Assembly (NCBI GenBank): GCA_963667625.1
Contig: OY763921.1
Location: 1,132,359-1,196,358 of the forward strand
Direction: 5' to 3'
DNA: 64,000 bases
Source: Thermodesulfobacteriota bacterium
GTDB taxonomy: Bacteria > Desulfobacterota_D > UBA1144 > Nemesobacterales > Nemesobacteraceae
In this document: piece by piece, positions 1 to 64,000 of the stretch
How the letters are laid out: each line of letters opens with the position of its first letter
Numbering within the stretch: position 1 is the stretch's first letter
Translations under genes and position numbers: made by a program
The notes under the pieces: generated by a model
What the model was told of the DNA's origin: nothing
Seen by the model: the letters and a program-made list of their open reading frames with translations, nothing else
The model's database searches: none

Positions 1-3000
1 CTTGAAGGCACGCCGAGTGGGTTAAGCACCATATCAACCGGCCTCCCGTCGGAAAGATAAGGCATATCTTCCTGCGGAAGTATTTTCGATACGACACCCT
101 TGTTGCCATGCCGTCCCGCCATTTTGTCACCGACCTGAAGCTTTCTTTTAACCGCAATGCGGACCTTAACCACTCTTAAAACCCCGGGAGGTAACTCATC
201 GGGCTTTTTCAGTTTTTCTATGCGTTGTTCATAGGCAGCGGACACGTAATCAATGCGTTTGAGAACTCTGCCAATTATTCCAGTCAGTTCTTCACCCGCT
301 TCGGGAAAGTCCTTTATCCTGACATCAACAAGCTTTTCTAAGGGAATAGCATCAAGAATCTCTTCGGTAATCTCCTGTCCGCTTTTAAGAATCGTCTTTC
401 TGTTAACCGTTATTTTGGAAAGCGAAGTTTTGCCGAGAACAATATGCTTTACTCTGTCAACCGCATCCCGCCTGAGAATACTTACCTCGTTTTCTCTCTC
501 TTCCATCAATTTTGAGATTTCTTGGTTCTCAATGTCCTGACTCCTCTCGTCCTTATCTACGGAGCGGGACACCAGAGTTTCAACATCTATCACGGTACCG
601 TATACCCCGGAAGAAACCTTGAGGGAGGAGTCCTTGACATCCCCGGCCTTATCTCCGAAAATTGCCCTTAAGAGCCTCTCTTCCGGAGAAAGCTGAGTTT
701 CGGCTTTTGGAGAAATTTTTCCAACCAGTATGTCCCCAGGCTCGACCTCGGCACCTATCATTATTATTCCGCTTTCATCCAGGTTCCTAAGTGCCTCTTC
801 GGACACATTAGGTATATCCCGGGTTATATCTTCTCTCCCGAGTTTTGTCTCCCTTGCCGTACACTCAAACTCCTCAATATGGATTGAAGTAAATGCGTCG
901 TCCTTTACAACCCTCTCGGATATCAAGATTGCGTCTTCAAAGTTGTATCCTCCCCATGGCATGAAAGCGACAACCATATTCTGTCCGAGCGCGAGTTCGC
1001 CACGGTCCGTCGAACATCCATCAGCTATTACCTGCCCTTTCTTCACCCGCTGCCCCTGGCGAACTATAGGATTCTGATTCCAGCAGGAGCTCTGGTTTGA
1101 GCGGTGGAACTTTATCAGGGGGTAGATATCCACCCCGCCTTCGCGGCTCCTTTCCGTAGACTTAACCACAATCCTAACCGCATCTACAGACTCCACTACG
1201 CCATCCCTGCGTGCGACAACCGTAACCCCGGAGTCCTTGGCCACCTTGCTTTCAAAACCCGTCCCCACAAGCGGCGAGACACTTTTTATCAGCGGCACGG
1301 CCTGGCGCTGCATATTGGAACCCATAAGGGCCCTGTTCGCGTCATCATGCTCAAGAAAGGGGATAAGAGAAGCCGAAACTGAGACAAGCTGCGAAGGGGA
1401 CACGTCCATAAACTCAACCTTCTCCCTCTCAACCATCATAAATTCGCCATTCCCCCTGGCGGAGACAAAAGGCAGTTTGAAAGACCCGTCCTCTTCAAGG
1501 GGGGCGTTTGCCTGGGCTACAATGTAATCCTCTTCCATAAGCGCGTTCATATAAACTATTTCGTCCGTAACACGCCCGTCCTTCACTTTCCTGTAAGGAG
1601 TCCGGATAAATCCGGATTCATCTATCTTCGCATAAGTGCTCAAGCTGGATATAAGTCCGATATTAGGACCTTCCGGAGTTTCTATAGGGCATATTCTTCC
1701 ATAATGGGAAGAGTGAACATCCCTTACTTCAAACCCCGCCCTCTCTCTGGTAAGACCACCTGGACCAAGCGCGCTCAGCCTTCTTTTATGGGTTATTTCC
1801 GACAGAGGATTGGTCTGATCCATGAACTGGGAAAGCTGACCCGTGGTGAAAAACTCCTTGAGAACCGATGTAACGGTTTTCGGGACGAGTACTTCATTAG
1901 GCATGAGGTTCTCTATAGTCTGGTACCCCATTTTTTCCTTTACGAACCGGGCAAGCCTCTCAAGACCATGATAAAAACGGTCCTCTATCAGTTCCCCGAC
2001 AGTTCTGACCCTTCGGTTGCCAAGATGGTCTATGTCGTCAGTAGACCCCCTTCCACCTTTCAAATCAAGCAGGTATTTCACGGTCAGAAGGATATCTTCC
2101 CTGTCCAAAGTAAGATGATCATCGCTCACGCCCTTCCTCTTGAGCTTGTAATTGATCTTGATCCGACCTACCTTCGAGAGTCTGTATGCATCTTGGGTGA
2201 AGAACATGTTTTCAAAGAAAGTCCGCGCGACTTCATCAGAAGGAGGATCCGTAGGCCTGAATTTCTTGTATATCTCCGTTATGGCTTCCTCACATGAATC
2301 CACCTTATCGGAAAGAAGTGTGGTCCGAAGAGAAGTCACGAACAAGGTCTTGTCTATGTAGTAGACTCTGAGGGTTTTTTTACCGACTCTGCGCAGTTCC
2401 TCAAGTTTCTCTTCTGTTATTTCCTCGTTGAAATCTAGTATTACTTCCCCCGTTTCGGGGTCGGAAACCACTTCGGCCGAGGGTTTTTCCATTATCTCTT
2501 CATTTGAAACGGGTATGGAAGTCATGTCGGCTTCTTTCAATCTTGGAAGGAGATTTTTCAGCCTTCTTCCCTTTCTACCTACAAGTTCGCCCGTTTCCGG
2601 GTGGTTTATATCCACAGTCACCTTCTGATAGGAGATTATTTCGGTGGTCGCTTCCTTTTTAAAACCCTCCTTCCCCACGTCGAAAACTTCCGCGGTTATT
2701 TCTTTTCGAATTTCTTGTGGTTCTATATGGAAAGTCTCCACGGGATAGAAAAAATCCATTATCTGCTGCTCATCATAACCCATGGCCTTGAGAAGGACGG
2801 TGACGTGGAATTTTTTCTTTCTGTCTATCCGAACATGGAGCATGTCTTTCAGATCATATTCAAAATCAAGCCAGCGACCGTTCTGAGGAACGATTCTCGC
2901 TATAAAAGATCCTTCCTTTCCGGACAACTGGCTCTTGCTTTTGTCCCGATCAAAAAATACTCCGGGAGATCTGTGGAGCTGGTTTACTATTACTCTTTCG

Positions 3001-3458
3001 GTTCCGTTTACTATAAAAGAACCGCTGGGGGTCATAAGCTGTACTTCCCCAAAGTATATCTCTTGCTCCTTAATGTCGCGGAACTGTCTTTCGGTATCTT
3101 TCTGTCTTTTTTCACCTTCAGGAATGTCCCAAATTATAAGACGGAAAGTTACATAAAGAGGAGCAGTGTAGGTATAGCCCTTAAGTCTGCATTCGGCAAA
3201 ATTGTACTTGGGTTCATCCAGCCTGTAGCTGAGATATTCCAAAGAAGCCTTGCCATTATAATCCTCAAGAGGAAAAACAGCCTTGAAGGCTCCGTGAAGA
3301 CCGGTGTCCGAACGCTCATCCGGAGGGACATCGGCCTGCAGAAAATCTTGGTACGATTTTATCTGTACATCAAGCAGGTGGGGGATATCCAGAACCTGGG
3401 GGATCTTCGAAAAATCTTTCCTTAATTCCTGAGACTCTATACTCTCTATGCTCAACAC
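1..3458 (-). CDS. rpoB: DNA-directed RNA polymerase beta subunit. N-terminal ~1150 aa; the gene runs off the window start.
   Basis: Minus-strand translation from the GTG/TTG at 3455-3458 gives VLSIESIESQELRKDFSKIPQVLDIPHLLDVQIKSYQDF. Window positions 1-80 encode ...EDMPYLSDGRPVDMVLNPLGVPS. It lies downstream of rplL as in the conserved rplKAJL-rpoBC order. The ORF track shows no minus-strand ORF here only because no stop codon falls inside the window. Confidence 0.9.
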   Translation of the reverse strand, partial: MLSIESIESQELRKDFSKIPQVLDIPHLLDVQIKSYQDFLQADVPPDERSDTGLHGAFKAVFPLEDYNGKASLEYLSYRLDEPKYNFAECRLKGYTYTAPLYVTFRLIIWDIPEGEKRQKDTERQFRDIKEQEIYFGEVQLMTPSGSFIVNGTERVIVNQLHRSPGVFFDRDKSKSQLSGKEGSFIARIVPQNGRWLDFEYDLKDMLHVRIDRKKKFHVTVLLKAMGYDEQQIMDFFYPVETFHIEPQEIRKEITAEVFDVGKEGFKKEATTEIISYQKVTVDINHPETGELVGRKGRRLKNLLPRLKEADMTSIPVSNEEIMEKPSAEVVSDPETGEVILDFNEEITEEKLEELRRVGKKTLRVYYIDKTLFVTSLRTTLLSDKVDSCEEAITEIYKKFRPTDPPSDEVARTFFENMFFTQDAYRLSKVGRIKINYKLKRKGVSDDHLTLDREDILLTVKYLLDLKGGRGSTDDIDHLGNRRVRTVGELIEDRFYHGLERLARFVKEKMGYQTIENLMPNEVLVPKTVTSVLKEFFTTGQLSQFMDQTNPLSEITHKRRLSALGPGGLTRERAGFEVRDVHSSHYGRICPIETPEGPNIGLISSLSTYAKIDESGFIRTPYRKVKDGRVTDEIVYMNALMEEDYIVAQANAPLEEDGSFKLPFVSARGNGEFMMVEREKVEFMDVSPSQLVSVSASLIPFLEHDDANRALMGSNMQRQAVPLIKSVSPLVGTGFESKVAKDSGVTVVARRDGVVESVDAVRIVVKSTERSREGGVDIYPLIKFHRSNQSSCWNQNPIVRQGQRVKKGQVIADGCSTDRGELALGQNMVVAFMPWGGYNFEDAILISERVVKDDAFTSIHIEEFECTARETKLGREDITRDIPNVSEEALRNLDESGIIMIGAEVEPGDILVGKISPKAETQLSPEERLLRAIFGDKAGDVKDSSLKVSSGVYGTVIDVETLVSRSVDKDERSQDIENQEISKLMEERENEVSILRRDAVDRVKHIVLGKTSLSKITVNRKTILKSGQEITEEILDAIPLEKLVDVRIKDFPEAGEELTGIIGRVLKRIDYVSAAYEQRIEKLKKPDELPPGVLRVVKVRIAVKRKLQVGDKMAGRHGNKGVVSKILPQEDMPYLSDGRPVDMVLNPLGVPS

Positions 3459-3508
3459 GCACCCCCTCGTTTTTTAATTTAAGTGAAAATAACCGAAGAA
3501 AATTATGG

Positions 3509-3892
3509 TCAGTTAACTTCAACGGTCGCCCCGGCGTCTTCAAGCTTTTTCTTGATATCTTCAGCCTCATCCTTGCTAACTCCCTCTTTTACGGGTTTGG
3601 GAGCTCCTTCAACAAGCTCTTTGGATTCCTTGAGTCCAAGACCCGCAATTTCCCTTACCGCCTTTATGACCTGTATTTTCTTGTCTCCGAAAGAACCGAG
3701 AATTACATTAAACTCAGTCTTCTCTTCGGCCGCAGGAGCGGCTTCGGCACCGGCAGCAGCGGCAACAGCGACTTGCGGCACAGCGGCCTGAACACCAAAC
3801 TTTTCCTTTATTTCCTCTATCAGTTCGGATATCTCAAGCATGCTGGCTTGTTCAAGATAGGTGACAACGTCTGTTCTACTAATATCGGGCAT
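3509..3892 (-). CDS. rplL: 50S ribosomal protein L7/L12
   Basis: 127 aa with an Ala-rich hinge ([13 protein letters not shown]) and the C-terminal [11 protein letters not shown] typical of L7/L12. Position matches the conserved operon. Confidence 0.9.
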
Positions 3893-3928
3893 TTTTATTC
3901 CTCCTTGATAAAACAGTTCTACATCTTT

Positions 3929-4450
3929 TTATTTAGTCTTCTTTTCTTTTAAACCTTCTAGTACATTGACAATATTTGAGCGTGCCTGCTCCAAGACTCC
4001 CACAAGGTTGCCCATCGGAGCACTAAGCAGGCCCACAAACTCGGAGATAAGCTCCTGTCTTGACGGAAGCTTTGCTATCTGCTCTATTCTGGATATATCG
4101 ACTACTTCTCCTTCAAATATCCCGCCCTTTATCCTGATTTCCGGGAAATCCTCGCTGTAATCAACAAAAACCTTCGCTACCGCGGAAGATTCCCCATCAC
4201 AAATAGCAATCGCTGTGGGACCCGAAAAAAGATCTTTCATTTTTTCTATATCCGTTCCTAGTGAAGCTTTTTCCAGAAGGGTGTTCTTTACAACCCTAAA
4301 CTCCGTATTAGTCTGCCTAAGTTTTTTCCTCAGGACGTCCATCTCGTTTACCTTAAGTCCTTGGTATTCGACAACGAACATCGAAGAAACGGATTGGAAC
4401 CTGGATGCCAAGTCGTCAACTACTTTCTGCTTTTCGGCTTTACTGAGCAT
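3929..4450 (-). CDS. rplJ: 50S ribosomal protein L10
   Basis: 173-aa ORF immediately upstream of rplL in the conserved order. N-terminal MLSKAEKQKVVDDL is L10-like. Confidence 0.85.
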   Translation of the reverse strand: MLSKAEKQKVVDDLASRFQSVSSMFVVEYQGLKVNEMDVLRKKLRQTNTEFRVVKNTLLEKASLGTDIEKMKDLFSGPTAIAICDGESSAVAKVFVDYSEDFPEIRIKGGIFEGEVVDISRIEQIAKLPSRQELISEFVGLLSAPMGNLVGVLEQARSNIVNVLEGLKEKKTK

Positions 4451-4486
4451 AGTCTCTCTCTTCTCGTATCTAGTTTCGCGTTACGT

Positions 4487-5212
4487 TCACGCGGCAATTC
4501 CCATACTTTTAAGTTCGTTTCTAATATCCGGCACACTCACTCCGATACCAGGACCCATGGTCGCCGACACCGAAACTCTCTTCAAGAAAACGCCCTTAGA
4601 AGCAACAGGTTTTTCTTTGATCAAAAAACTCATAAAGGCAAGGAAGTTCTCTTTCAGGTTCTGTTTTCCGAAAGAGACTTTTCCAACAGGAGCGTGTATA
4701 ACCCCGCTTTTGTCATTTCTGATTTCAACACGACCGGCCTTCGATTCTTTGACCATGTTAGCAACGTCCGAAGTTACAGTACCTACCTTTGGACTCGGCA
4801 TCAGTCCTCTTGGCCCCAGAACTTTTCCCAGTCTGCCAACTTTCGACATCACGTCAGGAGTTGCTATAGCGACGTCAAAATCAAGCCAGTTCTCCTTAGA
4901 AATTTTCTCCACTATATCTTCAAGACCCACATAATCGGCCCCGGCATCTTTTGCCTCGACTGCCTTGTCATCCGTTGCAAACACAAGGACCGTCATTTTT
5001 TTCCCGAGACCGTGAGGCAACACGAGTGCGGAACGAATCTGCTGGTTCGCATGTCTGGGGTCTATGCCGAGATTTACGGCTATATCCACCGTTTCATCAA
5101 ATTTCGCGTAGTGGGCCTGCGCCACAAGCTCCATGGCCTCATCAACCGTGTACTCTTTGCGGGAATCCACTTTGCCACTTACGTCAATATATTTTTTTCC
5201 TCTGGTGGTCAT
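4487..5212 (-). CDS. rplA: 50S ribosomal protein L1
   Basis: 241 aa, MTTRGKKYIDVSGKVD...; operon context. Confidence 0.85.
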   Translation of the reverse strand: MTTRGKKYIDVSGKVDSRKEYTVDEAMELVAQAHYAKFDETVDIAVNLGIDPRHANQQIRSALVLPHGLGKKMTVLVFATDDKAVEAKDAGADYVGLEDIVEKISKENWLDFDVAIATPDVMSKVGRLGKVLGPRGLMPSPKVGTVTSDVANMVKESKAGRVEIRNDKSGVIHAPVGKVSFGKQNLKENFLAFMSFLIKEKPVASKGVFLKRVSVSATMGPGIGVSVPDIRNELKSMGIAA

Positions 5213-5228
5213 GAAGTCTCTCCAAACT

Positions 5229-5648
5229 TTATCCTTCTATATCAATTCCCATGCTTCTCGCGGTACCACGCACAACCATCAAGGCCGCATCAATTTCATC
5301 AGTATTGAGATCCTCAAGCTTTCTTTGCGCTATCTCCCTTGCTTGTTCCTCCGTAATCTTGCCGGCTTTGGTCCTCGGAGTGGACCCTGAACCTTTTTCT
5401 ACACCCGCAGCTTTTTTCAGCAGGTAAGAAGTAGGAGGAGTCTTTATCTGAAGATCAAAAGACCTGTCCGCATAAACGGTCACCGTAACCGGAAGAAGCC
5501 CTTCGGAAGAAGACGTCTGGGCATTAAAAGCCTTGCAGAATTCCATTATGTTCACGCCTCTTTGTCCGAGCGCGGGACCCACCGGAGGCGAAGGGGATGC
5601 TTTTCCCGCCTCAATCAGCAACTTTATGTAACCGCTTATTTTCTTCAT
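5229..5648 (-). CDS. rplK: 50S ribosomal protein L11
   Basis: 139 aa with [23 protein letters not shown], the L11 signature. Confidence 0.9.
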
Positions 5649-6209
5649 CTAGATTTTCTCCACCTGATTAAAATCAAGCTCTATGGGTGTGGTTCTGCCA
5701 AAAATGCTGACCAGCACCTGCACTCTGGCTTTTTCGGGTTTTACATCTTCTATAATTCCAGAGAAATTGGCAAAAGGACCTTCTATAACTCTTACAGGTT
5801 CTCCCTTTTCAAAAGCGACACTCGGCTTGGGCTTGAGCGTGCCCTCTTTTGCCCTTGTCTTTATCTCATTAATTTTTTCTTCGTCAACTTCGGGAATGGA
5901 ATCAATATTTATCTTTCCATCAACCGGGCGGCCTCCCACGAAACTTATGACTTTCGGTATCTCCCGTACAAAATCTAGGGTTTCCTTGTTAAGTTCCATT
6001 TTAAGCATTATATATCCGGGAAAGAATTTCCTAATAGACGTTCTCTTCCTCCCGCCTTTCTGTGTTTCAACTACTGTCTCAGTAGGAATAAAAACCTCGT
6101 CAATGGCAAGGTTTTCATTGTTCATGCTCTCTATCCCGTTTTCTATCTGGGTTTTAACCCTTTCCTCAAAACCGGTATTTACGTGTACTATGTACCACTT
6201 GCTCGGCAT
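5649..6209 (-). CDS. nusG: Transcription termination/antitermination factor NusG
   Basis: 186 aa with MPSKWYIVHVNTGFEE and a C-terminal KOW-like region. It lies between secE and rplK. Confidence 0.85.
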   Translation of the reverse strand: MPSKWYIVHVNTGFEERVKTQIENGIESMNNENLAIDEVFIPTETVVETQKGGRKRTSIRKFFPGYIMLKMELNKETLDFVREIPKVISFVGGRPVDGKINIDSIPEVDEEKINEIKTRAKEGTLKPKPSVAFEKGEPVRVIEGPFANFSGIIEDVKPEKARVQVLVSIFGRTTPIELDFNQVEKI

Positions 6210-6234
6210 CCGAAAACTGCTCCCGATTCGTTCT

Positions 6235-6438
6235 TTAACTCAATATAAGACCAAACAGAAAAGAGAACACGTAATCGGCCAGCATAAAAAAGAGTGCAAA
6301 AAACGCGGTAATAATAACAACCACTAAGGTTGATTTAACCGTATCTTTACGCTCGGGCCAGGTTATTCTTTTCAGTTCTGTAGCAACACCGCTGAGATAC
6401 CTGGTCGTATCAACTTTGATCCTGTCAAATTTTTCCAT
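6235..6438 (-). CDS. secE: Preprotein translocase subunit SecE
   Basis: A small membrane protein upstream of nusG. The ORF-track start at 6480 would overlap tRNA-Trp, so the internal Met (MEKFDRIK...) at 6438 is the likely true start. Confidence 0.75.
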   Translation of the reverse strand: MEKFDRIKVDTTRYLSGVATELKRITWPERKDTVKSTLVVVIITAFFALFFMLADYVFSFLFGLILS

Positions 6439-6453
6439 AACTTGGCTTTTCTG

Positions 6454-6526
6454 CAGGGCAGGAGGGTCTCGAACCCCCAACCTGCGGTTTTGGAGACCGC
6501 TGCTCTACCAATTGAGCTACTGCCCT
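6454..6526 (-). tRNA. tRNA-Trp (anticodon CCA)
   Basis: Minus-strand sequence AGGGCAGTAGCTCAATTGGTAGAGCAGCGGTCTCCAAAACCGC...GGTTCGAGACCCTCCTGCCCTG has a cloverleaf and anticodon loop CUCCAAA. It sits between tuf and secE as in many bacteria. Confidence 0.85.
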
Positions 6527-6549
6527 GTAGAGTCTTCTCTTATTACTCA

Positions 6550-7734
6550 TCACTCAATGATCTCAGTTACTACGCCTGCCCCAACTGTTCTTCCACCCTC
6601 TCTTATCGCAAAACGCAACTGCTCTTCCATCGCCACAGGCGCTATCAACTCCACTTCCATACTCACATTGTCCCCAGGCATCACCATCTCTACCCCCTCA
6701 GGCAATATCACCGACCCCGTTACATCCGTCGTCCTTAAATAAAACTGCGGCCGGTACCCTGGAAAAAACGGCGTGTGCCTTCCCCCCTCTTCCTTCTTTA
6801 ACACATACACCTCAGCCTTGAACTTCCTGTGCGGCTTTATGCTCCCTGGCGCACTCAACACCTGCCCCCTCTCTACATCTTCCTTCCCCGTCCCCCTGAG
6901 CAACACTCCCACATTGTCCCCTGCCTGCGCATCATCCAGTATCTTGCGGAACATCTCCAAACTCGTCGCCACAGTCTTTGTCGTCTCTTTAAACCCTACT
7001 ATCTCTATCTCGTTCCCCGCCACTATCCTTCCCCTCTCCACTCTCCCAGTTACCACCGTGCCCCTCCCAGATATCGTGAACACATCCTCTATCGCCATCA
7101 AAAACGGCTTGTCCATGTCCCTCTCAGGCTCCGGTATGTAACCGTCTATCTGATCCATTAACTCCACCACCTGCTCCCCTGCCCCAGCATCCCCCTCTAT
7201 CGCCTTAAGCGCGCTTACCTTCACCACCGGTATGTCATCCCCTGGAAACCCATACTCGCCCAGCAACTCCCTTATCTCCAACTCAACCAACTCCAACAAC
7301 TCCTCGTCATCCAGCATGTCTATCTTGTTTAGCGCCACCACTATGTACGGCACTCCCACCTGCCTCGCCAACAGTATGTGCTCCCTCGTCTGCGGCATCG
7401 GCCCATCCGGTGCACTCACTACCAACACTGCCCCGTCCATCTGCGCCGCTCCCGTTATCATGTTCTTTACATAGTCAGCATGCCCAGGACAGTCCACGTG
7501 AGCGTAATGCCGCCCTTCCGTCTCATACTCCACGTGCGCTATGTTTATCGTTATCCCCCGCTCCCTCTCTTCAGGCGCCTTGTCTATGTTGTCAAACTCC
7601 ACGTACTCCGCCTGCCCACGCTTTGACAGTATGTTCGTTATCGCCGCCGTTAACGTCGTCTTCCCATGATCCACATGCCCTATCGTCCCTATGTTTAAAT
7701 GCGGCTTCCCCCTCTCAAACTTAGCCTTAGACAT
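6550..7734 (-). CDS. tuf: Elongation factor Tu
   Basis: [33 protein letters not shown]... is unmistakably EF-Tu. The ORF-track extension to 7779 is an artefact that runs into the tRNA region. Confidence 0.95.
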
Positions 7735-7785
7735 CTCTTGTTGACCTCCGATCTTTTCTAATATTTTGCAAACCGCCAAGCATCA

Positions 7786-7858
7786 AGCCCACGAGCGGAC
7801 TTGAACCGCCGACCTCGTCCTTACCAAGGACGTGCTCTACCGACTGAGCTACGTGGGC
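7786..7858 (-). tRNA. tRNA-Thr (anticodon GGT)
   Basis: Minus-strand cloverleaf with acceptor GCCCACG/CGTGGGC and anticodon loop UUGGUAA. Confidence 0.8.
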
Positions 7859-7871
7859 GTTTCTAAAAACG

Positions 7872-7945
7872 AGCGGGAGACGGGGCTCGAACCCGCGACC
7901 CTCAGCTTGGAAGGCTGATGCTCTAGCCAACTGAGCTACTCCCGC
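7872..7945 (-). tRNA. tRNA-Gly (anticodon TCC)
   Basis: Acceptor GCGGGAG/CTCCCGC and anticodon loop CUUCCAA on the minus strand, with GGTTCGAGCCCCG as the T-arm. Confidence 0.8.
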
Positions 7946-7955
7946 GCGAAATCTT

Positions 7956-8038
7956 TGGGGAGGGCAGGATTCGAACCTACGTAGGCTTTCGCCGGCAGAT
8001 TTACAGTCTGCTGCTTTTGTCCACTCAGCCACCTCCCC
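7956..8038 (-). tRNA. tRNA-Tyr (anticodon GTA), long variable arm
   Basis: Acceptor GGGGAGG/CCTCCCC, anticodon loop CUGUAAA, T-arm GGTTCGAATCC, ~83 nt. Confidence 0.8.
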
Positions 8039-8058
8039 GTCATATTCATCAAACAGAG

Positions 8059-8130
8059 AGCTGGCGAAGGGATTCGAACCCCCGACCGGCTGATTACAAA
8101 TCAGCTGCTCTACCCCTGAGCTACGCCAGC
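8059..8130 (-). tRNA. tRNA-Thr (anticodon TGT)
   Basis: Acceptor GCTGGCG/CGCCAGC, anticodon loop UUUGUAA, T-arm GGTTCGAATCC. Confidence 0.8.
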
Positions 8131-8305
8131 TTTTTATTTTTATGAATTCTGGATTCACTTGTCTGACCAACTTGGAATTGGGTAAAACAACCCTTTTTAC
8201 AGTAAACAATATATACTATTGCTATAAACGGAAATGTCAATAATCAACAAGCGAAAAAATAATTAAAAAGTTGCGGGAATCCAGGGTGAGAAAACCGACC
8301 GGGAA

Positions 8306-8746
8306 TCATACTAGGCAAGCGGAAATCTCTGCCTGTGCCACTTCTTTTCCATCCACAGAAGCCTTCGCTGAAAAAAATATTATTCTCGATCTTCTTCTCA
8401 CCAGTTCCACCTCAAGAATCACCTTGTCACCCGGAACCACCGGGGCTCTGAACCGGCAACGATCAAGACCCATCAAATAGGCATTGTCAAAACCCTCTTT
8501 TTTCAGCTCTTCTCCAAAAGAATAATTAAAGAGCACTCCCCCAGCCTGGGCCATTGCTTCGGTAACTATCACTCCTGGAACTATAGGGTTGCCGGGGAAA
8601 TGTCCTCTGAAAAAAAATTCCTCTGGGGAAAACAGCTTCTCGGCGGCAATCTTTTTGCCCTTTTCAATTTCCAAAACAGAGTCAACGAACAGAAAAGGTT
8701 CTCTGTGAGGAATAAGTTCCTTTATTTCATCTACACCCAACTTCAT
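8306..8746 (-). CDS. fabZ: 3-hydroxyacyl-ACP dehydratase FabZ
   Basis: 146 aa with HFPGNPIVPGVIVTEAMAQ and LMGLDRCRFRAPVVPGD, the hotdog-fold FabZ signatures. Confidence 0.9.
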   Translation of the reverse strand: MKLGVDEIKELIPHREPFLFVDSVLEIEKGKKIAAEKLFSPEEFFFRGHFPGNPIVPGVIVTEAMAQAGGVLFNYSFGEELKKEGFDNAYLMGLDRCRFRAPVVPGDKVILEVELVRRRSRIIFFSAKASVDGKEVAQAEISACLV

Positions 8747-9256
8747 TTATCTGGAAGCGTCGTAAACCGATATGACTTTCTTGGTTATGTCTGTAGCTGG
8801 GCTGCCGAAGAGAATACCTGCCTCGGTTTTTTCGACGATAATGTCGAATCCTTCCTCCTGACCTATTTTGTTAACTATAGCTTCTATATCCTTAAGGACG
8901 TTCTGGGTCAACTGGAGATCCTTCCTCTGAAGTTCAATTCTTATGTCCTCTCTAGTCCTCTCCATATCCTTCTGCTTTTTCTCTATGGTCTCGGCAAGGT
9001 TTCTTCTTTTGCTTTCGCTCATCACCGCTCCGTTTTGTATGACATCCTGCCTCATGTCTTCAAGAGCTTTTCTCTTCTGCTCTATTACGGCCCTTTTGGC
9101 TTCAACTTCCTTCTGGAACGAAGCATTGGCGGCCTTTCCGGCCTTTGAATCCCTGATAACCTGCTTAATATCTATGTAAGCTATTTTCTGCTGAGCGTAA
9201 GCAGAAAATGTAAATAACATGAAAAATCCGGCAGCAAGTAAAAAACATCTTCTCAT
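8747..9256 (-). CDS. skp: Periplasmic chaperone Skp/OmpH
   Basis: 169 aa with a signal peptide and coiled-coil K/E/Q-rich sequence (OmpH family), directly downstream of bamA. Confidence 0.8.
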   Translation of the reverse strand: MRRCFLLAAGFFMLFTFSAYAQQKIAYIDIKQVIRDSKAGKAANASFQKEVEAKRAVIEQKRKALEDMRQDVIQNGAVMSESKRRNLAETIEKKQKDMERTREDIRIELQRKDLQLTQNVLKDIEAIVNKIGQEEGFDIIVEKTEAGILFGSPATDITKKVISVYDASR

Positions 9257-9292
9257 TTAATCCAATGCCTCCTTAAGAAATAAATTGCCTGA

Positions 9293-11623
9293 TCAGAATA
9301 AATTCCCAACTGTAAACTGTACTTCATATTTTTCCTCATCCCTAAGCCTTTCGCCTATCGGGAATCCGATATCAAGCTTCATTGGCCCCAGAGGAGATAT
9401 CCACCTGATACCGAAACCAGCATCCTTTCTGAGATTCGAAGGATTAAGACTGAACTCATCCTCGTCAAAAGCATTACCTACATCAAAGAAAGCTACGGCC
9501 TTAAGCCCGACAGTTTTGCTTAATGGAACAACAAAGTCAAGTGATGCCAGAACTTGCTGAACACCACCAATTATTACATAACCCTCCGTGTCGGTAGGCC
9601 TTCTGGGGCCCACCCTTCTGTAGCGGAAGCCTCTTAGTGTGTTCGGACCGCCGAGAAAGTACCTCTCTTCCACGACAAGATCATCGCCAGCATCTATGAG
9701 ATGCAAGAGCCCATAATTCGCCTTTGCGGCGAAATATGTACCTTTCCAGAACGGAATCCAAGATTTGGCCGTGGCGTTGTACTTTATAAATTCGGTGTTG
9801 CCCGCAAAAAGCCCGGCGTACTCAACCGCCGTACTCAGAAGAAAACCCTTCGTGGGATCGAGATAATTGTTTCTTTTATCCCAAGATAGCCCTACCCCGG
9901 TCGAAACTATAGTTCTTTCCGTTTCGGACAGGACGAGCTGTGCATCCCCCCGGACATTGTGGATGTCCTGTTTTGAGAATTCCTGGAAAACCCGGACTTG
10001 GAAATATCTCTTTATCCTTCTTCCCACTCCCAGAGAAACACCCCTGGCCGCTCTCTCAAAATCCCTGTAATCTCTGTCATGAGCATACATGCTGATATCC
10101 AGGAGCCAGTTGGTACCGAAAAGATACGGATCCCGGTAGTTAAGACTTAAGGTCTTGGTTACGCCCCCGATCTGGGCATCCAGAGAGAGGGTTTTGCCGT
10201 ATCCGAAAAGGTTGGATTCCTGTATCTGACCCGCAAAAAGGAAATTCTCCACGGAACTTACTCCCCCGCCGAAGCTGAAAAATCCGGTGGGACGTTCCTC
10301 AACCTTTATGTCGACGTCCAGAAGATCCTCTGTTCCCTCAACCCTATGGGTTAGCACCTCAATGTTATCCTCAAAGTAACCGAGGCGAGCAGCCTCGTAG
10401 CGAGCAGCCCTTAGATTGGAAACGCTGTATAGGCTTTGTTCCTCAAGTGAAAGTTCCCTTCTTATAACATGGTCTCTAGTCCTGGTGTTATCCAAAATAT
10501 TTATGTTTCTTATGTGTACTTCCCCGCCTTTTTCAATCGAGTAATCGATACTGACAAGGTTGTTTCCCTTATCAAGCCGCACATCAGGAGTTACGTTAGC
10601 AAAAGCATATCCTTTGTCCCCGTAGAAATCGGCTATTCTCCCGATGTCGGCCTGAAGAACGAAACTACTGAAAACAGAGTCCGGCGAGAGCTCGAGTTCC
10701 GGGCGGATTTCATCCTGGTCTCCAGCCAGTTCCCCGGAGAAAGTTATTCTGGATACCCTGTACTGAACCCCTTCTTCTATTGAGAAACTCACCACATAGC
10801 CGTCTTTTCCCTCATCGTAACGAATTCCAGGTTCAGAAACCCCTACGTCAAGATATCCGTTATCAATGTAAACCGCTTTTATTCTGTCGGAATCCCTCTT
10901 TATCTCTTCAATTTTGAAAAGCCCTCTCTTCGTTATAAAAGAGAGAAAATATTTGGGCTTTGAATACATGTTTTTTCTGATCTTCTTCGTCTCAATTTTG
11001 CTGTTTCCGACAAGCTCGACTTCTTTTATGTACTTTCTATCTCCCTCGTCAATCCTGTAAACAACGTCAACGACTCCATCTCCTCTGGGTTCGATCTCAT
11101 ATTCGACCTCAGTTCCAACCAAACCCTTATCGGAAGCAAGGGCAAGTATTATCTCCCTGCCTTCCGTTATCTTCCTCAGGCTTACGATGCGTCCTTCTCT
11201 AAATGCCACAGCTTCCTTTATGTCATCTTCCTTTAGTTTGTCGTTTCCAGAAAGCTTAAGGTCAGCGAGTACCGGGTTCTCTTCAACGATAAACTCAACC
11301 CTGAGGCCATCTTCAATTGGCTTAACGTCAACAAGAACCTGCTGGAAGAAATCAAGTTCGTATATCCTTTTCAGATCCTCTTTTACCATCTGCGAGGAAT
11401 ATTCATCGCCCTGCTTGGTCTCTATATTGAGATCTATAAGGGAGGTTTCGGTTCTCCGGTTGCCAGAAACTGCCACCTCGGCGACTGTGCCCTTGAAGGA
11501 CTGATATTCCTCAAGTTCTTCTCCGGCAGGGGGGGGTTGCGCCATGGGACCCGCGGTTGAAAACGTCGCCATGACAAAAAAAACAGCCAAATAAAATAGA
11601 AGACTTTTAGTTCGCATCGGCAA
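9293..11623 (-). CDS. bamA: Outer membrane protein assembly factor BamA
   Basis: 776 aa with a signal peptide, repeated POTRA-like segments and a C-terminal beta-barrel ending ...FTVGNLF. bamA-skp synteny. Confidence 0.9.
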   Translation of the reverse strand: MPMRTKSLLFYLAVFFVMATFSTAGPMAQPPPAGEELEEYQSFKGTVAEVAVSGNRRTETSLIDLNIETKQGDEYSSQMVKEDLKRIYELDFFQQVLVDVKPIEDGLRVEFIVEENPVLADLKLSGNDKLKEDDIKEAVAFREGRIVSLRKITEGREIILALASDKGLVGTEVEYEIEPRGDGVVDVVYRIDEGDRKYIKEVELVGNSKIETKKIRKNMYSKPKYFLSFITKRGLFKIEEIKRDSDRIKAVYIDNGYLDVGVSEPGIRYDEGKDGYVVSFSIEEGVQYRVSRITFSGELAGDQDEIRPELELSPDSVFSSFVLQADIGRIADFYGDKGYAFANVTPDVRLDKGNNLVSIDYSIEKGGEVHIRNINILDNTRTRDHVIRRELSLEEQSLYSVSNLRAARYEAARLGYFEDNIEVLTHRVEGTEDLLDVDIKVEERPTGFFSFGGGVSSVENFLFAGQIQESNLFGYGKTLSLDAQIGGVTKTLSLNYRDPYLFGTNWLLDISMYAHDRDYRDFERAARGVSLGVGRRIKRYFQVRVFQEFSKQDIHNVRGDAQLVLSETERTIVSTGVGLSWDKRNNYLDPTKGFLLSTAVEYAGLFAGNTEFIKYNATAKSWIPFWKGTYFAAKANYGLLHLIDAGDDLVVEERYFLGGPNTLRGFRYRRVGPRRPTDTEGYVIIGGVQQVLASLDFVVPLSKTVGLKAVAFFDVGNAFDEDEFSLNPSNLRKDAGFGIRWISPLGPMKLDIGFPIGERLRDEEKYEVQFTVGNLF

Positions 11624-12290
11624 CCATCCCGTCTGATATTTTAACAGTTTTTTTCATTCTCTTCGCAAATTCGTCGTTGTGCGTAACCATGATGACCGTA
11701 ACCCCGTAATCCTCGTTAAGCTTGCAGAACAGATCAAGAACCGAGAATCCTGTTTTTTTATCAAGATTCCCGGTGGGCTCGTCGGCAAGTATTACCTTCG
11801 GTCCCCTGACAATTGATCTGGCGATCGCCACTCTCTGCTGCTCTCCCCCGGAAAGCTCGCCGGGAAGATGATTAAGGCGCTCAGAAAGTCCCACCCTCTC
11901 AAGCACTTCACAGGCTTTCTGTTTCGCCGCGGCGGAACTCTGCCTGTCTATAAGACACGGCATCATGACGTTTTCAAGTGCAGTGAATTCTATAAGAAGG
12001 TAATGAAATTGAAAAATAAATCCAATTTCCGAGTTTCTGAAAACCGAAAGTTCTTCTTCATTTTGGCTGAAAAGATCTTTCCCACGGTAGAAAACAGAAC
12101 CTTCTGTCGGGGGCTCAAGAGTACCAAGTATGTGAAGAAGGGTGCTTTTCCCCGAACCCGACACCCCCACGACTCCGAGGGTTTCTCCTGCAAAAATATC
12201 CATATTCACTCCGCCAAGAGCGCACACGCTGCTGCCCGACTTATTGAAAACCTTTCCAAGTCCCCTGACCTTGTACAGCATCTCACTCAT
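11607..12290 (-). CDS. lolD: Lipoprotein-releasing ABC transporter ATP-binding protein LolD
   Basis: Walker A GVSGSGKSTLL, ABC signature LSGGEQQRVAIAR and Walker B ILADEPTGNLD. Adjacent to an FtsX-like permease. Confidence 0.85.
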   Translation of the reverse strand: MSEMLYKVRGLGKVFNKSGSSVCALGGVNMDIFAGETLGVVGVSGSGKSTLLHILGTLEPPTEGSVFYRGKDLFSQNEEELSVFRNSEIGFIFQFHYLLIEFTALENVMMPCLIDRQSSAAAKQKACEVLERVGLSERLNHLPGELSGGEQQRVAIARSIVRGPKVILADEPTGNLDKKTGFSVLDLFCKLNEDYGVTVIMVTHNDEFAKRMKKTVKISDGMVADAN

Positions 12291-13578
12291 ATCTCAATGA
12301 CTCCACGGGGTTTTCTCTCGAAGCCCTGTAAGACGGGTAGAGAGTCGCAAGAAAGCATATAAGCAGGCTTGATACCGCTACGACGAGAAAATAAACTGGC
12401 TCTATCCTAACAGGGAATTCGGAAATAGGATATACGTTATCATCAAACGGAATCGCTTCCTTTATAAAATTGCTGGTCTCAAGAAAGCGACAGATCAGGT
12501 ATCCGAAGAGCGTCCCTAGAAGTGTTCCAACGGTCCCTATTATCATTCCGTCGTAGACAAATATCCTTCTGATACCGCTTTTGCGAGCTCCCATGGACAT
12601 GAGCACGGCTATGTCTCTTTTTTTCTCCATAACGAGCATTGTAAGCGTGCTGACTATATTCAAGGCAGCGACAAGAACTATAAACCCGAGAAATATTCCT
12701 ATAGCCATTCTCTCAAGACGAAGCGCCCTGAAAAGGCTTCTGTTCGAGTCCTCCCAGTTCTTCGCATAGAAAGGAAAGCCGAGAGTTTCGGCTATTTTAT
12801 TCCCCGTTTCGCGTGCCTGGTATATGTTATCCACCCTGACTTCTATGCCTGTTATCTTGCTTCGGGTTTCGAAGAAATCCATGGCATCCTCAAGCGATAC
12901 GTAGGCGGTAGACGAATCGTATTCAATCATGCCGTAATCAAAAACTCCTATCACACCGAATTTCCTTATCTTGGCAGTCGGGCCGAAAGGACCGATCTTT
13001 CCGTAAGGAGAAACAAGATTGACAGTATCCCCCGTTGTCGCGCCAATCAGATTCGAAAGTTCTCTGCCTATGATGATCGGAGGGTGCCCGGAAGCAGTTT
13101 CATGTAAAAGCCCCGAAACAATCCGAGAACCTTCTTCAAGAAGGGCGTCACTGTTCTTACTTGTCTCCGGCAAACTGCCTTTTCCCACCGCTTCAGCCAC
13201 GGCGGCAACCGAGGCTGAATTGTTTGGGTCTATCCCCCTTATCACGGAACCCGAGACAGCATATTCCGTAACGAGCATGCCGTGATTGTAAATAAAGGGG
13301 CTTGTCGAGGTTACACCGGGAAAGTGTTCAAGTTTCTTCTCCACATCCGCAAAATCTCCGAAATCTCCTTCGTAGCTCATTACGATTACGTGGGAACTTG
13401 CGCCGATTATCTTGTCCCTGAGTTCATCCTCAAACCCCTTCATGACCGAAAGCACCACGTCAAGCGAAGCCACTCCCAAGAAAACACCCAGAATGGAGAT
13501 AATACCGATTAGGGAGAGAAAACCACGCCCAGTTCCCGATTTCAGATACCTAAGGGAGATTAGCGATTCGTAACTCAT
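12283..13578 (-). CDS. lolC: Lipoprotein-releasing system permease LolC/LolE (FtsX/MacB-like)
   Basis: 431 aa with an N-terminal TM helix, a large periplasmic domain and C-terminal FtsX-type TM helices. Paired with lolD. Confidence 0.8.
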   Translation of the reverse strand: MSYESLISLRYLKSGTGRGFLSLIGIISILGVFLGVASLDVVLSVMKGFEDELRDKIIGASSHVIVMSYEGDFGDFADVEKKLEHFPGVTSTSPFIYNHGMLVTEYAVSGSVIRGIDPNNSASVAAVAEAVGKGSLPETSKNSDALLEEGSRIVSGLLHETASGHPPIIIGRELSNLIGATTGDTVNLVSPYGKIGPFGPTAKIRKFGVIGVFDYGMIEYDSSTAYVSLEDAMDFFETRSKITGIEVRVDNIYQARETGNKIAETLGFPFYAKNWEDSNRSLFRALRLERMAIGIFLGFIVLVAALNIVSTLTMLVMEKKRDIAVLMSMGARKSGIRRIFVYDGMIIGTVGTLLGTLFGYLICRFLETSNFIKEAIPFDDNVYPISEFPVRIEPVYFLVVAVSSLLICFLATLYPSYRASRENPVESLRYE

Positions 13579-13579
13579 A

Positions 13580-15040
13580 CTAGGGTCTGAGGTGAGGGAA
13601 GAAAATGACCTCTCTTATGGAAGAGGAATTGGTAAGCAGCATCACAAGACGGTCGATCCCTATACCGGCTCCGGCCGTGGGAGGCATTCCGTACTCAAGG
13701 GCCGACACGTAGTCATTATCCATTTCGTGATATTCATCCTCGCCCTTTTCCTTCATTTCGACTTGGTCCGTGAACCGTTTTTTCTGATCAATCGGGTCGT
13801 TAAGCTCAGAAAAAGCGTTGGCTATCTCCCTTCCGTAGATGTAAAGCTCGAATCTGTCAACCACTTCAGGATCATCGTCGTTTTTTCTGGCAAGCGGAGA
13901 GACATCAAGAGGAAAACCATAAACAAAGGTCGGGTTAACGAGACTATCTTCGAAAAGCGCCTCAAAAATCTCCGTGAGAGCTTTTCCCTTAATTCCGTTA
14001 TGGTTTATTCCCATGGAATCCGCTCTCCCAAAAAGAAACTGGTCATCTTCCGTTATTTCGGAACCGAATTTCTCCCGTAGAGCCTCATAAATGTTAATTC
14101 TATTCCAAGGTCTCTTGAAGTCTACCTTTTTATCTTCGTACTCAAACAGCGTGTCTCCGACCGTATTTTCCACCACGTAGCAGACAAGTTCCTCTATGAG
14201 GTTCATAAGGTTCTCGTAAGTCGCGTAAGCCTGATAGAACTCAATCATGGTGAATTCTGGGTTGTGCTTGGTGGACACTCCCTCATTTCTGAACGTCCTC
14301 CCAAGTTCATAGACTCTCTCAAGTCCTCCGACGACAAGTCGTTTCAGGTAAAGCTCAGGCGCTATTCTCAGGTAAAGATCCATATCAAGGGCGTTGTGAT
14401 GGGTAATAAAGGGTTTTGCCGTTGCGCCTCCGGCAATCGGATGGAGCACCGGGGTTTCCACCTCAAGAAAATCCCTTTCGTCAAGAAACCTTCTTACGAG
14501 ATTTATCACCTTTGACCTTGTCTTGAAAATCTCCTTAGTTCTCTGGTTAGCAATCAGGTCCAAGTAGCGCTGGCGGTATCTTGTCTCCACATCCTGGAGG
14601 CCATGCCATTTTTCAGGAAGCGGCCTCAGGGCCTTTGTGAGGAAAAAAAGTTCCCGGACCCTCACTGTAAGCTCCCCGGTCCTGGTCTTAAAAAGTTCTC
14701 CGCGGACGCCGGCAAAATCTCCTACGTCGAGTAGTTTGCGAAACAGCGTATAGGTTTTCTCGTCAATGGAGTTTTTCTGCATAAACCCCTGAATTCGCCC
14801 CGTGCGGTCTGAGAGATGAAAAAAAGCGCTTTTTCCGAAGTCCCTCTTTGAAACGATTCTTCCGGCCAAGCTGAAGAGGTCTTCCACCTGTTCAAGTTCT
14901 TCAGGAGACTTCGAAGCGTGCAGGGAGACCAGCTCTCCGGCGGTATGCTCCGGTGTAAAACCGTTTGCATAAGGGTCAATGCCCATTGCCCTTAGCTCTT
15001 CTAGCTTTGATTTTCTTAGTTCAAACTGTTTGTCTTCCAT
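13580..15040 (-). CDS. lysS: Lysine--tRNA ligase (class II)
   Basis: Class II aaRS motifs, N-terminal anticodon-binding domain, ...TFRNEG..., [12 protein letters not shown]. The true start is probably the internal Met ([10 protein letters not shown]) at 15040, because the longer ORF overlaps pyrC. Confidence 0.9.
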
Positions 15041-15084
15041 TGCGTTGGAATCTCTTTTCCATTGGCTATCGCAAAAGATAAAAC

Positions 15085-16365
15085 CTAATTGCGACTGAAA
15101 ACAACCTTCCCCGAAACTATCGTATTGCTCACCACCCCTTTGAGTTCCCACCCGGAAAACGGAGTGTTTCTACTCTTTGAGAAAAACTCCCCAGCGTTTA
15201 CCGTACGGCTCATGCCGGGATCGAACACCACGAGATCGGCGATTGAACCTGGAACAAGCGTTCCTCTTTCTATGCCCACTATCTCTGAAGGAGCAACTGT
15301 AAGCTTTTTTATCATCTCATCAAGAGTAATGATTCCTTTTTCCACCAGTTCAAGCGAAAGTGAGAGGGCAGTTTCAAGACCAACTATACCGAAAGGCGCT
15401 AAGTCAAATTCAACGTTTTTCTCATCCTGACTGTGAGGAGCATGATCCGTGGCTATCACGTCAATTGTTCCATCGGCAATGCCTTCTAGTATAGCATCCA
15501 CGTCTTCCTGGGTCCTAAGCGGCGGATTCATCTTGGCATCGGTGTTGTAACCATATACCAACTTGTCCGTAAGAGTGAAATGGTGAGGAGTCGCCTCCGC
15601 CGTAACCTTCGCGCCTCTTTTTTTTGCTTCCCGCACAAGTCTTACCGAACCCTTGGTAGAAACATGGCAGATATGAAGAGGAGTGCCAGTGAGTTCGCAG
15701 AGAATTATGTCCCTGACCACCCCAATCTCCTCAGAAGCGGCGGGAATTCCCCGAAGGCCAAGTTCGGTTGAAACGAAACCCTCGTTCATAACGCCGCCCG
15801 CAGAAAGCCCGGTGTCTTCTGCGTGCGTGATAACCGGAATCCCGAAAGGTCTTACGTATTCCATTGCCTTTCGCATAAGTCCCGAGTCAGTGACCGGCAT
15901 CCCGTCGTCGGAAATACCCACGCACCCGGCTTCGCACATCTCGCCTATGTCGGCAAGTTCCTCTCCCTTCTCTCCCTTGGTTATCGCGCCTATGGGAAAC
16001 ACGTTGACTATGCCTTCAGTCCTGGCTTTTAAAAGTATGTACTCGGTCACCGAGGCATTGTCGTTTATGGGGTTCGTGTTGGGCATACACACTATGGAAG
16101 TAAAACCGCCCGCGGCGGCGGCAAGACAACCCGTCTTTATCGTCTCCTTGTGTTCATACCCAGGCTCCCTTAGATGTACGTGAATATCTATGAATCCGGG
16201 AGCCACAATCTGCCCGCTTGCATCTATTACCGTGTCTGCCTTGCGCGGGGTGTCTATGCGCTTTGATATTTCCCTCACCCTGTCTTCCTGGATATATATG
16301 TCCGAGACAATGTCTAGGGACTGCGAAGGGTCAATAACGCGGCCGTTTTTAATGAGCACTCCCAT
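15085..16365 (-). CDS. pyrC: Dihydroorotase
   Basis: 426 aa with [10 protein letters not shown] and HxH metal ligands. Sits in the pyrR-pyrB-pyrC operon. Confidence 0.9.
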
Positions 16366-17292
16366 CTATAAGCTCTCTCCCAAGGCAACAAGATATATCA
16401 TGGCCATTCTCACAGCAATTCCGTTTGCAACCTGTTCAAGTATAACGGCCCCCGGATCATCGGCTATCTCCGAAGTAAGCTCAACTCCCCGGTTGATCGG
16501 ACCCGGATGCATCACTATCACGTCTTTTTTCGCAAGCCTGAGTTTCTCTCTGGTAAGTCCGTAAAGCCCAGAGTATTCCCTTAACGAGGGAAAGTATTCC
16601 AGGGTTTTCCGCTCGCTCTGAACCCGCAGCATTATTACCACGTCCACATTCTCAAGTGCATGTTCAAGCGAATAAAAGATCTCCGCTCCCATATCCCTGA
16701 AATATTCGGGGACTATGGTCGCCGGCCCCGCTATTCTCACCTTTGCTCCGAGTTTGCGAAGACCGAAGATATTGGACCTGGCAACTCTGCTGTTGAGTAT
16801 GTCCCCGACAATAAGGACATTGAGACCCTTGATCCTTCCTTTTTTCTCCCTGATCGTGAAGATGTCAATAAGGGCCTGGCTCGGGTGTTCGTGGGAGCCG
16901 TCTCCAGCGTTTATCACAGAGGCGTTTATCTCCCGGGCCAGAATAAAGGGAACGCCGGACATTCCGTGTCTTATGACCATTATGCTCGCGCCCATGGCCT
17001 CAAAAGTCCTGGCAGTGTCCACCAGGCTCTCGCCTTTTACAATGCTGCTTTGCGAAGCGGAAAAATTAAGAACATCAGCACTGAGCCTTTTCTCCGCTAT
17101 CTCGAACGACGAACGGGTTCTTGTGCTGGGCTCGAAAAAAAGATTTACTACCGTCCTTCCCTTAAGGGTCGGAACTTTCTTTACGTCCCGAGTGGAAATC
17201 TCCTTCATGGACTCCGCGGTATCGAGAATGATTTTTATTTCCTCGGCCGAGAGTTCCCCAAGACCCAGTATGTGCTTTTTGTTAAACGGCAT
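16366..17292 (-). CDS. pyrB: Aspartate carbamoyltransferase catalytic subunit
   Basis: STRTR motif (FFEPSTRTRSSFE), HPGP and carbamoyl-phosphate binding motifs. Confidence 0.9.
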   Translation of the reverse strand: MPFNKKHILGLGELSAEEIKIILDTAESMKEISTRDVKKVPTLKGRTVVNLFFEPSTRTRSSFEIAEKRLSADVLNFSASQSSIVKGESLVDTARTFEAMGASIMVIRHGMSGVPFILAREINASVINAGDGSHEHPSQALIDIFTIREKKGRIKGLNVLIVGDILNSRVARSNIFGLRKLGAKVRIAGPATIVPEYFRDMGAEIFYSLEHALENVDVVIMLRVQSERKTLEYFPSLREYSGLYGLTREKLRLAKKDVIVMHPGPINRGVELTSEIADDPGAVILEQVANGIAVRMAMIYLVALGESL

Positions 17293-17824
17293 CTTTTCTG
17301 GTTATTTCGATTTCCTCCCTCCCGTCCACTTCTTCTAAGTAAACGTTGACCATCTCGTCGTCTAACGTTTCGATGCTGATTCCCGAATAGTCGGGCTGAA
17401 CTGGAAGTTCCCTTCCTCCCCTGTCCACGAGCACGGCTAGCTTCACCGAGGCCGGCCTTCCATAATCCATGATTGAATTTATTGCGGCCCGCACAGTGCG
17501 ACCAGTATAAAGGACATCGTCAACAAGTATTATGTTTTTCCCCTGCACGTCGTCGGGGATGCTGGTTTTGCGCAGTTGCGGCCAGTTTTTCCTGTTCTCG
17601 AAATCATCCCTGTAGAGAGTAATATCGATCGTTCCAAAGGTAACATCCTTTCCAGTCCGCTCGCTTATGCGCTCAACGAGCCTCTTGCCCAGATATTCCC
17701 CCCTTGTCTTTATTCCTATGACAATAAGGCTGCTTAGCCTCTCGGGCGGTATGTCGTCTATGATCCCGGAGAAGAAACTTTCGGCCCCGTCTTCAATCGG
17801 CTGTATTTTTTTCCTGGTCGCCAT
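17282..17824 (-). CDS. pyrR: Bifunctional pyrimidine operon regulator / uracil phosphoribosyltransferase PyrR
   Basis: 180 aa with the PRTase motif ILVDDVLYTGRT. First gene of the pyr operon. Confidence 0.9.
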   Translation of the reverse strand: MATRKKIQPIEDGAESFFSGIIDDIPPERLSSLIVIGIKTRGEYLGKRLVERISERTGKDVTFGTIDITLYRDDFENRKNWPQLRKTSIPDDVQGKNIILVDDVLYTGRTVRAAINSIMDYGRPASVKLAVLVDRGGRELPVQPDYSGISIETLDDEMVNVYLEEVDGREEIEITRKDAV

Positions 17825-18167
17825 AATTCAGGGGAATTATACAGGAAAGTTTAGGGAATTACAGATATGCGTCACAAAGACAATCTTGCTCTTGCTTCGG
17901 AGCCCTGATCAGACAGCGGGAAGACTTCGCCGCAGGAAAAAGTGGTCTCGGCAAGTGCAAGGTGGATACACAGTCATATCCGTGCGGACCGCAGAGCCGG
18001 AGGAACTCTGCTCTACCCTCTGCAAAGACGGGGCAGGCCGGACATAAGCGAGCATCCGAAGGAAGTTAAGGAGAAAAGCAGGGTCGGACTGTGAGGCAGA
18101 CACTATATCCGGCGGCAAGGGGCTCAGAGTGATTGTTTCCCTTTTTGATTGAACCCTCCGCAGCAAA
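17825..18167. other. 343-bp structured intergenic region upstream of pyrR. Candidate pyr leader/attenuator or small RNA.
   Basis: No credible ORF. Several GC-rich hairpin-forming segments, e.g. GCGGGAAGACTTCGCCGC. See findings. Confidence 0.25.
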
Positions 18168-19439
18168 CTAGCGCCAGAGGCGTTTTCTCAAGAAAACCAC
18201 CGAGAACAAAATGGACGCTACAAAGAGCAGGTTAAGCAAAGGACTTTGATGCGTACTGCCGGTTGCGGCGATGGAGCACCCGTCATCATCGTCTTCCGCC
18301 GAGGCGTTCCAGTAACGAGCGCGTTTAAGGAAAACTTCAGGATCCTTTACCCACTCCGCAAAGCCGATGCGCCGGTTACTGGTTAGATAGTTGATCAGGG
18401 CATCAACACAGTCAGCGAGGGCTCGGTCATTCTTGTCAAAGGCAAAGCCACCGTACTCCACCTCCGGGTCGAGGGCCGTCACGACGAAGCGGGAATTGGA
18501 ATTTCGGGAGGCCTCGTGGTTGCCCAAGGCGCCACGGGCCACGGCATCCACCACCCCATTGTCCAAGGCATCAAGCTGCTCCTGATCCGTTGACATGATG
18601 AGCACTTCCCTGACGGTTCCCCGAGTCCCCTCAACGCGCGTACGGCCCGATAGGTTCCCGGTTGAAGCAGCAGCGGTGATCCTATAGTCAGTACTGCCGT
18701 CGGCAGTGAGTCTCGTGCCGTCGCCCAAGTGGACCACTGTGCCGGCGGCCAGATTGCCTTCGGCACCCACCACCCCGGTTAACTGCAGTAAGCGATGTTC
18801 GCCGGTCGAGCCACCCAACACGGCGACCCGCGCATCATCCAGATCGTCATGTGAGCCATAGCGTTGGGCATCCTCCGCGCGCACTAAGAGTGACTGGCGG
18901 AAGGTGATGTGGCCGGAAGTGAACGTGACCTTCGTCGTCCCCGTTGCGTCGCGGGTGCGAGACTCAAGTATAGTGATGCCACCGCCCACCAAGTCATAAC
19001 GAGGGGTAGCAGGCAACAACCAAATGTCCGGCCATTCCTTGATGGCGCTACGGTTGAACATAAGCCCCGCGCCCTCCAACGTCTCAAGTGCGGTCAAGAG
19101 GTCAGCTTCGTAGCCGAGGTGACTGTTGAACCCAGAGCTGTCCGGGTCCAAGTTCTCGCTGTAGCTCACGGGTCTGAAGTCGGCGAAAAATCCGTACTCC
19201 AAGCGGCGACCGTCCTCGACACAGGCTTCACGCAAGTGCTGGGGAGGGGCCTCCGTTCGTGCAATTGCGGTGCCCGCCGCCCAGACGCACAGGACAACGC
19301 AAAAGCAGAAGCCGCCCCGAACCCCGGGTTTTATTCCCGTAGCAATTGTGCGTATGGTGTTCTGAAATGAGATGATTCGTGCAACCCCCAAGTAAAAAAC
19401 CACGCAATGAGCAAACTGTCTAACCATCGAGAAACTCAC
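18168..19439 (-). CDS. Solute-binding protein family 3 (periplasmic substrate-binding domain) protein with C-terminal hydrophobic anchor
   Basis: 423 aa. Signal-peptide-like N-terminus, SBP_bac_3-like segment RLEYGFFADFRPVSY...GFNSHLGYEADLL, C-terminal LLNLLFVASILFSVVFLRKRLWR. GC content visibly higher than neighbouring genes. Confidence 0.6.
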   Translation of the reverse strand: MSFSMVRQFAHCVVFYLGVARIISFQNTIRTIATGIKPGVRGGFCFCVVLCVWAAGTAIARTEAPPQHLREACVEDGRRLEYGFFADFRPVSYSENLDPDSSGFNSHLGYEADLLTALETLEGAGLMFNRSAIKEWPDIWLLPATPRYDLVGGGITILESRTRDATGTTKVTFTSGHITFRQSLLVRAEDAQRYGSHDDLDDARVAVLGGSTGEHRLLQLTGVVGAEGNLAAGTVVHLGDGTRLTADGSTDYRITAAASTGNLSGRTRVEGTRGTVREVLIMSTDQEQLDALDNGVVDAVARGALGNHEASRNSNSRFVVTALDPEVEYGGFAFDKNDRALADCVDALINYLTSNRRIGFAEWVKDPEVFLKRARYWNASAEDDDDGCSIAATGSTHQSPLLNLLFVASILFSVVFLRKRLWR

Positions 19440-20407
19440 TCGATTCCCGAAAAAATTCTACCCCACCTTACCTTATCTGCAAAACCCGGGTTAGAGAGAT
19501 TCCACGACCAGTGAATCATAAATGCCTTGCCGTAAACATTCTCCACCGGCACGAATCCCCAGAACCTGCTGTCGTAACTGTTGTCCCTGTTATCGCCCAT
19601 GACGAAAATCCTGCCCTTGGGAACAACAAGGGGAAAGCTCATTTTCCCGCTCGTCGTGGAACTGTTCCCCTTTTTATATATAACGCTGAAATTTTTCCCG
19701 GAGAGAGACTGCTCGTATCTGTCGGTAACAGAAAAGAATTTCTGGTCCGGATACTCGTAGTTCCCGGTGTAGACCTGCTCCACAGCTCTGCCGTTTATAA
19801 GGAGGTCTCTGCCGCGTATGTCTATTTCATCCCCGGCAATACCTACGGCTCTTTTTACGTAGAAAGCCCCCTTGCCGGGCATGGGGAAACCCGCTGCGTT
19901 ATCTTCGCTGAGTTTGAAGACTACGACGTCGCCGCGGTCAATTTTGGAGAAGGGAAAAAATATCTCGTTAGTAAAAGGAATTCTTGTTCCGTAGACGAAC
20001 TTGTTTATCAGGATATGATCACCCACAAGAAGCGTCGGGAGCATTGAACCCGAAGGAATCTTGAAGGGCTGAAACACGAAGGCTCTTATGGCCAGGGCAA
20101 GAGCTACCGCTATCACTATGGCTTCTACGTTCTGCCGCAGAGCAGATTTGCCGTAGGACTTGAGATTGTCTTCAAAAAAAATCCCAAGGGCTTTCCTTGA
20201 TGCTCTTATTTCATGCAAGGAGCCCCGTTCTATCGCCTCTTCACAGGCAAGTATCCTTACTTCGGCATGATCGGCTTCCCTTGGGGCCATGAATCTCCCT
20301 TTTTTCCGGATGATACTTCTTACGGTGCGCACAAGTTTCTTTGAACTTCTTATGGCAAGCTTTTTTCTGATCCAGGTTACGATCATGGCAAAAATGTCCG
20401 AACGCAC
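19436..20407 (-). CDS. lepB: Signal peptidase I
   Basis: GDNRDNSYDSRFWGFVP, the Ser/Lys box motifs of LepB, plus an N-terminal TM segment. Confidence 0.9.
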   Translation of the reverse strand: MRSDIFAMIVTWIRKKLAIRSSKKLVRTVRSIIRKKGRFMAPREADHAEVRILACEEAIERGSLHEIRASRKALGIFFEDNLKSYGKSALRQNVEAIVIAVALALAIRAFVFQPFKIPSGSMLPTLLVGDHILINKFVYGTRIPFTNEIFFPFSKIDRGDVVVFKLSEDNAAGFPMPGKGAFYVKRAVGIAGDEIDIRGRDLLINGRAVEQVYTGNYEYPDQKFFSVTDRYEQSLSGKNFSVIYKKGNSSTTSGKMSFPLVVPKGRIFVMGDNRDNSYDSRFWGFVPVENVYGKAFMIHWSWNLSNPGFADKVRWGRIFSGIE

Positions 20408-20419
20408 GCGAATGCCGTT

Positions 20420-22600
20420 TTAGTTCAGGTCATTCGACTGCGGGTGTGAGGTTTCCGTTAATCTCTCAACCGAGATCACTCCCCCAAGATTCTTAAGCGA
20501 TTCAATGAGTTTTTCAAGTTGCTTGATGTTTTCCACCGCTACCTCAAACCTCGCATCTCCCTGTCCAATCTCATCTTCGCTCACATCGGCACTGACAATG
20601 TCGACATTGAGTCCCGAGACCGTGCTTGTTAGCTCAGAGAAAATACCTTTCCTGTTCTCACACTTCACCGAAAGACCGATCGGTATCCGTCCCGAATACT
20701 CGTCATTCCAAGCAACCTCTATTCTCCTTTCAGGAGCGACTTCAAGCAATTTTGGGCAATTGTAAACGTGCACGGTTATCCCTCTGCCTCTGGTTATGAA
20801 ACCTATGATCTGTTCCCCGGGAATCGGGTTGCAACATTTGCCGAACTTTATGAGTATGTTGTCATATCTTCTGACGAGCACGGCGTCTTTGTACTCGTCT
20901 TTGGAAATTCTGTTCATTATGCTTTTTATTCTTTTGCTTTTCTCGGCACCTTCGGCGAATTTCCTGGGATGCATCGCCTTGAGAAGATCATTTACCGCGG
21001 CATTGCCGAATCCGACCGCTCTGTAAAAATCCTTTATTCCCGGGAATTGAAGCTTTGCCAGAGGCTCGTCGAGCTTTTTCTTCTCCAGCAGGTTGCTCAG
21101 CTTGAGTCCTTTCAAGGCGAACTTCCTCTGGGCTATTGCTTCTCCAATCTGCTCGGCTTTGCGGTTTTCCTCCTGCCTCAGCCAGCTCCTTATCCTGTTT
21201 TTAGCTTTTGAAGTAACAACAAAATCAAGCCACTGCCTCTTAGGAACTCTGTTCTTGGAAGTCACCACTTCCACCATGTCTCCAGTTTCAAGCTTGTAGT
21301 TAAGGGGAACAAGCTTATGGTTAACAAAAGCTTGGGAGCAGTGGTTGCCTATGTCTGTGTGAATTGAATATGCAAAGTCAACCGGAGTCGCACCTACGGG
21401 AAACTCAAGGAGGTCTGCGTTGGGAGTGTAAACGTACACGACATCCAGTATCAGCTCCCCCTTTATGGCTTCTATGTACTCCGTCGAGTCTTGTATGTCC
21501 TTTAACTCGACGAGATGTCGGAGGTTTGAATAGATCTTGTCGTTTCCGTTCTCAAGCGAATTTCCTTCCTTGTACCTCCAGTGAGCAGCAACCCCGTATT
21601 CCGCGACCCGATGCATCCGCTCAGTTCGTATCTGTATCTCCATCTGTTCTCCGAAGGGCCCTATTACGGCCGTATGAATGGACTGGTAGTTGTTGGCCTT
21701 CGGAAGGGCTATGTAGTCTTTTATTCTCCCCGGAATCGGTTTCCACAAGGAATGCACCGCTCCCAGAACCTGATAGCATTCGTTTTCACTCGCGGTAACG
21801 ATCCGGAAACCCAGTATGTCATAAATATTGCCCAGGCTTATATTGCCTTTTTTCATCTTGCTGTAGATGCCGTATAAATGCTTGAATCTCCACGAGACAT
21901 CTCCGCGAACTCCGAATTCTTCCATCTTGTTGTTGATGAGTGAGACAATTTCGGTCGTGTACTTTTCCCAATCTTTTTTCTTCGTGGACACGGTTTGGCT
22001 AATACGCTCGTATTCACCCGGCTCAGAGAACTTAAACGCCAGGTCCTCTAGCTCAACCGATATCCAGTTCATCCCGAGGCGGTGGGCAAGCGGCGCGTAA
22101 ATTTCCATCGTTTCAACAGCAATCCTTTTCCGCTTGTCCTCAGGCAGATACTGAAGCGTTCTCATGTTGTGCAGCCTGTCGGCAAGTTTTATCAGTACAA
22201 CCCTTATATCCTCAGCCGTGGCGAGTATCAGCTTGCGAAAGCTTTCGGCCTGTTTCTCCACATCGGAAATATGGGGAAGGCGGCTTATTTTCGTGGTAGC
22301 GTCAACAAGAAAAGCTATCTCGCTTCCAAAATTTCGTTCGATTTCCTCGCGAGTCGCAAGAGTGTCCTCTATTGTGTCGTGAAGAAGTCCGGTAACTATG
22401 GAGGGAACGTCAAGCTTTAAGTTCGCGAGTATGGAAGAAACTTCCAGGGGATGACTCAGATACGGTTCTCCGGAAACTCTTTTCTGGCCCGAGTGAACCT
22501 TGGCCGAATACACATAGGCTTTTTTTATGAAGTCAAGATCTTCGTTCTCGATATCCGAGTAGGAAGAAACTTTATCAATGATGTCGTTTAGCCTGATCAC
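20420..22600 (-). CDS. spoT: Bifunctional (p)ppGpp synthetase/hydrolase RelA/SpoT
   Basis: 726 aa. HD hydrolase domain (HD...DT), RelA/SpoT synthetase domain, TGS and ACT C-terminal domains. Confidence 0.9.
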   Translation of the reverse strand: MIRLNDIIDKVSSYSDIENEDLDFIKKAYVYSAKVHSGQKRVSGEPYLSHPLEVSSILANLKLDVPSIVTGLLHDTIEDTLATREEIERNFGSEIAFLVDATTKISRLPHISDVEKQAESFRKLILATAEDIRVVLIKLADRLHNMRTLQYLPEDKRKRIAVETMEIYAPLAHRLGMNWISVELEDLAFKFSEPGEYERISQTVSTKKKDWEKYTTEIVSLINNKMEEFGVRGDVSWRFKHLYGIYSKMKKGNISLGNIYDILGFRIVTASENECYQVLGAVHSLWKPIPGRIKDYIALPKANNYQSIHTAVIGPFGEQMEIQIRTERMHRVAEYGVAAHWRYKEGNSLENGNDKIYSNLRHLVELKDIQDSTEYIEAIKGELILDVVYVYTPNADLLEFPVGATPVDFAYSIHTDIGNHCSQAFVNHKLVPLNYKLETGDMVEVVTSKNRVPKRQWLDFVVTSKAKNRIRSWLRQEENRKAEQIGEAIAQRKFALKGLKLSNLLEKKKLDEPLAKLQFPGIKDFYRAVGFGNAAVNDLLKAMHPRKFAEGAEKSKRIKSIMNRISKDEYKDAVLVRRYDNILIKFGKCCNPIPGEQIIGFITRGRGITVHVYNCPKLLEVAPERRIEVAWNDEYSGRIPIGLSVKCENRKGIFSELTSTVSGLNVDIVSADVSEDEIGQGDARFEVAVENIKQLEKLIESLKNLGGVISVERLTETSHPQSNDLN

Positions 22601-22615
22601 AGCAGCGCGAATACC

Positions 22616-23275
22616 TTACTTAAGGCCGAATTTCCTGAGAAAAACGGGGCCGTACACATTTTCCGTCCTCGCGTCCCGGGTAGCGGTGAGCATCCGCTGG
22701 CGGGAATCTCCACCATCCCCCTGTTTTTGCGAAAGGATAACGGCCTCGATTCTCCTAGCCGCAATATCCACCTCATCATTAATTATAATATAATCATAGC
22801 ACTTCGAGCAGGCTACCTCCTCCTTGGCAATCCCGAGACGAATGGAGATGTCCCCCTCTTCTTCCGATTTTCTGTCTCTTAGCCTTTGCTCGAGAATCTC
22901 TAGAGACGGCGGGACAATAAATATGAAGACCGCATCGTCAAACACACCCCTCAGCCTTCTTGCTCCCTGAACATCTATGTCCAGAATGACGTCAACACCT
23001 GTTTCGATCCATTTTTCTATTTCAGCCCTCGGCGTGCCGTAAAAATTTCCGTGCACCTCGGCCCACTCGGCGAAAAAACCCTGCTTGATCATGCCCTGGA
23101 ACTCTTCTCTGGAAATAAACTCGTAGTGCTCTCCGCGGACCTCCCCCAAGCGCATTAATCTTGTTGTGTAAGAAATGGAGAAACGGAGGTTCTCAACGTT
23201 TGACAGAACACGGGCGACAAGCGTTGTTTTTCCGCTTCCCGACGGACCGGAGATCACAAACAACTTCCCACTCAT
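22616..23275 (-). CDS. gmk: Guanylate kinase
   Basis: MSGKLFVISGPSGSGKTTL...TTR. Start taken at Met8 of the ORF-track product. Confidence 0.9.
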   Translation of the reverse strand: MSGKLFVISGPSGSGKTTLVARVLSNVENLRFSISYTTRLMRLGEVRGEHYEFISREEFQGMIKQGFFAEWAEVHGNFYGTPRAEIEKWIETGVDVILDIDVQGARRLRGVFDDAVFIFIVPPSLEILEQRLRDRKSEEEGDISIRLGIAKEEVACSKCYDYIIINDEVDIAARRIEAVILSQKQGDGGDSRQRMLTATRDARTENVYGPVFLRKFGLK

Positions 23276-23356
23276 AATATCAGAGTATAAATGCAAAAAC
23301 CTCGATGTTAAAACGGTACTTGTTGTCCTGCAATTGTGATTTTCCCTGATTCGGAA

Positions 23357-25576
<2,220 letters not shown>

Positions 25577-25711
25577 TTAGCACGTCGGGATGCATATGAA
25601 CGCATGGAGACGAAGTGAACTCAATATTGGTGTGCCCCACGCGCTCAAGCAGGTAAATATACCACTACCGCTATACAGGCTCAAGTTGCCGTATCGATAT
25701 TAGACTCCTGT

Positions 25712-26392
25712 TTAGAACATATTGAACGCTTCGGGGAAATCGTCGATGATCTCAGAAAAACTATCCGTTACCCGGTCAGCAAGTTCAAGTTCGTCACCGG
25801 AACATGAGTTAGTAATCCCAACGCATCTCATCCCGGCCCTTTTGGCCGCCAGAACGCCGTGGGGAGAATCTTCAAACACAATACACTGGGCAGCCGTTAT
25901 GGTGCTGTCGTAATCTATTCTGAGCCTCTCAAGGCATTTAAGGTAGACCTCGGGAGATGGCTTCGGGTTTTCCGTATCATCGGCTCCTATTACAAAACCG
26001 AAAAACTCGGAAAGCCCCTTACGCCTCAGTATGAGATTAATCTCTTCGGTTAACGCGCCGGAACCTATCGCCACATAAAATTTGCCCCGGATGGCCTCAA
26101 GAAACTCAACAACTCCGGGGAAAATTCTTATATCCTCCCCTATCATTTCTTCAAAACAGATGCCTTTTTCTCTGACAAGCCGGGCAATCTCCCGTTCCGT
26201 GCACTGTTGTCCGTTATCCTCAAGAAACCTCCTGAAAAAGCTTTTGTCATCGCAGGCAAGGTATCGTAAGTAATAATCGGTGGTCGAGAGCTTTAGTCCC
26301 AGGGTTTCCACGGTTCTCTGAAAGGCTCTGAGGTGCAGAGGCTCGCTGTCAACTATCACCCCGTCAAAATCGAATATGACCGCTTTTATCAT
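25712..26392 (-). CDS. HAD-superfamily hydrolase (beta-phosphoglucomutase-like)
   Basis: MIKAVIFDFDGVIVDSEPLH motif I; DSPHGVLAAKRAGM motifs III/IV. Confidence 0.8.
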   Translation of the reverse strand: MIKAVIFDFDGVIVDSEPLHLRAFQRTVETLGLKLSTTDYYLRYLACDDKSFFRRFLEDNGQQCTEREIARLVREKGICFEEMIGEDIRIFPGVVEFLEAIRGKFYVAIGSGALTEEINLILRRKGLSEFFGFVIGADDTENPKPSPEVYLKCLERLRIDYDSTITAAQCIVFEDSPHGVLAAKRAGMRCVGITNSCSGDELELADRVTDSFSEIIDDFPEAFNMF

Positions 26393-26487
26393 TCCGTTTC
26401 CCCGATTTCTGAGATATGGTATTTTACTGCCGCAAGAGGCCTATACAAAGAATCTGTGCACAACACAGAGACGGGAGAAGAAGAAAG

Positions 26488-26823
26488 ATGGATTACTATA
26501 ACCCCGAAGACCTCAAGAGATTTCCCGAGGTCGGGGAATTCAGAGAAGACCTTATGGACAAGTTTTTCGAGTATTACAACTCCGCAACGGGCGAGGAAGG
26601 GGCGCTTACGAAACGGGAAAAAGCGCTTATAGCCTTGGCCGTGGCTCATACCGAAAAATGTCCTTACTGCATAGACGCATACACTACGCAGTGCCTGGAG
26701 ACGGGAGCGGACCCGGAGCAGATGACTGAAGCCGTACATGTCGCCGCCTCAATGTCGGCCGGCATAAAGCTCATCCATGCAATCCAGATGCACAACACGC
26801 TGAAAAAGAACCGTGCCCTCTAG
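26488..26823 (+). CDS. Arsenosugar-biosynthesis-associated peroxidase-like protein (carboxymuconolactone decarboxylase/AhpD family)
   Basis: ~112 aa, alkylhydroperoxidase AhpD-like with a CxxC-type motif (EKCPYCID). Immediately upstream of ArsS, as in the conserved cluster. Start assumed at the internal Met (MDYYNPEDL); the ORF-track start at 26416 is an alternative. Confidence 0.7.
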   Translation: MDYYNPEDLKRFPEVGEFREDLMDKFFEYYNSATGEEGALTKREKALIALAVAHTEKCPYCIDAYTTQCLETGADPEQMTEAVHVAASMSAGIKLIHAIQMHNTLKKNRAL

Positions 26824-26901
26824 GAACACAAATGGGGAGGAAAGCCGCCACGGAACCAGGCAACGGAAATTCCCGAAGGATACTTCATGGTCTAAGAAAA
26901 G

Positions 26902-27888
26902 ATGAAGAGAACCAATCATAATTTTTCCCGCAAATTGATCGATCAAGGTCTCGATATTGACCCTATTACGGTTGAAACCCTCCAGGTAAACATAACAAAG
27001 CTTTGCAACCAGACCTGCACTCACTGTCACGTGGATGCCTCGCCCTGGAGAAGTGAGCAGATGAGCCTTGAGTGCGTAGAGAGATGTCTTGAGATACTGA
27101 GCGAAAACGACTGCATAAAAAATCTTGACCTGACCGGAGGAGCTCCAGAGTTAAACCCCCATTTTGACTACTTCGTGAAAGAGGCCAGGGATCTTGGAAA
27201 ACACGTGATGGTAAGACACAACCTGACCGTTACTCTCGACGGAAACCCCCGGACGGGAGAAGAGAAAACGTACATACCGGGGTTTTTCGCCGAAAACCGC
27301 GTCGAGGTTATATCCTCGCTTCCATATTACAGCAGCTACTTCACGGACAAACAGAGGGGAAAAGGAGTTTTTGAAAAAAGCATAGAATCCCTAAAAATGC
27401 TTAACAGCGAAGGCTACGGAGATGGGGCACTCAAACTCAATCTGGTATACAACCCGGTCGGAACCTTTCTTCCCCCGGACCAGAAGAGCCTTGAAGCAGA
27501 CTTTAAGGTAAAACTCAAAAAAAACTACGGGATAAGGTTCGATAATCTATACACTCTGACCAATATGCCGATCAACAGGTTCGAAAAGGAACTGAAGAAG
27601 CAAAGCACCTACGAGGAATACATCGAAAAGCTTGTAAACGCCTTCAATCCCGAAGCCGTAGACGCCATAATGTGCCGGAACCTGATCAGCGTAAGCCACG
27701 ACGGAAAAATTTACGACTGCGATTTTAACCAGATGCTTGATATGCAGGCCCAAAACGGAAACGGAGGGCTGACCATATTCAATTTCGACCTTCGCCAAGT
27801 GATCAAGAGAAAGATAAAATTCGGTGTCCACTGTTTCGGTTGCACAGCCGGGGCCGGAAGCAGCTGCGGCGGCCAGACGGTATCTTGA
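26902..27888 (+). CDS. arsS: Arsenosugar biosynthesis radical SAM protein ArsS (Cys form, not selenoprotein)
   Basis: Radical SAM CNQTCTHC motif and a Cys-rich C-terminal tail HCFGCTAGAGSSCGGQ characteristic of the rSAM/Cys-rich family. Flanked by the AhpD-like and DUF2064 genes. Confidence 0.8.
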   Translation: MKRTNHNFSRKLIDQGLDIDPITVETLQVNITKLCNQTCTHCHVDASPWRSEQMSLECVERCLEILSENDCIKNLDLTGGAPELNPHFDYFVKEARDLGKHVMVRHNLTVTLDGNPRTGEEKTYIPGFFAENRVEVISSLPYYSSYFTDKQRGKGVFEKSIESLKMLNSEGYGDGALKLNLVYNPVGTFLPPDQKSLEADFKVKLKKNYGIRFDNLYTLTNMPINRFEKELKKQSTYEEYIEKLVNAFNPEAVDAIMCRNLISVSHDGKIYDCDFNQMLDMQAQNGNGGLTIFNFDLRQVIKRKIKFGVHCFGCTAGAGSSCGGQTVS

Positions 27889-27905
27889 TTCCGAGGCTTT
27901 ACGGA

Positions 27906-28619
27906 ATGTCGCAAAAAAACGATAACGCTCTGATCGTTTTTCTTAAGTATCCGGAAACAAAGAAAGTAAAGACGCGTCTGGGAAAAGACATAGGGAACCA
28001 GAGGGCCATGGAACTCTACCGTCAAACGGCAAGCTTCGTCGCTGATTCCTTCTCGAGTTCGGAGAACTGGACGACTTTTTTCTTCTACACTCCCAAGAAA
28101 AGAAAAAAAGAGATTCTTGAGTGGCTGGGAAACAAGGAGGCCCTTTTTTTTCCGCAAGAGATAGGTTCTCTCGGGCAGAGGATGTCCCGCGCGTTCGGAA
28201 AATGTTTTTCGCTGAAATTCAGGAATGTCGTCATCATAGGCACAGACTGCGTGATGATAACCGAAAAAGACGTGGAAGCTGCGTTTTCGCTGCTCTCGGG
28301 AGGGGAATTTGAAGCAGTTCTGGGTCCGGCAACCGACGGGGGGTATTATCTCCTTGGGCTATGCAGAGAAACGGACGTGATTTTTCAGGACATTCAGTGG
28401 AGCACTTCCCATGTATTTAAGGAAACCGAAAAACGCATTAGGGAAAGCGGCATGCACCACGCGGTCATGAGAGAGCTTGCGGATATTGACGAGGAAAAAG
28501 ATATAAACATAAGGGATATAATGACAAGGGATGCGGAACTCGCGCGCAGACTAGAGCAAGTTCTTTTAAAAGACCAAAAAATCCGTACCGAGAAAAACGA
28601 GGAGAGGAAACCGGAATGA
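27906..28619 (+). CDS. DUF2064/TIGR04282-family glycosyltransferase (arsenosugar-cluster associated)
   Basis: ALIVFLKYPETKKVKTRL N-terminus and GGYYLLG motif typical of DUF2064. Start taken at MSQKNDN (27906), just after the arsS stop. Confidence 0.7.
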   Translation: MSQKNDNALIVFLKYPETKKVKTRLGKDIGNQRAMELYRQTASFVADSFSSSENWTTFFFYTPKKRKKEILEWLGNKEALFFPQEIGSLGQRMSRAFGKCFSLKFRNVVIIGTDCVMITEKDVEAAFSLLSGGEFEAVLGPATDGGYYLLGLCRETDVIFQDIQWSTSHVFKETEKRIRESGMHHAVMRELADIDEEKDINIRDIMTRDAELARRLEQVLLKDQKIRTEKNEERKPE

Positions 28620-29371
28620 ATTCCGAAATCGTAGATGTGGGAATAGTTGCTTCTTTTTTCGCCGGAGTGATTGCGTTTCTTTCTCCCTGCATTCTTCCGC
28701 TTATGCCGGGCTATCTTTCAGTAGTAACGCGTCTTTCATACGAAGATCTTTCAGACACTCGGGATTTGCCCAAATTCTCAAGGGTTATAGTACCAAGTCT
28801 CGTTTTCATACTGGGATTCTCAACTGTCTTCGTTTCCCTGGGCGCATTCTCCTCGCAGCTTGGGGGAATGATCTCCGGCAACAAGACTTTTTTGCTCAGA
28901 ATAGCCGGAATATTCATAATCCTTTTCGGAATATTTGTAATGGAGATCGTGAAGATCCCATTTCTTGAGAAAGAACACAAAATCTCCCTTCCGCGGGAAA
29001 GGGGAAATCTTCTCGGAACCTATATTCTCGGCTTGGCATTCGGCTTTGGCTGGACACCATGCGTAGGGCCTATTCTCGGATCCATACTCCTTTACGCAAG
29101 CACAGTGGAAGGAACACTGAACGCGGTGGGACTGCTTGCTGTTTATTCGCTCGGAATCGGTATACCGTTCATATTGGTCGGTCTTGCGTTTAACAGCGCC
29201 ATGGCATCCTTTGCAGGGATCAGAAAACACTATCCTTATTACAAGTACGCTATAGGCTCGGGACTTGTAATCATAGGAATAATGATGTTTTCAAACGAGA
29301 TTTACTATTTGAATATCTACGGTCAGAAAATATTTGACGCGGTGGGGATAGATTTCTGGAAAAGGTTTTAG
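28616..29371 (+). CDS. ccdA: Cytochrome c-type biogenesis protein CcdA (DsbD-family thiol-disulfide transporter)
   Basis: 251 aa with six predicted TM helices and the conserved Cys motifs (FLSPCILPLMPGY, GWTPCVGPILG). Its start overlaps the upstream stop (ATGA). Confidence 0.85.
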   Translation: MNSEIVDVGIVASFFAGVIAFLSPCILPLMPGYLSVVTRLSYEDLSDTRDLPKFSRVIVPSLVFILGFSTVFVSLGAFSSQLGGMISGNKTFLLRIAGIFIILFGIFVMEIVKIPFLEKEHKISLPRERGNLLGTYILGLAFGFGWTPCVGPILGSILLYASTVEGTLNAVGLLAVYSLGIGIPFILVGLAFNSAMASFAGIRKHYPYYKYAIGSGLVIIGIMMFSNEIYYLNIYGQKIFDAVGIDFWKRF

Positions 29372-29422
29372 CCAAAGAACAGAAACCACGTTAACTCTCT
29401 GCCTAGGAAATCAGGAATCCAC

Positions 29423-29830
29423 TCAGGCCACATCTCCGTCTAAAAACACAACACCCTCAAGCCGTGATAATTTCCGGTCCAATGTATGGAGTGACCTTAT
29501 TCCCGCTCTTCTGGCAGAGGCCATGATCATCAGATCAGAAAACTCTGCTCCTCCCTCGCTATACTGAAACGCCGCATGAGCAACATCATCGGCTACTTCA
29601 AAAACTAGAGTCTCGGTTATTAAAAGTTCTTTCAGTATCGTAGCAATCTGGGCACGGGAATAGCCATAGGCTCGCTTCAGTACCCAGACCACTTCAACCG
29701 CCACCTCCCTGCAAACATAACCGGGACGCTCAGCCGTAAGTGATTCCAACAACGCACGGGCAGCTTCTGACTGTTTTACGTCGTCACGTACCAGATAACG
29801 GATGATGATATTTGTATCAAGAGCGATCAC
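29423..29830 (-). CDS. vapC: PIN-domain toxin VapC
   Basis: 135 aa, MIALDTNIIIRYL... with the conserved acidic residues of the PIN fold. Overlaps the upstream antitoxin gene by 4 nt. Confidence 0.8.
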   Translation of the reverse strand: MIALDTNIIIRYLVRDDVKQSEAARALLESLTAERPGYVCREVAVEVVWVLKRAYGYSRAQIATILKELLITETLVFEVADDVAHAAFQYSEGGAEFSDLMIMASARRAGIRSLHTLDRKLSRLEGVVFLDGDVA

Positions 29831-30060
29831 TTTTCACACGCCCCGTCCGCTATGGCCTGCTCCATCTCCTCAAGCGTGACGGCAGGACCATCGTGCCGCA
29901 ATACGCCAAACAGCCTGTTGATACTCCGCACAGGCATAATACGCACTCCCCCGTCAACGATTATATAGCGCACTTTGTCTCCAGCACGCAATCCAAGCGA
30001 CTCCCGAACAGCTTTCGGCAGGGTTGTCTGTCCCTTTTTCGTTATAGAAGATTCAATCAT
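29827..30060 (-). CDS. vapB: AbrB/MazE/SpoVT-family antitoxin (VapB)
   Basis: ITKKGQTTLPKAVRESLGLRAGDKV swapped-hairpin motif. Start assumed at Met12; 30081 and 30093 are alternatives. Confidence 0.7.
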   Translation of the reverse strand: MIESSITKKGQTTLPKAVRESLGLRAGDKVRYIIVDGGVRIMPVRSINRLFGVLRHDGPAVTLEEMEQAIADGACEK

Positions 30061-30294
30061 AAGATTATCACCATGTTGCATTTCAATATACATATTGGCA
30101 TTAAATAATCAAGAAAGGAAGTCTTTAAGCTATTTCGCATTACTTTTATTAAATTTCTCTACTCATAATCCGCTCTAAGGACTGCGGGGGAATATACGGT
30201 TTTTCAAGCACACATTATCTTAAGAACAATATGTCTCGGGTCCGCGTTGCGCAGAGAGTAAAAACAGCCAAACCTAGGTCGCATACATCTCGGA

Positions 30295-31125
30295 TTACGC
30301 ATCTCCATAGCTCAGGATTCCGTAGCTGTACACGCCGGCAAGAGCGGCTACAGAATCTACGGCTTCCGGAGCAACTCGTTTTCCGACTTCAAGCAGTTCC
30401 TTCGATTCCTCTACCTTCATGCCGTGGCGCTTTTCAAAAAGGCTTAGGTCATCAAACCCGGTCACCCAAGTCACGTTGAAAGTCTGTTGAAACATATCAG
30501 TTGCCCTAACAACCTCAGGGTTTCCATAGGTCCTGTTAATGATGCTCAATGGGTAGTAGTCAAAAGCAATTTTGAACGAAGGAATTCTGGCACACAGACT
30601 GTCAAAGAAACTGTGGATCAGCTCAATGGGAAGATACATGCTGTTTCCTTCCCATAGAAAAAGCATCGGGGAGTTGATGTCAAAACCCGCCTTGATGAGT
30701 TCTTCCGGCAGGGCCGCTTCAAGATAGTTGCACGGTATGCTTGCGCATGGCGTAACGCCGTGGCTTTCAAGAACCTTGTGCTTGAATTCCAGAAGGGCCG
30801 GCTGATCAACGTCGCAGAAACGCACTCCCTCGGTCTGAAAGACCAGGGAACGCATGTCAAACCCGCAGCCGAGTATGACAATCTGTTTCATGCCGGCTTG
30901 AATCTCGCGTCTTGTGATTTCATCCAGTATGCAGAAGCGGTAACGGAGAATTTCGACCGATTCCGGAAGAATTTTTGTTACCCTGTCGACCTTTTCCCTT
31001 ATCTCGTCCGTAACAAACCAGTGGGCATACGGGTCGTTGAACACGCGGTGTTCACGGTTCTTTTCCATTTCCCTGTAACAGGCTACGGCAAACGCAGTTG
31101 TTCCAACTTCATTTATATCCGACAT
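30295..31125 (-). CDS. Class I SAM-dependent methyltransferase (leucine carboxyl methyltransferase / TcmP-like family)
   Basis: VILGCGFDMRS SAM-binding motif and overall LCMT-like architecture. Confidence 0.65.
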   Translation of the reverse strand: MSDINEVGTTAFAVACYREMEKNREHRVFNDPYAHWFVTDEIREKVDRVTKILPESVEILRYRFCILDEITRREIQAGMKQIVILGCGFDMRSLVFQTEGVRFCDVDQPALLEFKHKVLESHGVTPCASIPCNYLEAALPEELIKAGFDINSPMLFLWEGNSMYLPIELIHSFFDSLCARIPSFKIAFDYYPLSIINRTYGNPEVVRATDMFQQTFNVTWVTGFDDLSLFEKRHGMKVEESKELLEVGKRVAPEAVDSVAALAGVYSYGILSYGDA

Positions 31126-31329
31126 GGCAGATCCATATAAAATTACGGGGACGCGCATTCAGGAAAAACGGGATGCGGTGCCCCTGTTATCAAAATATGC
31201 TCTATTACGGCGTTGGCAAGCAAAAGATCTTTGCTGGACTTCGCATAAAAACAGCAATTATATACTTGATTACCCTTCATACAATCAAGTATATAATTCC
31301 ATATTTGTTATAGTTAATTGGAGGTAAAA

Positions 31330-31545
31330 ATGCCTTTATACGAATATGAGTGCTCCGACTGCGGAGAGGAATTTCAAGTCCTGGTACTTGATTCCGATGA
31401 AATCATAAAGTGTGTGAGTTGCGACTCGCAGAATATCGGAAAGCAGTTCTCGGCTTTTGGCCTTGGTAGCAGCAACGGAAATCTCGAAATTTCCGAGAGT
31501 GTGGATTCAGGAGGCTGCTCGCAATCGTCTTGCTGTTGCTGCTGA
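31330..31545 (+). CDS. FmdB-family zinc-ribbon protein with C-terminal Cys4 tail
   Basis: MPLYEYECSDCGEEF...CVSCDS, the FmdB-type CxxC...CxxC ribbon. Ends SQSSCCCC. Confidence 0.6.
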   Translation: MPLYEYECSDCGEEFQVLVLDSDEIIKCVSCDSQNIGKQFSAFGLGSSNGNLEISESVDSGGCSQSSCCCC

Positions 31546-31617
31546 TTTGCCGAGGTAATTGCACAAAATTTATCTCTGTATATAATTAACTCTTCATTTT
31601 AAAACACCCGATGGAGG

Positions 31618-32919
31618 ATGTGTTCACAAATGTGCGATAGCGACAAAGATATGAAGGAAGCCGCTCTCGAATATCATAGAAGCGGAAGAAAAGGAAAACT
31701 TGAAGTCATACCGACAAAGCCCTGCGATACAGCCTGGGAACTTTCCCTCGCGTACTCTCCCGGAGTCGCTGAGCCCTGCAGGGAAATAGACAAGGACGAA
31801 AACCTCTCTTATGAATACACCAACAGAGGGAATCTGGTTGCGGTAGCTTCAAATGGCACGGCAATACTAGGACTCGGAAACTTGGGGGCCCTCGCGGGGA
31901 AACCCGTAATGGAAGGAAAAGGAGTGCTTTTCAAGAAGTTCGCAGACGTTGATGCCTACGACATTGAAATAGATACCGAGGATCCCGACGAATTCATAAA
32001 GACCGTAAAATACCTCGAACCCACCTTCGGCGGCATTAATCTCGAAGATATAAAAGCCCCGGAGTGTTTCTACATCGAAGACAAATTAAAAGAAGAGATG
32101 GACATACCCGTCTTTCACGACGACCAGCACGGAACCGCGATAATATCGGGTGCCGGACTTCTTAACGCCTGCGAGATTACCGGGAAAAAGATGAGCGAGC
32201 TCAAAATGGCGTTTAACGGCGCCGGGGCGTCCGCAATCGCGTGCGCCGAGTTCTTCATATCACTCGGAGCAAAAAGGGAAAACATAATAATGTGCGACAG
32301 CAGGGGCGTAATCTACAAGGGAAGAAACGCGGGGCTTAATCCCCAGAAAGAAAGATTCCTTGTAGAAACAGACAGAAGAACCATAGGAGACGCACTGGTC
32401 GGAGCCGACGTGTTTGTCGGACTCTCAAACGGTGGAGCCATCAACCAGGAAAACGTAAAGAGCATGGCGAAAAATCCCATAATATTCGCCATGGCGAATC
32501 CCGATCCCGAAATACTCCCCGTAGACGCAAAGGAAGCCAGAAGCGACGTAATAACGGCCACGGGACGTTCCGACTTCGCAAACCAGGTGAACAACGTCTT
32601 GGGATTCCCCTTTATTTTCAGGGGAGCGCTTGACGTAAGAGCTACAAAAATAAACGACGAAATGAAAGTCGCGGCTGCATACTCCCTTGCAGCGCTCGCA
32701 AAGGAGCCCGTACCGGATAAAGTGGCGAGGGCCTACGGAGACCAGAAATTTGAGTTCGGTCCGGATTACATAGTGCCGAAGCCATTTGATCCCAGGGTTT
32801 TGGTATGGGAATCGGCCGCTGTCGCTCAAGCTGCGATGGAAACCGGCGTTTCCAGAATCAAGATCGATCTTGATACTTACAAGAAGTCCCTGGAAGACAG
32901 GATAAAAGATCTGCTCTAG
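31618..32919 (+). CDS. maeB: NAD(P)-dependent malic enzyme (short form)
   Basis: [42 protein letters not shown] and Rossmann-type GAGASAIAC. The start is uncertain; 31630 or 31651 are alternatives. Confidence 0.85.
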
Positions 32920-32975
32920 GAAAAAACCGGCATTTTACAAGATTACCTCAATCTTCCACTCATTTACTTTCCGCC

Positions 32976-33677
32976 TTGCGGACGGTTGTGCTCCAGTCTT
33001 TATCTGGTCCATTGATAAAAGCAGTCATATTTGACATGGATGGAGTCATAATAGACAGCGAACCCCTCTGGGAGAAAAGCGAGTCCATTATGCTCAAACA
33101 AAAGGGATTTGAGGGCAATGAAAATTACAGGAAGGAATACAGAAAGAAGATAATGGGTCTTAACCAGAAAGACTCCGTAAAACTTCTCAAAGAAACTTTC
33201 GGCCTTGATGAGTCCCCGGAGGAAATTCTCCACACCCGTCTCGGGATCCTTCTCGAACTTTACGAAAAGGAGCTTGAACTCTCCGATGGGGTCCCCGAGA
33301 TCCTTCAAATTCTAAGCACGGAGAAACATATAAAAACGGCTCTCGCCTCGGGCTCCCCGATGAAAGTGATAGAGTTCGTTCTCAGGAGATTCTCTCTTTC
33401 AGACACTTTCAGAATAAGGGTCTCCGGAGACTGCGTGGAAAACGGAAAACCTCACCCTGACATATATCTTGAAACCGCAAGACGTCTCGGAGTCAATCCC
33501 GGAGAATGCGTTGCGATTGAAGATTCCATAAACGGTATAGTGTCGGCCAAAGAGGCCGGCATGCGCTGTATCGCAGTGCCTGATCCGAGAATAGCCAAGG
33601 AAGATTATCCTCAGGCAGACATTTTCAGAAAAAGCGTTTCAGAAATCCGCCTTGAAGACATAAAGAGCTTTGCTTAA
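32976..33677 (+). CDS. HAD-superfamily hydrolase (beta-phosphoglucomutase family)
   Basis: AVIFDMDGVIIDSEPLW motif I and EDSINGIVSAKEAGM. Confidence 0.8.
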   Translation: MRTVVLQSLSGPLIKAVIFDMDGVIIDSEPLWEKSESIMLKQKGFEGNENYRKEYRKKIMGLNQKDSVKLLKETFGLDESPEEILHTRLGILLELYEKELELSDGVPEILQILSTEKHIKTALASGSPMKVIEFVLRRFSLSDTFRIRVSGDCVENGKPHPDIYLETARRLGVNPGECVAIEDSINGIVSAKEAGMRCIAVPDPRIAKEDYPQADIFRKSVSEIRLEDIKSFA

Positions 33678-34666
33678 AAAGGCCTCGGACCGGGAGCCAT
33701 GAATTCTGGGCCTATGGGATTCGGGACGAAAGTATCGAGTATCGCGTCTATTTCATTGATTGAGTCATCGTCTATAGCCCACCCTGCGGTACCCGCAAGA
33801 TCATCAAGCTGCCCCGGGCGTCTCGCTCCCCAGAGAGTGATATCGTTTTCGCATTTGTCGAGAACCCACCTTACGGAAAGTTCAAGTACGTTCTTTCCGA
33901 AACGCTCGGAGGCAAGTTCCCCGAGCTTTTCAACAGCTCCAAGATAATTATCATAGACGGGCTTTCGAAACTTGGGATCGAAATTTCTTATGTCGTCTCC
34001 CGGAAACTCCGAGTCAGTTTTCAGTTTCCCGCCCAGGAGTCCCCGGCACAGAGCCCCGTAGAGAAGCATCGTAACTCCTTGTTCTTCACACCAAGGAAGC
34101 ACGTCTTCTTCGATTCCTCTCTCAAAAAGATTGTAAGGAGGCTGACTTGAGTTAAGCGGGCACACGGAACGGAAAATCTCCATCTGATCAGCAGAATAGT
34201 TACTTACCCCAACAGCCCTTATCTTTCCGCTTTCAATGAGTTCCGCCATGGCTTGCGCGGTTTCCTCAACGGGCGTAAGCGGATCTGGCCAGTGAATCTG
34301 GTAAAGATCTATCCGGTCGGTGCGCAGTCTTCTGAGAGAATCGTCAACCTCCTTGCGTATCCTCTCCGGGAGGGAATTTCTGAATATTCCTCCCCTCTCC
34401 CACTCAAGCCCTACTTTCGTCGCAATCACAAGTTCATCCCTCATACCGCTCTGAGAAACCGCTTCCCCCACGATTTCTTCTGAGAGACCGAAACCGTAGA
34501 TAGGAGCTGTGTCAATCAGATTCACCTCGTTATCAAACGCCTTGTATATCGTTCTCACGCATTCTTTCCTGTCGCTTCCTCCCCAGAGCCATCCTCCCAT
34601 CGCCCAGGTTCCGAGACCTATTCTCGACGAATTTATTTCCGTACCGGCAATTTTTACAAACTCCAT
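33674..34666 (-). CDS. Aldo/keto reductase
   Basis: 330 aa with GLGTWAMGG and IDLYQIHWPD, the AKR signatures. Confidence 0.85.
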   Translation of the reverse strand: MEFVKIAGTEINSSRIGLGTWAMGGWLWGGSDRKECVRTIYKAFDNEVNLIDTAPIYGFGLSEEIVGEAVSQSGMRDELVIATKVGLEWERGGIFRNSLPERIRKEVDDSLRRLRTDRIDLYQIHWPDPLTPVEETAQAMAELIESGKIRAVGVSNYSADQMEIFRSVCPLNSSQPPYNLFERGIEEDVLPWCEEQGVTMLLYGALCRGLLGGKLKTDSEFPGDDIRNFDPKFRKPVYDNYLGAVEKLGELASERFGKNVLELSVRWVLDKCENDITLWGARRPGQLDDLAGTAGWAIDDDSINEIDAILDTFVPNPIGPEFMAPGPRPF

Positions 34667-36900
34667 TATTTCCGCCTCCTGTTCTTCTTGGCTTCAGAAG
34701 GCAAATCCTCCATCTCGCGGGTCTCCTCCACCAGGGAAAAAAGAAGGTCTCTCGCCTCGGCGGTTGAGCGGACTCTGTATTTGGCTTTTGACGGTCCGAA
34801 ACCTACTTTTATGGAATAGGCATCTTCGGGAAGCTGCTCAAAGATATCCTCATCCGTCCAATCGTCTCCTATCGATATGATAAGGTCCCATTTTTCCGCT
34901 TTTAGCCACTGAGTAGCCGCCTTGCCCTTGTTTATAAAAGAACCTTTGATCTCCACGACCTTGTTTCCTTCCAGAACACCGACCTCTAGATTCGCAGTTA
35001 TGTGCGACAGCATGTCCTTAAGCTCCCCTACTCTCACTATTGAGAGTGCCGGGTCAACTTTCCTGTAATGCCATGCCAGCGAAAAATTTTTCTCCTCGAT
35101 AAGCGACCCCGGAGTCCTGTCGACAAACACTTCCAGTATGGGCTTTATTTCTTCCTTCCATCCCTCCGGAGCAATCTCGGACATTTTCCACTTTTCGCGT
35201 CTTATCCAAAGACCGTGTTCGGCCGCAAGACCGTCCGTCACATCCCCAAGCCATTTGGCAAGAGTGTTTCTGTCTCTACCGCTTATGATGACAAGCTCAT
35301 TTCTCTCCCTCGAGGAAAGTTCCCTAAGCGCAGAATAGATTTCCGGGTCAGGTTTCGCATCCTGCGGATTATTTTTGAAGGAAACAAGAGAACCGTCGTA
35401 ATCAAGCAGAAAAAGACACTTTTTGCTCGTCCTGTATTTTTCAATCAGTTCGCTTGTCATTTCCGGACTGAATCTTCGGGCAAACATCTTAAGCTGCCTT
35501 TCCTTCGTTTCATCAAGTCTCTCCATGAAGTCCGTCGTCCATGTCCTGATATCGTATCTGCTGAGACGACTCTGCATCGCCTTCATCCGTCTTTTCTGCT
35601 CCGTTTTGGTCATGCCGAGGGCGGTTTCCAGAGCCCGTGAAGTAGAGTCGAGATCATTGGGGTTTATGATTATGGCTTCGCTCAGTTCCTGTGCGGTTCC
35701 TGCCATCTCACCCAGTATAAGCACGCCTGCCTTGTTCTGTCTCGCAGCCACGTACTCCTTGGCGATAAGGTTCATGCCGTCGCGAAGGGGGGTAATGAAA
35801 AGGATGTCCGCGGCCAGATAAAGGGAAATAAGATCCTCGAAACCGAAAGACCTGTACATGTAGTGAATCGGGTTCCAGCCGATCGTTCCGTAGCGACCGT
35901 TTATCGCACCGACCAGATTGTCAACCTCGTTTTTCAGTATCTTGTAGTGGACCACTTCTGTTCTTGAAGGCACCGCGACAAGCAAAAGAACCACCTTGCC
36001 CCTTATCTTCGGGTTTTTCTCAAGGAAAAGATCAAATGCCCTGAGTCTCTCCGGAATTCCCTTTGAGTAATCAAGACGGTCTATGGAGAGAATGATCTTC
36101 TGGTCGGTCTCCAGAAGATCTATGAACTCGTCTTTTCTTTTCTGAATGCTTCGTTTCTTTGGCGCGGAGGAGAATTTTTCATAATCGATTCCCATAGGAA
36201 AAGTATCGGTTCTTACTTCTCTTTCCCCGATTATAAAACGCCCCAAGGAATGCTCATGTCCAAGTATCCTTCTTACGCTTTCGGCAAAATGCCTTACGTA
36301 GTCAAAAGTGTGGAAACCTATAAGATCAGCGCCGGTAAGTCCCTGTATTATTTCCCGGCACCATGGAATAAGTCTGAAAATTTCTGAAGACGGAAAAGGT
36401 ATATGGAGAAAGAAACCAATGCTTGATCTGGGCAGCTGTTTTTTTACAAGCTCGGGGACAAGCATAAGATGATAATCATGAACCCAGATATAATCCCCTT
36501 CGCTGGCCACGTCCAGTATGGCGCTGGCAAACTTGCTGTTCACCCTTATGTATGATTCCCAGAACTCTTTTTTATAGGTTCCGTACTGGACGAAATAATG
36601 GAAAATAGGCCATATCACCTCATTGCAGAAACCCTGATAATAGTCTTTTACCTCTTCGGCGTTCAGGTTCACGGGATAGAAATTTTCCTCTGCGAGTCGC
36701 CGTTCCATTTCCGAAACCTGCTCCCCAGACAGACTCCCGTAATCTATTCCCGGCCATCCTATCCAGCATTTTTCGTAATCGGTATCAAGAGAACTCAACC
36801 CCGTAGCCACACCTCCCACGCTCGGTTCAAAAGAAAGCTTCCCGTTCTCCTCCCGTACGGTTGTCGGCAATCTGTTGGATACAATAATAAGTTTTTTCAT
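34666..36900 (-). CDS. otsA: Bifunctional trehalose-6-phosphate synthase / trehalose-6-phosphate phosphatase (OtsA-OtsB fusion)
   Basis: 744 aa. N-terminal GT20 domain (IIVSNRLP...GGVATGL) and C-terminal HAD phosphatase (LFLLDYDGSLV). Confidence 0.85.
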   Translation of the reverse strand: MKKLIIVSNRLPTTVREENGKLSFEPSVGGVATGLSSLDTDYEKCWIGWPGIDYGSLSGEQVSEMERRLAEENFYPVNLNAEEVKDYYQGFCNEVIWPIFHYFVQYGTYKKEFWESYIRVNSKFASAILDVASEGDYIWVHDYHLMLVPELVKKQLPRSSIGFFLHIPFPSSEIFRLIPWCREIIQGLTGADLIGFHTFDYVRHFAESVRRILGHEHSLGRFIIGEREVRTDTFPMGIDYEKFSSAPKKRSIQKRKDEFIDLLETDQKIILSIDRLDYSKGIPERLRAFDLFLEKNPKIRGKVVLLLVAVPSRTEVVHYKILKNEVDNLVGAINGRYGTIGWNPIHYMYRSFGFEDLISLYLAADILFITPLRDGMNLIAKEYVAARQNKAGVLILGEMAGTAQELSEAIIINPNDLDSTSRALETALGMTKTEQKRRMKAMQSRLSRYDIRTWTTDFMERLDETKERQLKMFARRFSPEMTSELIEKYRTSKKCLFLLDYDGSLVSFKNNPQDAKPDPEIYSALRELSSRERNELVIISGRDRNTLAKWLGDVTDGLAAEHGLWIRREKWKMSEIAPEGWKEEIKPILEVFVDRTPGSLIEEKNFSLAWHYRKVDPALSIVRVGELKDMLSHITANLEVGVLEGNKVVEIKGSFINKGKAATQWLKAEKWDLIISIGDDWTDEDIFEQLPEDAYSIKVGFGPSKAKYRVRSTAEARDLLFSLVEETREMEDLPSEAKKNRRRK

Positions 36901-37229
36901 GAAAACATGTCCGCCTATTCAGCCCATCTCATTCACAAGCAACAAAAGAGAGTGCGGTTTTTTAGATTAAGTTCAAGTTCTCAAATAATCTATAGAGGAT
37001 ATAATCCCCAAACAGTTTAATCTCAAGAAAACTTTGGGATTAATATACTGTATAATCGTGATAGTCGAAGCGCACGGAACTGATGCCACGCTGACCTAGC
37101 CCTCATTATGAAAACCAGAACCCCAAAAAATCGTTACAGCGCAAGCGCCTCTCTGTATCTGAGGATTGATTGATTCATCTAGCAATGGTATATCTTCTCA
37201 TGCCGTGTTGAAAATACTAGGATGCAAAT

Positions 37230-37781
37230 ATGTTTGATTTCCCGACACAAGTTTGTGAATTTCTTTTGACCAATCCGATTTTTCTTTTTGTTGGGCGCTG
37301 TCTGCTGGTTATTACGGTAGCTGGTTTCTTAATTACCGCTGTATCTTGGGCTTTTGGCCTAGCAACTCCCATTTGGCGATTGGGTCTAGGTTTGCGGAGG
37401 AGGAAAATAGCTATAGCTTCTGATGCTGATAGTTTTAGCAGTTTGAAAGCTGATTTGACGGCAACTCGTATTTTTCGAGAAAAAAATATCAAACATATAA
37501 CGAAAGACCACTTAGCAACGGTTAAGAATCATTCCTTGATTATTGTTCATTATAATTCTTTTTGTGCCGAAGAGATTAAACAAATGCTCAATAGCAAAGA
37601 AAGTATTAGTGGTATGATTTTTTACTTTCCAGAATTTGATCCTGCATCAGGAAACAGAATCCCAAATGAGATGATTCAGGAAATAGGGAAAAGAGAAAAC
37701 ACGACGGTCGTAAATTTCAGAGGACGGTTGCTTAACGATATCATCAACACTATAATCACTACGAGTTATCAGAAAAAATAA
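37230..37781 (+). CDS. Small membrane protein (two predicted N-terminal TM helices plus a ~120-aa cytoplasmic alpha/beta domain). Candidate effector or sensor for the downstream CD-NTase.
   Basis: 183 aa. Hydrophobic segments LTNPIFLFVGRCLLVITVAGFLITAVSWAFGLA. No recognisable catalytic motif. First gene of a three-gene CD-NTase operon in an AT-rich island. Confidence 0.5.
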   Translation: MFDFPTQVCEFLLTNPIFLFVGRCLLVITVAGFLITAVSWAFGLATPIWRLGLGLRRRKIAIASDADSFSSLKADLTATRIFREKNIKHITKDHLATVKNHSLIIVHYNSFCAEEIKQMLNSKESISGMIFYFPEFDPASGNRIPNEMIQEIGKRENTTVVNFRGRLLNDIINTIITTSYQKK

Positions 37782-37805
37782 CCTAAACACAAAGCTTCAG
37801 AGAAT

Positions 37806-38785
37806 ATGCCCGCAGATTATCTCCTAAAAAGGGCGAGGAAGGGGATTTCGACGAGAGGGGTTTCATTGCGGATGTATATGAGTCTTTTACCAATCTGCTT
37901 GGAGAAAGCAAATGTATTCAGGTCGGATCATATCCTCGTTATACTGCAATTACGCCTGTTCACGATCTGGACATTCTGTATGTCTTGGGCAACTGGCATA
38001 GTACTCCCGACCACGACCCGTCCGTTGTATTATCTTGGTTAGAAAACGAGATAATTAGAAACTACGAGAATCCTACTTCCTACAGAATAGATGTCTCCCA
38101 GCAAACGCATTCTATAACGGTTGCTTATCTTCTGAACGGCAAAGAAGTTTTTTCAGTAGACATAGTCCCTGCCTACGCTTTTTCAAAAAATGAATTCAGG
38201 GATGATGTTTATATGGTTCCGGAAATCCTGAGAAAAAAACATGGCAAAGACAGGACGGAGCATTACCAGCGAATTGCCATGGAACGCCGGGCGGCGCAAT
38301 GGATTTTATCGGACCCTCTCGGTTACATACGGATTGCCTCTCGAGTTGATCGGATAACCGGAGGAGAGTTTCGAAAAACCACCAAAATCATAAAAAAATG
38401 GAAAAACAACTTGGCGGAAGCCGACAGCAGCCTGAAACTAAAATCTTTTCACCTTGAGCAGGTTGTTACGGGGTACTTTCAAGCCCAGAACTCTTTGGAG
38501 ATATTTGATGCCATTTTCAAATTTTTTGTCGAACTGCCGGAAATACTGGAAAATCCGAATCAGATAGAAGACCGGGCCAATAAAGACAAGTTCATAGATG
38601 ACTATCTTGCTGAGTTCTCGGATTACCAGAAAGCAAAAATCAGATCTGCCAGAGATGGTTTTCTGGTTAGGCTGGAAAATTTTAAAGAGAGAAACTCGGT
38701 TGATGAATTATTGAAGATCTGGTTTTATCCCAGAAAACCTCACGAACAGTTTCTTTTCGATTTCAAGAAAAAAAATGCTGACTGA
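37806..38785 (+). CDS. cGAS/DncV-like nucleotidyltransferase (CD-NTase). The reading frame is broken near the 5' end: the ATG at 37806 is in one frame and the catalytic body in another, joined only if the A5 run at 37826-37830 is read as A6.
   Basis: The frame encoding GSYPRYTAITPVHDLDILYV (GS motif plus first two acidic residues), FSVDIVPAY (third acidic residue) and IIKKWKNN...LKSFHLEQVV has no ATG, GTG or TTG between the upstream stop (37784) and the GS motif. The ATG at 37806 is in the other frame. Restoring one A gives MPADYLLKKGEEGDFDERGFIADVYESF... Confidence 0.7.
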
Positions 38786-39131
38786 CGACAACTTCACATT
38801 CAGGGTGGACGGGTTTGTTGAGCCCTTGTCTGGATATCGCCACGGCTGGATCATGGAAACTCCTCATTTGAGAAAAGGGTTGACTCGTTGGCCGGGGCAA
38901 GAAAGAAGCATCAAATTTTCAGTCCAGAGAAACAACACTCCGGCAACGGAATACCTATGGAAAGTTAGAAACAGCGATGACTGCGCTGAACCAAGGGGTG
39001 AAATAACACGCAACCAGACGGCAAACAATCCGGAGAAGACAGCATATCCGGGCGATCACTATGTTGAATGTTACGCGATCAGGGGAGATGAATGCATCGC
39101 TCGTTCCAGGGTGAACGTCAAAATCGTTTAG
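38775..39131 (+). CDS. Hypothetical 118-aa protein translationally coupled to the CD-NTase (start overlaps the CD-NTase stop)
   Basis: The ATG at 38775 overlaps the TGA at 38783-38785. No TM segment. No motif I recognise. Confidence 0.45.
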   Translation: MLTDDNFTFRVDGFVEPLSGYRHGWIMETPHLRKGLTRWPGQERSIKFSVQRNNTPATEYLWKVRNSDDCAEPRGEITRNQTANNPEKTAYPGDHYVECYAIRGDECIARSRVNVKIV

Positions 39132-39239
39132 CTCTTGAGTATTTACGGTTTCGGAATCGAGATGAAAAACCTTCCCGCGACTTGGCAGAACTCGCGGACA
39201 TCCTACCTGACGGCGACTCGATTTCCGTTACTCAGGCGG

Positions 39240-39962
39240 TTACAGCCACTTTGCGTATTCCTGCAAGTCTATCATCGGTACCGTAGCTTTGCTCTGGAGT
39301 CTGGAAATGAGATAAAAAAGAAACATCGCTACGGCTTTGTCGGTATTGTGGAATTTGTAATCTTCTGATTCTCTCTGGTAGTGGAAATAACCGTGAGAGG
39401 CAATACATCCGAAATCCAGTGCGCCATTGTCCGCATTCTTGGAATTCATGTGTTTTTCGATCAGGCTGGCGGGGTCAGACTTCCATCCGTTTTCAAGAGT
39501 CAGGATTCCTCCCAGAATGCGGGCCGGTTCCTTTTTGCTGAAAGTGCCTCCCGCGTGAGGTATCGGCAGACTGGTTCTGTACAGTCGTCGAACGCTGGCG
39601 ACTTTCTTCTGGGCATACTTCATATTTTTTGCATTGACTGTTTGTCTGGTCTCAAACACTGCGTATATGCTTTCCGCAGGAATGATTAATTCATCCTTAA
39701 ACTTAAAAATTAGCGGAGAATACTGCCGGTCGAATATTACCACGTCAATCTGTTCGCTGAAATCCCCCTTGCTGTCAACTATGTGGGCTTTTTCTGTCTT
39801 GTAGCGTTTGGGCAAATATTTCTTGAGCAGGTCAATCCATACTTTTTCGCTGGCGTCCCCTTTTGTCCCGGGATGCTGCAGTGTCTCCCGCGCCGACTGC
39901 AGACTGCCTTGTATGTCGTCGTGCATACTCGACAGGATTCTGCTCAATGACCATTTCGTCAT
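39240..39962 (-). CDS. Type III CBASS effector, NucC-like restriction-endonuclease-fold nuclease (putative)
   Basis: ~240 aa from the Met (MTKWSL...) at 39962, which overlaps the upstream AAA+ stop (TAATG-type coupling). IDVVIFD acidic motif with an Asp at position 73 from that start. It is the fourth gene of a CD-NTase/HORMA/TRIP13 operon. The ORF-track N-terminal extension is rejected because it overlaps the AAA+ gene by 176 nt. Confidence 0.55.
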   Translation of the reverse strand: MTKWSLSRILSSMHDDIQGSLQSARETLQHPGTKGDASEKVWIDLLKKYLPKRYKTEKAHIVDSKGDFSEQIDVVIFDRQYSPLIFKFKDELIIPAESIYAVFETRQTVNAKNMKYAQKKVASVRRLYRTSLPIPHAGGTFSKKEPARILGGILTLENGWKSDPASLIEKHMNSKNADNGALDFGCIASHGYFHYQRESEDYKFHNTDKAVAMFLFYLISRLQSKATVPMIDLQEYAKWL

Positions 39963-39963
39963 T

Positions 39964-40896
39964 TTAATCCTCTTTGAATGGCGGAGTCGGCAGCATTTCC
40001 CGTGCGATCTCAAGCGCCCTTTCTGCCTCGACCGGTTTTCCCGGGTACGCGTCCAGAACGATGGAAGGCAGCAGTCGTTGCGTAAGGTCAGAAAAAGTAA
40101 ACCCGCAATCACGGTCATCCAAAGGACCGGTTGCGGCAACCAGTTCGTTTATTCGTTCATCCGAAAACCCGAGTCCTCCAAGATATTTCCGGAGCACGTG
40201 TTGGCGCTGCTCGTCGCCTGGACGTCTGAAGGGAAGTATGTCCGCGGCGCGCCTTTTCACTGCGGGGTCAAGAGATCCTAAGCGGTTCGTGCACATGATA
40301 ACCGCGGCGGGGACTTTCGCATTGGCGATTCGGTCAATCCCCCTGATGAATGCGTTGACGCCTGCACGGTCCTCATGGTGCATCTGCGCGGCTTCGCGGG
40401 ATTGAGCTAATGCATCTGCCTCGTCTACAAACAGAATAAGCGCACCTCTGTTTTTATCCCCAAGGCTTTTCAGCTTTTCGGCTTCGGCTAGCACATAATC
40501 AAAAGCGCCTGAGAGAAGGCGCGTCATTTCTCCGACCCTGCCCTGCCCGCGACTGGAAAGACTTAGAGGCAACAGGGTGATCTCTATATTTTCCTGTCGG
40601 GCGACGGCATCTCCTATTCCTTCTCCGAGTTCCGTTTTTCCCGATCCTACATCACCGGCAAGTATAACCAAAGGGGGCCTCCGCAGGACTATATTCACTA
40701 TAGCGGTTTGTTTTGGATAATGTCTGTCCACCCACCTCTTCAGACCTGCAGGGTTGACAAGCGTAGCCAGGATTTTAATCAAGCGTGTTTTGTGGTCGTC
40801 CAGACCGACAAGACCGTGCAGACGTTCCAGCGCGTCAGAGTTAGGGTAATTGATCCTGCGTTCAAACAGATCATCCGGGTTAATAGCGTTGCTCAT
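39964..40896 (-). CDS. TRIP13/Pch2-like AAA+ ATPase (CBASS Cap6)
   Basis: 310 aa. Walker A GDVGSGKT, Walker B ILFVDEAD, sensor/Arg-finger region. Between the HORMA-sized gene and the effector. Confidence 0.7.
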   Translation of the reverse strand: MSNAINPDDLFERRINYPNSDALERLHGLVGLDDHKTRLIKILATLVNPAGLKRWVDRHYPKQTAIVNIVLRRPPLVILAGDVGSGKTELGEGIGDAVARQENIEITLLPLSLSSRGQGRVGEMTRLLSGAFDYVLAEAEKLKSLGDKNRGALILFVDEADALAQSREAAQMHHEDRAGVNAFIRGIDRIANAKVPAAVIMCTNRLGSLDPAVKRRAADILPFRRPGDEQRQHVLRKYLGGLGFSDERINELVAATGPLDDRDCGFTFSDLTQRLLPSIVLDAYPGKPVEAERALEIAREMLPTPPFKED

Positions 40897-41411
40897 TGGA
40901 AGTTCACGAGGCTAGCGCGGTTAAGGGCGCGGCCGCCAGCGGAATAGGTTTTGTCATAACTCAGATATCCGTTTCTGGCCGGTTCGAGAGCGTGTGACCT
41001 CTTTACGGGAATCAGAGCTTCAAGTGCGTCCTGCTGGATTTTCGTCAGTTGGTACCAACCCGGACCGTAAACTAAATAGCTACCGAAACTTGCTCTGGAG
41101 ATATTCGCACCGGGATAAATACGGCCTGGGTCATTATCGTCTGCAGAAGCTCCTTCCAGATCCCGGGCTGTGTAGATGATCATAGGTTCTATCCACATAC
41201 CATTGCGCCGGAAGCCATATGTAACAGTTCCGAGACATCCGTATCGTAGCAATATTCTCAATTCCTCTTCAAACTCCGCAATACGCGCATCACTGGGCGC
41301 ATCGTAGAAACGCTGCATGCGTTTCAAGTCCGCAGCCACCTTAGCCGATATGTGCCTTGCGTGCGTGTAGGTGAATGTTGTTGTTTCTGTGGTGGTAAAA
41401 CTTGTGCTCAC
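40893..41411 (-). CDS. HORMA-domain protein (CBASS Cap7), putative
   Basis: 172 aa with no enzymatic motifs. Size and position between CD-NTase and AAA+ ATPase, with a 4-nt overlap, match type III CBASS architecture. Confidence 0.55.
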   Translation of the reverse strand: MSTSFTTTETTTFTYTHARHISAKVAADLKRMQRFYDAPSDARIAEFEEELRILLRYGCLGTVTYGFRRNGMWIEPMIIYTARDLEGASADDNDPGRIYPGANISRASFGSYLVYGPGWYQLTKIQQDALEALIPVKRSHALEPARNGYLSYDKTYSAGGRALNRASLVNFQ

Positions 41412-41421
41412 GATTTCCTCC

Positions 41422-42387
41422 TCATACTGAAAATGACGGTCCGAATATTTTTTGCCAGTAATAAACGGTTTCTCCCTTAGTCGGTGCGGCGAGTGCCGCG
41501 TCTATAGCGTCTCCCGCATCCAGAGCGGCATCAAAAATCGCGTTGGCCTGGATATCTGTATACAGATTGCCAACATTGTTGTCGGGGTTCACAGGGTCGA
41601 TAATCTGAACCGGTTCCGTTAGAGTTCCGACTTCATCTGGATTGTAGTAGTCGTCGAAAACAATGCGTTCACGCATCCGAGTTCTTCCTATATATGTAAA
41701 GAAATGCTGCAGAGCCTCGGGATAATCCGAAAAATCCAAGGCTGCATCGCAGAGGTGAGACAGTACCATCTCCACCATAAAGGATTTGAAGCGAAATCCT
41801 TCATGCTGCCTTTTCATGTTTCTTACCCAGAATTTTGCCAGTCGGACTACTTGCGCAAAATGTTTTTCCTGCGCTTGCTTGCGTCTGCGTATAAACTCCA
41901 GATGAAGCGGGATGCTGGTTTTGAGAAACGAACCGTCATCCTGATTGACCAAGTTTCCGTACCATTGAGGGTCTCCGTCGTAAAGAATCGGGACAACATC
42001 AATGTCCAGACCCGAACCGCTGAACGAAACTGTCACGCTGTAGGTTTGGGGTTTGATCTGTTCTTCGGTGAAATTGGGAAAAGCTTTGCGCAGACGCTCT
42101 ACAAGATATTCCAGCAGGTCCGAAACATCCTGTGGAGTATCTGCTCCGCTTATATAGCACGCCATGTCTATATCGTTCAGGGAGCGAAGCGCAGTACCTT
42201 TGGCCAAACTGCCGGAAAGCAAAATCTTTTTCAGGGAGAAATCGGGGTGTTCGTCCAGATAACTCTCCAACCGTTCGCGTAGTCTGCGCGCTTGAGCACG
42301 GTACTTGTTGGCCTTGTCTCTCGGCAGGTTTACTTTATCCTCAGCAAAGCGAACAATTTCTCCATGATCTATATGGTCACGAGACAT
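41422..42387 (-). CDS. cGAS/DncV-like nucleotidyltransferase (CD-NTase) of a type III CBASS
   Basis: 321 aa. GSLAKGTALRSLNDIDMA (GS motif plus DxD), LDIDVVPI (third acidic residue), RLAKFWVRN...FKSFMVEMV. Confidence 0.85.
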   Translation of the reverse strand: MSRDHIDHGEIVRFAEDKVNLPRDKANKYRAQARRLRERLESYLDEHPDFSLKKILLSGSLAKGTALRSLNDIDMACYISGADTPQDVSDLLEYLVERLRKAFPNFTEEQIKPQTYSVTVSFSGSGLDIDVVPILYDGDPQWYGNLVNQDDGSFLKTSIPLHLEFIRRRKQAQEKHFAQVVRLAKFWVRNMKRQHEGFRFKSFMVEMVLSHLCDAALDFSDYPEALQHFFTYIGRTRMRERIVFDDYYNPDEVGTLTEPVQIIDPVNPDNNVGNLYTDIQANAIFDAALDAGDAIDAALAAPTKGETVYYWQKIFGPSFSV

Positions 42388-42464
42388 TTCAGTTCTCCTC
42401 TTACAGAAAATCTATATATTGTTGTAGGGATTTTTCTTCCCACCACCCAATGGGTATAAATATA

Positions 42465-43544
42465 CGTGCTTTCAAGTTTGAAACGCAACAGGTGGATCAG
42501 CACCGAAGAGTACCTGATTCGGGGTTTTGAAGCCAAGGCATTGCCTCGGTCTGTTGTTCAATTTGTCCATAACTCTGTCTACATCTTCCTGGGTCAGTTT
42601 CCCGAAGTCCATTCCCTTTGGGAAGTACTGCCTTATAAGTCCGTTTGCGTTTTCACAGGACCCCCGCTCCCACGAGTGGTAAGGATGGGCGAAGTACCAC
42701 CGCGCCGAGAGCTCGCTTGATAGTTCCTCATGCAACGCGAACTCCTTTCCGTTATCGCACGTCACAGTCTCGAAGCGCTTGCGCATGGGTGTCGCCGCCT
42801 CGAGTATGGCCCGGGAGACGGAGGAAGCTTTTTTGTCCTCAGAGACCAGAATCATGCAATAGCGGGACTTGCGCTCGGCGAGGGTTACGAGCACCTTGCC
42901 TTTTTTTCTTGAGCCAAGCACAGTGTCGGCTTCCCAGTCTCCTGAGCGCACACGCTTATCCACCACTTCGGGGCGCTGGTCTATACAGACACGGTTTTTT
43001 ATATGTCCCCTGCGCGAGGGCGCTCCGTAGCGCTTTCTGCGCTTCTTGCGGCAGCGAAGGTGCGTGTGGAGATCTCCTCCATTAATCTTGTCTTCCCTTA
43101 CGTGATTGTAGATGCTCTGGTGGCTTACGCTGAGTCTTTCGTTTCGGGCAAGCCAGCAGCTTATCTGCTGGGGACTCCAGTCTTCTCCGAGCAGCAGCTC
43201 CACGCGAATCCAGGTTTGTTGGGGGATACGGTTTCCACAACAATTGCGCCTGCCCTCCGCAAGCCTCTGAGCCTGCTTGGGACGGTAACCCCGTTTGCCG
43301 CGGTTGCGGTGAAGTTCCCTGCTTATGGTGGATTTGTGCACGCCCAGGTGCCTTGCGGTCTGGGTCTGGTTGTGCCCTGCTTTGCGCAGGATGTAAATCT
43401 GGTATCTTTGTTCCAGGGTAAGTTGCTTTGGTTTTCTCATTCAAACGCTCCTTTTGATTTGGTCGTTAAAAGAGGGTTGCGAAGATTATCGCAACTTGCC
43501 CTTTTAATTTACATCAAAAGTTGCGTTTCAAACTTGAAAGCACG
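42465..43544. mobile_element. IS30-family insertion sequence (~1.08 kb) with 25-bp perfect terminal inverted repeats
   Basis: Left inverted repeat CGTGCTTTCAAGTTTGAAACGCAAC at 42465-42489. Its exact reverse complement GTTGCGTTTCAAACTTGAAAGCACG is at 43520-43544. A single transposase ORF lies between them. Confidence 0.85.
42472..43440 (-). CDS. IS30-family transposase
   Basis: 322 aa with an N-terminal HTH (LTLEQRYQIYILRKAGHNQTQTARHLGVHKSTISRELHRN) and a DDE core (WEADTV...D...E). Confidence 0.9.
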   Translation of the reverse strand: MRKPKQLTLEQRYQIYILRKAGHNQTQTARHLGVHKSTISRELHRNRGKRGYRPKQAQRLAEGRRNCCGNRIPQQTWIRVELLLGEDWSPQQISCWLARNERLSVSHQSIYNHVREDKINGGDLHTHLRCRKKRRKRYGAPSRRGHIKNRVCIDQRPEVVDKRVRSGDWEADTVLGSRKKGKVLVTLAERKSRYCMILVSEDKKASSVSRAILEAATPMRKRFETVTCDNGKEFALHEELSSELSARWYFAHPYHSWERGSCENANGLIRQYFPKGMDFGKLTQEDVDRVMDKLNNRPRQCLGFKTPNQVLFGADPPVAFQT

Positions 43545-43940
43545 ATACGATCGATAGGAAAATTTTCAAGTTTATTTTCGCATACATTCATATGTACATT
43601 ACAGGAGACTTCGAGTTAAGTATGGGCAAGTGAAAGAATCGCGGCTCAAGCCCTGTTTGCAGGGGTAGTGCACTTTAAAGTCAACGGGCGAATGAATTGA
43701 TTTGTTGTAAAATCGGAAGTAATCTTAATGTGTTAAAGAAATACACTTAACCTGTTGTGTAAATTTCGAGATCCACTTCTTACGCAGCAATTACGACAAC
43801 CGTTCTTGGGGCAAGGAGAAATTTGAAGAGCATCATATCGTATCCCGCAATGAAAACTGCATCCACATGGACAGAACATTCGGAAATAAGCCGGCAATTC
43901 CGAAAATAATAATCACAAAAAGAAAAAACAGGACTTTCTT

Positions 43941-44480
43941 GTGAAAATATCAAACACAATCTCGAAAATCCTTATCGTCTTGCTTATAGCCCTGCTTGCC
44001 TATACGCTCTGGAGCGGGCTTTCGGGAAAGGGAAATGTCGAAACCCCTTCCCAGCTTGTGGGAAAAACCGCACCCGAGTTCGCGCTGCAGTCATTTAACG
44101 GCGAAGAGGTAAAGCTTTCTGATTTTCGGGGAAAGACAGTACTTGTGAATTTCTGGGCATCTTGGTGTCATCCCTGCAGAGAAGAAGCCCCGGAACTTGA
44201 GAGAGCTTACATGTCGCTTTCAGGAAAACAGGTGGAATTCATAGGAATAAACGTAATGGACAACAGGAAAAGCGCCGAGAAATACATAAAATCGTTCGGG
44301 GGAACCTTCATCAACGTTCATGACCCGGAAAACAGAGTGCATCTCGATTACGGAGTAGGAGGGGTTCCAGAAACCTTCTTCGTAGACCCCGACGGTATCA
44401 TAACCGGCAAGCACAGGGGACCGATTACGGAGAAAATGATCATGCGCTATGTCGAAAATGCGGCTTCCTCTCGAAATTAA
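43941..44480 (+). CDS. ccmG: Thiol:disulfide interchange protein CcmG/DsbE (cytochrome c maturation)
   Basis: N-terminal TM anchor, VNFWASWCHPCREEAP and GVGGVPETFFVD, the CcmG signature motifs. GTG start. Confidence 0.8.
   Translation: MKISNTISKILIVLLIALLAYTLWSGLSGKGNVETPSQLVGKTAPEFALQSFNGEEVKLSDFRGKTVLVNFWASWCHPCREEAPELERAYMSLSGKQVEFIGINVMDNRKSAEKYIKSFGGTFINVHDPENRVHLDYGVGGVPETFFVDPDGIITGKHRGPITEKMIMRYVENAASSRN
44470..44479. repeat. Left copy of an imperfect 9-10-bp direct repeat (CTCGAAATTA / CTCGAAAATT) flanking the 14.3-kb restriction-modification + helicase/DUF1998 island
   Basis: CTCGAAATTA at 44470-44479 (the 3' end of ccmG) and CTCGAAAATT at 58834-58843 (just upstream of ccmH). Confidence 0.35.
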
Positions 44481-44494
44481 CTTTTGACCAGATT

Positions 44495-45718
44495 TCATCT
44501 AAGACTGAGAGAACGAACATCTCTTATGAAACTCTCAAATGATTGCAAGTGAGGTCGAACGTTTTTAGGAAAAGAAGAAATTATTGGCGTAGGTACAACG
44601 AGTTGAACTTTGGCTTTTACCATTTCCGCGAATTGATTTTCAGACACGCCTTCTTGAAGGGTTAGCAAATGCTTGATTTTAATTCTGTCGGCTTCGTTAA
44701 GAATTTGACGCCATCTGTCTTTGCAGGTCGTTTTGACTGCCAGCATTTTCAGCCGATTAGATAAATGGCTCTTCGATTTATAAGCCTTTTCTGAAGGAAA
44801 AAGGAAATCAGGTCTTTTCCCTTTCTCCGATTCAGGTTGGTGAGTAAAGTCCTCATTTTCAATTAATCCTTCTTCCAGAAAAATACGCTTGGCATGTAAT
44901 TCAAGCGATCGACCTGAGCGCGCTTTCCTTCTCTGTAAAATTGACTGAGCCTTTAAAATGAAATCATCCAAATTTGCAAATCCCTTTTTAATGAAAGGAA
45001 GCTCAACAGCTTCTTCCACACTTCTAAAAACCTCGAATTCATATTGTCTTCTTTTAACGAGCCTAGAATCAGGCTTAATCCCAAGTGCACCTTTGATATC
45101 GATAGTTTTTTGAATGATTTCCATACCAGTTGGAAATTTCTCCAACCATTGTTCGGGGATTTCATCCGGGTATAGCCAACAAGAGCTTCTATCTGTTGGT
45201 CTTTGTTTTTCTACTTCATCCGAGGACCACACCTTTCCTGCTCCGGGTTCGACGGGGCCAATTCGGTTCTCAATAAAATCTTCTTCAGTTTCATGTCGAC
45301 AAACCCAGACATGGCAAGAGACAGCTTCTCTATTACTATCCAACTCAAAAGCAAAAACGCTCAAGGCTCCGGTACTCTCAGGATCAAGAAGAGGTGAATC
45401 CTGTCCTCCAAAATTTGTCAGTCGAGCTTCATCCCTACCTCTTTTAGGATTTCCATGAAATTTGTTGTTATACCATATTGCTCTAATTCTCCGACAATCA
45501 GTGTGAGAATCCACATACAAATCAAACCAGAGATCAGGGTTTTTTATTTCCTTTCTGTTCAGTAACGGGAAAATATCAAACAAAAAGTCTTTTGGAATAT
45601 AGGGTCCTGCCTGATGGGAACCATTAGCCAGAGTGTCATTTCCAGAAAGACGCTTTACATACCAGATGAAATCCGAGTTAGAAACCTCAGCTACCCAATC
45701 ACTCAACTCCATCTGCAT
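44495..45718 (-). CDS. Type IIE restriction endonuclease, EcoRII family (likely CCWGG-specific)
   Basis: 407 aa, alignable by eye along its length to EcoRII: YVKRLSGNDT..GSHQAG, IWVC..TEEDFIE, RMLAVKTTCKDRWRQILNEADRI, PDFLFPS. Confidence 0.9.
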   Translation of the reverse strand: MQMELSDWVAEVSNSDFIWYVKRLSGNDTLANGSHQAGPYIPKDFLFDIFPLLNRKEIKNPDLWFDLYVDSHTDCRRIRAIWYNNKFHGNPKRGRDEARLTNFGGQDSPLLDPESTGALSVFAFELDSNREAVSCHVWVCRHETEEDFIENRIGPVEPGAGKVWSSDEVEKQRPTDRSSCWLYPDEIPEQWLEKFPTGMEIIQKTIDIKGALGIKPDSRLVKRRQYEFEVFRSVEEAVELPFIKKGFANLDDFILKAQSILQRRKARSGRSLELHAKRIFLEEGLIENEDFTHQPESEKGKRPDFLFPSEKAYKSKSHLSNRLKMLAVKTTCKDRWRQILNEADRIKIKHLLTLQEGVSENQFAEMVKAKVQLVVPTPIISSFPKNVRPHLQSFESFIRDVRSLSLR

Positions 45719-46169
45719 CTTTACCCCTTATTTCGAAGAAAGGTGAGCGCCCTTTTAACCACGCAACACATTCATCAATAATTCTTTTTAAGTCTTTTTT
45801 GTGTTTGCCTTTTATAGCACACTCCCAAATAATTAAAACTCTCCAGCCTTTTTCAGATAACATTTGAATCGATTCTTCATCGTGGTATTTGTTTCGAGTT
45901 ATTTTCTGTTTCCAGAAATCAGGTCTGGTCTTAGGCCATTTAAATAAATGACAATTGTGGAGGTGCCAAAAACAACCATGTATAAAGACTACGGCCTTAA
46001 ACTTAGGAAAAACGATATCCGGCTTACCAGGAAGATCTCGGACGTGAAGCCTGTATCTGTATCCAAGTGCATGGATTGCCTTTCGAATAAAAAGTTCCGG
46101 TTTGGTGTTTTTACCTTTAATGCCGGACATCATCCGGCTTCTTTTCTCAGTCGATACTATATCAACCAA
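45699..46169 (-). CDS. vsr: Very-short-patch-repair endonuclease Vsr
   Basis: 156 aa with KPELFIRKAIHALGYRYRLH and FIHGCFWHLHNC. Overlaps the upstream C5-methyltransferase gene as dcm/vsr do in E. coli. Confidence 0.9.
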   Translation of the reverse strand: MVDIVSTEKRSRMMSGIKGKNTKPELFIRKAIHALGYRYRLHVRDLPGKPDIVFPKFKAVVFIHGCFWHLHNCHLFKWPKTRPDFWKQKITRNKYHDEESIQMLSEKGWRVLIIWECAIKGKHKKDLKRIIDECVAWLKGRSPFFEIRGKDADGVE

Positions 46170-47430
46170 CTGCTCTAAGTTCCCTTTGGTTGATTTGGAC
46201 TAATTGTTCTTCACTTTCAAGTATCCAAGGAACCATATGTCTTGCAATGGCCTCAACAACTGGAACAACAACTGCATTGCCAAACTGTTTGTAAGCTTGT
46301 ATATCAGAAACGGGGATAACAAACCGGCTTTCTGTGGGTTCATCAAATCCCATCAGTCGAGCACATTCCCTTGGAGTCAATCTACGAGGATTTCTTCTAC
46401 CATGTTGTTTTACCAGAATTTCGGAACCGTCTTTGTAATATCTTGCAGAAAGCGTTCTAGTAGTATCGTTATGGCCAACTAGACTGTAACCGAAGCCGTT
46501 ACCCTTTTTTCGATGCTTTTCTGCATAAGCCTGAAGATAATTCCAGAGTTTATCAGAAAGCGTATATTTAGGGAGAACCTTTCCTTCTCCATCAAGAAAC
46601 TTCCGGTTTTGCTCATTGAAAGTTTCAGAACCGTCTTCAGTATGAAGGATGTTGCCCAGCCTTGGAGTATCTATAGAATTAGGTTGGACAAAATTTTCAA
46701 AACTGAAATCGTTTTCTTCCAGAAAGCCAACTATGAAGATTCGTTCACGATGCTGTGGTACCCATGATTTAGCATCAATAACACGACAATGGACCTGGTA
46801 TCCCAATTCTTCTGTCAAAGTTCTATGGATAACCTTAAAAGTATTTCCTTTGTCATGACTAACCAAGTTTTTAACATTCTCAAGCAAGAACGTTTTTGGT
46901 TTGTGGTACTCAATGATTCGTGCTACATCAAAAAAGAGCGTGCCTTGTGCTTCGCATCGGAATCCGTGAGGACGATTGAGAGAATTTTTCTTTGATACTC
47001 CTGCAATGGAAAATGGTTGACACGGAAATCCAGCTAATAAGACATCATGCTTAGGAATGTCTTTAGCTTCTATTTGAGTGATGTCACCTACTACCTCATG
47101 GTCGCACAAATAATTGGCTTTATAGGTTTGTTGTGCATATTTGTCCCATTCACTAGTAAACACACATTTACCGCCAAGAGGTTCGAAGGCTCTCCTCAAA
47201 CCACCGATTCCAGCAAACAAATCAATAAATTTAAAGGCGGACTTTACAGGTGCATCATATGTTCTGGCAAGTTCCCTTAATACACGAATAGCTGCTTTTC
47301 TAGGTTTTGTTTCTCCTCGCTCCCATCGATACAAAGTCCTAGCAGAGAACCCTAATTCCTTGGCTAGTTCTTCGATTGACAATCCTGTTTTTTCTCTTAG
47401 GATTGAAAATTCATTGTTAGCATTCTGCAT
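46162..47430 (-). CDS. dcm: DNA cytosine-5 methyltransferase (Dcm/M.EcoRII-like) with N-terminal XRE-type HTH domain
   Basis: Motif I DLFAGIGG, motif IV GFPCQPFS, ENV motif. N-terminal LREKTGLSIEELAKELGFSARTLYRWERGE helix-turn-helix. Confidence 0.9.
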   Translation of the reverse strand: MQNANNEFSILREKTGLSIEELAKELGFSARTLYRWERGETKPRKAAIRVLRELARTYDAPVKSAFKFIDLFAGIGGLRRAFEPLGGKCVFTSEWDKYAQQTYKANYLCDHEVVGDITQIEAKDIPKHDVLLAGFPCQPFSIAGVSKKNSLNRPHGFRCEAQGTLFFDVARIIEYHKPKTFLLENVKNLVSHDKGNTFKVIHRTLTEELGYQVHCRVIDAKSWVPQHRERIFIVGFLEENDFSFENFVQPNSIDTPRLGNILHTEDGSETFNEQNRKFLDGEGKVLPKYTLSDKLWNYLQAYAEKHRKKGNGFGYSLVGHNDTTRTLSARYYKDGSEILVKQHGRRNPRRLTPRECARLMGFDEPTESRFVIPVSDIQAYKQFGNAVVVPVVEAIARHMVPWILESEEQLVQINQRELRAVG

Positions 47431-47631
47431 TTTCTATCCTAGAAGGGGAATTTCTCTGCCATTATGGCAAAATGATATCTTTTTTTCTTCCTAGTCACAA
47501 GAAAAACTTTCTATAGTAATATATGGGAATTGATAGACTTGATCGGAAGAATGCTCAAATTACTATATTCGGTTATTAAGAAGTGGACCATCAATTATAT
47601 ATGCTTTTAAAATACTTCAAGGTGATTCCAA

Positions 47632-50600
47632 ATGAATGAATCAGGAATACTCACCTATAAAGACAGAGAATCTTTACGACGAAGGATCAGGGAGTCTAAT
47701 TCAGACTCATCAATTTCAAATGAAAAACTGATCCTGCATCTGTCTTCTGTTCTACAAAACCAAGGGGTAGAAAGTGAAGAGGAAAAAATATTTCAAGAAT
47801 ACACTTTTGATCTGATAAATGTTTTGAGGACAGCAGACAACAAAGAAGCATCTGAAATAGCCCAAGCAGTTTTAAATTTTATTGCAACAAATTTCCAAGC
47901 GGATGCTGAAGAACGATGGAAATTGCCAGCGAAACAAAGAGTTTATATCACGAGTGTAGCGATTAAAGAGATCTCGGAAATCATTAATTTGCCTAAAGCC
48001 AATGAAATACATGGATTAACTGTAAAAGAAAGGGCTGAAGCGGAAAAACTATTGTTAAGGTTTGCATCAGTTTCGGACAGTGTTGATTTAAAAAATCGCA
48101 ATCATGCCAAAAATTTTATTGAATTGTATGACAGGGAAAAACAATCCCGTTTAATGACTAGGTACTTAAAAAACATAAAACTTCTTGTTAGAGCTTTAGA
48201 GAGTGGTGATTTAAATACAGAGGACAGAGCATGGGCTAGGGGTGCTTTGAGTTATATCAGACTTAACAGAGATGTTATACCTGATGAGTATGGATTGATT
48301 GGGGTGCTTGATGATATGTACATTGCAAATTTGGCTGTTGGTCTTATTCGGCCAAGTGCACCACCGCTAACAGAACTAGTACTGGAATTCAGAAAAATTT
48401 GGCCGATTTTAAATGGACTGATTTTTTCTGAGGACAAGTCAGAGTATAGGTATACAGATATTGCATCCATTAATTCGGCGTTGGTCTGCATGCCATTGAG
48501 GGGTGAGAATCAATTACGAACAGCTCTTGTGCTTCCGTTTTCTGGGTGTACACCCAACATTATCGCAATTGCCGCTGTCTTTGGTGCAATATCTGTTCTA
48601 GCTAAAAAGGTGAAAGATGGTCCCGATTTCAAGATTGGAGACTTGGTTCGGGTTGATAATACAGCTGTCGCAACATATGGCGGAATATATGTATTTGAAG
48701 GGAAAGAATATATACGGTTGAATCAAGTTACTAAAAAGGCCAGCGAGAAGCAACCGGAACAAACAGTGACGAATCTAATTCCGTTGCAAGACAGTGCAAG
48801 ACTATGCCCGGCGAAGGCAGGATCCAAAACGCAAGGTGAAATTCAAACGTACTTGAAGAGTACAGAAAGAGAGCTTTCGGCAATTGAAAATCTTTTACAT
48901 TTGCCTCATCCACTTCAGTTTCACAGTATTGATTCTCATATATGGTTAATCTCATCTGCTGACAGAATGCGTTCTTTAGCAAAAGACTTAAGGGTCCACG
49001 GCCAGCGCCTTATTGATGTTTTCCCGATGGGACATATTAAAAGGGATGGAACTTGTGAAGCTTGGAGTGCAAGATTTGGAGAATCCGAATGTGTTCTGAT
49101 AACCGTAACTGATCTAGATTTAGCAGCAGAAATTTTGGAAGAAACAGAAGGAACAGATAGAGATTTGGTGATAGCTGATCTGTCAGGACCGAACAGGAAT
49201 CGTATCTCTTCCCTTGAAAGGGTTTTTGATCTTGATCTAAATGTCCTTTGTATTGCAGAAGAACGAGATGAGGGCTTAATTTCTATTGTCGAGCAATATA
49301 ATCCTGACATATGGGAGTGGAGCGGGGAGGAAGTAAGTGAGATAGGAAAATTCCCGCAATCTCAATCTGACAGCACCCACCCATTTTACAAAAATGACGG
49401 TCGTTTGATAAGAGCGATTTCAGGAAATACCTCTACCAGAGCAGTTCAACTTGAGTCTCTTGAGTGGTGCCATGCAACAATTTCAGCTGCGACCAAGAAG
49501 GTTCCCCTGGAAACTGAAGATAAGACTTTAGAATTTCATGAAATATACAGAAAATTGTTTTCGATATTCCTTCGATTGACGAGGATGCCTTTCCAGGTTG
49601 ATCCTGAGTGGTTTGGAAATGATGAGAAAGTTCTTTCCACCTTGAAAGAGCAACTGGTTTCCAGTGTTTTTATGACAGAGGAAGAGAAAAAATCTCTAAC
49701 TGATATAAGTATGCTTATACACAAGGCGGGTCAAGCTCTGGTTAATGCAAACCCTAAATGGACTGAGATGTATGAAATACTGAAATCAAATCCCAAAGCA
49801 AAAGTATTAATTCATAATCCCGCTGTTATCCCTGATGAACTTCAAAGTGAAAAAAAATATATTCTGATGAAAGAAGCGTGTTCGACAGCATGTGAAATTT
49901 TGATTGTGCCTTACTGGCCGGGGAAAGACAAAAGTTGGAAGTTGTTGACCGAAGCTGACGTTAAAGAAATAGTTTTTTTATTGTATCCCTATGAGGCTGA
50001 TTGGTATAAGAGTTTTGTTCGCCATAGAGAGTTATCACGACGTAGTAGAACCGAAAGACGCAATAGTCAGGCGATATTTCCAAAAGTTGGAACTTGGCCG
50101 AAAAAAACAGTAATGGAAAAACTGAGTGACAACTTGAGCCAAACCCCACATGAACTAGATCTTGTGGAGCTGAACAATAGCTACAGAAGAACCCGGATTA
50201 TCAAATCAATTGAATCAATGGAAAAAGATGTATCTGTTGAAACCCGTTTAGTTGGTTTTAGCGGAGGTGGGCATGCATTCTTGTCGTCAGGATATGAGGC
50301 TAGACTAGCCACTTACTTACTTGAAAGTGAAGCACATGCAAATACTGAAAATATTACTATAAGTTCTGCTGTGCTGGATAATCTTAATATAGGTGACGTG
50401 CTCATATTTCTAAAGGGGTCTGACAAAGATGCCATAAGAAAAATAGCGGATGAAAACTTACCTGAAGGGATGAGGAATTTGGCCAAGCTCTGGCAAACAG
50501 CACTTAAAGGTTATGTGGAAAAAGAAAAAGTGTCATTGGAAGAATTGGTATCGCTATTGTCTCAACAAGGCTGTAGAAAACATAGGGCAACGGTTAAGAA

Positions 50601-50934
50601 TTGGCTTGAGAGTGAAAATATTATTGGACCACGTAATGCCCATAGAGGGGATCTTGAAGCTATTGTCAATGTTACTAATGATAGTACGTTGTCAACAAAT
50701 TTACCACAATGTCAGAATGCAATCACCGAGGTATGGGGACAGCATTTAAAAGCAGCAAAGTTGTTAGCTAAAAATCTATTGGAAAAGATCAGCAGCAATA
50801 CAAAATTTGATATAGACATCGAAGAGCCTGTAGAAGTAATCGATGGGATACTGCTGGCGAAAATCGAGTTTATCGAGTCAGAAACAGTACATATCCCTCG
50901 ATCGAAAATAAACCGATTACTGGAGGAACTCTAA
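47632..50934 (+). CDS. Large hypothetical protein (1100 aa), first gene of a helicase + DUF1998 module. No P-loop or nuclease motif found. N-terminal DUF1232/YkvA-like segment.
   Basis: A long uninterrupted ORF in an AT-rich island. DVIPDEYGLIGVLDDMYIANLAVG resembles the YkvA/DUF1232 motif. No GxxxxGK[ST] anywhere. Confidence 0.5.
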   Translation: MNESGILTYKDRESLRRRIRESNSDSSISNEKLILHLSSVLQNQGVESEEEKIFQEYTFDLINVLRTADNKEASEIAQAVLNFIATNFQADAEERWKLPAKQRVYITSVAIKEISEIINLPKANEIHGLTVKERAEAEKLLLRFASVSDSVDLKNRNHAKNFIELYDREKQSRLMTRYLKNIKLLVRALESGDLNTEDRAWARGALSYIRLNRDVIPDEYGLIGVLDDMYIANLAVGLIRPSAPPLTELVLEFRKIWPILNGLIFSEDKSEYRYTDIASINSALVCMPLRGENQLRTALVLPFSGCTPNIIAIAAVFGAISVLAKKVKDGPDFKIGDLVRVDNTAVATYGGIYVFEGKEYIRLNQVTKKASEKQPEQTVTNLIPLQDSARLCPAKAGSKTQGEIQTYLKSTERELSAIENLLHLPHPLQFHSIDSHIWLISSADRMRSLAKDLRVHGQRLIDVFPMGHIKRDGTCEAWSARFGESECVLITVTDLDLAAEILEETEGTDRDLVIADLSGPNRNRISSLERVFDLDLNVLCIAEERDEGLISIVEQYNPDIWEWSGEEVSEIGKFPQSQSDSTHPFYKNDGRLIRAISGNTSTRAVQLESLEWCHATISAATKKVPLETEDKTLEFHEIYRKLFSIFLRLTRMPFQVDPEWFGNDEKVLSTLKEQLVSSVFMTEEEKKSLTDISMLIHKAGQALVNANPKWTEMYEILKSNPKAKVLIHNPAVIPDELQSEKKYILMKEACSTACEILIVPYWPGKDKSWKLLTEADVKEIVFLLYPYEADWYKSFVRHRELSRRSRTERRNSQAIFPKVGTWPKKTVMEKLSDNLSQTPHELDLVELNNSYRRTRIIKSIESMEKDVSVETRLVGFSGGGHAFLSSGYEARLATYLLESEAHANTENITISSAVLDNLNIGDVLIFLKGSDKDAIRKIADENLPEGMRNLAKLWQTALKGYVEKEKVSLEELVSLLSQQGCRKHRATVKNWLESENIIGPRNAHRGDLEAIVNVTNDSTLSTNLPQCQNAITEVWGQHLKAAKLLAKNLLEKISSNTKFDIDIEEPVEVIDGILLAKIEFIESETVHIPRSKINRLLEEL

Positions 50935-50992
50935 TCTAAGGATGATCCCCAAACAATTTACCCTGACATTAGACGATGAAGGAGACTAGTTC

Positions 50993-52909
50993 GTGAAGGA
51001 CAAAAAAGAAAAAACACTCTCACCTGTGGAGGAATTTCGTGCGGTGTTGATTGACCAGTTACATAAGGAACTGGTAGGCCCCAACCCCCTTCTGGGCGAC
51101 TTGGAAGAGATATTGGATGAATCTCCTAGGCAAAGATATTGTGCGGGCATACTGTTTCCTTCAAATGTTCTAAATAAGGAAACAGAAGATTATGACGAGA
51201 ATGGTAAGGAGATCAGGGAGATGGAAGGACATGAAATTGATCTTGCCAAAAAAGAAGTTCGTCACTCCAAGGCCGGAGAAGCAGAGACTCTGGATGAGTA
51301 TGATGACACAATCACAATGGCAAACACCTATATGCCTTCTGCAATGGGAATTTCCTTTTTATGCGATAATTCGCCTAGAGGTCTTAAAGTGGTGACGAGT
51401 GCTGCTATCTATAAAACAGCAAAGCGTAAAGTTGAAGAGCGCGAATTTAACACATGGATCCGTAATCCTCTGGATTTGCCGGTATTGACGATTAGTCTTG
51501 AGGTTGATAGCAAAGATATAAGAATCGTTGAGCAAAAACTGAGAGGAAACCTTAAAATTAAAGCTGTCATCAGACGCAGAAATGATGACTCACGGCTCGT
51601 GACAGTCTCTATGTATAACACGAAAGTTAATTCGAGCTCTGGTCCTGTCTCTGTTACAGATTGTTTTTTTCAGTCCAGTTTTAAAGTTTTCTCACCTGAT
51701 GGTTCAACTATTTTCAGAGCCTATCAAGAAATGGCAACAGAATCTGAAGATCCCGAAGAAACAAGCCTTCGTTTACTTTATAGAAACCGACTTTCCTTTG
51801 GGGTCGGGCATGGTTGTGCTGTCAAGTGGTCCAAGGCACAGGGTGGCAAGGTAGACTGTGTTGAAACAGACTCACTTCCTTTTCAAAAAATTCCACCTGT
51901 CGAACCCCGGGGTGGCCAAGGCGAAGAATTAAACATGGTTAGCTTGGCTGGAGGTCTGGATGGTAAGAAACAAGAAATAGTCCCAGACATATTACAGGCG
52001 CTTGTGAACGACTATTCGTCGTGGATAGAGGGCATTTTAACAGAAGCAGCTAGGTTTCAATCTCCCCTGAAGGAAGCAGCCGACAGACATATAGATCTAT
52101 GCCAGAAAGCCCGCGACAGAATACAAGACGGAATTGCCGTTCTGAAATCTAACCCGGTTGCGCTGAGTGCATTTTGTATGGCAAACAAAGCGATGCTTAT
52201 GCAACAGTATCACAACAAAAGAAGCTCTAGGTCTACCAATGAAGGGTGGTTAGATATCAGTAAGGACTATAACCCTGTAGAACCTTGGATGGGACGATGG
52301 CGTACTTTTCAGTTGGCATTTATTCTCATGAATCTTGGCACGGTAACACCCGATGCTAAAGGCAAATTTTCACCAGAACGTAATCTGGTGGATCTGATCT
52401 GGTTCCCGACAGGTGGCGGTAAAACAGAAGCTTACTTAGGTTTGGCGGCATACACCATATTTCTTAGGCGACTTTTACAACCCAAGAATGCGGGTTGCAC
52501 TGTATTGATGCGTTACACACTTAGATTGTTAACAGCTCAGCAGTTTCAAAGAGCGGCTGCTTTGATCTGCGCTTGCGAATCTTTAAGGTGTAAATCACCG
52601 GAATTGCTGGGTGAAGAAGTTATTTCAATTGGTCTATGGGTAGGTCAGTCTTTAACACCCAATACACGTAAAGAAGCTATAGGAGCACTAAATGAATTAG
52701 TAAAAAATCCTCATGGCGGTGAAAACAAATTTCAGTTATTAAAATGTCCATGGTGTGGTACGAGGCTGGATGAAGAAGGCAAGCTGGGTTACAGAGTAAC
52801 GGGAAAAACACCAAAAAGAATACTGTTTGTTTGTCCTGAAGATCGTTATAGCGCGACAATCAAGATTGAACTGTTGCGACAATCAAGATTGAACTCTGGG
52901 TGTCGCTGA
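50993..52909 (+). pseudogene. SF2 helicase (DrmA-like), N-terminal fragment, interrupted by an IS21-family insertion after helicase motifs I/Ia
   Basis: A large N-terminal domain followed by motif I WFPTGGGKTEAYLG and motif Ia LRLLTAQQF. The ORF then reads into the insertion-sequence terminal repeat and stops. Confidence 0.7.
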
Positions 52910-52941
52910 TTGTGAGACGATACCGGCATATCTGACAGATA

Positions 52942-53796
52942 TCAATCTCCAGTTTTCGAGGTCAAACCCTTCGAGTTTTTCTCGGTAGCGTATTTCGCGG
53001 GTCTGCCCCGTTTTTTCTTCACCTCCTCCTTCTTTTTCTCCATCGCATGACGCAACCTGTAGCTCTCCACGTTCATTTCAAGGATTACGCAGTGATGCAC
53101 AAGGCGATCCACTGCCGCCACAGCCGTATTTTCGTCAGGAAATACGTTTTTCCATTCCTCAAAGGGCTGATTCGCCGTAATAAGCAGTGACCTGCTCTCA
53201 TAACGGTTCGATATAAGCTCAAACAGCACCCTGGTTTCATCCCGATCTTTGCGTACGTACGCAAGATCATCGAGAATCAGCAGGTCATAACGGTTGAGTC
53301 GCTCAAGCATACTCTCCAGACGAAGCTCTCTATGGGCCATCTGAAGTCTCTGCACAAGGTCCGTCGTGCGGGTGAACATAACTCTTTTGCCCTGTTCCAC
53401 CAAGGCAAGCCCTATGGCCGAGGCAAGATGACTCTTCCCCACCCCCGGAGGTCCGAAGATTATCACGTTGTGACCTCCTTTGAGCCATGAATCGGTTGAA
53501 GCAAGCGCTCTTACCCTTGCCATGGATATAGTGGGAACCACAGAGAAGTCGAAGTTATCAAGACTCTTGCCGGCTATGAGATGAGCTTCGCTCAGGTGGC
53601 GCTGTATTCTCCTGCGCCCTCGCTCCGCGAGTTCGAGCTCGGCAAGCGCCCACAGCAGTCTTCCCGCCGGCCACCCCTCCCTGTCCGCCCGCTCGGCGAA
53701 CTGTTCCCAGGTGTTCTTTATGGCAGGCATTCTGAGTTCGGAGAACATCAGGGTAAGTCCCAGAGAATCTATTTTTGTGTTTTCTTTCGTGTTCAT
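52942..53796 (-). CDS. istB: IS21-family helper ATPase IstB
   Basis: 284 aa, Walker A GPPGVGKSHLA, DnaC-like AAA+. Confidence 0.9.
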   Translation of the reverse strand: MNTKENTKIDSLGLTLMFSELRMPAIKNTWEQFAERADREGWPAGRLLWALAELELAERGRRRIQRHLSEAHLIAGKSLDNFDFSVVPTISMARVRALASTDSWLKGGHNVIIFGPPGVGKSHLASAIGLALVEQGKRVMFTRTTDLVQRLQMAHRELRLESMLERLNRYDLLILDDLAYVRKDRDETRVLFELISNRYESRSLLITANQPFEEWKNVFPDENTAVAAVDRLVHHCVILEMNVESYRLRHAMEKKKEEVKKKRGRPAKYATEKNSKGLTSKTGD

Positions 53797-53822
53797 TGTT
53801 TTTCTCCTTTTTCTTCAATAAG

Positions 53823-55316
53823 TCAAAATAACGGCGTGTAGCTTGAAAGATCTCCCGCCTGGACGTCCACTTCCCTCATCGGCCCCGCTTTCATTGTGAA
53901 ACGCTCCTTGAGTCCGTCCATATCGGGCAGTTCTCCAGAGTTTACCGTGTCCCTTATCGCAAGCGCCAACTGGTCTTCACAGCTCTGCTCATGGGCCAGG
54001 GCAAGCAGTTTTACCGTGATTCTGCACGCCTCGCGCCTTCCAAGAAGTGAAAGAGCGAGCTCAAAACACTTTTTGTATTCCTCCCTTGGAAACAGTTCGT
54101 TGCGGTACACAAGATTCATAAGCGCTCCCGGCTTTTTCTTCAGAGAGTGAACCACATGATGGTAATTCACCTCGTAAACCGTTTTATCGCCGTCTTTTCG
54201 CCTTCTGGGAAGCGTCAGCTGATGACGGCCCCCGAAGTGCAGCTCTATGTTCGCATCATATACACGGGCCTCAAGACGGTGCCCTATGAGGCGGGAGGGA
54301 ACGGTATAGAACACTCCTTTGAGCAGAAAGCCGCCTGATGAGGTTACTGTCACGCTGTGGCGCTCATGCCAGGGCGCGGAACCCGCGGGAAGGGACCTCA
54401 GGGTTTTTCTCTCCGCTTCTATGCGCTCCGTTCTGCGGGCATTTATGTTCGAGGTCACCTCGGCAACAAAGTCGCGGTACTCTTCGATTTCCGCAAAGTC
54501 CCGGGACCCCCGAAGCTCTAAAGCGTCAGCTATTTCCCTTTTGAGATGACCGTGAGCCCCCTCTATGGCCCCGTTCTCATGGGCAACGCCCTTGTTGTTT
54601 CTCGTAGCTTCCATTCCGTAATGAGCGCAAAGATCCTCATATCTTCTGGTCATGTCTTTTTTCTGATCCTTGCTGAGGTTCTTGAATGCCGCGGAGAGTG
54701 AATCGGTGCGGTTCTCCGCGGGAGTTCCGCCGAGAGTCCGCAATGCCGCTTCAAGCCCCTGGGAGAAGGCGACGAAGCTTTCTCCTCCCTCAACTACGCT
54801 TGCGTGGACAAAGCCCGACCACGGGAGTCTGAAGTGAAAGAGCATATGATCAAACTGTCTTCTGGCGATTGTGACCTCAGCATCTCTCATCCTGGTAAAA
54901 TCGGAGATGCCCATATCTCCGGCTTTCTTGTTCTGGCGGAATATGACCTCTTTATCGGGGCCGTGTTCGGTTCTCCAGGTCCTTATACGCCTCTCAAGGG
55001 TGCGGCGAACCCCTGAGTCAAGCTCCGGATTGTTGCGAAGAAGCTCGTAAAAGACCGTAGAGGGCCTTATATCGGGACAATTACGAAGAATGGGGAGTAC
55101 CTGGGAGTCCCAGATGCCTTCAAGAGGGTCTGGGCGACGCCTCCCTCGGGGCTTTCTCTCCTTTTTCTGCTCTGTTCCAAGTTCTTTTTTGATCTGAAAG
55201 CCTGATGTGCGACCGAAGCCCGACTTGGCCGCAGCCGTTTCTGCTGAGAGTTTTTCTTCGGTGATGAGTTTCATGAATTTCCTCCTTTGTTCATCGGTTA
55301 TGTGTTGACCCGGCAT
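53823..55316 (-). CDS. istA: IS21-family transposase IstA
   Basis: 497 aa with an N-terminal HTH and a DDE integrase core. Confidence 0.9.
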   Translation of the reverse strand: MPGQHITDEQRRKFMKLITEEKLSAETAAAKSGFGRTSGFQIKKELGTEQKKERKPRGRRRPDPLEGIWDSQVLPILRNCPDIRPSTVFYELLRNNPELDSGVRRTLERRIRTWRTEHGPDKEVIFRQNKKAGDMGISDFTRMRDAEVTIARRQFDHMLFHFRLPWSGFVHASVVEGGESFVAFSQGLEAALRTLGGTPAENRTDSLSAAFKNLSKDQKKDMTRRYEDLCAHYGMEATRNNKGVAHENGAIEGAHGHLKREIADALELRGSRDFAEIEEYRDFVAEVTSNINARRTERIEAERKTLRSLPAGSAPWHERHSVTVTSSGGFLLKGVFYTVPSRLIGHRLEARVYDANIELHFGGRHQLTLPRRRKDGDKTVYEVNYHHVVHSLKKKPGALMNLVYRNELFPREEYKKCFELALSLLGRREACRITVKLLALAHEQSCEDQLALAIRDTVNSGELPDMDGLKERFTMKAGPMREVDVQAGDLSSYTPLF

Positions 55317-55487
55317 TGAAACCTCCTGTTCAAAGAAAATGAACAGAAGGCTTTACCAAATCAGCGACGAATACTGAAGGAAATTCTTCCCCCGGGATGG
55401 TGTCTGAAACTCCAGTCGGGCTACGCCCTCCTTCCGTTTCAGACACCATCCTCAGAGTTCAATCTTGATTGTCGCGCTAGTTCGAAG

Positions 55488-56972
55488 TTGATTGACGCGG
55501 TAGATCGTTGTGAGTTTAGTTCCTTAAAGAATCCATTGCCTGTTCTTGTTACGGATGAAGACATCTATGAGAACCCACCTGCATTACTTATAGGAACTGT
55601 GGATAAATTTGCCATGCTTGCTTGGCGTGGCCAAGCTTCCAGCCTGTTTGGAAAGGGTAAAAATGTCTTGCCACCGGAGTTGATAATTCAAGATGAACTA
55701 CACCTCATATCTGGCCCTCTGGGAACCTTTGTAGGTCTATATGAGGGAGTGATAGAACTGCTTTGTACAAGAAAAGATGGAACAAAGCCGAAAATTGTGG
55801 GTTCTACAGCCACAATAAGAAGAGCTGGTGATCAGTGTAAAGCACTCTATAATCGGGAAACTTTTCAATTCCCACCTCCAGGTATTGATTCCTCTGACTC
55901 ATACTTTGCTAAGGAGAATAATAACACTCCCGGTAGAATTTATATGGGCGTGTTTCCTACAGCCTCTCCATCTTTTGTCACAGCATTGGTTCGGACTGCT
56001 TCAAGTGTGTTGCAGGGAGTGAAAACTATAGATCTACCCGAGGGAGCGGATGAGAGCGTTCGGGATCCTTATTGGACTTTGGTTGAGTATTTCAACAGCT
56101 TGAGAGAATTAGGTCGGGCATTGACGTTACTACAGGCAGACATACCTGAATATATGTGGGTAGTTGCCAGTCGTTTAAAACTGCCAAAGGAAAAAGTTAG
56201 AAATCTTTACTCCATTGAAGAGCTTACTAGTCGCAAAAGCGCACAGGAAATTCCTGAAATCTTGGAAACGCTTAGTTTTTCTTGGCCTTTTGAAAAAGAA
56301 TCAAAAAAACGCCCCATTGATGCCCTGCTGGCCACAAACATGTTTTCTGTTGGTGTAGATGTCGATAGGCTGGGGTTGATGTCAATTGTGGGGCAACCTA
56401 AAAGCACATCTGAATATATTCAATCCAGTAGCCGGGTAGGACGTTCAAAGGATGCGCCCGGTTTAGTGATAGTTATGTATAATCCGGGCAAACCCCGTGA
56501 TCGTTCTCATTTTGAACAATTCCGAACTTATCACTCGGCACTTTATCGTTACGTTGAACCTACCAGTGTTACGCCCTATTCGATACCGGTTATGGAGCGT
56601 GCTTTACATTCATTGTTAGTGATTATTGGTCGTCATATAGCTGGTTGGAAAGATCCAGCAGATGCGGACTTTGATTCTCCCGAGGTCAATACAGCTTTGA
56701 GTGCTATAGTTGATCGATGCAAGGCAATTGACCCAGATCATCTTGAGATACTTGAAGAAAGATTCGAAGATTTAAAAAAACGTTGGTTAACTGCAGGTTT
56801 TGATACTTGGGGTACTCTTGGCAATCCTGATAAGTATAGACTACCGTTGATGTACCCAGCCGGCTCATCAGAATTAAGTGACTGGAACAGCAACAGTTGG
56901 GCAACTCCTAGCTCTATGCGGTTTGTCGACACAGAGTGTGAAGCAGAGGTTATCCATATTTACCCAGTATAG
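55488..56972 (+). pseudogene. SF2 helicase (DrmA-like), C-terminal fragment. Motif II DELH onward plus the helicase C-terminal domain.
   Basis: LIIQDELHLISGPLG (motif II), TATIRRAGDQ (motif III-like), LLATNMFSVGVDVDRLGLM and SSRVGRS (motifs V/VI). It continues the ORF interrupted at 52.9 kb. Confidence 0.7.
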
Positions 56973-56984
56973 AGAGGAAGTCTG

Positions 56985-58832
56985 ATGGCCAACAGAGAAA
57001 GAAGAATACGTAAGTCACAAATGATCTCACCTTACGGTGTTGGTGCAATAGTTGAATTTCCCAAAGAAACGTTAATGCATGCTGGCCTAGATGCTTGGAA
57101 TCCAGCAGAAGAACAAACCTTGTCTGATGATCGATTGGCTCGGCGACTTAAAGTCAAAATGTTTTACGAACCAGCACAAGCACCGGAGAAGAACAAACCG
57201 GGGAAGTGCATTCCTTTTGTCAGATTCCCTTTATGGCATGTTTGTCCTCGTTGTCGTGCCATGAAAAAGGTAGGATGGAATGCGAGACACCGACCCGTTT
57301 GTGACAGCGATCTAAAACCGCTATTTAACGGGTTGCCTTGCAGCAGATTTACTAAAAAGTGGCAAAAACCGATTATGGTGCCGGTGCGTTTTGTGATGGC
57401 TTGTAATCATGGCCATGTGGTTGACTTTCCTTGGATTGAGTGGGCTCATTCCTCCAAAGGGAAAAAGATTAGGAAAGGAACCGAGGTGTGTGACAGTCCC
57501 AAATTACGTCTCAGGGTTACAGGTCGGTCTGGATTAACAGGACTAAGTGTTAAATGTGAGAATTGTGGTACAGGTCGATCTCTGGCAGGTGCCACAGGTC
57601 CTAAAACGTTCATAGATTTCGGCTGTGGTGGTGAACGTCCTTGGTTAGGGCCAGAAGCAAGAGAAGACTGTAAGAGCGGAGTTCCACCTAGAGTTACTCA
57701 TAGGGGTGCAACCAATATTTATTTCCCAAAAGTAATTAGTTCAATTTTGATACCCCCTTATTCGACACATGTTAGACGGATAATCAGTAGACCCAAAAAC
57801 TGGAGCTTGATTAATAATAGCGTAGATGCTGACAGTAATATTAATGAAGAACAGGTCAAGTTGCTTTCTAAAATTTGGGAAATAGAATTTGATGATCTCT
57901 TGACAGCTATCAGAGACAAGCTAAGTGGTGAAACTCGACAGTCAGATCAAACAGAGGATGAGTATCGCCACGAAGAATACAAAGCTTTCAAGGTTGGGAA
58001 AAATCGCAAAACTACTGATGATCTGAATGTAAATCCACAAGATCTGTCCACCTATGACCAAGATATTGCACGGTATTTCAAAACCATCATTTTGGTGGAG
58101 AAGCTCACTGAAACCAGAGTCCTGACTGGCTTTACAAGAATAAATCCCCCTGATTCAGGGAACGTAACCGCCACTAGGACTGCTTCGCTATCAAAACAAC
58201 AGAAAGACTGGTTACCGGCAGTACGAGGGTACGGTGAGGGTATATTTTTCACAATTAAACAGTCGATTTTGGACGAATGGTCAAAGAATGACATGGTCTT
58301 AAAAAGGGTTAAGAAGCTAAACGATCGTCAGAATAAGATCCGTACTAGTCAGGGATATGCACCACGAGAGATTATGCCCGCATTCGTTTTGCTGCATAGT
58401 CTTGCTCATATCTTAATTAACCGTTTAAGCTTTAATTGTGGCTATGGAAGCTCGTCGTTAAGGGAAAGAATTTATTGTCGTCAAGAGGGAGAAGGAAAGA
58501 TGGCAGGGGTTTTGATATACACGTCTGCATCTGATTCAGAAGGAACTCTTGGTGGTTTGGTAAGACAAGGCCAACATGGGCGCTTCGAATCGGTACTTAG
58601 ACAGTCCTTGCTTGATGCTCTGAATTGTTCCTCAGACCCATTGTGTATAGAAAGTGAGGGGCAGGGGGCAGATGCACTGAACCTTGCAGCTTGTCACGCT
58701 TGCGCACTGTTACCAGAGACGAGTTGTGAAGAAGGCAATCGCTTGCTCGACAGATTGCTACTTGTGGGCATGCCTCAACAATATGATGTAGGATACTTTG
58801 GTAGTCTAGTAAATAATTTGTTAAGTGGCTAA
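56985..58832 (+). CDS. DUF1998-domain protein (DrmB-like)
   Basis: 615 aa. A Cys cluster CPRCRAMKK...CENCGTGRS and a C-terminal CHACALLPETSCEEGN. It follows the helicase gene after 12 nt, as in the DISARM drmA-drmB pair. Confidence 0.6.
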   Translation: MANRERRIRKSQMISPYGVGAIVEFPKETLMHAGLDAWNPAEEQTLSDDRLARRLKVKMFYEPAQAPEKNKPGKCIPFVRFPLWHVCPRCRAMKKVGWNARHRPVCDSDLKPLFNGLPCSRFTKKWQKPIMVPVRFVMACNHGHVVDFPWIEWAHSSKGKKIRKGTEVCDSPKLRLRVTGRSGLTGLSVKCENCGTGRSLAGATGPKTFIDFGCGGERPWLGPEAREDCKSGVPPRVTHRGATNIYFPKVISSILIPPYSTHVRRIISRPKNWSLINNSVDADSNINEEQVKLLSKIWEIEFDDLLTAIRDKLSGETRQSDQTEDEYRHEEYKAFKVGKNRKTTDDLNVNPQDLSTYDQDIARYFKTIILVEKLTETRVLTGFTRINPPDSGNVTATRTASLSKQQKDWLPAVRGYGEGIFFTIKQSILDEWSKNDMVLKRVKKLNDRQNKIRTSQGYAPREIMPAFVLLHSLAHILINRLSFNCGYGSSSLRERIYCRQEGEGKMAGVLIYTSASDSEGTLGGLVRQGQHGRFESVLRQSLLDALNCSSDPLCIESEGQGADALNLAACHACALLPETSCEEGNRLLDRLLLVGMPQQYDVGYFGSLVNNLLSG

Positions 58833-58844
58833 CTCGAAAATTTC

Positions 58845-59243
58845 ATGAACTCTCTTTTTCGTAAAATTCTAAGTATAGGACTTTTCTTACCCTTGGCTTT
58901 TTTTATCGCCTTCCAAGTGAATGCGGATACACTTGAGGATCAAATCGCCGAAATCTCGGGAGAACTCATGTGTCCCGTATGCGAGGGCCAGAGCGTCGCG
59001 GAGTCAAACGCCCAGCTTGCCAGGGACATGAGGGCCGTAATAAAAACAAAGCTGCTTGAAGGCAAGTCAAAGGAAGAAATAATAGATTATTTCGTCTCAA
59101 GCTACGGAGAAACTATTCTCGCATCTCCTCCGCCCAGAGGATTCAGCGTAATATTATGGCTCCTGCCCGTACTTTCCGTACTTATCGGCGGAGCGATAAT
59201 CCTGAGAACCGTTTACTCATACAGGGTTGAGGAAAAAAAATAG
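58845..59243 (+). CDS. ccmH: Cytochrome c-type biogenesis protein CcmH
   Basis: Signal peptide, LMCPVCEGQSVAESNAQLARDMR (the CcmH CxxC motif) and a C-terminal TM segment. Confidence 0.85.
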   Translation: MNSLFRKILSIGLFLPLAFFIAFQVNADTLEDQIAEISGELMCPVCEGQSVAESNAQLARDMRAVIKTKLLEGKSKEEIIDYFVSSYGETILASPPPRGFSVILWLLPVLSVLIGGAIILRTVYSYRVEEKK

Positions 59244-59255
59244 TCGCGGAGATGG

Positions 59256-60188
59256 TCAGCAGAAAAATTCTCTACATGCCTCAAGTATCGGGGCATTCCC
59301 TCTTTCGGAGTCAAACCACTTTATGTCTTCATCCGCGCGAAGCCAAGTGGACTGTCTTTTGGAAAACCTTTTCGTGTCCGTCTTTATTTTTTCAACCACC
59401 ATCTTAAAATCAAGCCGATCGTCCAGAAATTCGTTGATCCTCTTGTAACCTATGGACTTCATAGGCTTTAAGCCGGGTCCGTATCCCTTGGCCCTTATAG
59501 CTTTTACTTCTTCAACCCAGCCGCGGTCGATCATTGAGTCAACCCTTTCGTCTATAGCACGGCGCAGCCGCCCCCGGTCCCCGAGGAGGCCTATCTTAAG
59601 CGCGTTAAATCTCTGTTCCGCAAAACCGTGGCGTTGATGATGATTCGACATGCGCTCGCCTGTTGTGTGATACACCTCAAGTGCCCGTTCAATTCTCACG
59701 TAATCGTTCGGATTTATCCGCTCCGCGGATACCGGGTCTACAGCCTCAAGCTTTTTGTGAAGCCACACCACTCCTTTTTCATCTCTCTCCAGCGCGAGAC
59801 GCTTTCTGAATTCGCGATCAATCTCAACACCTTCGAGGAGCCCGTAAAGAAGAGCCTTGACGTAAAGAAAAGTTCCTCCGACCACGACTATTTTCCTGTC
59901 GCCCTCAACGAGCCTCCCGATGTGGTCAAGGGCAAGTCTCATGTACGTGCCGGCGTTAAAATCCTCGTCGGGATCCGCGACATCTATGAGGAAATGGGGA
60001 ATCTTCTGTCTTTGCTCCTCGGTGGGTTTGGCACTGCCTATATCGAAATGCCTGTAGACCTGAACGGAATCGGCGCTTACTATGCAAGCACCGGTTTTTC
60101 GGGCTATTTCCAGCGCCATTTCGGTCTTGCCCGAAGCCGTAGGTCCTAAGACAACTATCAGCTTCGGTTTTTCCCGGGAAAGACTCAA
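59256..60188 (-). CDS. miaA: tRNA dimethylallyltransferase
   Basis: LIVVLGPTASGKTEMALEIA P-loop and the IPHFLIDV motif. Confidence 0.9.
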   Translation of the reverse strand: MSLSREKPKLIVVLGPTASGKTEMALEIARKTGACIVSADSVQVYRHFDIGSAKPTEEQRQKIPHFLIDVADPDEDFNAGTYMRLALDHIGRLVEGDRKIVVVGGTFLYVKALLYGLLEGVEIDREFRKRLALERDEKGVVWLHKKLEAVDPVSAERINPNDYVRIERALEVYHTTGERMSNHHQRHGFAEQRFNALKIGLLGDRGRLRRAIDERVDSMIDRGWVEEVKAIRAKGYGPGLKPMKSIGYKRINEFLDDRLDFKMVVEKIKTDTKRFSKRQSTWLRADEDIKWFDSERGNAPILEACREFFC

Positions 60189-60197
60189 CTGTGCGGG

Positions 60198-62306
60198 TTA
60201 GTCGGAAACTCTGTAGTCTTCTATGTTCTGGTCAAGCACGGCTTTTCTGCTGAGCCTCACCCTGCCGTCACGCGCAACTTCGAGGCACTTTACGAGAACC
60301 TCGTCTTTTTCGTTCAGGATATCGGTTACTTTTTCGACCCTGCGGTTTTCAAGTTCGGAGATGTGCAGAAGCCCGTCTTTTCCAGGACCAAGCTCAACTA
60401 TCGCTCCGAAATCGAGAATGCGCTTAACCACGCCAACGTATAACTTGCCGGCGACTACATCTTCTACGATTCTCTTTATATATTTCTCAGCTTTCTTGCA
60501 GGCTTCATAGTCGGGGGAGAAAATCTTCACCAGACCGTCATCCTGTATGTCTATCTGCGCTCCGGTGTCCTCGACCAGCTTCTTTATGGTCTTGCCACCC
60601 GAACCTATCACAACCTTGACCTTATCGGGCTTTAACTGCATTGTAAGAATTCTCGGCGCGTAGTCGGAAAGTTCCTCTCTGGGTCCGCTGATTACCTCTT
60701 CCATCTTTCCGAGAATATGCATCCTGCCGTCTCTTGCCTGAGCAAGTGCGGTTGTCAGAATCTCTTCGGTTATGCCGGTTATCTTTATATCCATCTGCAG
60801 GGCGGTGATACCGCTTTGCGTTCCAGCCACCTTAAAATCCATGTCCCCGAGATGATCCTCATCACCGAGAATATCGGAGAGAATGACAAAATTGTCTCCC
60901 TCCTTTATAAGTCCCATTGCTATGCCGGCCACAGGAGCGCTTATAGGTGCTCCCGCGTCCATAAGGGACATTGAAGAACCGCACACAGTCGCCATTGAAG
61001 AGGAACCGTTTGACTCAAGGACTTCCGAAACGATCCTGATGGTATAGGGAAAATCCTCTTTATCCGGCAAAACGGGTTTTATCGCCCTTGCGGCAAGCGC
61101 GCCATGTCCTATCTCTCTTCTGCCTGGGCCCAGCCGGAAGCTCGTCTCTCCGACGGAGTAGGGAGGAAAATTGTAATGCAGCATGAAGCTTCTTGTCTGG
61201 TCGCCTTCAAGCGCGTCTATCCTCTGCTCGTCGTATGAACTTCCCAGGGTCGCAACAACTATGGCCTGGGTTTCTCCTCGGGTAAAAAGCGCTGAACCGT
61301 GGGTTCTCTCAAGAAGACCCACTTCGCCCCATATGGGCCTTACCGTCGTGTAGTCTCTTCCGTCGGGCCTCGTGCCCTCAACTATCCTCTGTCTGACGGA
61401 CTCTTTGAGCAACTCATCAAACGCCTTGTCAATCTTGGCTTTGTCTTCGGGATGGTCTTCGATCAGCTTGTTTACGGTGTCTTCATGAGCCTTTCTTATA
61501 AGTTCCTTTCTGCCGTCCTTTGAATCAGTCACTATCCCCTGCTCAAGCAAAGGCAGCGCCAATGAACGAACCTCGTCCTCAAGCGTTCCGTCAGTCTCGA
61601 CTGTGGGAACCTGCCTTTTCTCCTCCCCTAACCCTTCAACAAAACTGTTTTGGAAAGAAATGATTTCCCTGATCCCGGAGTGAGCAAACGTAAGAGCTTC
61701 AACCACCTCCGCCTCGCTTACTTCCCTTGCGCCGCCTTCAACCATCACGATGGCTTCTTCTGTACCCGCGACGGTTATCTCCATGGTGCTTGTTTCCAGT
61801 TGCTCGGGAGTGGGATTTACAACAAGTTTGCCGTCAACTTTTCCAACGGTAAGGGCCGCTATGGGTCCGGCAAACGGAATATCCGAGACCATAAGCGCCG
61901 CTGAAGACGCTATTACCGACAGAACATCCGTAGCGTTCTCGCCGTCAGCAGAAAGAACTGTCACTATGACTTGGGTTGGGTAACAAAAGGCCTTGGGTAT
62001 AAGAGGCCTTACGGGCCTGTCAATAAGCCTTGACGTAAGAATTTCTTTTTCGCTTGGGCGCCCTTCCCTCTTGAAATAACCTCCGGGGATTTTCCCGGCA
62101 GCAAAAGACTTTTCCTGATAATTAACCGTAAGTGGCAAAAAATCGTCTTCTATTTTTTCTTCCGAGGCAACTACTGTAGCAAGCACGGTAGTTCCTCCAC
62201 AGGAAGCGAGTACAGCCCCGTTTGCCTGCTTGGCAAGCCTTCCGGTTTCAAGACGCAGCTTGCTTCCGAACAGCTCCGCTTCCATATTTCTCATTTGTTC
62301 AGTCAA
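60198..62306 (-). CDS. pnp: Polynucleotide phosphorylase
   Basis: 702 aa with two RNase PH domains, KH and S1 domains. rpsO-pnp synteny. Confidence 0.95.
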   Translation of the reverse strand: MTEQMRNMEAELFGSKLRLETGRLAKQANGAVLASCGGTTVLATVVASEEKIEDDFLPLTVNYQEKSFAAGKIPGGYFKREGRPSEKEILTSRLIDRPVRPLIPKAFCYPTQVIVTVLSADGENATDVLSVIASSAALMVSDIPFAGPIAALTVGKVDGKLVVNPTPEQLETSTMEITVAGTEEAIVMVEGGAREVSEAEVVEALTFAHSGIREIISFQNSFVEGLGEEKRQVPTVETDGTLEDEVRSLALPLLEQGIVTDSKDGRKELIRKAHEDTVNKLIEDHPEDKAKIDKAFDELLKESVRQRIVEGTRPDGRDYTTVRPIWGEVGLLERTHGSALFTRGETQAIVVATLGSSYDEQRIDALEGDQTRSFMLHYNFPPYSVGETSFRLGPGRREIGHGALAARAIKPVLPDKEDFPYTIRIVSEVLESNGSSSMATVCGSSMSLMDAGAPISAPVAGIAMGLIKEGDNFVILSDILGDEDHLGDMDFKVAGTQSGITALQMDIKITGITEEILTTALAQARDGRMHILGKMEEVISGPREELSDYAPRILTMQLKPDKVKVVIGSGGKTIKKLVEDTGAQIDIQDDGLVKIFSPDYEACKKAEKYIKRIVEDVVAGKLYVGVVKRILDFGAIVELGPGKDGLLHISELENRRVEKVTDILNEKDEVLVKCLEVARDGRVRLSRKAVLDQNIEDYRVSD

Positions 62307-62332
62307 TTCATTTCCTCCAAAATATTACTTCC

Positions 62333-62602
62333 TCATTTCCTTAGCCCAAGGGTCTCAATCAGCTTTCCATATTCCTGCGGTCTCACCCTCTTTACGTAGT
62401 TGAGCAGCTTTCTTCTCTTGGCAACCATCGAAACCAGTCCTTTTCTTGAATGGTTATCCTTAGGCGCTCTTTTCACATGCTCGGATAGTTCCTGTATTTT
62501 TCCGTTCAGAATCCCTATCTGAACCTCGGCCGAACCAACGTCGTTCTCATGTTTTTGAAACTCCGTTATGATTCGCGCCTTTTCTTCTTTCTGCAAAGAC
62601 AT
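62333..62602 (-). CDS. rpsO: 30S ribosomal protein S15
   Basis: 89 aa, ...HENDVGSAEVQIGILNGKIQELSEHVKRAPKDNHSRKGL... Confidence 0.95.
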   Translation of the reverse strand: MSLQKEEKARIITEFQKHENDVGSAEVQIGILNGKIQELSEHVKRAPKDNHSRKGLVSMVAKRRKLLNYVKRVRPQEYGKLIETLGLRK

Positions 62603-62631
62603 AAATTACTTCCTCCTAGACCCTTGCCTGA

Positions 62632-63543
62632 TCAGTTAAACACTCTTAAATGCCGGAACACTATATCCTTATCTCCCATATACTCAAATTCATCCGAGTC
62701 AGCTTTCGCCTCGCAGATGGAAATAATCTTTTTCCGGCAAAATATGGTGATTATATCCCTATTTTTGAATTCGGGCAATTCCACGCCTGAAAGAATCTCC
62801 CGGCAAACAGGGATTCCGTTGCGCACACTCTCGCAGAGACTCTCTTCCAAATGAACCCTAGGATAGCTCCGGAGAACCTTCTCCAAGGAAAGAATACTGT
62901 AATCTCCGGATTCCACATCCTCAATACTGCTAGCGTCGCTCAGCGTGAAGGGACCACTTCTGAGTCTTCTCAGTTCGGAAAGATGAGCTCCGCAGCCCAG
63001 TTTCTTCCCGGCATCCGAGGCAATCACCCTTACGTAGGTTCCTCGAGAACACTTCACGTAAAAAGTCGCTTTAGGGTAAGAGAAATGAAGAAGTCTTATC
63101 TCCTCTATGGTGACTCTTTTCGGTTTCCTTTCAACTTCCTTCCCGGCTCTCGCGAGGGCGTAGAGCTTTGTACCTGAAACCTTGGCGGCGGAATACATTG
63201 GGGGAACCTGCATTATCTCCCCCGCAAATCCTTCAATGACCTCTTCAATCTCATCCCTGCCCAGGTGCTCTGCATTCACCCGGCCGGTGACCGTACCGGT
63301 CTCGTCCATGGTATCGGTTGATACTCCCAAGGTCATCTCGGCCTCATATTCTTTTATATCATCTCCTAGGTAAGGAATGGCTTTTGTCGCCTGATTAAAG
63401 CACACAGGCAACACTCCTGTTGCGAATGGATCCAGCGTGCCGGTATGACCCGCCTTTTTTGCTCCCAAGGCTTTTTTCACCCTGTTAAGCGCCTGAGCGG
63501 AGGTATAACCCTTGGGCTTATCGAGAATCATAACTCCGTCCAT
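62632..63543 (-). CDS. truB: tRNA pseudouridine(55) synthase TruB
   Basis: MDGVMILDKPKGYTSAQ...GHTGTLDPFATGVLPV with the catalytic Asp motif. Start taken at the internal Met (63543), which gives a TAATG overlap with the upstream gene. Confidence 0.85.
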   Translation of the reverse strand: MDGVMILDKPKGYTSAQALNRVKKALGAKKAGHTGTLDPFATGVLPVCFNQATKAIPYLGDDIKEYEAEMTLGVSTDTMDETGTVTGRVNAEHLGRDEIEEVIEGFAGEIMQVPPMYSAAKVSGTKLYALARAGKEVERKPKRVTIEEIRLLHFSYPKATFYVKCSRGTYVRVIASDAGKKLGCGAHLSELRRLRSGPFTLSDASSIEDVESGDYSILSLEKVLRSYPRVHLEESLCESVRNGIPVCREILSGVELPEFKNRDIITIFCRKKIISICEAKADSDEFEYMGDKDIVFRHLRVFN

Positions 63544-64000
63544 TACATCGCTTCCTGAATCGAACTGAGAAGTCTGCGCTTGACGGTGGCAAGCGGAGCG
63601 GGAATCACACACCCGGCCGCCTTGCGGTGTCCTCCCCCACCGTACCGTCTGGCGATCTGCGCCACGTCCACGTACTCCTTGGACCTGAGACTCACCTTCC
63701 AACCGATGGCGGATTCCTGCCTCAGAAAAACCGCGACCTCAATCCCTTCAATTGACCTCGCCATGCTTACAAGACCCTCGGTATGCTCCTTTTCGGTGCC
63801 GGTCTGCCGGAACATCTCGCTCGATACGTGAAGAAAAGCGATTTTCCCGGTTACCTCAAGGGTGTTCATTGCCAAGGTTCTAAGCATAACCTTTCTAAGA
63901 GGTTCATTATCATAAATGAATCTTGAGACCCTCTCGGGGTCGGCTCCGCAGTCAACCAGATCAGCAGCGATCGTGAACGTCTCAGAACAGGTGTTTGAAT
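63543..64000 (-). CDS. nrnA: DHH-family phosphoesterase (NrnA-like), C-terminal part. The gene continues beyond the window end.
   Basis: DHHA1 motif GGGGHRKAAG. The frame stays open upstream of 63887 (...DPERVSRFIYDNEPLRKVMLRTL...). The truB-rpsO-pnp neighbourhood is as expected. Confidence 0.65.
   Translation of the reverse strand, partial: SNTCSETFTIAADLVDCGADPERVSRFIYDNEPLRKVMLRTLAMNTLEVTGKIAFLHVSSEMFRQTGTEKEHTEGLVSMARSIEGIEVAVFLRQESAIGWKVSLRSKEYVDVAQIARRYGGGGHRKAAGCVIPAPLATVKRRLLSSIQEAM

Follow-up and report, generated by a model that had tools for sequence, protein, structure and literature searches.

Gene content of the locus and its surroundings

The locus at positions 37230 to 39131 of the window (the whole 64,000-nucleotide stretch of DNA that was analyzed) carries the gene of a small membrane protein, followed on the same strand by a CD-NTase (cyclase) gene that is present in pieces. 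The first-pass annotation had described it as a noncanonical three-gene CD-NTase operon, and the open reading frames (ORFs) underlying that description, at 37230-37781 (183 aa), 37985-38785 (266 aa from a TTG), and 38775-39131 (118 aa), were all recovered. A CBASS module with a genuine CD-NTase was confirmed by matches to Pfam SMODS and to a PADLOC cyclase model, with the small membrane protein as the partner (effector) of the CD-NTase; as had been reported, the locus holds no SAVED, STING, TIR, patatin, HNH, or Cap2/Cap3 partner. The features of the locus and of the adjacent operon are as follows.

37230..37781, plus strand: effector gene, 183 aa; a transmembrane (TM) helix region at the N terminus, then a receiver (REC)/flavodoxin-like domain at the C terminus; CBASS "1TM" family, fitting the description of Cam2
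37768..37770, plus strand: start-codon position of the cyclase, 14 nt ahead of the point at which the effector stop codon ends; ATC here and in the subclade, ATG elsewhere in the family
37768..37827, plus strand: cyclase piece 1, ten genuine N-terminal codons (IRKNNLNTKL), then out-of-frame codons and TAA, from three-frame translation against L002, L068, and L071
37796..37797, plus strand: frameshift 1, one extra T (AAGCT[T]CAGAG), not in L001-L005, L068, L071, or L072
37798..38785, plus strand: cyclase piece 2, SMODS/CD-NTase catalytic core, with no canonical start before TTG 37985
37829..37846, plus strand: near-tandem duplication of 18 nt that keeps the frame and adds GEEGDF; absent from L001-L003, present in the near-identical L071 and L072
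37925-37930, 37964-37972, and 38159-38161, plus strand: catalytic residues GS, DLD, and third Asp (SVDIV), respectively, aligned with homologs
38768..38775, plus strand: frameshift 2, an A7 run lengthened to A8, a window-specific 1-nt insertion in the DNA alignment; A7 in relatives
38775..39131, plus strand: cyclase piece 3, AGS-C (Ig-like) C-terminal domain (Pfam PF18134, PADLOC PDLC00785)
39240..42387, minus strand: type III CBASS, convergent and apparently intact, with full-length PADLOC and Pfam matches
39240-39962, minus strand: NucC (PADLOC/Pfam), 108 nt downstream of the type I module on the opposite strand
39964-40896, minus strand: TRIP13 (PADLOC/Pfam)
40893-41411, minus strand: HORMA (PADLOC/Pfam)
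41422-42387, minus strand: CdnC (PADLOC/Pfam)

The convergence on a type III CBASS noted earlier thus stands, with CdnC, HORMA, TRIP13, and NucC read from 42387 to 39240 on the minus strand. HORMA and TRIP13 were assigned to this CdnC operon, and the type I operon itself is free of Cap2/Cap3 and HORMA/TRIP13. The double type I and type III cassette recurs in a different context in L068 (90.7% nucleotide identity over 5.3 kb), and the pairing recurs in part in L002 and L003, where NucC also lies downstream (as a remnant of the system in L003). Compared with the syntenic locus L001, the window carries the type III CBASS and an IS30 transposase as an insertion after the cyclase, as well as an inserted block of ∼14 kb (EcoRII-like enzyme, Vsr, Dcm, and DISARM) between ResA and CcmH; PNPase is also encoded on this 1.86-Mb contig. 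The DISARM gene drmA of the same island is split by an IS21 element. With its frameshifted cyclase, IS21-split DISARM helicase, and mobile double-CBASS cassette, the locus illustrates rapid turnover of a defense island.

The cyclase gene and its two frameshifts

Profile searches placed the core and the 118-aa ORF on one and the same cyclase model. The core reaches 28.6 bits against SMODS (Pfam cutoff, 26.5) and matches PADLOC PDLC00785 at model positions 23-326 of 443 (4.3e-126), while the 118-aa ORF matches AGS_C (PF18134; 2.4e-15, 57 bits) and positions 330-441 of the same 443-position model (4.9e-38). The normal product of gene 2 is one protein of ∼447 aa with a CD-NTase (SMODS) core and a C-terminal Ig-like AGS-C domain, a domain carried by about 40% of type I CBASS cyclases (bioRxiv 10.1101/2023.05.21.541620). 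A search with the core joined to the 118-aa ORF returned 652 proteins, and the best 120 of these 652 are nearly all single chains of 430 to 450 aa with SMODS and AGS_C at 99 to 100% query coverage. The junction (...EQFLFDFxKKMLTDD...) is unbroken in 13/13 aligned homologs, in which the "start" methionine of the 118-aa ORF is a conserved internal residue (KKMLTDD). Removing one A from the A8 run restores FDFKKKMLTDD, which agrees with the junction of all 13; SMODS and AGS-C are then on one polypeptide, which they are not as encoded. In L068, where the intact effector-cyclase pair occupies 7265-9146, the cyclase ORF runs uninterrupted from its ATC for 447 codons. On these alignments, the apparent three genes are an artifact of two 1-base insertions that break one cyclase gene.

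The reading frames of the window were resolved by three-frame translation. The CD-NTase frame is open from 37787 yet has no ATG, GTG, or TTG before 37985, and the GS and DxD codons sit in a 66-codon stretch devoid of all three, so that the 266-aa ORF starting at TTG 37985 is without these residues. The ATG at 37806 is in a different frame from the CD-NTase core, and translation from the family start position at 37768 gives, as encoded, a 19-codon stub ending at 37827. The core is left without a start and the AGS-C domain in a third frame; read from its frames as they stand, the window cannot make a catalytically complete cyclase. The GS, DLD, and third Asp and the downstream KKWKNN...LKSFHLEQ segment (from alignment with homologs) are all present, as the first reading of the sequence had it, but they do not form the one clean ORF that it implied, the frame being start-less and interrupted by the extra T. 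An intact, expressible cyclase, which belongs to the definition of a type I CBASS, is missing from the window owing to the two private +1 insertions. We also considered repairing the N terminus through ATG 37806 with a slip in the A5 run at 37826-30; this was rejected, as homologs put the start of the frame at 37768 and the lesion is the extra T.

In the DNA alignment of the window with its close relatives L001-L003 (82 to 86% nucleotide identity), three indels in all fall within positions 37230-39131, each of them specific to the window. The contigs L071 and L072, which come from other samples, are 99.8% identical to the window over 1.2 to 1.5 kb and do not have the extra T; both stop short of the A8 tract. 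L073 was discarded as a witness for the A8 site because it is an unrelated 119-aa cyclase remnant. After the two inserted bases are removed, the repaired cyclase ORF contains no stops, and its dN/dS against relatives (0.18 to 0.25) is the same as that between intact relatives. This normal ratio gives no sign of long-term decay in the cyclase gene, and the lack of the extra T in two nearly identical contigs points to recent damage or, with lower probability, to an error of assembly.

A profile search of PDB with the cyclase gave only distant CdnD and CdnC matches (best solved relative, CdnD 6p8u, 4.6e-10), and for this reason no CD-NTase clade (A-H) was assigned. Promoter and terminator scans of the locus scored no better than on shuffled sequence.

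The effector family and the overlapping junction

The 183-aa protein matches PADLOC PDLC00664 ("1TM" CBASS effector) over its full length (9.3e-51) and also the type III CRISPR-associated membrane models C3a59 (8.3e-34) and Mem_04 of PADLOC. Searches of Pfam (E ≤ 1) and NCBIfam and a profile search of PDB sequences found no match. SLATT, Cap15, and Cap14 were considered as identities of the effector and set aside, given the lack of a Pfam match at E ≤ 1 and a model that is alpha/beta with no beta-barrel. In the AlphaFold2 model (pLDDT, 80.6), helices at residues 4-14, 16-41, and 45-53 precede an alpha/beta domain of five strands, the predicted fold of which is receiver-like; the soluble domain comprises about residues 55-183. 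Hydropathy analysis displays one long hydrophobic stretch with a clear TM segment at about residues 24-46, and the membrane part resembles a single well-defined TM helix with a short helix at the N terminus, not two clean TM helices. Of the initial description as a two-TM protein with a small alpha/beta domain, the hydrophobic N-terminal helix region and the alpha/beta domain were therefore retained, and the second TM helix was not. The phospho-acceptor position of the receiver fold, at the end of strand 3, is occupied by a conserved HYxS and no Asp; the invariant residues of the family cluster in a C-terminal NFRGRLLND motif, among them R164, G165, R166, and D170, and further include Y108, S110, and K123. 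The family comprises 278 clusters at 50% identity among 1.84 billion representatives. PADLOC's own label for it is "1TM."

Members of this family also occur in CRISPR loci. A tblastn search identified two homologs on plasmids of Gloeothece verrucosa PCC 7822 (34 to 35% identity, full length, same C-terminal motif), each with cas10/cmr2 on one side and cas1-cas2 on the other in a type III-B locus. They match C3a59 at 3e-65 and 4e-69 and the CBASS 1TM model at 1e-45 and 6e-57. The CBASS "1TM" effectors and the CRISPR-linked TM-REC proteins, which match C3a59 and fit the description of Cam2, are thereby shown to be one family. Such sharing strengthens the idea of the receiver-like domain as a sensor of cyclic oligonucleotides, and it offers many CBASS orthologs for testing this idea.

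An effector-family ORF, detected with an effector HMM, lies upstream of the cyclase relative on the same strand in 42 of the 58 genome loci that encode one, nearly always ending right at the start of the cyclase. Among the other 16 loci, four (L045, L047, L049, and L060) are cut by a contig edge, most of the rest are distant partial matches to the cyclase, and L020 (Gracilibacteria) may use an alternative genetic code, which would break ORF finding under table 11. The hosts of these loci include Patescibacteria, Flavobacteriia, Alphaproteobacteria, Acidobacteriota, and others, and the pair stands alone in L001 and L004-L009. From the cyclase ATG to the last base of the effector stop codon the distance is exactly 14 nt in 33/51 junctions (YATGAAAAAAGATAA), and in most of the others the ATG overlaps or abuts the end of the effector gene at another offset. 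This linkage and the conserved overlapping junction make effector-first order the norm of the family, and the same order of effector and then cyclase is found in a published lactococcal type I CBASS (PMC11381338). The membrane-protein-first arrangement had been regarded as unusual for CBASS, a view that these data contradict.

At the start-codon position of the cyclase, the window, L001-L005, and L068, among which dS reaches about 1, have ATC; in the survey of 51 junctions, L001-L005 are the only loci with ATC there. The first canonical in-frame start of this subclade is 35 to 210 nt further downstream, and gene callers consequently truncate its proteins to 366 to 430 aa. The 66 start-less codons downstream of the ATC have a dN/dS of 0.12 to 0.23 and are therefore translated, presumably by AUC initiation or by termination-reinitiation coupling. 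With ATC at the conserved start position of a cyclase under purifying selection, this diverged subclade provides a natural example of a potentially toxic defense gene whose initiation is coupled or does not use AUG.

Weighing of the readings, proposed pathway, and related systems

In our view, the locus is very probably a canonical type I CBASS of two genes, the cyclase gene having been inactivated only very recently in this strain. That the CD-NTase is a shorter protein, joined in a genuine three-gene operon by two novel partners (a stand-alone 118-aa protein and the membrane protein), is hardly conceivable, and we regard this reading as refuted. The ATG at 38775, 8 nt ahead of the TGA of the cyclase frame, does produce the overlap that the first-pass annotation had observed, and this superficially resembles translational coupling; but the 118-aa ORF is the AGS-C part of the cyclase and no separate gene, the split coincides with a 1-nt insertion private to the window, the junction-spanning homologs among those listed are fused, the methionine of that ATG is an internal residue in them, and the 266-aa ORF is deprived of the GS and DxD motifs. 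A comparably faint probability attaches to regulated recoding or phase variation, by which slippage on the A-tract and on the A6 tract at the effector stop would keep the cyclase, or an effector-cyclase fusion, at a low and switchable level. The second break does fall within the A8 tract, and throughout the subclade the overlap contains an A6 run (AGCTATCAGAAAAAATAA) and no canonical start. Against this, relatives read through both broken sites in a single frame, the first break lies outside any slippery sequence, the model calls for two separate recoding events, and the A6 run simply codes for a conserved Lys-Lys that is also present in family members starting with ATG.

One or both insertions could also be errors of sequencing or assembly; if both are, the organism would have an intact, functional two-gene type I CBASS beside its type III system. 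An A8 homopolymer is a classic spot for sequencing errors, the extra T is missing from the almost identical L071 and L072 of other samples, the repaired ORF is clean with a normal dN/dS, and the 1.86-Mb contig suggests a long-read assembly. We nevertheless regard this explanation as unlikely. Ten syntenic housekeeping genes gave single-frame, full-length matches between L001 and the window, and all other defense genes checked gave full-length matches to their models. By our own tally, two frameshifts occur in 1.36 kb here versus none in ∼21 kb of coding sequence (the ten syntenic genes, the four type III CBASS genes, IS30, EcoRII, Vsr, Dcm, DrmE, and DrmB). Intact ORFs of at least 250 aa accommodate eight further homopolymers of 8 nt and about 90 of 6 to 7 nt, the first insertion (37796/7) is not within a long homopolymer, and a second defense gene of the same island, drmA, is broken too.

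Under the preferred reading of a recently inactivated type I CBASS, the result serves mostly to dismiss a false lead, the supposedly novel CBASS of three genes being a type I system of two genes, already catalogued, with its cyclase in pieces. The two flanking proteins had been proposed as previously undescribed components, and this novelty is lost for both, the 183-aa protein matching the catalogued PDLC00664 and the 118-aa protein being AGS-C; what survives of the proposal is that the literature yielded no experimental characterization of the effector family. Three points keep some interest: the putative TM-REC effector, the change of the start from ATG to ATC in this subclade, and the cross-talk that may exist with the NucC-type CBASS next door.

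From what is known of CBASS, infection would induce the cyclase to make a cyclic oligonucleotide, with the AGS-C domain probably tuning its sensing of phage. The receiver-like domain of the effector would bind this molecule, and the effector, as a small inner-membrane protein with that domain in the cytosol, may then oligomerize and damage or depolarize the membrane, thereby aborting the infection. The signal is most likely an oligoadenylate such as cA3, as judged from the effector homologs that serve Cas10 in III-B loci and agree with what is described for Cam2. In this strain, no cyclase of its own is left to the pathway; the effector gene and the neighboring type III CBASS are intact. Since the effector family serves Cas10 and the operon lies tail to tail with the CdnC-HORMA-TRIP13-NucC system (in the window, L068, and L002, with a remnant in L003), the TM-REC effector and NucC may both read cA3. 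The effector would then be no orphan and the double cassette one functional unit, a suggestion that we offer as speculative and rather improbable. If it were true, the unit would combine two sensors (the AGS-C cyclase and the HORMA-controlled CdnC) with two killers (of membrane and of DNA); the TM-REC effector would still be useful here, driven by the CdnC of the neighbor despite the broken cyclase; and the change of ATG to ATC in the subclade would keep the second cyclase at very low dosage.

The locus belongs to an already catalogued class of system (AGS-C cyclase plus "1TM" effector), here as a degraded copy. The classification made by Millman et al. in 2020 reportedly includes type I CBASS of this kind, in which the CD-NTase is fused to AGS-C and the effector is a transmembrane protein. 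Like the type I CBASS defined by the PDLC00785 cyclase and PDLC00664 effector, the module consists of two genes only; as in the AGS-C class, a SMODS domain with GS/DxD/D is joined to a C-terminal AGS-C domain and a small membrane effector is immediately upstream; and Cap2/3 or HORMA/TRIP13 genes are likewise not part of the operon. Richmond-Buccola et al. tested operons that bear AGS-C, such as PpCdnB06-Cap15 of clade B, and the lactococcal example is a SLATT plus NTase/AGS-C system (PMC11381338). In contrast to the Cap15 beta-barrel, SLATT, or SAVED sensors, the effector here has a receiver-like alpha/beta domain, and unlike in other type I AGS-C systems, the cyclase is split by two frameshifts and, across its subclade, reads ATC where the start ATG would be.

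The closest parallel to the effector is Cam2 (CRISPR-associated membrane protein 2), an ancillary TM-REC effector of type III CRISPR that is predicted to be activated by cA3, a response that is only predicted in its source (Hoikkala, Graham and White 2024; PMC11229360). Both proteins have an N-terminal TM helix region and a C-terminal receiver-like fold, both have HYxS or another residue but not a conserved phospho-acceptor Asp where strand 3 ends (HYxS in the effector), homologs of the effector are found in the two Gloeothece III-B loci, and both co-occur with NucC. The likeness rests on the published description of Cam2, with PADLOC C3a59 (8.3e-34), the model that covers the CRISPR-linked relatives found here, as the only sequence proxy. 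Cam2 sits in type III CRISPR loci, whereas this copy of the effector is paired with a CD-NTase and not with Cas10. NucC-type effectors, which are activated by cA3, are likewise common to CD-NTase and Cas10 signaling, but NucC is a soluble nuclease that has no relation in sequence or fold to the 183-aa membrane protein.

Start codon and integrity of the cyclase gene

The ATG that conservedly starts the CD-NTase (cyclase) gene of the type I CBASS module is replaced by ATC throughout the sub-clade, at 37768-37770 in the window and at the equivalent junction in the six contigs of close relatives (L001 to L005 and L068). This start position overlaps the stop of the upstream gene for the 183-aa membrane effector by 14 nt. 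The next 12 to 70 codons after the ATC hold no canonical start, so that gene callers predict shortened proteins of 366 to 430 aa. The start-less codons of the sub-clade cyclases have dN/dS values of 0.12 to 0.23, which indicates purifying selection. An imperfect tandem duplication of 18 nt (37829-37846), which adds GEEGDF to the cyclase's N-terminal helix region, is common to the window and two contigs 99.8% identical to it (L071 and L072) and is missing in all other relatives.

In the Brevundimonas sp. MAG contig L050 (approximately 3974-4183), the conserved effector-cyclase overlap ATG is out of frame with the long cyclase ORF, which suggests another frameshifted copy of the same cyclase family. 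Contig L073 (1671-2030) encodes 119 aa from the interior of a related cyclase, with 89% nucleotide identity to window positions 38356-38685, adjoining a DrmB-like gene; this fragment is another decayed remnant of a type I CBASS module.

Insertions around the module and recurrence of the double cassette

Relative to the syntenic contig L001, the window carries two insertions, and the region containing both is a hot spot for defence islands.

Insertions relative to L001
39240-43440, insertion 1: type III CBASS and an IS30 transposase (42472-43440)
44495-58832, insertion 2 (~14 kb, between ResA and CcmH): EcoRII-like enzyme, Vsr, Dcm, and DISARM

An IS21 element interrupts drmA, the DISARM helicase gene, whose two halves together with the element span 50993-56972; DrmE and DrmB on either side look intact.

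DISARM locus and IS21 element
47632-50934, DrmE, looks intact
50993-52909, drmA N-half, model positions 2-630 of 1165
52942-53796, minus, istB (IS21)
53823-55316, minus, istA (IS21)
55488-56972, drmA C-half, model positions 723-1161 of 1165
56985-58832, DrmB, looks intact

The convergent double cassette, type I CBASS with CdnC-HORMA-TRIP13-NucC, recurs outside the window in L068 (7265-12403) with 90.7% identity across 5.3 kb, in a genomic context unlike that of the window (TraG, GIY-YIG, and YaaD), and in part in L002 (7242-7817) and L003 (5333-5740). In L003, a NucC remnant is all that is left of the second operon.

Effector homologs in type III-B CRISPR loci

Homologs of the 183-aa effector, annotated as "hypothetical protein," lie within two type III-B CRISPR loci on plasmids of Gloeothece verrucosa PCC 7822 (L069, 4965-5498; L070, 4911-5420). 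Three small conserved unknown genes (about 97 to 180 aa) separate the homolog from cas2 in both loci, and in L070 a TIR-domain gene separates it from cas10.

What the first reader, a model, noticed from the sequence alone, without database searches (positions are those of the whole stretch)
39240..42387. Complete four-gene type III CBASS operon (CD-NTase, HORMA, TRIP13-like ATPase, NucC-like nuclease) with coupled gene overlaps
On the minus strand lie a 321-aa CD-NTase, a 172-aa HORMA-sized protein, a 310-aa AAA+ ATPase (GDVGSGKT, DEAD) and a 240-aa restriction-endonuclease-like protein. Consecutive genes overlap by 4 nt and 1 nt. This matches the E. coli MS115-1 CdnC-HORMA-TRIP13-NucC architecture. 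The nuclease Met used here places an Asp of IDVVIFD at position 73, analogous to the NucC catalytic Asp. The 59-codon N-terminal extension in the ORF track would overlap the ATPase gene and is probably not translated.
Basis: partly seen in the sequence, partly recalled or inferred. Interest (0 to 1): 0.55.

Follow-up and report, generated by a model that had tools for sequence, protein, structure and literature searches.

The report
Type III CBASS operon, Arg-variant nuclease
This is an ordinary, well-understood four-gene anti-phage system (a close relative of the E. coli MS115-1 CdnC-HORMA-Trip13-NucC operon) in a Candidatus Dadabacteria genome, with two local quirks: its nuclease carries Arg instead of the family's catalytic Lys, and a mobile element has landed in its promoter.

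Summary
The four minus-strand genes are real and sit at the stated coordinates. HMM and PDB sequence searches assign them to CdnC (66% identity to E. coli MS115-1 CdnC), a one-HORMA bacHORMA_1 protein (54%), Trip13/Pch2 (67% to a solved Rhizobiales orthologue) and NucC (55%). The 240-aa NucC start is correct. One detail is wrong: only HORMA/Trip13 overlap (ATGA). Trip13/NucC are separated by 1 nt and CdnC/HORMA by 10 nt.

This is a new member of a known kind.
1. NucC's defining IDx30EAK motif reads IDx30ETR. Lys106 is Arg in five sister loci but Lys in the nearest outgroup and in 120/121 other close NucC sequences examined. The gene is still under purifying selection (omega 0.13-0.27). Arg recurs in about 5% of diverse family representatives, so it is probably functional.
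2. An IS30-family element (42465-43544, 3-bp duplication) sits inside the -10 hexamer of the operon's conserved promoter-like element. An empty site exists in a sister locus.
3. The operon is half of a ~5.3-kb two-CBASS block that recurs in unrelated genomic contexts. The partner type I cyclase is frameshifted in this window.

The parts
41422..42387 (-). cdnC: CD-NTase (321 aa), clade-C type, cyclic trinucleotide synthase by homology
   Evidence: PADLOC PDLC00808 1.4e-143; Pfam SMODS. PDB 6p80 E. coli MS115-1 CdnC 5e-145, 66% identity. GS motif at 59, D72/D74, D128 present.
40893..41411 (-). HORMA protein (172 aa, GTG start, GGAGGA 5 nt upstream)
   Evidence: Pfam bacHORMA_1 9e-53 covering profile 2-167/169; PADLOC HORMA 1.4e-71. 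PDB 6p8v_H E. coli HORMA 4e-53 over residues 2-171, 54% identity. Single-sequence AF2 model uninformative.
39964..40896 (-). Trip13/Pch2-like AAA+ ATPase (310 aa); ATGA overlap with the HORMA stop
   Evidence: PADLOC TRIP13 3.7e-128. PDB 6pb3 8e-127 and 6p8v_A 5e-126; 67% identity to 6pb3. Walker A 81-88, Walker B with E159.
39240..39962 (-). nucC: cAAA-activated restriction-endonuclease-fold effector (240 aa); ATG 1 nt after the Trip13 stop
   Evidence: PADLOC NucC effector 9e-103 from residue 60 of the long ORF. PDB 6q1h/6p7o/6p7p 1e-86 to 8e-90, 55% identity to Ec NucC. AF2 pLDDT 85, TM 0.84-0.86 to NucC structures. R53, Y81, H136, T226/V227 equivalents, D73 and E104 conserved.
39645..39647 (-). 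Codon 106 of nucC = AGA (Arg) where the family motif IDx30EAK has Lys
   Evidence: Motif defined in bioRxiv 10.1101/694703.
42459..42464 (-). TATATT, the -10-like hexamer retained next to cdnC (its TAT is one copy of the IS target duplication), 71 nt before the cdnC ATG
43545..43569 (-). TTGAAA (-35-like, 43569..43564), 16-nt spacer and the other TAT copy: the displaced upstream half of the operon's promoter-like element
   Evidence: Conservation in all sister loci starts at this TTGAAA.
42465..43544 (-). IS30-family insertion sequence (1080 bp; perfect 25-nt terminal inverted repeats; transposase 43440..42472, same strand as the operon; 3-bp TAT duplication)
   Evidence: NF033563 2e-88. Empty site in L002 aligns without a gap after in-silico excision.
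37230..37781 (+). 1TM effector of the co-inherited, convergent type I CBASS
   Evidence: PADLOC PDLC00664 '1TM effector' 9e-51. Conserved next to the type III operon in L001, L003, L005, L010, L011.
37787..39131 (+). Second CD-NTase (SMODS + AGS-C), broken in this window by a 1-nt insertion near 37796 and an extra A in the A8 run at 38768-38775
   Evidence: PADLOC PDLC00785: fragments 3e-98 and 5e-38, frame-corrected 2.7e-172 over profile 9-441/443. Sister loci have one 451-codon frame and A7.

Best explanation
The locus is a genuine single-HORMA type III CBASS operon, orthologous to the characterised E. coli MS115-1 system and carried in a chromosomal defence island of a Candidatus Dadabacteria genome. 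The mechanism is inferred by homology and was not tested here. The HORMA protein closes around a peptide that appears on phage infection, then binds and activates CdnC, which makes cyclic tri-AMP. Trip13 unfolds HORMA and strips it from CdnC, which keeps the system off in healthy cells. cAAA binds the three-fold pocket of a NucC trimer, two trimers pair into a hexamer, and paired active sites cut double-stranded DNA, killing the infected cell. There are two lineage- or genome-specific features. (a) NucC has Arg instead of the catalytic Lys106. This arose recently, is fixed in a clade of at least five loci, and is kept under purifying selection, so the enzyme is most likely still a working nuclease, possibly slower. 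(b) In this genome an IS30-family element has inserted inside the -10 hexamer of the operon's conserved promoter-like element. Transcription must now come from read-through out of the IS or from a weak hybrid promoter (IS-end TTGCGT, 18 nt, TATATT), so expression is probably altered. The operon travels with a convergent type I CBASS as one ~5.3-kb block.
For: Family and orthology. Catalytic and ligand residues intact except K106; residue roles are taken from bioRxiv 10.1101/694703 and 10.1101/694695. R106 is not an error: the same ACC AGA codons occur in the window, L001, L003, L010 and L011, from five samples, while L005 has TCC AAG. Selection: NucC omega is 0.13-0.27 within the R clade and 0.17-0.21 between K and R bearers, and Trip13 is 0.13. 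Arg recurs in 8/149 50%-cluster representatives, scattered, with about 9 changes by parsimony. IS: perfect inverted repeats, TAT duplication, and an empty site in L002. Conservation across unrelated flanks begins exactly at TTGAAA-16-TATATT. Block structure and contexts. Relatives at about 80% CdnC identity lack the partner system. Host.
Against: No biochemical data exist for an Arg106 NucC. Lys is invariant in 120/121 close homologues, and a review of the PD-(D/E)xK superfamily lists migrations of the Lys but no Arg replacement, so loss or strong reduction of cleavage cannot be excluded. Omega below 1 shows constraint on the protein, not on catalysis specifically. The promoter call rests on an E. 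coli-type consensus in an uncultured phylum, and the consensus scan gave no more hits than shuffled sequence (4 against 3.9). Neighbouring systems in the same island are damaged, which fits erosion of the island rather than active use.
Confidence: 0.85

Rival explanations
1. The system is a decaying relic in this genome. R106 cripples the nuclease and the IS has cut the operon off from its promoter, so the four intact reading frames no longer give defence.
For: K106 is part of the defining motif and invariant in 120/121 close homologues. The IS sits in the -10 hexamer. The adjacent type I cyclase has two frameshifts, and DISARM drmA is split by an IS21 element.
Against: R106 predates the IS and is fixed in five loci differing by up to 6.6% in nucleotide sequence over the operon (four of the five compared). 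Omega is 0.13-0.27 and there are no stops or frameshifts in any of the four genes. Four of those loci have an uninterrupted promoter element. Arg recurs independently in the wider family. The IS insertion looks recent (perfect inverted repeats), so the frames have had little time to decay either way.
Confidence: 0.2
2. R106 NucC is a functionally altered effector: an attenuated or nicking nuclease selected to lower self-toxicity, or a cAAA- and DNA-binding protein with a non-cleaving role.
For: Purifying selection continues after the substitution. About 9 independent K-to-R changes are inferred in the family. All cAAA-pocket and gate-loop residues are conserved.
Against: There is no direct evidence. 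Arg may simply substitute for Lys with little effect. No compensating change common to R-bearers was seen.
Confidence: 0.2
3. The NucC gene belongs to a type III CRISPR system, as some NucC homologues do, rather than to CBASS.
For: NucC homologues occur in type III CRISPR loci (10.1101/694703; PDB 6uxf Vibrio metoecus NucC).
Against: The gene starts 1 nt after the Trip13 stop, in one operon with CdnC and HORMA. The same four-gene unit recurs in ten related loci. None of the neighbouring ORFs I scanned matched a Cas protein.
Confidence: 0.01

Closest known systems
E. coli MS115-1 type III CBASS (CdnC-HORMA-Trip13-NucC; Ye et al. and Lau et al. 2019/2020; PDB 6p80, 6p8v, 6u7b, 6p7o-q)
   Same: Same four genes in the same order on one strand, with a single HORMA. 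Identities are 66% (CdnC), 54% (HORMA) and 55% (NucC). Trip13 hits E. coli Trip13 (6p8v_A) at 5e-126, and is 67% identical to the solved Rhizobiales Pch2. The CdnC D72/D74, Trip13 E159, and NucC D73, E104, R53, Y81, H136 and T226/V227 equivalents are all present.
   Different: NucC Lys106 is Arg and Ala105 is Thr; Tyr141 is Phe, which 24/121 homologues also have. The host is Candidatus Dadabacteria. An IS30 element splits the promoter-like element. The operon is joined tail-to-tail to a type I CBASS.
P. aeruginosa ATCC27853 type III CBASS (CdnD-HORMA1-HORMA2-Trip13-NucC; PDB 6q1h NucC)
   Same: Its NucC is the best PDB hit (7.6e-90) and it uses the same cAAA-NucC logic.
   Different: That system has two HORMA proteins and a clade-D cyclase. 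Here there is one HORMA, and the cyclase matches CdnC (5e-145) far better than CdnD (2e-6).
Type III CRISPR-associated NucC (Vibrio metoecus, Serratia; PDB 6uxf, 7zgv)
   Same: Same fold and ligand pocket.
   Different: Those are encoded beside Cas10 complexes. This one is translationally coupled to Trip13 in a CBASS operon.
Type I CBASS with 1TM effector and AGS-C cyclase (PADLOC PDLC00664 + PDLC00785): the neighbouring partner system
   Same: Two-gene layout with an effector and a cyclase.
   Different: It is not part of the reported finding. The cyclase has ATC at the family's Met1 position in all sister loci and is frameshifted in this window.

Membership tests
Type III CBASS (cyclase + HORMA + TRIP13 + effector) | CD-NTase with GS motif and catalytic Asp triad | tested here: met
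   GSLAKGT at 59, DID at 72-74, DID at 128-130. PADLOC cyclase 1e-143 and PDB CdnC 5e-145.
Type III CBASS (cyclase + HORMA + TRIP13 + effector) | Adjacent HORMA-domain protein with C-terminal safety belt | tested here: met
   Met by sequence only: bacHORMA_1 9e-53 across profile 2-167/169, and 54% identity to solved Ec HORMA over residues 2-171, which includes the C-terminal region. The structure prediction was inconclusive (pLDDT 34).
Type III CBASS (cyclase + HORMA + TRIP13 + effector) | Trip13/Pch2-type AAA+ ATPase with Walker A and Walker B | tested here: met
   PADLOC TRIP13 4e-128; PDB 6pb3/6p8v_A about 1e-126; GDVGSGKT; ILFVDE with E159.
Type III CBASS (cyclase + HORMA + TRIP13 + effector) | All genes in one co-directional, tightly packed operon | tested here: met
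   Spacers of 10 nt, -4 nt and 1 nt. The same order is seen in L003, L005-L007, L010 and L011.
Type III CBASS (cyclase + HORMA + TRIP13 + effector) | HORMA-dependent cAAA synthesis and phage protection | not testable with these tools
   Requires biochemistry and phage challenge.
NucC endonuclease | Restriction-endonuclease fold with NucC-specific trimer embellishments | tested here: met
   AF2 model pLDDT 85; TM 0.84-0.86 to 6p7p/6q1h/6uxf; next hits are BbvCI, NgoMIV and SgrAI.
NucC endonuclease | Active-site consensus IDx30EAK (Ec residues 72-106) | tested here: not met
   I72, D73 and E104 are present, but 105-106 read T-R (codon AGA). K is found in 120/121 close homologues and 141/149 diverse representatives. 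The departure is conservative and recurrent, so the protein is still filed as a NucC orthologue on whole-length homology, with the catalytic status flagged.
NucC endonuclease | cAAA pocket (R53, Y81, T226, V227) and gate-loop latch (H136, Y141) | tested here: met
   All are conserved. Position 141 is F, as in 24/121 homologues. Residue roles come from 10.1101/694703.
IS30 family insertion sequence | IS30 transposase, terminal inverted repeats, 2-3 bp target duplication | tested here: met
   NF033563 2e-88; 25-nt perfect inverted repeats; TAT duplication; empty site in L002.
Type I CBASS (neighbouring system) | Intact cyclase plus effector | tested here: not met
   The effector is intact. The window's cyclase is split by two frame-breaking indels relative to four sister loci. 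This could be an assembly error.

The most novel reading that the evidence does not exclude
Arg106 NucC is not a neutral stand-in for Lys. It would be a selected, recurrently evolved effector variant (about 9 independent K-to-R changes in the NucC-like family) with altered catalysis, for example slower or nicking cleavage that tunes how lethal the abortive-infection response is. It would show that a PD-(D/E)xK nuclease can run on a PD-ExR site.
Probability: 0.2. Interest if true: 0.45.

Novelty: new member of a known kind. Interest (0 to 1): 0.25.

Why it matters
As a CBASS locus it adds little. Standard defence-system HMMs recognise it outright, and every step of its mechanism is already known from the E. 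coli and P. aeruginosa systems. Its modest value lies in three points. It provides a natural, selection-maintained Lys-to-Arg replacement at the catalytic position of a structurally solved nuclease, with a Lys-bearing sister about 90% identical, which makes a clean pair for testing what that lysine does. It is a well-documented case, with an empty site available, of an IS landing in the promoter of a suicide-type defence operon. And it sits in a small-genome uncultured phylum (Dadabacteria) in an island where three of four or five defence systems carry lesions.

Tried and rejected
1. A scan of genome contigs with NucC peptides found no relative.
2. Exact look-ups of the window's own CdnC and Trip13, and of P0121, were not on record, so the source record could not be named directly. 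The host was inferred from PNPase instead.
4. R106 as a sequencing error was rejected: identical codons occur in five independent loci.
5. A compensating migrated Lys was not found: no change is common to the R-bearers.
6. A paper search for 'NucC K106A' gave no relevant result. The PD-(D/E)xK superfamily review does not discuss Arg at this site.
7. Terminal repeats or att-like sites at the ends of the two-CBASS block were not found in L003, L010 or L011. The 13-15-nt ACAACAAATCAAT repeat in L005 is a coincidence with the 1TM start codon region, and the window has one copy only.
8. A programmed frameshift from the 1TM gene into the second cyclase (AAA AAA TAA) was considered, but the stop context is not conserved in L001.
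9. A strong hybrid promoter at the IS end was not found. Only a weak TTGCGT-18-TATATT is present, and the consensus scan reports none.
Full report
**Observation**

The window's minus strand carries four consecutive ORFs:
- 42387..41422: 321 aa.
- 41411..40893: 172 aa, GTG start.
- 40896..39964: 310 aa.
- 40139..39240: 299 aa.

Read at the base level, the junctions are:
- cdnC TGA, then a 10-nt spacer containing GGAGGA, then the HORMA GTG.
- HORMA/Trip13 share ATGA, a 4-nt overlap.
- Trip13 TAA, one A, then ATG at 39962.

The internal ATG at 39962 gives the 240-aa protein. Both the PADLOC NucC profile and the solved NucC chains align from exactly that Met, and AGAGGA lies upstream of it. Asp73 of IDVVIFD is correct.

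**Identity**

- Pfam gives SMODS, bacHORMA_1 (9e-53), AAA and DUF6602.
- PADLOC gives oligonucleotide cyclase (1.4e-143), HORMA (1.4e-71), TRIP13 (3.7e-128) and 'Endonuclease (NucC)' effector (9.1e-103).
- Against the PDB, the best relatives are the E. coli MS115-1 proteins themselves: CdnC 6p80 (5e-145), HORMA 6p8v_H (4e-53), Trip13 6p8v_A (5e-126; Rhizobiales Pch2 6pb3, 8e-127) and NucC 6p7o/6p7p, with P. aeruginosa NucC 6q1h at 8e-90.
- Identities are 66% (CdnC), 54% (HORMA), 67% (Trip13 against the Rhizobiales Pch2) and 55% (NucC).
- An AlphaFold model of NucC built on 45 sequences (pLDDT 85, pTM 0.85) superposes on every solved NucC at TM 0.84-0.86. Type II restriction enzymes are the next hits.
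- The single-sequence HORMA model failed (pLDDT 34). The HORMA fold rests on full-length sequence homology to a solved HORMA.

**Functional residues**

- CdnC keeps the GS motif, D72/D74 (the pair mutated in Ye et al., 10.1101/694695) and D128.
- Trip13 keeps Walker A and the Walker B Glu159.
- Lau et al. (10.1101/694703) define the NucC active-site consensus IDx30EAK (residues 72-106). Asp73 and Glu104 bind Mg. Arg53, Tyr81, Thr226 and Val227 bind cAAA. His136 and Tyr141 latch the gate loop.
- All of these are present here except two. Tyr141 is Phe, which is also seen in 24/121 homologues. Lys106 is Arg (codon AGA, 39647..39645), with Thr at 105.

**The Arg106 variant**

- Among the 120 closest database homologues plus E. 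coli NucC, Lys is invariant. The one exception is a 94%-identical sister of the window's protein.
- I recovered related loci from metagenome assemblies. L001, L003, L010 and L011 all carry the same ACC AGA codons, from four further samples. L003, L010 and L011 are 93-94% nucleotide-identical to the window over the type III operon, and L001 is 89% identical over the 3.8 kb it shares with the window.
- L005, the nearest outgroup (about 91%), has TCC AAG, that is Ser-Lys.
- The change is therefore real and recent, needed two nucleotide steps, and is fixed in a clade.
- Nei-Gojobori omega for nucC is 0.13-0.27 within the Arg clade and 0.17-0.21 between Arg and Lys bearers. The entire N-terminal active-site half is unchanged. 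Constraint has not relaxed.
- In 149 representatives of 50%-identity clusters, which are much more diverse, 8 have Arg at this column (E-[VI]-R). Each one's nearest neighbours have Lys, and parsimony on a neighbour-joining tree infers about 9 changes.
- I conclude that Arg is a rare but recurrent and tolerated state, and that this NucC most likely still works. That conclusion is an inference; catalytic activity was not and cannot be tested here.

**Regulation**

- An IS30-family element occupies 42465-43544: transposase NF033563 at 2e-88, perfect 25-nt terminal inverted repeats, on the same strand as the operon.
- It is flanked by a TAT duplication. Removing it and one TAT copy gives a sequence that aligns without a gap to L002, a sister locus with the same flanks and no IS.
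- The restored sequence reads TTGAAA, 16 nt, TATATT, then 71 nt to the cdnC ATG.
- In L003/L004/L010/L011 and in L005, whose upstream genes are unrelated to the window's, sequence conservation begins exactly at that TTGAAA. This is good comparative evidence that it is the operon's own promoter.
- In the window, the -35 element and one TAT are now 1.08 kb away. TATATT remains beside cdnC, preceded by IS-end sequence that offers only a weak TTGCGT at 18 nt.
- Expression therefore probably depends on read-through from the IS or on a weak hybrid promoter. This is an inference from consensus and conservation, in a phylum whose promoters are uncharacterised. The consensus scan by itself is no better than chance.

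**Context**

- The operon is half of a conserved block. Immediately downstream and convergent lie a 183-aa 1TM effector (37230-37781) and an SMODS + AGS-C cyclase, which together form a type I CBASS by PADLOC.
- The six genes, about 5.3 kb (window ~37155-42464, plus about 25 nt of displaced promoter half at 43545-43569 beyond the IS), recur at 89-94% nucleotide identity in at least three unrelated neighbourhoods.
- CdnC relatives at about 80% identity have the four-gene operon alone.
- No terminal repeats were found at the block's ends.
- The window's copy of the second cyclase is broken by a 1-nt insertion near 37796 and an A8 run against A7 at 38768-38775. The frame-corrected protein matches the family profile at 2.7e-172.

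**Host and island**

- PNPase is 99% identical to a Candidatus Dadabacteria MAG protein.
- The window also holds BamA, SpoT, KatG, an EcoRII-Vsr-Dcm module and a DISARM system whose drmA is split by an IS21 element.

**Verdict**

This is a textbook type III CBASS and a new member of a known kind, recognisable by standard tools. The features worth recording are the Arg106 nuclease variant, the IS in the promoter, and the co-travelling second CBASS. None of them changes the category, and interest is low to modest.

Noticed in passing
window 37230-39131 (+); L001, L003, L005, L010, L011: A convergent type I CBASS (1TM effector + SMODS/AGS-C cyclase) is co-inherited with the type III operon as a ~5.3-kb block in at least three unrelated genomic contexts. 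Relatives at about 80% CdnC identity lack it.
   Followed up: partly
window 37768-37770 (ATC); L001/L003/L005 equivalent positions: In all three sister loci examined, the second cyclase is one 451-codon open frame with no ATG, GTG or TTG for about 70 codons. The codon aligned to the family profile's Met1 is ATC, 12 nt before the 1TM stop and in the +1 frame. This suggests AUC initiation or termination-reinitiation coupling (low cyclase:effector ratio), or an unrecognised start.
   Followed up: partly
window ~37796, 37826-37843, 38768-38775: The window's second cyclase differs from its sisters by a 1-nt insertion (AGCTTCAG against AGCTCAG), an in-frame 18-nt insertion, and an A8 run where they have A7. 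The two frame-breaking indels make it a pseudogene, or they reflect homopolymer/indel assembly errors.
   Followed up: partly
window 50993-56972 (IS21 about 52844-55507): DISARM drmA is split into profile positions 2-630 (50993-52909) and 723-1161 (55488-56972) by an IS21 element (IstA 55316..53823, IstB 53796..52942, with inverted repeats at 52849-52872 and 55456-55479). DrmE (47632-50934) and DrmB (56985-58832) flank it.
   Followed up: partly
window 44495-47430 (-): An EcoRII-type restriction enzyme (407 aa), Vsr (156 aa) and a Dcm-type cytosine methyltransferase (422 aa) form an apparently intact R-M module. A ResA/TlpA-like thiol-disulfide oxidoreductase (43941-44480) separates it from the CBASS operon.
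   Followed up: no
L005 1041-2120: A 90%-identical copy of the same IS30-family element lies about 4.8 kb upstream of the CBASS block in L005, so this IS keeps company with the block in a second, unrelated context.
   Followed up: no
L007/L008 4582-5820: Relatives at about 80% CdnC identity carry a divergent HTH + M78-peptidase gene (CapH/CapP-like regulator architecture) upstream of cdnC. No such regulator is present next to the window's operon.
   Followed up: no
L009 2364-3484: One of the independent Arg-bearing NucC-like proteins (P0281) sits directly after an E2-CBASS-domain gene. Arg-site variants therefore also occur in other CBASS architectures.
   Followed up: no
window 39240-39251: The window's NucC ends at ...AKWL, four residues shorter than the four sister copies whose C-termini I aligned or measured (...AKWLQPPE / QPHE / QSPE in L001, L003, L005). 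E. coli NucC also ends close to KWL.
   Followed up: no

Follow-up and report, generated by a model that had tools for sequence, protein, structure and literature searches.

We consider it quite probable that positions 44481–58844 of the DNA analyzed here represent a horizontally acquired, modular anti-phage island at a fixed hot spot of the Dadabacteria, with an intact restriction-modification (RM) trio and a DISARM system broken by IS21, and that this island was moved by recombination in its flanks. The window, that is, the whole stretch of DNA analyzed, comprises 64,000 nt (GCA_963667625.1, contig OY763921.1, positions 1,132,359–1,196,358 of the forward strand) and belongs to an uncultured Candidatus Dadabacteria bacterium; all coordinates are window positions.

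The insertion site between ccmG and ccmH

A sequence-only reading had placed AT-rich, foreign-looking DNA exactly between ccmG and ccmH, and its borders were found to be exact: the insert spans 14,364 bp, leaving spacers of 14 bp (44481–44494, to the EcoRII stop codon) and 12 bp (58833–58844, past the drmB stop codon). Base composition is not uniform across the region, since the insert (41% GC) clearly differs from its flanks. Without IS21, the island has 41.1% GC (RM part, 39.3%; DISARM part, 41.7%) versus 48.5% and 49.8% in the core flanks, and GC3 is 30%–37% in island genes versus 49%–56% in core genes. The features of the insertion site are the following:

43941–44480, plus strand: ccmG-like thiol:disulfide oxidoreductase gene (TlpA/ResA/DsbE-like; Pfam AhpC-TSA/Redoxin), with WASWCHPC and GVPETF motifs
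44460–44494: left junction, GCGGCTTCCTCTCGAAATTAACTTTTGACC..., where native ccmG homology stops at ~44467–44471; it includes the left repeat copy (44471–44480)
58833–58844, plus strand: remnant of the native ccmG 3′ end, CTCGAAAATTTC, homologous to CTTGAAAACCA / ACTGAAAACCC just before the ccmH start in relatives
58845–59243, plus strand: ccmH, 132 aa (Pfam CcmH, 111 bits vs. a cutoff of 25), with LMCPVCEG, in which CPVC is the CXXC motif

As had been proposed, ccmG and ccmH are normally adjacent, with a 4-bp stop/start overlap (ATGA/GTGA) in 26 of 30 Dadabacteria-type loci. Empty ccmG–ccmH sites are thus present in relatives, natural separation of the pair is not the rule, and none of the 30 related loci carries an insert larger than ~0.3 kb between the two genes. 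The alignment revealed that CcmG has 179 aa in the window versus 187 aa in its native form in relatives, the last ~12 native residues being replaced by SSRN*; approximately 25 nt of the native ccmG tail are gone at the junction. Six other metagenome contigs, assembled from ENA, JGI, and Logan samples, were found to carry the same junction and truncated 179-aa CcmG. In all six, the left junction, which is unrelated to native ccmG tails, matches that of the window except for one substitution in L058. The ccmH gene lies directly downstream of drmB in the window and shows 80%–93% identity to ccmH of relatives L001–L026. In carrier L055, the drmB stop codon is mutated, so drmB overlaps the ccmH start.

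The designation of the pair as a cytochrome c maturation operon is tentative, because the CcmG-like protein, a thioredoxin fold with WCHPC, scored below the NCBIfam cutoffs (DsbE, 105.6 vs. 123; ResA, 134.5 vs. 170) and no ccmABCDEF genes are nearby. Its relatives are named TlpA family by NCBI. Instead of a ccmABCDEFGH cluster, the neighbors in the window and in ~28 relatives are otsAB upstream and miaA downstream, and a CcdA/DsbD_TM gene is found 15 kb away.

The RM trio and the DISARM module

The island contains the following features:

44495–45718, minus strand: EcoRII-type restriction endonuclease, full length (Pfam EcoRII-N, 3e-54; EcoRII-C, 6e-60)
45699–46169, minus strand: Vsr very-short-patch-repair endonuclease (Pfam Vsr, 2e-30; NCBIfam TIGR00632, 150 bits vs. 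a cutoff of 98)
46162–47430, minus strand: C5 cytosine DNA methyltransferase (Dcm/DrmMII-like) with an N-terminal HTH (Pfam DNA_methylase, PF00145, 1e-86; HTH_31/HTH_3)
47431–47631: divergent dcm–drmE intergenic region, with the palindrome GCCATTATGGC at 47458–47468 as a candidate operator
47632–50934, plus strand: drmE, 1100 aa, DISARM class 2 component (NCBIfam DrmE_fam, 246.8 bits vs. a cutoff of 80; PADLOC DrmE)
50993–52847, plus strand: 5′ part of drmA, codons 1–618 of the DISARM helicase (PADLOC DrmA, 4e-86)
52848–55501, minus strand: IS21-family element of 2,654 bp (istA, 53823–55316; istB, 52942–53796; GC 52%)
55510–56972, plus strand: 3′ part of drmA (PADLOC DrmA, 2e-137)
56985–58832, plus strand: drmB (DUF1998/MZB protein), 615 aa (NCBIfam DrmB_fam, 497 bits vs. 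a cutoff of 240; Pfam MZB)

The proposed EcoRII-type RM system is present as a full, intact trio of nuclease, Vsr, and HTH-Dcm methylase, which is kept as one unit in seven contigs. The EcoRII protein, with an N-terminal effector domain and a C-terminal catalytic domain, aligns with residues 7–398 of E. coli EcoRII (PDB 1NA6, E = 2e-92), and PDFLFPS and AVKTTCKDRWRQILNEAD are conserved. In PADLOC, the methylase scored higher as MTase_II (3e-156) than as DrmMII (5e-136). According to their families, the methylase would mark CCWGG, EcoRII would cut incoming DNA with unmethylated CCWGG, and Vsr would repair the T:G mismatches that arise from deamination of 5-methylcytosine. The island has 5 CCWGG sites versus 12–16 expected, an approximately 3-fold depletion, while the core has 73 versus 74–81 expected; this depletion lends indirect support to the predicted CCWGG specificity. 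The arrangement resembles the type IIE EcoRII–Dcm–Vsr system of E. coli in its full-length two-domain EcoRII, a neighboring Dcm-type methylase, and the overlap of vsr with the genes on either side. It differs in the N-terminal, controller-like HTH of the methylase, which is also found in SsoII-type methylases.

The rest of the island had been described as a helicase/DUF1998 module. This module is present and corresponds, more precisely, to a class 2 DISARM system (DrmE, DrmA, and DrmB) in which drmA is broken by IS21. DrmE is also encoded upstream of DrmA/DrmB in L038–L051, DrmA is of the Helicase_C, YprA-like type, and DrmB, encoded immediately after DrmA, matches chain B of the DrmAB structure (PMC9142583; PDB 7S9V) with E = 1e-76. 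Joined without the IS, the two drmA parts form an uninterrupted ORF of 1,105 aa (orthologues, 1105 aa in L054 and 1104 aa in L055), and the intact drmA genes of L054 and L055 align colinearly with the window after removal of IS21 and of a single copy of its 8-bp target duplication (AGATCGTT at 52840–52847 and 55502–55509). The terminal inverted repeats of the element include two 20-nt repeats at each end, and its transposition proteins scored above their cutoffs (transpos_IS21, 189 vs. 160 bits; IstB, 273 vs. 200 bits).

As relayed in 10.1101/2021.12.28.474362 (citing Ofir et al. 2018), the class 2 DISARM genes of Bacillus paralicheniformis are ordered drmE-drmA-drmB-drmC-drmMII, protection is lost on deletion of drmA, drmB, or drmE but does not require drmC, and the target of DrmMII methylation is CCWGG. 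The island shares with this class DrmE, the split helicase/DUF1998 pair DrmA and DrmB, and a DrmMII/CCWGG-type C5 methylase, all with strong model scores. Unlike the B. paralicheniformis system, it lacks the PLD protein DrmC (no DrmC or PLD-domain ORF was found in 44481–58844, where every non-nested ORF of at least 80 aa was assigned), its drmA is interrupted by IS21, and its methylase is divergently transcribed as part of an EcoRII/Vsr cassette that is also found without DISARM. By analogy with the deletion mutants, the DISARM system of the window is probably inactive because the recent IS21 insertion splits drmA. Having no methylase of its own, DISARM probably relies on the adjacent Dcm/DrmMII-like C5 enzyme for self-marking.

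The cargo beside the RM trio varies among the other carriers and can be an intact DISARM, a DISARM whose drmE is disrupted by IS1595, or PDC-M33, a candidate system; the trio module ends at ~47518, where the sequence common to the PDC-M33 carriers stops. This variation bears on the reading that EcoRII/Vsr/Dcm and DrmE/A/B constitute one system, namely a DISARM variant with a PD-(D/E)XK restriction nuclease in place of the PLD nuclease DrmC. In its favor, the DISARM module has neither a methylase nor a nuclease of its own, and the methylase is recognized by the DrmMII model; DISARM loci that are ~50% identical have an AspBHI/Mrr-type REase and Vsr after drmB, and in L039, genes for an HTH-C5 methylase and for an EcoRII-C-domain protein precede drmE in the same orientation. 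Nevertheless, we regard it as rather unlikely. In L058 and L061 the trio, 97%–99% identical, is located beside PDC-M33 and DISARM is absent, and therefore the trio is self-sufficient and separable; it is also transcribed divergently from drmE, and IS elements independently disrupted DISARM in two carriers (IS21 in drmA; IS1595 in drmE) while the trio remained intact in both. An extended version, in which the trio would provide a class 2 DISARM variant with its nuclease and self-marking functions, with one CCWGG methylase licensing both activities and with ccmH dependence stabilizing the island, seems to us unlikely; here, ccmH would depend on transcription and translation from the island because the latter is placed inside an overlapping gene pair.

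Origin and spread of the island

The RM trio showed 95.8%–99.2% identity in 15 of 15 carrier pairs, versus 88.6%–94.6% for otsAB, 83.9%–96.3% for ccmG, 85.7%–97.0% for ccmH, and 84.5%–93.8% for miaA in the carrier flanks (core median, ~89%). At third codon positions, identity to the window was 93%–97% for the RM genes versus 70%–85% for the flanking core genes, a divergence four to five times below that of the flanking genes. Since the trio is far less diverged than the flanks, third positions included, these results point to a spread of the island after divergence of the lineages, through recombination in conserved flanks. L055 (DISARM) and L058 (PDC-M33) share 99.2% identity in the RM trio and 97% in ccmH. 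As the left junction and the 179-aa CcmG are the same in all six other carriers, we infer a single origin of the island.

In the history that we favor, one ancestral illegitimate insertion would have deleted ~25 nt from the 3′ end of ccmG, thereby uncoupling this gene from the overlapping ccmH. Later, homologous recombination within the conserved genes on either side would have moved the island between diverged Dadabacteria lineages, and the cargo beside the RM trio (DISARM or PDC-M33) would have been exchanged over time. Being immediately downstream of drmB, ccmH would be expressed from island-derived signals; a promoter scan gave no signal above chance. We infer this expression, as well as the CCWGG specificity and the sharing of the methylase by DISARM. 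Some observations stand against this history: the island has no recombinase, no terminal inverted repeats at its ends, and no clean target duplication, and the ccmG homology of the window from the recombination breakpoint to the junction is only ~25 nt, short for RecA-dependent exchange. Conservation of the trio could partly reflect selection and not recent transfer, but the third positions argue otherwise.

The sequence-only reading had described the flanking repeat as consistent with duplication of an attachment or target site; integration by a site-specific or transpositional event, with CTCGAAA(A)TT as the site so duplicated, we judge very unlikely. The two 10-mers, CTCGAAATTA (44471–44480) and CTCGAAAATT (58833–58842), are present as described; the two similar 9–10-mers sit exactly at both homology breakpoints, and the left copy is kept in all carriers. 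However, their exact match is limited to a 7-mer, and a shared 7-mer or longer occurred in 8% of random same-size window pairs from this sequence (P ~0.08), consistent with chance similarity. A 10-mer within one edit occurred in 5.3% of random pairs, a similarity that the observed pair does not reach. The right copy corresponds to the last codons of the native ccmG and is decayed in other carriers (CCCGAAAATC in L054, CCCGAAAACC in L055, and ATTGAAAACC in L058). An empty site in agreement with such integration would contain CTCGAAATT once and an intact ccmG tail; ~25 nt of native sequence are missing between the expected positions of the copies, and therefore this is not a simple duplication. 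The repeat is thus not supported as an attachment site or target duplication. Neither a tyrosine nor a serine recombinase was detected in the island by Pfam domain search, no terminal inverted repeats were found at its ends, and no tRNA lies within 36 kb. The statement that no integrase is present therefore stood for these recombinases, but IS21 (istA/istB) within the island had been overlooked. Without a recombinase, conserved flanking repeats, or a nearby tRNA, and with the IS21 duplication lying within drmA, the island does not have the attributes of an integrase- or transposase-borne genomic island.

An ancient presence of the island in Dadabacteria with vertical inheritance, the empty sites being secondary precise deletions, would agree with the one junction common to seven carriers with diverged flanks, yet it is highly improbable: empty sites hold a full 187-aa ccmG and the 4-bp overlap, and deletion of an island that had already destroyed ~25 nt of this tail could not restore it. 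The lower third-position divergence of the RM trio relative to the flanks, and an island GC3 still ~20 points under the host value, also oppose it. Finally, a misjoining of foreign contig DNA between ccmG and ccmH during assembly or binning, compatible with the abrupt composition change at both junctions, has a negligible probability given that the same junctions occur in six independent assemblies (ENA, JGI, and Logan) and that an EcoRII on record from a 1.86-Mb contig shows 100% identity throughout the alignment (405 aa there, 407 aa here).

A recurrent defence hot spot

Two findings had been missed by the earlier description of the site: the same island with swapped cargo in other Dadabacteria, and another island, located immediately upstream of ccmG:

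36907–43880: island A, in the otsAB–ccmG slot, with a CBASS effector/cyclase pair, a CBASS type III system (NucC, TRIP13, HORMA, and CD-NTase), and IS30 (42465–43544)

The otsAB–ccmG gap is 82 bp in relatives, and both this gap and that between ccmH and miaA are variable slots as well; in different genomes, these adjacent slots contain CBASS, a type III RM system, PD-T7-4 with an AriA-like ATPase, and HipBA. The synteny malic-HAD-AKR-otsAB-ccmG-ccmH-miaA-pnp-truB is kept in ~28 genomes. Constant flanking core genes with variable defence content (DISARM, PDC-M33, RM, CBASS, type III RM, PD-T7-4, and HipBA) define a core defence hot spot, and the island is one case of such a recurrent hot spot, an already known kind and not a new type of element.

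Core defence hot spots have been described in Pseudomonas aeruginosa (cDHS1/2; Johnson et al. 2023, PMC10250203) and E. coli (Hochhauser et al. 2023, PMC10121019). The island resembles them in its fixed place between core genes, variable and defence-dominated content, GC below that of the genome, absence of a consistent mobile-element hallmark, and proposed transfer via flanking homology, supported here by the third-position divergence. Unlike those hot spots, the insertion point is inside a translationally coupled pair with a 4-bp overlap and the upstream gene is truncated by it, three neighboring slots are in use (otsAB–ccmG–ccmH–miaA), and the host belongs to an uncultured phylum with small genomes (~1.5–2.4 Mb).

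The island illustrates clearly, at the sequence level, how defence islands that lack recombinases are maintained and move. One junction in seven lineages, together with low RM divergence, cargo swaps, and the two IS disruptions of DISARM beside an intact trio, provides direct comparative support for hot-spot exchange via flanking homology, and the swap between DISARM and PDC-M33 is seen between otherwise near-identical backgrounds. For annotation, it shows that both genes of a conserved, translationally coupled pair may be retained even though the pair has been split and its upstream member truncated. Much defence turnover is thereby documented in an uncultured marine phylum whose genomes are small, and if ccmH indeed needs transcription and translation from the island, the latter would be stabilized in the chromosome.

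Gene content of the island and its empty counterparts

The ORF map and its translations placed the end of a 179-aa thioredoxin-fold CcmG, carrying WASWCHPC and GVPETF, at 44480 and the start of a 132-aa CcmH, carrying LMCPVCEG, at 58845. The ccmG end and the ccmH start are 14,364 bp apart, and the intervening DNA (island B, 44481–58844) leaves spacers of 14 bp and 12 bp to the closest island genes. The sequence-only reading had assumed that these genes are normally adjacent and proposed a search for empty sites in related genomes. When a genome collection was scanned with CcmH, 37 loci were retrieved; about 30 derive from Candidatus Dadabacteria/Thermodesulfobacteriota MAGs (CcmH identity 66–93%). 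Mapping the window proteins onto the related loci revealed one conserved gene order: malic enzyme, HAD, aldo/keto reductase, otsAB, ccmG, ccmH, miaA, pnp, truB. Empty sites were indeed present; the ccmG stop and the ccmH start overlap by 4 bp (ATGA, GTGA or TTGA) in 26 of 30 loci, where CcmG has 187 aa (185 in three), and the gaps in the remaining four are at most 0.3 kb. The premise of adjacency is thus correct, and stronger than was claimed; these overlaps suggest that ccmG and ccmH of the relatives are translationally coupled. The genes ccmABCDEF are absent from the vicinity of ccmG/ccmH in both the window and the relatives, and the CcmG-like protein scored below the NCBIfam cutoffs of DsbE and of ResA; the name CcmG is best taken to mean a TlpA/DsbE-like protein that partners CcmH. 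Electrons for the CcmG/CcmH pair could come from a CcdA/DsbD-type membrane thiol transporter encoded 15 kb 5' of ccmG (28616–29371), which a PIN-domain toxin gene (29423–29830) adjoins.

The insert had been described as AT-rich and foreign-looking, and this was confirmed by sliding-window GC and GC3. GC is 36–44% over most of island B, interrupted by a block of 52–54% at ~53.0–55.5 kb; without this block the island has 41.1% GC, against 48.5% and 49.8% for the core DNA on either side, and GC3 is 30–37% in island genes versus 49–56% in core genes. Pfam, PADLOC, NCBIfam and PDB sequence searches agreed on the identity of the following genes, and bore out the proposal of a defence island with an EcoRII-type restriction-modification (RM) system and a helicase/DUF1998 module.

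Genes of island B
Minus strand, EcoRII endonuclease, full length (E=2e-92 to PDB 1NA6, both domains)
Minus strand, Vsr
Minus strand, C5 methyltransferase with an N-terminal HTH (Dcm)
Plus strand, DrmE (NCBIfam 247 bits, cutoff 80)
50993–52847 and 55510–56972, plus strand, DrmA in two pieces
Plus strand, DrmB (497 bits, cutoff 240; E=1e-76 to the DrmB chain of 7S9V)

EcoRII, Dcm and Vsr make up the classical CCWGG trio. This motif occurs 5 times in island B, where 12–16 occurrences are expected, and without depletion in core DNA (73 observed, 74–81 expected); the scarcity in the island lends indirect support to a CCWGG specificity of the trio. No PLD (DrmC) gene was found in island B, and by gene content the DrmE/DrmA/DrmB set is the published class 2 DISARM set. 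In that system drmA, drmB and drmE are each reported to be needed, drmC can be removed without loss of protection, and CCWGG is methylated by DrmMII (10.1101/2021.12.28.474362). The palindrome GCCATTATGGC at 47458–47468, in the divergent dcm/drmE intergenic region, is kept in two other contigs with the same island (L055 and L058) and may be the operator that the methylase binds through its N-terminal HTH. Promoter-like counts were not above the shuffled control, so no promoter could be assigned to ccmH; terminator-like counts were only slightly above it (about 1.6 SD).

Insertion sequences in the DISARM genes

The GC-rich block corresponds to an IS21-family element (52848–55501), with istA (189 bits, cutoff 160) and istB (273 bits, cutoff 200) recognized by NCBIfam, terminal inverted repeats, two 20-nt repeats per end and an 8-bp duplication, AGATCGTT. 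When the element and one copy of the duplication are removed, 50993–52847 lies in frame with 55510–56972 and an uninterrupted DrmA of 1,105 aa is obtained; the joined gene aligns colinearly with the unbroken drmA of two other carriers, differing by 5–6 substitutions in 79 nt. These features mark the insertion as recent. If deletion mutants are a guide, it should leave DISARM inactive in this genome. The element can be dismissed as the mover of island B, given that its own 8-bp duplication is inside drmA and that it is missing from all other carriers. In a second type of carrier (contigs L054, 742–6528, and L059, 2250–8036) it is drmE, not drmA, that is split, by an IS1595 transposase and an N6/N4 DNA methylase, and the RM trio is intact; this arrangement points to an independent inactivation of DISARM.

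Junctions and other carriers of the island

Exact-sequence look-ups with window CcmG and CcmH, and with an EcoRII cluster representative identical (100%) over the aligned length, had no match. Protein searches with DrmB (87–96% identity) and EcoRII (94–100%) recovered the contigs listed below, which carry the island at the same site.

Carriers of the island between ccmG and ccmH
L055: ccmG (179 aa), EcoRII, Vsr, Dcm, DrmE, DrmA (1104 aa), DrmB, ccmH; complete and IS-free
L054 and L059: as L055, with drmE split by IS1595 and the N6/N4 methylase; otsAB–ccmG gap empty
L058 and L061: RM trio (97–99% identical) followed by PDC-M33A/B/C (4329–8102 in L058, 173–928 in L061; including DUF6339), a candidate defence system, in place of DISARM
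L060: trio, then the beginning of drmE, where the contig ends

Alignment with native genes showed that ccmG homology stops at ~44467–44471. Native ccmG continues for ~12 codons (YNxQSxxxENx) to the overlapping stop, and the window and all carriers have AASSRN followed by a stop instead; the island left end reads AACTTTTGACCAGATTTCA, next to the EcoRII stop codon. The 179-aa CcmG and the same left junction are common to all carriers, which indicates a single ancestral insertion. Directly after the drmB stop come 12 nt (CTCGAAAATTTC) with homology to the final codons of native ccmG (CTTGAAAACCA in L022 and ACTGAAAACCC in L001, two relatives from the genome scan); some 25 nt of the native tail are gone. 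An imperfect direct repeat flanking the insert had been put forward as a duplicated attachment or target site, a proposal that was not supported: because of this homology the right copy is native target sequence, and it varies (CCCGAAAATC in L054, CCCGAAAACC in L055, ATTGAAAACC in L058), unlike the left copy, which does not change between carriers. A shared 7-mer arises by chance in 8% of trials for windows of this size, and the repeat could at most be microhomology used in an illegitimate event. The island ends show no terminal inverted or direct repeats beyond those of IS21, and the suggested search for attachment remnants revealed no tRNA or tmRNA within 36 kb of the island; as had been stated, no integrase or other recombinase was found in it. 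At the L055 right junction (11840–11865) the drmB stop TAA has become CAA, and DrmB gains five residues from the ccmG-tail remnant (ending QPENP) up to a TGA that overlaps the ccmH ATG, a change that would re-create translational coupling to ccmH.

A metagenome scan with the restored DrmA yielded only relatives of ≤62% identity, informative on DISARM architecture and not on this island. At about 50–60% DrmA identity the order is C5 methylase, DrmE, NERD/helicase, DrmA, DrmB, AspBHI_N/Mrr nuclease, Vsr; in one locus (L039), drmE is preceded by genes for an HTH-C5 methylase and for an EcoRII-C-domain protein. A 70% DrmB relative (L056, 57–19921; L057, 989–10547) is arranged as DrmE, NERD, DrmA, DrmB, AspBHI/Mrr nuclease, C5 methylase, Vsr beside a VapE-like primase, AlpA and a tyrosine integrase; it looks like a satellite-like integrative element and illustrates how DISARM cassettes may travel in other hosts. 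Together, these loci suggest that restriction-type nucleases recurrently replace DrmC in this DISARM branch. Such stand-ins would favor cooperation between the RM trio and DISARM in island B; however, the trio exists independently beside PDC-M33, and we consider cooperation unlikely.

Neighboring slots and probable spread of the island

Upstream, island A (36907 to about 43880) fills the otsAB–ccmG gap, which measures 82 bp in relatives.

Genes of island A
37230–37781, CBASS 1TM effector
37985–38785, CBASS cyclase, possibly truncated, paired with the 1TM effector
39240–40139, NucC of a complete type III CBASS
39964–40896, TRIP13 of the same system
40893–41411, HORMA of the same system
41422–42387, CD-NTase of the same system
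42465–43544, IS30, intact, bounded by perfect inverted repeats of 25 nt, with ATA on both sides

This IS30 is absent from every related locus examined. That islands A and B form one unit was rejected, given that three carriers (L059, L060 and L061) have island B and an empty otsAB–ccmG gap. In relative L015 (794–9410), Mod and Res of a type III RM system occupy this gap, along with an embedded HepT toxin and a Metallophos-GAAD protein; L058 has PD-T7-4 and an AriA/PtuA-like ATPase there, and relative L029 (1807–8727) a 2,070-aa fibronectin-III/Calx-beta repeat protein and a SIR2 gene. The ccmH–miaA gap, empty in the window (12 bp), contains a ~1.8-kb HTH (HipB-like) and HipA toxin-antitoxin pair in about ten genomes (L015, 10532–12174; L008, L013, L014, L016, L018, L019, L023, L055, L058). 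With these occupants, the region is a hot spot of three slots.

Among carriers, RM trio identity is 95.8–99.2% in all 15 pairs, and the flanks of the same contigs are 88.6–94.6% (otsAB), 83.9–96.3% (ccmG), 85.7–97.0% (ccmH) and 84.5–93.8% (miaA) identical. Third codon positions are 93–97% identical to the window in EcoRII, Vsr and Dcm, and 70–85% in malic, AKR, otsAB, ccmG, ccmH, miaA, pnp and truB; the DISARM genes are intermediate (window drmB, 82% to L055 and 92% to L054). The body of window ccmG (43880–44455) is 95–97% identical to L022 and 82–87% to every other relative, including the other carriers, which places recombination breakpoints no more than about 25 nt from the junction with the island; the best relatives of window otsAB and ccmH differ from that of ccmG, and the island flanks are mosaics. 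L055 and L058 share 99.2% identity in the trio and 97% in ccmH, yet one has DISARM and the other PDC-M33.

The simplest reading would be one origin, flank-mediated homologous recombination between lineages and exchange of cargo beside the trio. The island would have arisen once; homologous recombination in its conserved flanks would then carry it from one Dadabacteria lineage to another, and the RM trio may serve as one homology arm for swapping adjacent cargo. This spread matches the route of flank-homology transfer proposed, not shown, for core defence hot spots of P. aeruginosa (PMC10250203). The element is a defence island that combines an RM system with a degraded DISARM of class 2 and sits in a core hot spot exchanged by recombination; rather than a new mechanism, it offers clear evidence, from comparison of carriers, that islands are exchanged through their flanks, that cargo is swapped and that DISARM has been inactivated repeatedly.

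Follow-up and report, generated by a model that had tools for sequence, protein, structure and literature searches.

The anti-phage system DISARM, in which self DNA is marked by methylation, was originally defined by a core of three genes, which encode the SF2 helicase DrmA (PF00271; DISARM branch of the YprA family), the DUF1998/MZB protein DrmB from a separate gene beside drmA, and the PLD-family nuclease DrmC (PF13091). Class 1 systems are recognised by the SNF2 helicase DrmD and the N6-adenine methylase DrmMI, and class 2 systems by a DrmMII-type C5 methyltransferase (PF00145) and a DrmE family protein encoded upstream of drmA. As far as the class 2 system of Bacillus paralicheniformis (Ofir et al., 2018) is outlined in bioRxiv 10.1101/2021.12.28.474362, its genes are arranged drmE-drmA-drmB-drmC-drmMII. 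According to the same preprint, drmA, drmB and drmE are essential, DrmC is dispensable, and DrmMII, the only characterised class 2 methylase, methylates CCWGG. Published work treats drmE as a gene without known function. The study of the class 1 system of Serratia sp. SCBI (DrmAB cryo-EM structures 7S9V and 7S9W; PMC9142583) noted that DrmC is "often missing", described a trigger loop, found that the complex loads at 5′ overhangs and that its ATPase is slower on 5mC DNA, and raised a "mix-and-match" idea for DISARM.

We analysed a 64,000-nucleotide stretch of a Candidatus Dadabacteria chromosome (hereafter the window), in which an initial annotation had proposed that a large protein, a helicase and a DUF1998 protein formed a defence module fitting no known system. 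Our results make it very likely that the locus is of class 2 DISARM type (drmE, drmA and drmB with an adjoining C5 methylase and vsr), lies in an island bearing EcoRII, and has been inactivated by an insertion sequence. The defence island spans 14.3 kb between ccmG and ccmH, and the AT-rich character ascribed to it was confirmed, with a G+C content of 0.37-0.44 in the locus versus about 0.46-0.52 in the flanks. All ORFs from 44495 to 58832 could be assigned, giving the following features:

44495..45718, minus strand: EcoRII-family type IIE restriction endonuclease, 407 aa (EcoRII-N 3.4e-54; EcoRII-C 6.1e-60; PADLOC REase_II 1.2e-87)
45699..46169, minus strand: vsr, very-short-patch T:G mismatch endonuclease (Pfam Vsr 2.3e-30; TIGR00632 150.5 bits, cutoff 97.85)
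46162..47430, minus strand: HTH plus C5 cytosine DNA methyltransferase, Dcm/M.EcoRII-like (Pfam DNA_methylase 1.3e-86 and HTH_31)
47632..50934, plus strand: drmE, long form, 1100 aa (ATG ORF; NCBIfam NF038316)
50993..52847, plus strand: drmA 5′ part, codons 1-618, with trigger-loop-like acidic segment, motif I GGGKT and first half of the zinc ribbon (PADLOC DrmA 4e-86)
52848..55501, minus strand: IS21-family element, 2,654 bp, inside drmA (Pfam IstB_IS21 2.4e-64; Mu-transpos_C_2)
52942-53796, minus strand: istB of the IS21-family element
53823-55316, minus strand: istA of the IS21-family element
55510..56972, plus strand: drmA 3′ part, motif II DELH to motif VI and C-terminal tail, joining in frame (PADLOC DrmA 2.3e-137; Pfam Helicase_C 1e-6)
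56985..58832, plus strand: drmB, 615 aa, Cys-rich DUF1998/MZB zinc-binding partner of DrmA (NCBIfam, PADLOC, Pfam, PDB)

The helicase, which had been read as a single protein of ~1,150 aa, turned out to be encoded by two plus-strand ORFs (50993-52909, 638 aa; 55488-56972, 494 aa) that are split by the IS21-family element, present in one copy within the window. The element is bounded by a perfect 8-bp target duplication, AGATCGTT, at 52840-52847 and 55502-55509, and its terminal inverted repeats contain internal repeats, of which I1 is 55 nt long with a 24-nt perfect core. The element entered RecA domain 1 at a codon of the zinc ribbon (CxxC...C), so that motifs I/Ia lie on one side of it and motif II on the other. 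When the element was removed in silico, drmA read through in frame with no other lesion to give a protein of 1105 aa, and drmA is uninterrupted at this same length in the sister loci of the window clade (L006, L010 and L019). The presence of SF2 motifs, as initially annotated, was confirmed (GGGKT, DELH and QSSSRVGR). The restored protein scored 985.4 bits on the DISARM_DrmAS equivalog model NF038325 (cutoff 950) and 660.8 bits on the long-type model NF038326, below the cutoff of 999, which places it in the short type; its match to PDB 7s9v_A reached 3.8e-163. Residues 26-282, with the acidic segment, aligned to residues 147-408 of Serratia DrmA, covering its trigger loop (176-232). The dN/dS values of drmA and drmB (about 0.13-0.18) show that both genes have still evolved under purifying selection. 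Because of this selection, and because the target duplication is perfect and no secondary lesions occur in drmA, drmB or drmE, the insertion looks recent. Because drmA is severed between motif I and motif II of the helicase, the DISARM system is off as encoded, and the three genes therefore represent a known system in decay and do not make up a new one.

The 615-aa Cys-rich protein was located as initially described, as a separate gene starting 12 nt past the drmA stop at 56972. It scored 496.9 bits on NF038324 (DrmB_fam; cutoff 240), matched the PADLOC DrmB model at 1.4e-84 and Pfam MZB at 3.9e-8 (34.3 bits; cutoff 24.2), and aligned with PDB 7s9v_B over aa 7-605 (1.4e-76), so that the helicase/DUF1998 pair indeed consists of DrmA and DrmB homologs.

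The lead protein, which had been taken to be of unknown function, belongs to the DrmE family: it scored 246.8 bits on NF038316 (DrmE_fam; cutoff 80) across 822 residues, and its homologs are already named DrmE family proteins at NCBI. A full HMMER scan retrieved 1229 cluster representatives, including forms of 850-900 aa whose match starts at about position 240, and a word-indexed search only 16 clusters. At full length the protein had no Pfam match, and Pfam DrmE_C gave 27.0 bits, equal to the cutoff. Its N-terminal ~240-275 aa form a helical extension, to which an SF2-helicase-like core and a DrmE_C domain are joined. Of the YkvA/DUF1232-like segment noted near the N-terminus, a similarity at aa 200-232 does exist (E 0.0022), although at 18.1 bits it stays below the cutoff of 23. 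The reported lack of a P-loop was borne out, with LPxSG[IL]TP at this position in 14/14 homologs. Structure modelling predicts an SF2-helicase core without the Walker A lysine; the fold matches have low global TM-scores, and only ~250-330 residues align. Being predicted as helicase-shaped with the ATP-binding lysine lost, DrmE would most likely bind DNA or serve as an adaptor and not drive the complex as a motor. The modelled SF2-helicase scaffold, in which the ATP site is degenerate, yields a hypothesis on the essential role of DrmE that can be tested.

No methyltransferase lies in the operon itself, as the initial annotation stated, but the C5-methylase gene starts 201 bp upstream of drmE on the opposite strand, divergently oriented, and is followed by vsr and the EcoRII-family endonuclease gene. 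Vsr limits mutation from 5-methylcytosine deamination, and CCWGG is the EcoRII site. The methylase scored 291.5 bits on PF00145 and 322 bits on NCBIfam dcm (TIGR00675); in PADLOC its best match was the generic MTase_II (3e-156), with DrmMII (PDLC02653) at 5.3e-136. Its identity with the DrmMII-like methylase of L010 is just 25%, though the L010 cassette is 97% identical to that of the window. Compared with known EcoRII/Dcm/Vsr modules, the minus-strand genes at 44495-47430 have the same composition and match the domain models in full, including both the N- and C-terminal domains of the endonuclease, so that the restriction-modification module appears intact; this copy differs in the N-terminal HTH domain of its methylase and in its link, both physical and evolutionary, with a DISARM core. 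The EcoRII–Vsr–methylase module and the DISARM genes have moved as one island, which shares 95-98% identity with that of L006, against 74-89% for the flanks. We regard the methylase, which also serves EcoRII, as a candidate DrmMII-equivalent self-marking enzyme. Given the generic best match, the EcoRII-Vsr-Dcm triad, the divergent orientation and the low identity to the L010 enzyme, it is linked to DrmEAB by adjacency and co-inheritance only.

As initially reported, DrmC and DrmD are both lacking: PADLOC and Pfam revealed no PLD or SNF2 gene among the ORFs of the island (44495-58832), and no PLD match was obtained in the adjoining 7-kb insert or seen in 19 related loci. Since DrmC is absent, the original three-gene core definition and the PADLOC five-gene type II rule (PMC9252829) are not fully satisfied, and we classify the locus as a class 2 DISARM variant without DrmC, inactivated by the insertion. 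With Bacillus paralicheniformis it shares a DrmE family protein upstream of drmA, a short-type DrmA, a separate drmB gene and, judging from sequence, an associated C5 methylase, which is Dcm/EcoRII-like here and methylates CCWGG in Bacillus. It differs from that system in the missing PLD nuclease, the extra N-terminal helical region of DrmE, a divergent methylase inside an EcoRII-Vsr module, the interrupted drmA, and a NERD+SF1 helicase gene that separated drmE from drmA in the ancestral form of its lineage. Compared with Serratia, the DrmA and DrmB proteins are homologous and DrmC is dispensable there too, whereas the island lacks the SNF2 DrmD and the N6-adenine DrmMI, its DrmA lacks the N-terminal portion of ~146 residues described there as EVE-like, and its DrmE has no counterpart in the class 1 system.

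An undescribed system, neither DISARM nor Druantia and led by a novel 1100-aa protein, was suggested by the missing Pfam match at full length, the weak PADLOC DrmE match, the 16 clusters of the word-indexed search and the absence of DrmC. This is very improbable, as the DrmE_fam score is far above its cutoff, the HMMER representatives include the shorter forms, the homologs bear the DrmE name at NCBI and DrmA passes the equivalog model. Since the lead protein is a known DrmE homolog and the PLD gene is simply absent, the locus is essentially in the state that the initial annotation itself had named as speaking against a new system. We give practically no weight to a system of the kind of Druantia type III (DruH+DruE) or of Dpd (DpdJ; 7-deazaguanine DNA modification), even though all these systems use YprA-family helicases with DUF1998 and weak DpdJ matches (2e-6 and 7e-8) were obtained. 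DpdJ reached 30.5 bits where the cutoff is 800, and the DrmA scores surpass those for DpdJ by over 100 orders of magnitude. A Dpd system would combine DpdJ with dpdA/B/C and preQ0 synthesis genes, and the island holds no dpd or queuosine-pathway genes. Druantia, with its DruH and its DruE helicase fused to DUF1998/nuclease domains, was excluded: the DruE and DruH models gave no match at E < 0.01, DUF1998 is encoded by a gene of its own, which is what marks the DISARM branch, and the lead protein is DrmE.

More weight, while still on the unlikely side, falls to the possibility that the methylase belongs to the EcoRII restriction-modification module alone, the DISARM core being an orphan that lost its own DrmMII and Vsr in an upstream swap and adjoins the module through defence-island clustering. 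The homology of the window with L010 and L019 ends ~90 bp upstream of drmE, where these two carry a different 512-aa DrmMII-type methylase and Vsr, and the window enzyme is 25% identical to theirs, matches MTase_II best and is transcribed divergently from its neighbour drmE. The PADLOC DrmMII model nevertheless matches it strongly, the sole characterised class 2 DrmMII has the EcoRII specificity, the two gene sets were co-inherited as a block far better conserved than its flanks, and drmA and drmB have been under purifying selection in the present arrangement; DrmAB, moreover, responds to 5mC itself and not to a specific sequence (PMC9142583). That the locus is still active, with the IS21 copy in part of the population only or with DrmA halves that reassemble, seems improbable. 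Both the signs of a recent insertion and a TTG-initiated ORF that resumes at 55488, inside the IS end, could be read in this way, but the break lies inside RecA domain 1 and its zinc ribbon, no promoter or ribosome-binding evidence backs expression of the drmA 3′ half, and the system that has been studied cannot do without ATPase activity and the assembly of DrmAB (PMC9142583).

Sixteen loci outside the window clade (L001-L005, L007-L009, L011-L018), from hosts including Sedimenticolaceae, Ca. Thiodiazotropha and Microbulbifer, hold the closest relatives of all three proteins of our class 2 variant (DrmE 25-57% identical) in the same gene order, with a C5 methylase nearby, usually with Vsr, and no PLD gene. 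In 16/16 of them, a translationally coupled gene for a NERD+UvrD-like SF1 helicase (~585 aa; PADLOC RTasNERD-Hel 4e-46) follows drmE and precedes drmA. The window lineage had already deleted this gene before the IS insertion: L010 and L019 retain remnants of it (aa 1-42 and ~521-583) between drmE and drmA, and none was found in the window. Several of these loci also differ in pairing the methylase with an AspBHI-like methyl-directed endonuclease, not EcoRII. A C5 methylase adjoins the DISARM genes in 11 related loci, with DrmMII as its best PADLOC model in L005, L008 and L010; every relative with enough flank has such a methylase, and Vsr lies beside them in L001, L007, L009, L010, L012 and L019. 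We found no paper linking the NERD+SF1 helicase gene with DISARM. We tentatively raise the rather doubtful idea of an unrecognised DISARM subclass of which the window would represent the degraded end, with the ancestral operon DrmE–NERD+SF1 helicase/nuclease–DrmA–DrmB, a C5 methylase and Vsr nearby, and the NERD-helicase replacing DrmC. If so, the Dadabacteria clade would have lost the NERD gene and kept DrmE, DrmA and DrmB under purifying selection beside the EcoRII module, a natural demonstration that the DISARM core needs no nuclease of its own in order to work and is able to team up with any 5mC methylase and nuclease that happen to adjoin it.

By analogy with the Serratia and Bacillus systems, with steps transferred from class 1 at moderate identity, the methylase of the intact system would mark host DNA with 5-methylcytosine, probably at CCWGG because it is paired with EcoRII and Dcm-like, and Vsr would repair T:G mismatches arising from deaminated 5-methylcytosine. 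The DrmA-DrmB helicase complex, held off by the acidic trigger loop, would load at the single-stranded 5′ ends of foreign DNA, whether incoming or replicating, and burn ATP on unmethylated DNA, thereby blocking phage replication, presumably with DrmE as the subunit proposed above.

The window is best annotated as carrying class 2 DISARM genes (drmA pseudogene, drmB and drmE) with an adjoining EcoRII module. The long DrmE subfamily for the most part escapes the DrmE models of PADLOC v2, which barely detect the window protein (1.6e-6) and fail to find the L007 homolog at all, and the five-gene rule fails without DrmC; such loci are therefore probably under-called as DISARM. Two sister genomes carry IS insertions of independent origin, one in drmA and the other in drmE, which hints at recurrent inactivation.

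To define the gene layout of the defence island, an ORF scan was carried out, and the results revealed three plus-strand genes, drmE, drmA and drmB, in an AT-rich block with a G+C content of 0.37-0.44 inside versus about 0.46-0.52 outside. This agrees with the initial annotation in its AT-rich island, its 1100-aa lead protein and its separate 615-aa DUF1998 gene, whereas the helicase that it had read as one ~1,150-aa gene proved to be two ORFs split by an IS21-family element. Its statement that the operon lacks a methyltransferase holds for the drmE strand only, since a minus-strand trio of methylase, vsr and EcoRII genes begins 201 bp upstream of drmE. The whole block, 44495-58832, is seated between a ccmG/dsbE-like gene and ccmH. 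The host is a Candidatus Dadabacteria bacterium, its PNPase sharing 99% identity with a protein from a named MAG. A search for promoters and terminators in the 201 bp between the methylase and drmE scored no better than shuffled sequence.

Genes of the island and its flanks
43941-44480, ccmG/dsbE-like gene, island flank
44495-45718, minus strand, EcoRII-family endonuclease, complete
45699-46169, minus strand, vsr
46162-47430, minus strand, HTH and C5 cytosine methylase (Pfam 291 bits; PADLOC MTase_II 3e-156; DrmMII model 5e-136)
47632-50934, plus strand, lead ORF (drmE), 1100 aa
50993-52909, plus strand, 5′ piece of the helicase (drmA) ORF
52848-55501, IS21-family element, 2,654 bp, istA/istB on the minus strand
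52942-53796, minus strand, IstB gene, between the helicase ORFs
53823-55316, minus strand, IstA-like gene, between the helicase ORFs
55488-56972, plus strand, 3′ piece of the helicase (drmA) ORF
56985-58832, plus strand, drmB ORF, 615 aa
58845-59243, ccmH, island flank

The limits of the IS21-family element were set at 52848-55501 because the istA/istB insert is bounded by imperfect inverted repeats of 55 nt, with a perfect core of 24 nt, and by an exact 8-bp direct repeat, AGATCGTT, at 52840-52847 and 55502-55509. Deleting the element and one repeat copy in silico joined the two helicase ORFs in frame into a protein of 1105 aa with zero further lesions, carrying the motifs GGGKT, DELH and QSSSRVGR. 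The insertion point lies within a CxxC...C zinc ribbon (...FVCPEDR|CEF...). Because the target duplication is clean and the frame is otherwise undamaged, the insertion is probably recent. The element occurs once in the window and matched no plasmid.

The profile searches recommended by the initial annotation were run on all three proteins with Pfam, NCBIfam and PADLOC, and DrmE, the restored DrmA and DrmB all scored above their NCBIfam cutoffs. The restored helicase matched the equivalog NF038325 "DISARM system helicase DrmA" at 985.4 bits (cutoff 950), and the 615-aa protein matched DrmB_fam at 496.9 bits (cutoff 240). PADLOC (DrmA 2e-137, DrmB 1e-84) and the Serratia DrmA and DrmB chains of structure 7S9V (4e-163 and 1e-76) concurred, in line with the earlier impression that the helicase and DUF1998 pair recalls DrmA/DrmB. 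The window DrmA also aligns in the trigger-loop region, where its segment is acidic and of low complexity. The lead protein, formerly regarded as of unknown function, matched DrmE_fam at 246.8 bits (cutoff 80), its residues 276-1097 spanning the full 838-position profile; its PADLOC DrmE score was weak (1.6e-6). Full-length DrmE gave no match in Pfam, whereas NCBIfam, and Pfam run on pieces, did identify it. Three homologs already carry the NCBI name "DrmE family protein".

These assignments replace the proposal that the locus fits neither DISARM nor Druantia and may be undescribed. Druantia III was rejected on model scores, as were Dpd and an MrfA-type repair helicase. The DISARM core consists of drmA, drmB and drmC; class 2 systems have drmMII in addition, and some of them drmE as well (bioRxiv 10.1101/2021.12.28.474362). 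The window locus has DrmA, DrmB, DrmE and a C5 methylase. It lacks the PLD nuclease DrmC, as the first reading had it; no PLD gene occurs in any of the nineteen related loci either. Owing to the absence of DrmC, the locus falls outside both the strict three-gene core and the PADLOC type II DISARM rule, which comprises five genes (PMC9252829). We call it a DrmC-less class 2 DISARM variant, not a full member.

Exact look-ups with the window DrmE and DrmB returned no record, and searching PDB sequences with a DrmE profile gave no match. Word-indexed homolog searches with DrmE returned one and the same set of 16 clusters, none of them canonical DrmE. Canonical DrmE was reached by a full HMMER scan using a profile of 14 sequences. 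It yielded 1229 cluster representatives, many of about 1100 aa and many others of 850-900 aa that match from about position 240 onward, so the window DrmE belongs to the long form of a sizeable family. Residues 1-270 (window 47632-48441) form an N-terminal helical extension with an invariant G(L/V)LDDMY motif. It is this motif that accounts for the DUF1232 (YkvA) match in the extension, so the similarity noticed initially is present, but it lies below threshold (E 0.0022). The JGI label "membrane protein YkvA" on a DrmE fragment of locus L006 rests on the same DUF1232-like motif and is probably a misannotation.

The suggested structure prediction of DrmE was performed with AlphaFold2 from the 14-sequence alignment (mean pLDDT 78.5, pTM 0.69), and Foldseek ranked SF2-type helicases first, namely Dicer, RIG-I, MDA5, LGP2 and Hef (E 5e-6 to 1e-3). 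The strand-loop-helix at the expected Walker A position reads LPxSG[IL]TP with no lysine in 14/14 sequences, which bears out the reported lack of a P-loop, and [VI][DN]LSG stands at the Walker B position. DrmE also has a conserved CIAEE[KR]D motif. DrmE may thus be a helicase-shaped protein that has lost ATP hydrolysis, as far as the model goes.

The comparison with homologous loci and their methyltransferases, also proposed at the outset, covered nineteen loci besides the window (L001-L019), three in a close clade with it and 16 outside. A genome contig scan contributed two loci, and a metagenome scan six, mostly short. In the close clade (window, L006, L010 and L019), DrmE proteins are at least 91% identical; outside it, DrmE is 25-57% identical to that of the window. 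All 16 outside loci (L001-L005, L007-L009 and L011-L018) carry, directly between drmE and drmA, a gene of ~585 aa with a NERD nuclease domain and a UvrD-like SF1 helicase (e.g., L003:3615-5369 and L012:13303-15057). It is usually translationally coupled, with stop and start codons that overlap, and PADLOC labels it RTasNERD-Hel (4e-46).

L006 shares the ccmG...ccmH site and the EcoRII-Vsr-methylase module with the window and has an intact drmA. Its drmE is split, in the region 8184-10556, by an IS1595-type element, whose transposase was called as two genes and whose cargo is a 493-aa N6/N4 DNA methylase; this is a second, independent IS event on the three-gene module. L010 and L019 occupy another chromosomal site, with drmA and drmB intact, Vsr present, no EcoRII, and another methylase, of 512 aa, for which DrmMII is the top PADLOC match. 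Fragmented DrmE in cluster members and in L019 was discounted as real disruption, the source being 4-8x long-read contigs. Within the drmE-drmA gap of ~360 bp, L010 (8252-8603) and L019 (6311-6433) still encode residues 1-42 of the NERD-helicase, and L010 additionally roughly its final 60 residues, which looks like the footprint of an internal deletion. The remnant is gone from the window and L006, and no homolog was found anywhere in the 64-kb window. With remnants in L010 and L019 and none in the other two, the window locus is a reduced derivative, the NERD-helicase gene having been lost in the clade.

At the family level, the conserved NERD+SF1 helicase occupies the place expected for DrmC. 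No link between DISARM and NERD was found in the papers and supplements searched, and a broad survey describes "many uncharacterized" classes within the DISARM-like clade. Of all the findings, only this one and the DrmE fold might interest a specialist; taken by itself, the window locus is an ordinary, degraded one.

A C5 methylase was found in 11 loci; among loci whose flanks are long enough, it is missing only from L017 and from L012, which is cut off where the locus ends. The window methylase shares only 25% identity with the L010 or L008 enzyme, and the C5 methylases across loci are not orthologous. In several relatives an AspBHI-like endonuclease is paired with a C5 methylase beside the DISARM genes (L001:20660-22811, L008:14415-16555, L009:14250-16390 and L012:22766-23303). 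This protein combines an SRA-like N-terminal domain with an Mrr catalytic domain (PADLOC "methyl-directed" type II, 1e-155), and a 5mC-dependent nuclease adjoining a 5mC methylase is an odd pairing. GmrSD (L019:13442-15550) and a ScoMcrA-like SBD+HNH protein (L005:303-1019), both modification-dependent nucleases, also lie beside DISARM cassettes.

Among the window, L006 and L010, dN/dS was 0.13-0.18 in drmA and 0.13 in drmB, while the methylase gave 0.12 and EcoRII 0.16. Such low values point to purifying selection on the three-gene form, persisting even after loss of the NERD-helicase gene. Between the window and L006, the island (44519-58905) is 95-98% identical, versus 74-89% for ccmG, ccmH and otsAB, and synonymous divergence is 0.09-0.17 in the island versus 0.59 in the flanks (43921-44518 and 58906-59296). 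On this difference in identity, the restriction-modification and DISARM genes would have moved together, later than the divergence of the hosts. The change-points in identity lie in the 3′-terminal part of ccmG and within ccmH, and the comparison suggests that the island passed between related Dadabacteria via recombination through the flanking genes.

In studied systems, drmC is not essential, whereas defence disappears when drmA, drmB or drmE is deleted; CCWGG is the methylation target of the Bacillus DrmMII, the loss of which is deleterious (bioRxiv 10.1101/2021.12.28.474362). A trigger loop autoinhibits DrmAB, which 5′ single-stranded overhangs activate (PMC9142583). An intact window locus would presumably work likewise, and the EcoRII-type methylase, with CCWGG as its predicted target, would provide the self mark. 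In its present form the DISARM part is likely inactive, because the break in DrmA falls within RecA domain 1; the EcoRII module is expected to remain functional.

The collinear contig L006 lacks a 7-kb insert that the window has at 36907-43920. The minus strand of this insert encodes a complete type III CBASS, and its plus strand another CBASS, which is degraded. Together with the island, the insert makes 36.9-58.8 kb a defence hotspot. The tRNA/EF-Tu region at 6453-8130 is ordinary chromosomal context.

Features of the 7-kb insert and the tRNA/EF-Tu region
37230-37781, plus strand, 1TM effector (degraded CBASS)
37985-38785 and 38775-39131, plus strand, split cyclase (degraded CBASS)
39240-40139, minus strand, NucC endonuclease (type III CBASS)
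39964-40896, minus strand, TRIP13 (type III CBASS)
40893-41411, minus strand, HORMA (type III CBASS)
41422-42387, minus strand, CBASS cyclase (type III)
42472-43440, IS30-like transposase
6453-6526, tRNA-Trp
6550-7779, minus strand, EF-Tu-sized ORF, downstream of the tRNA cluster
7786-8130, tufB-type tRNA cluster Thr-Gly-Tyr-Thr
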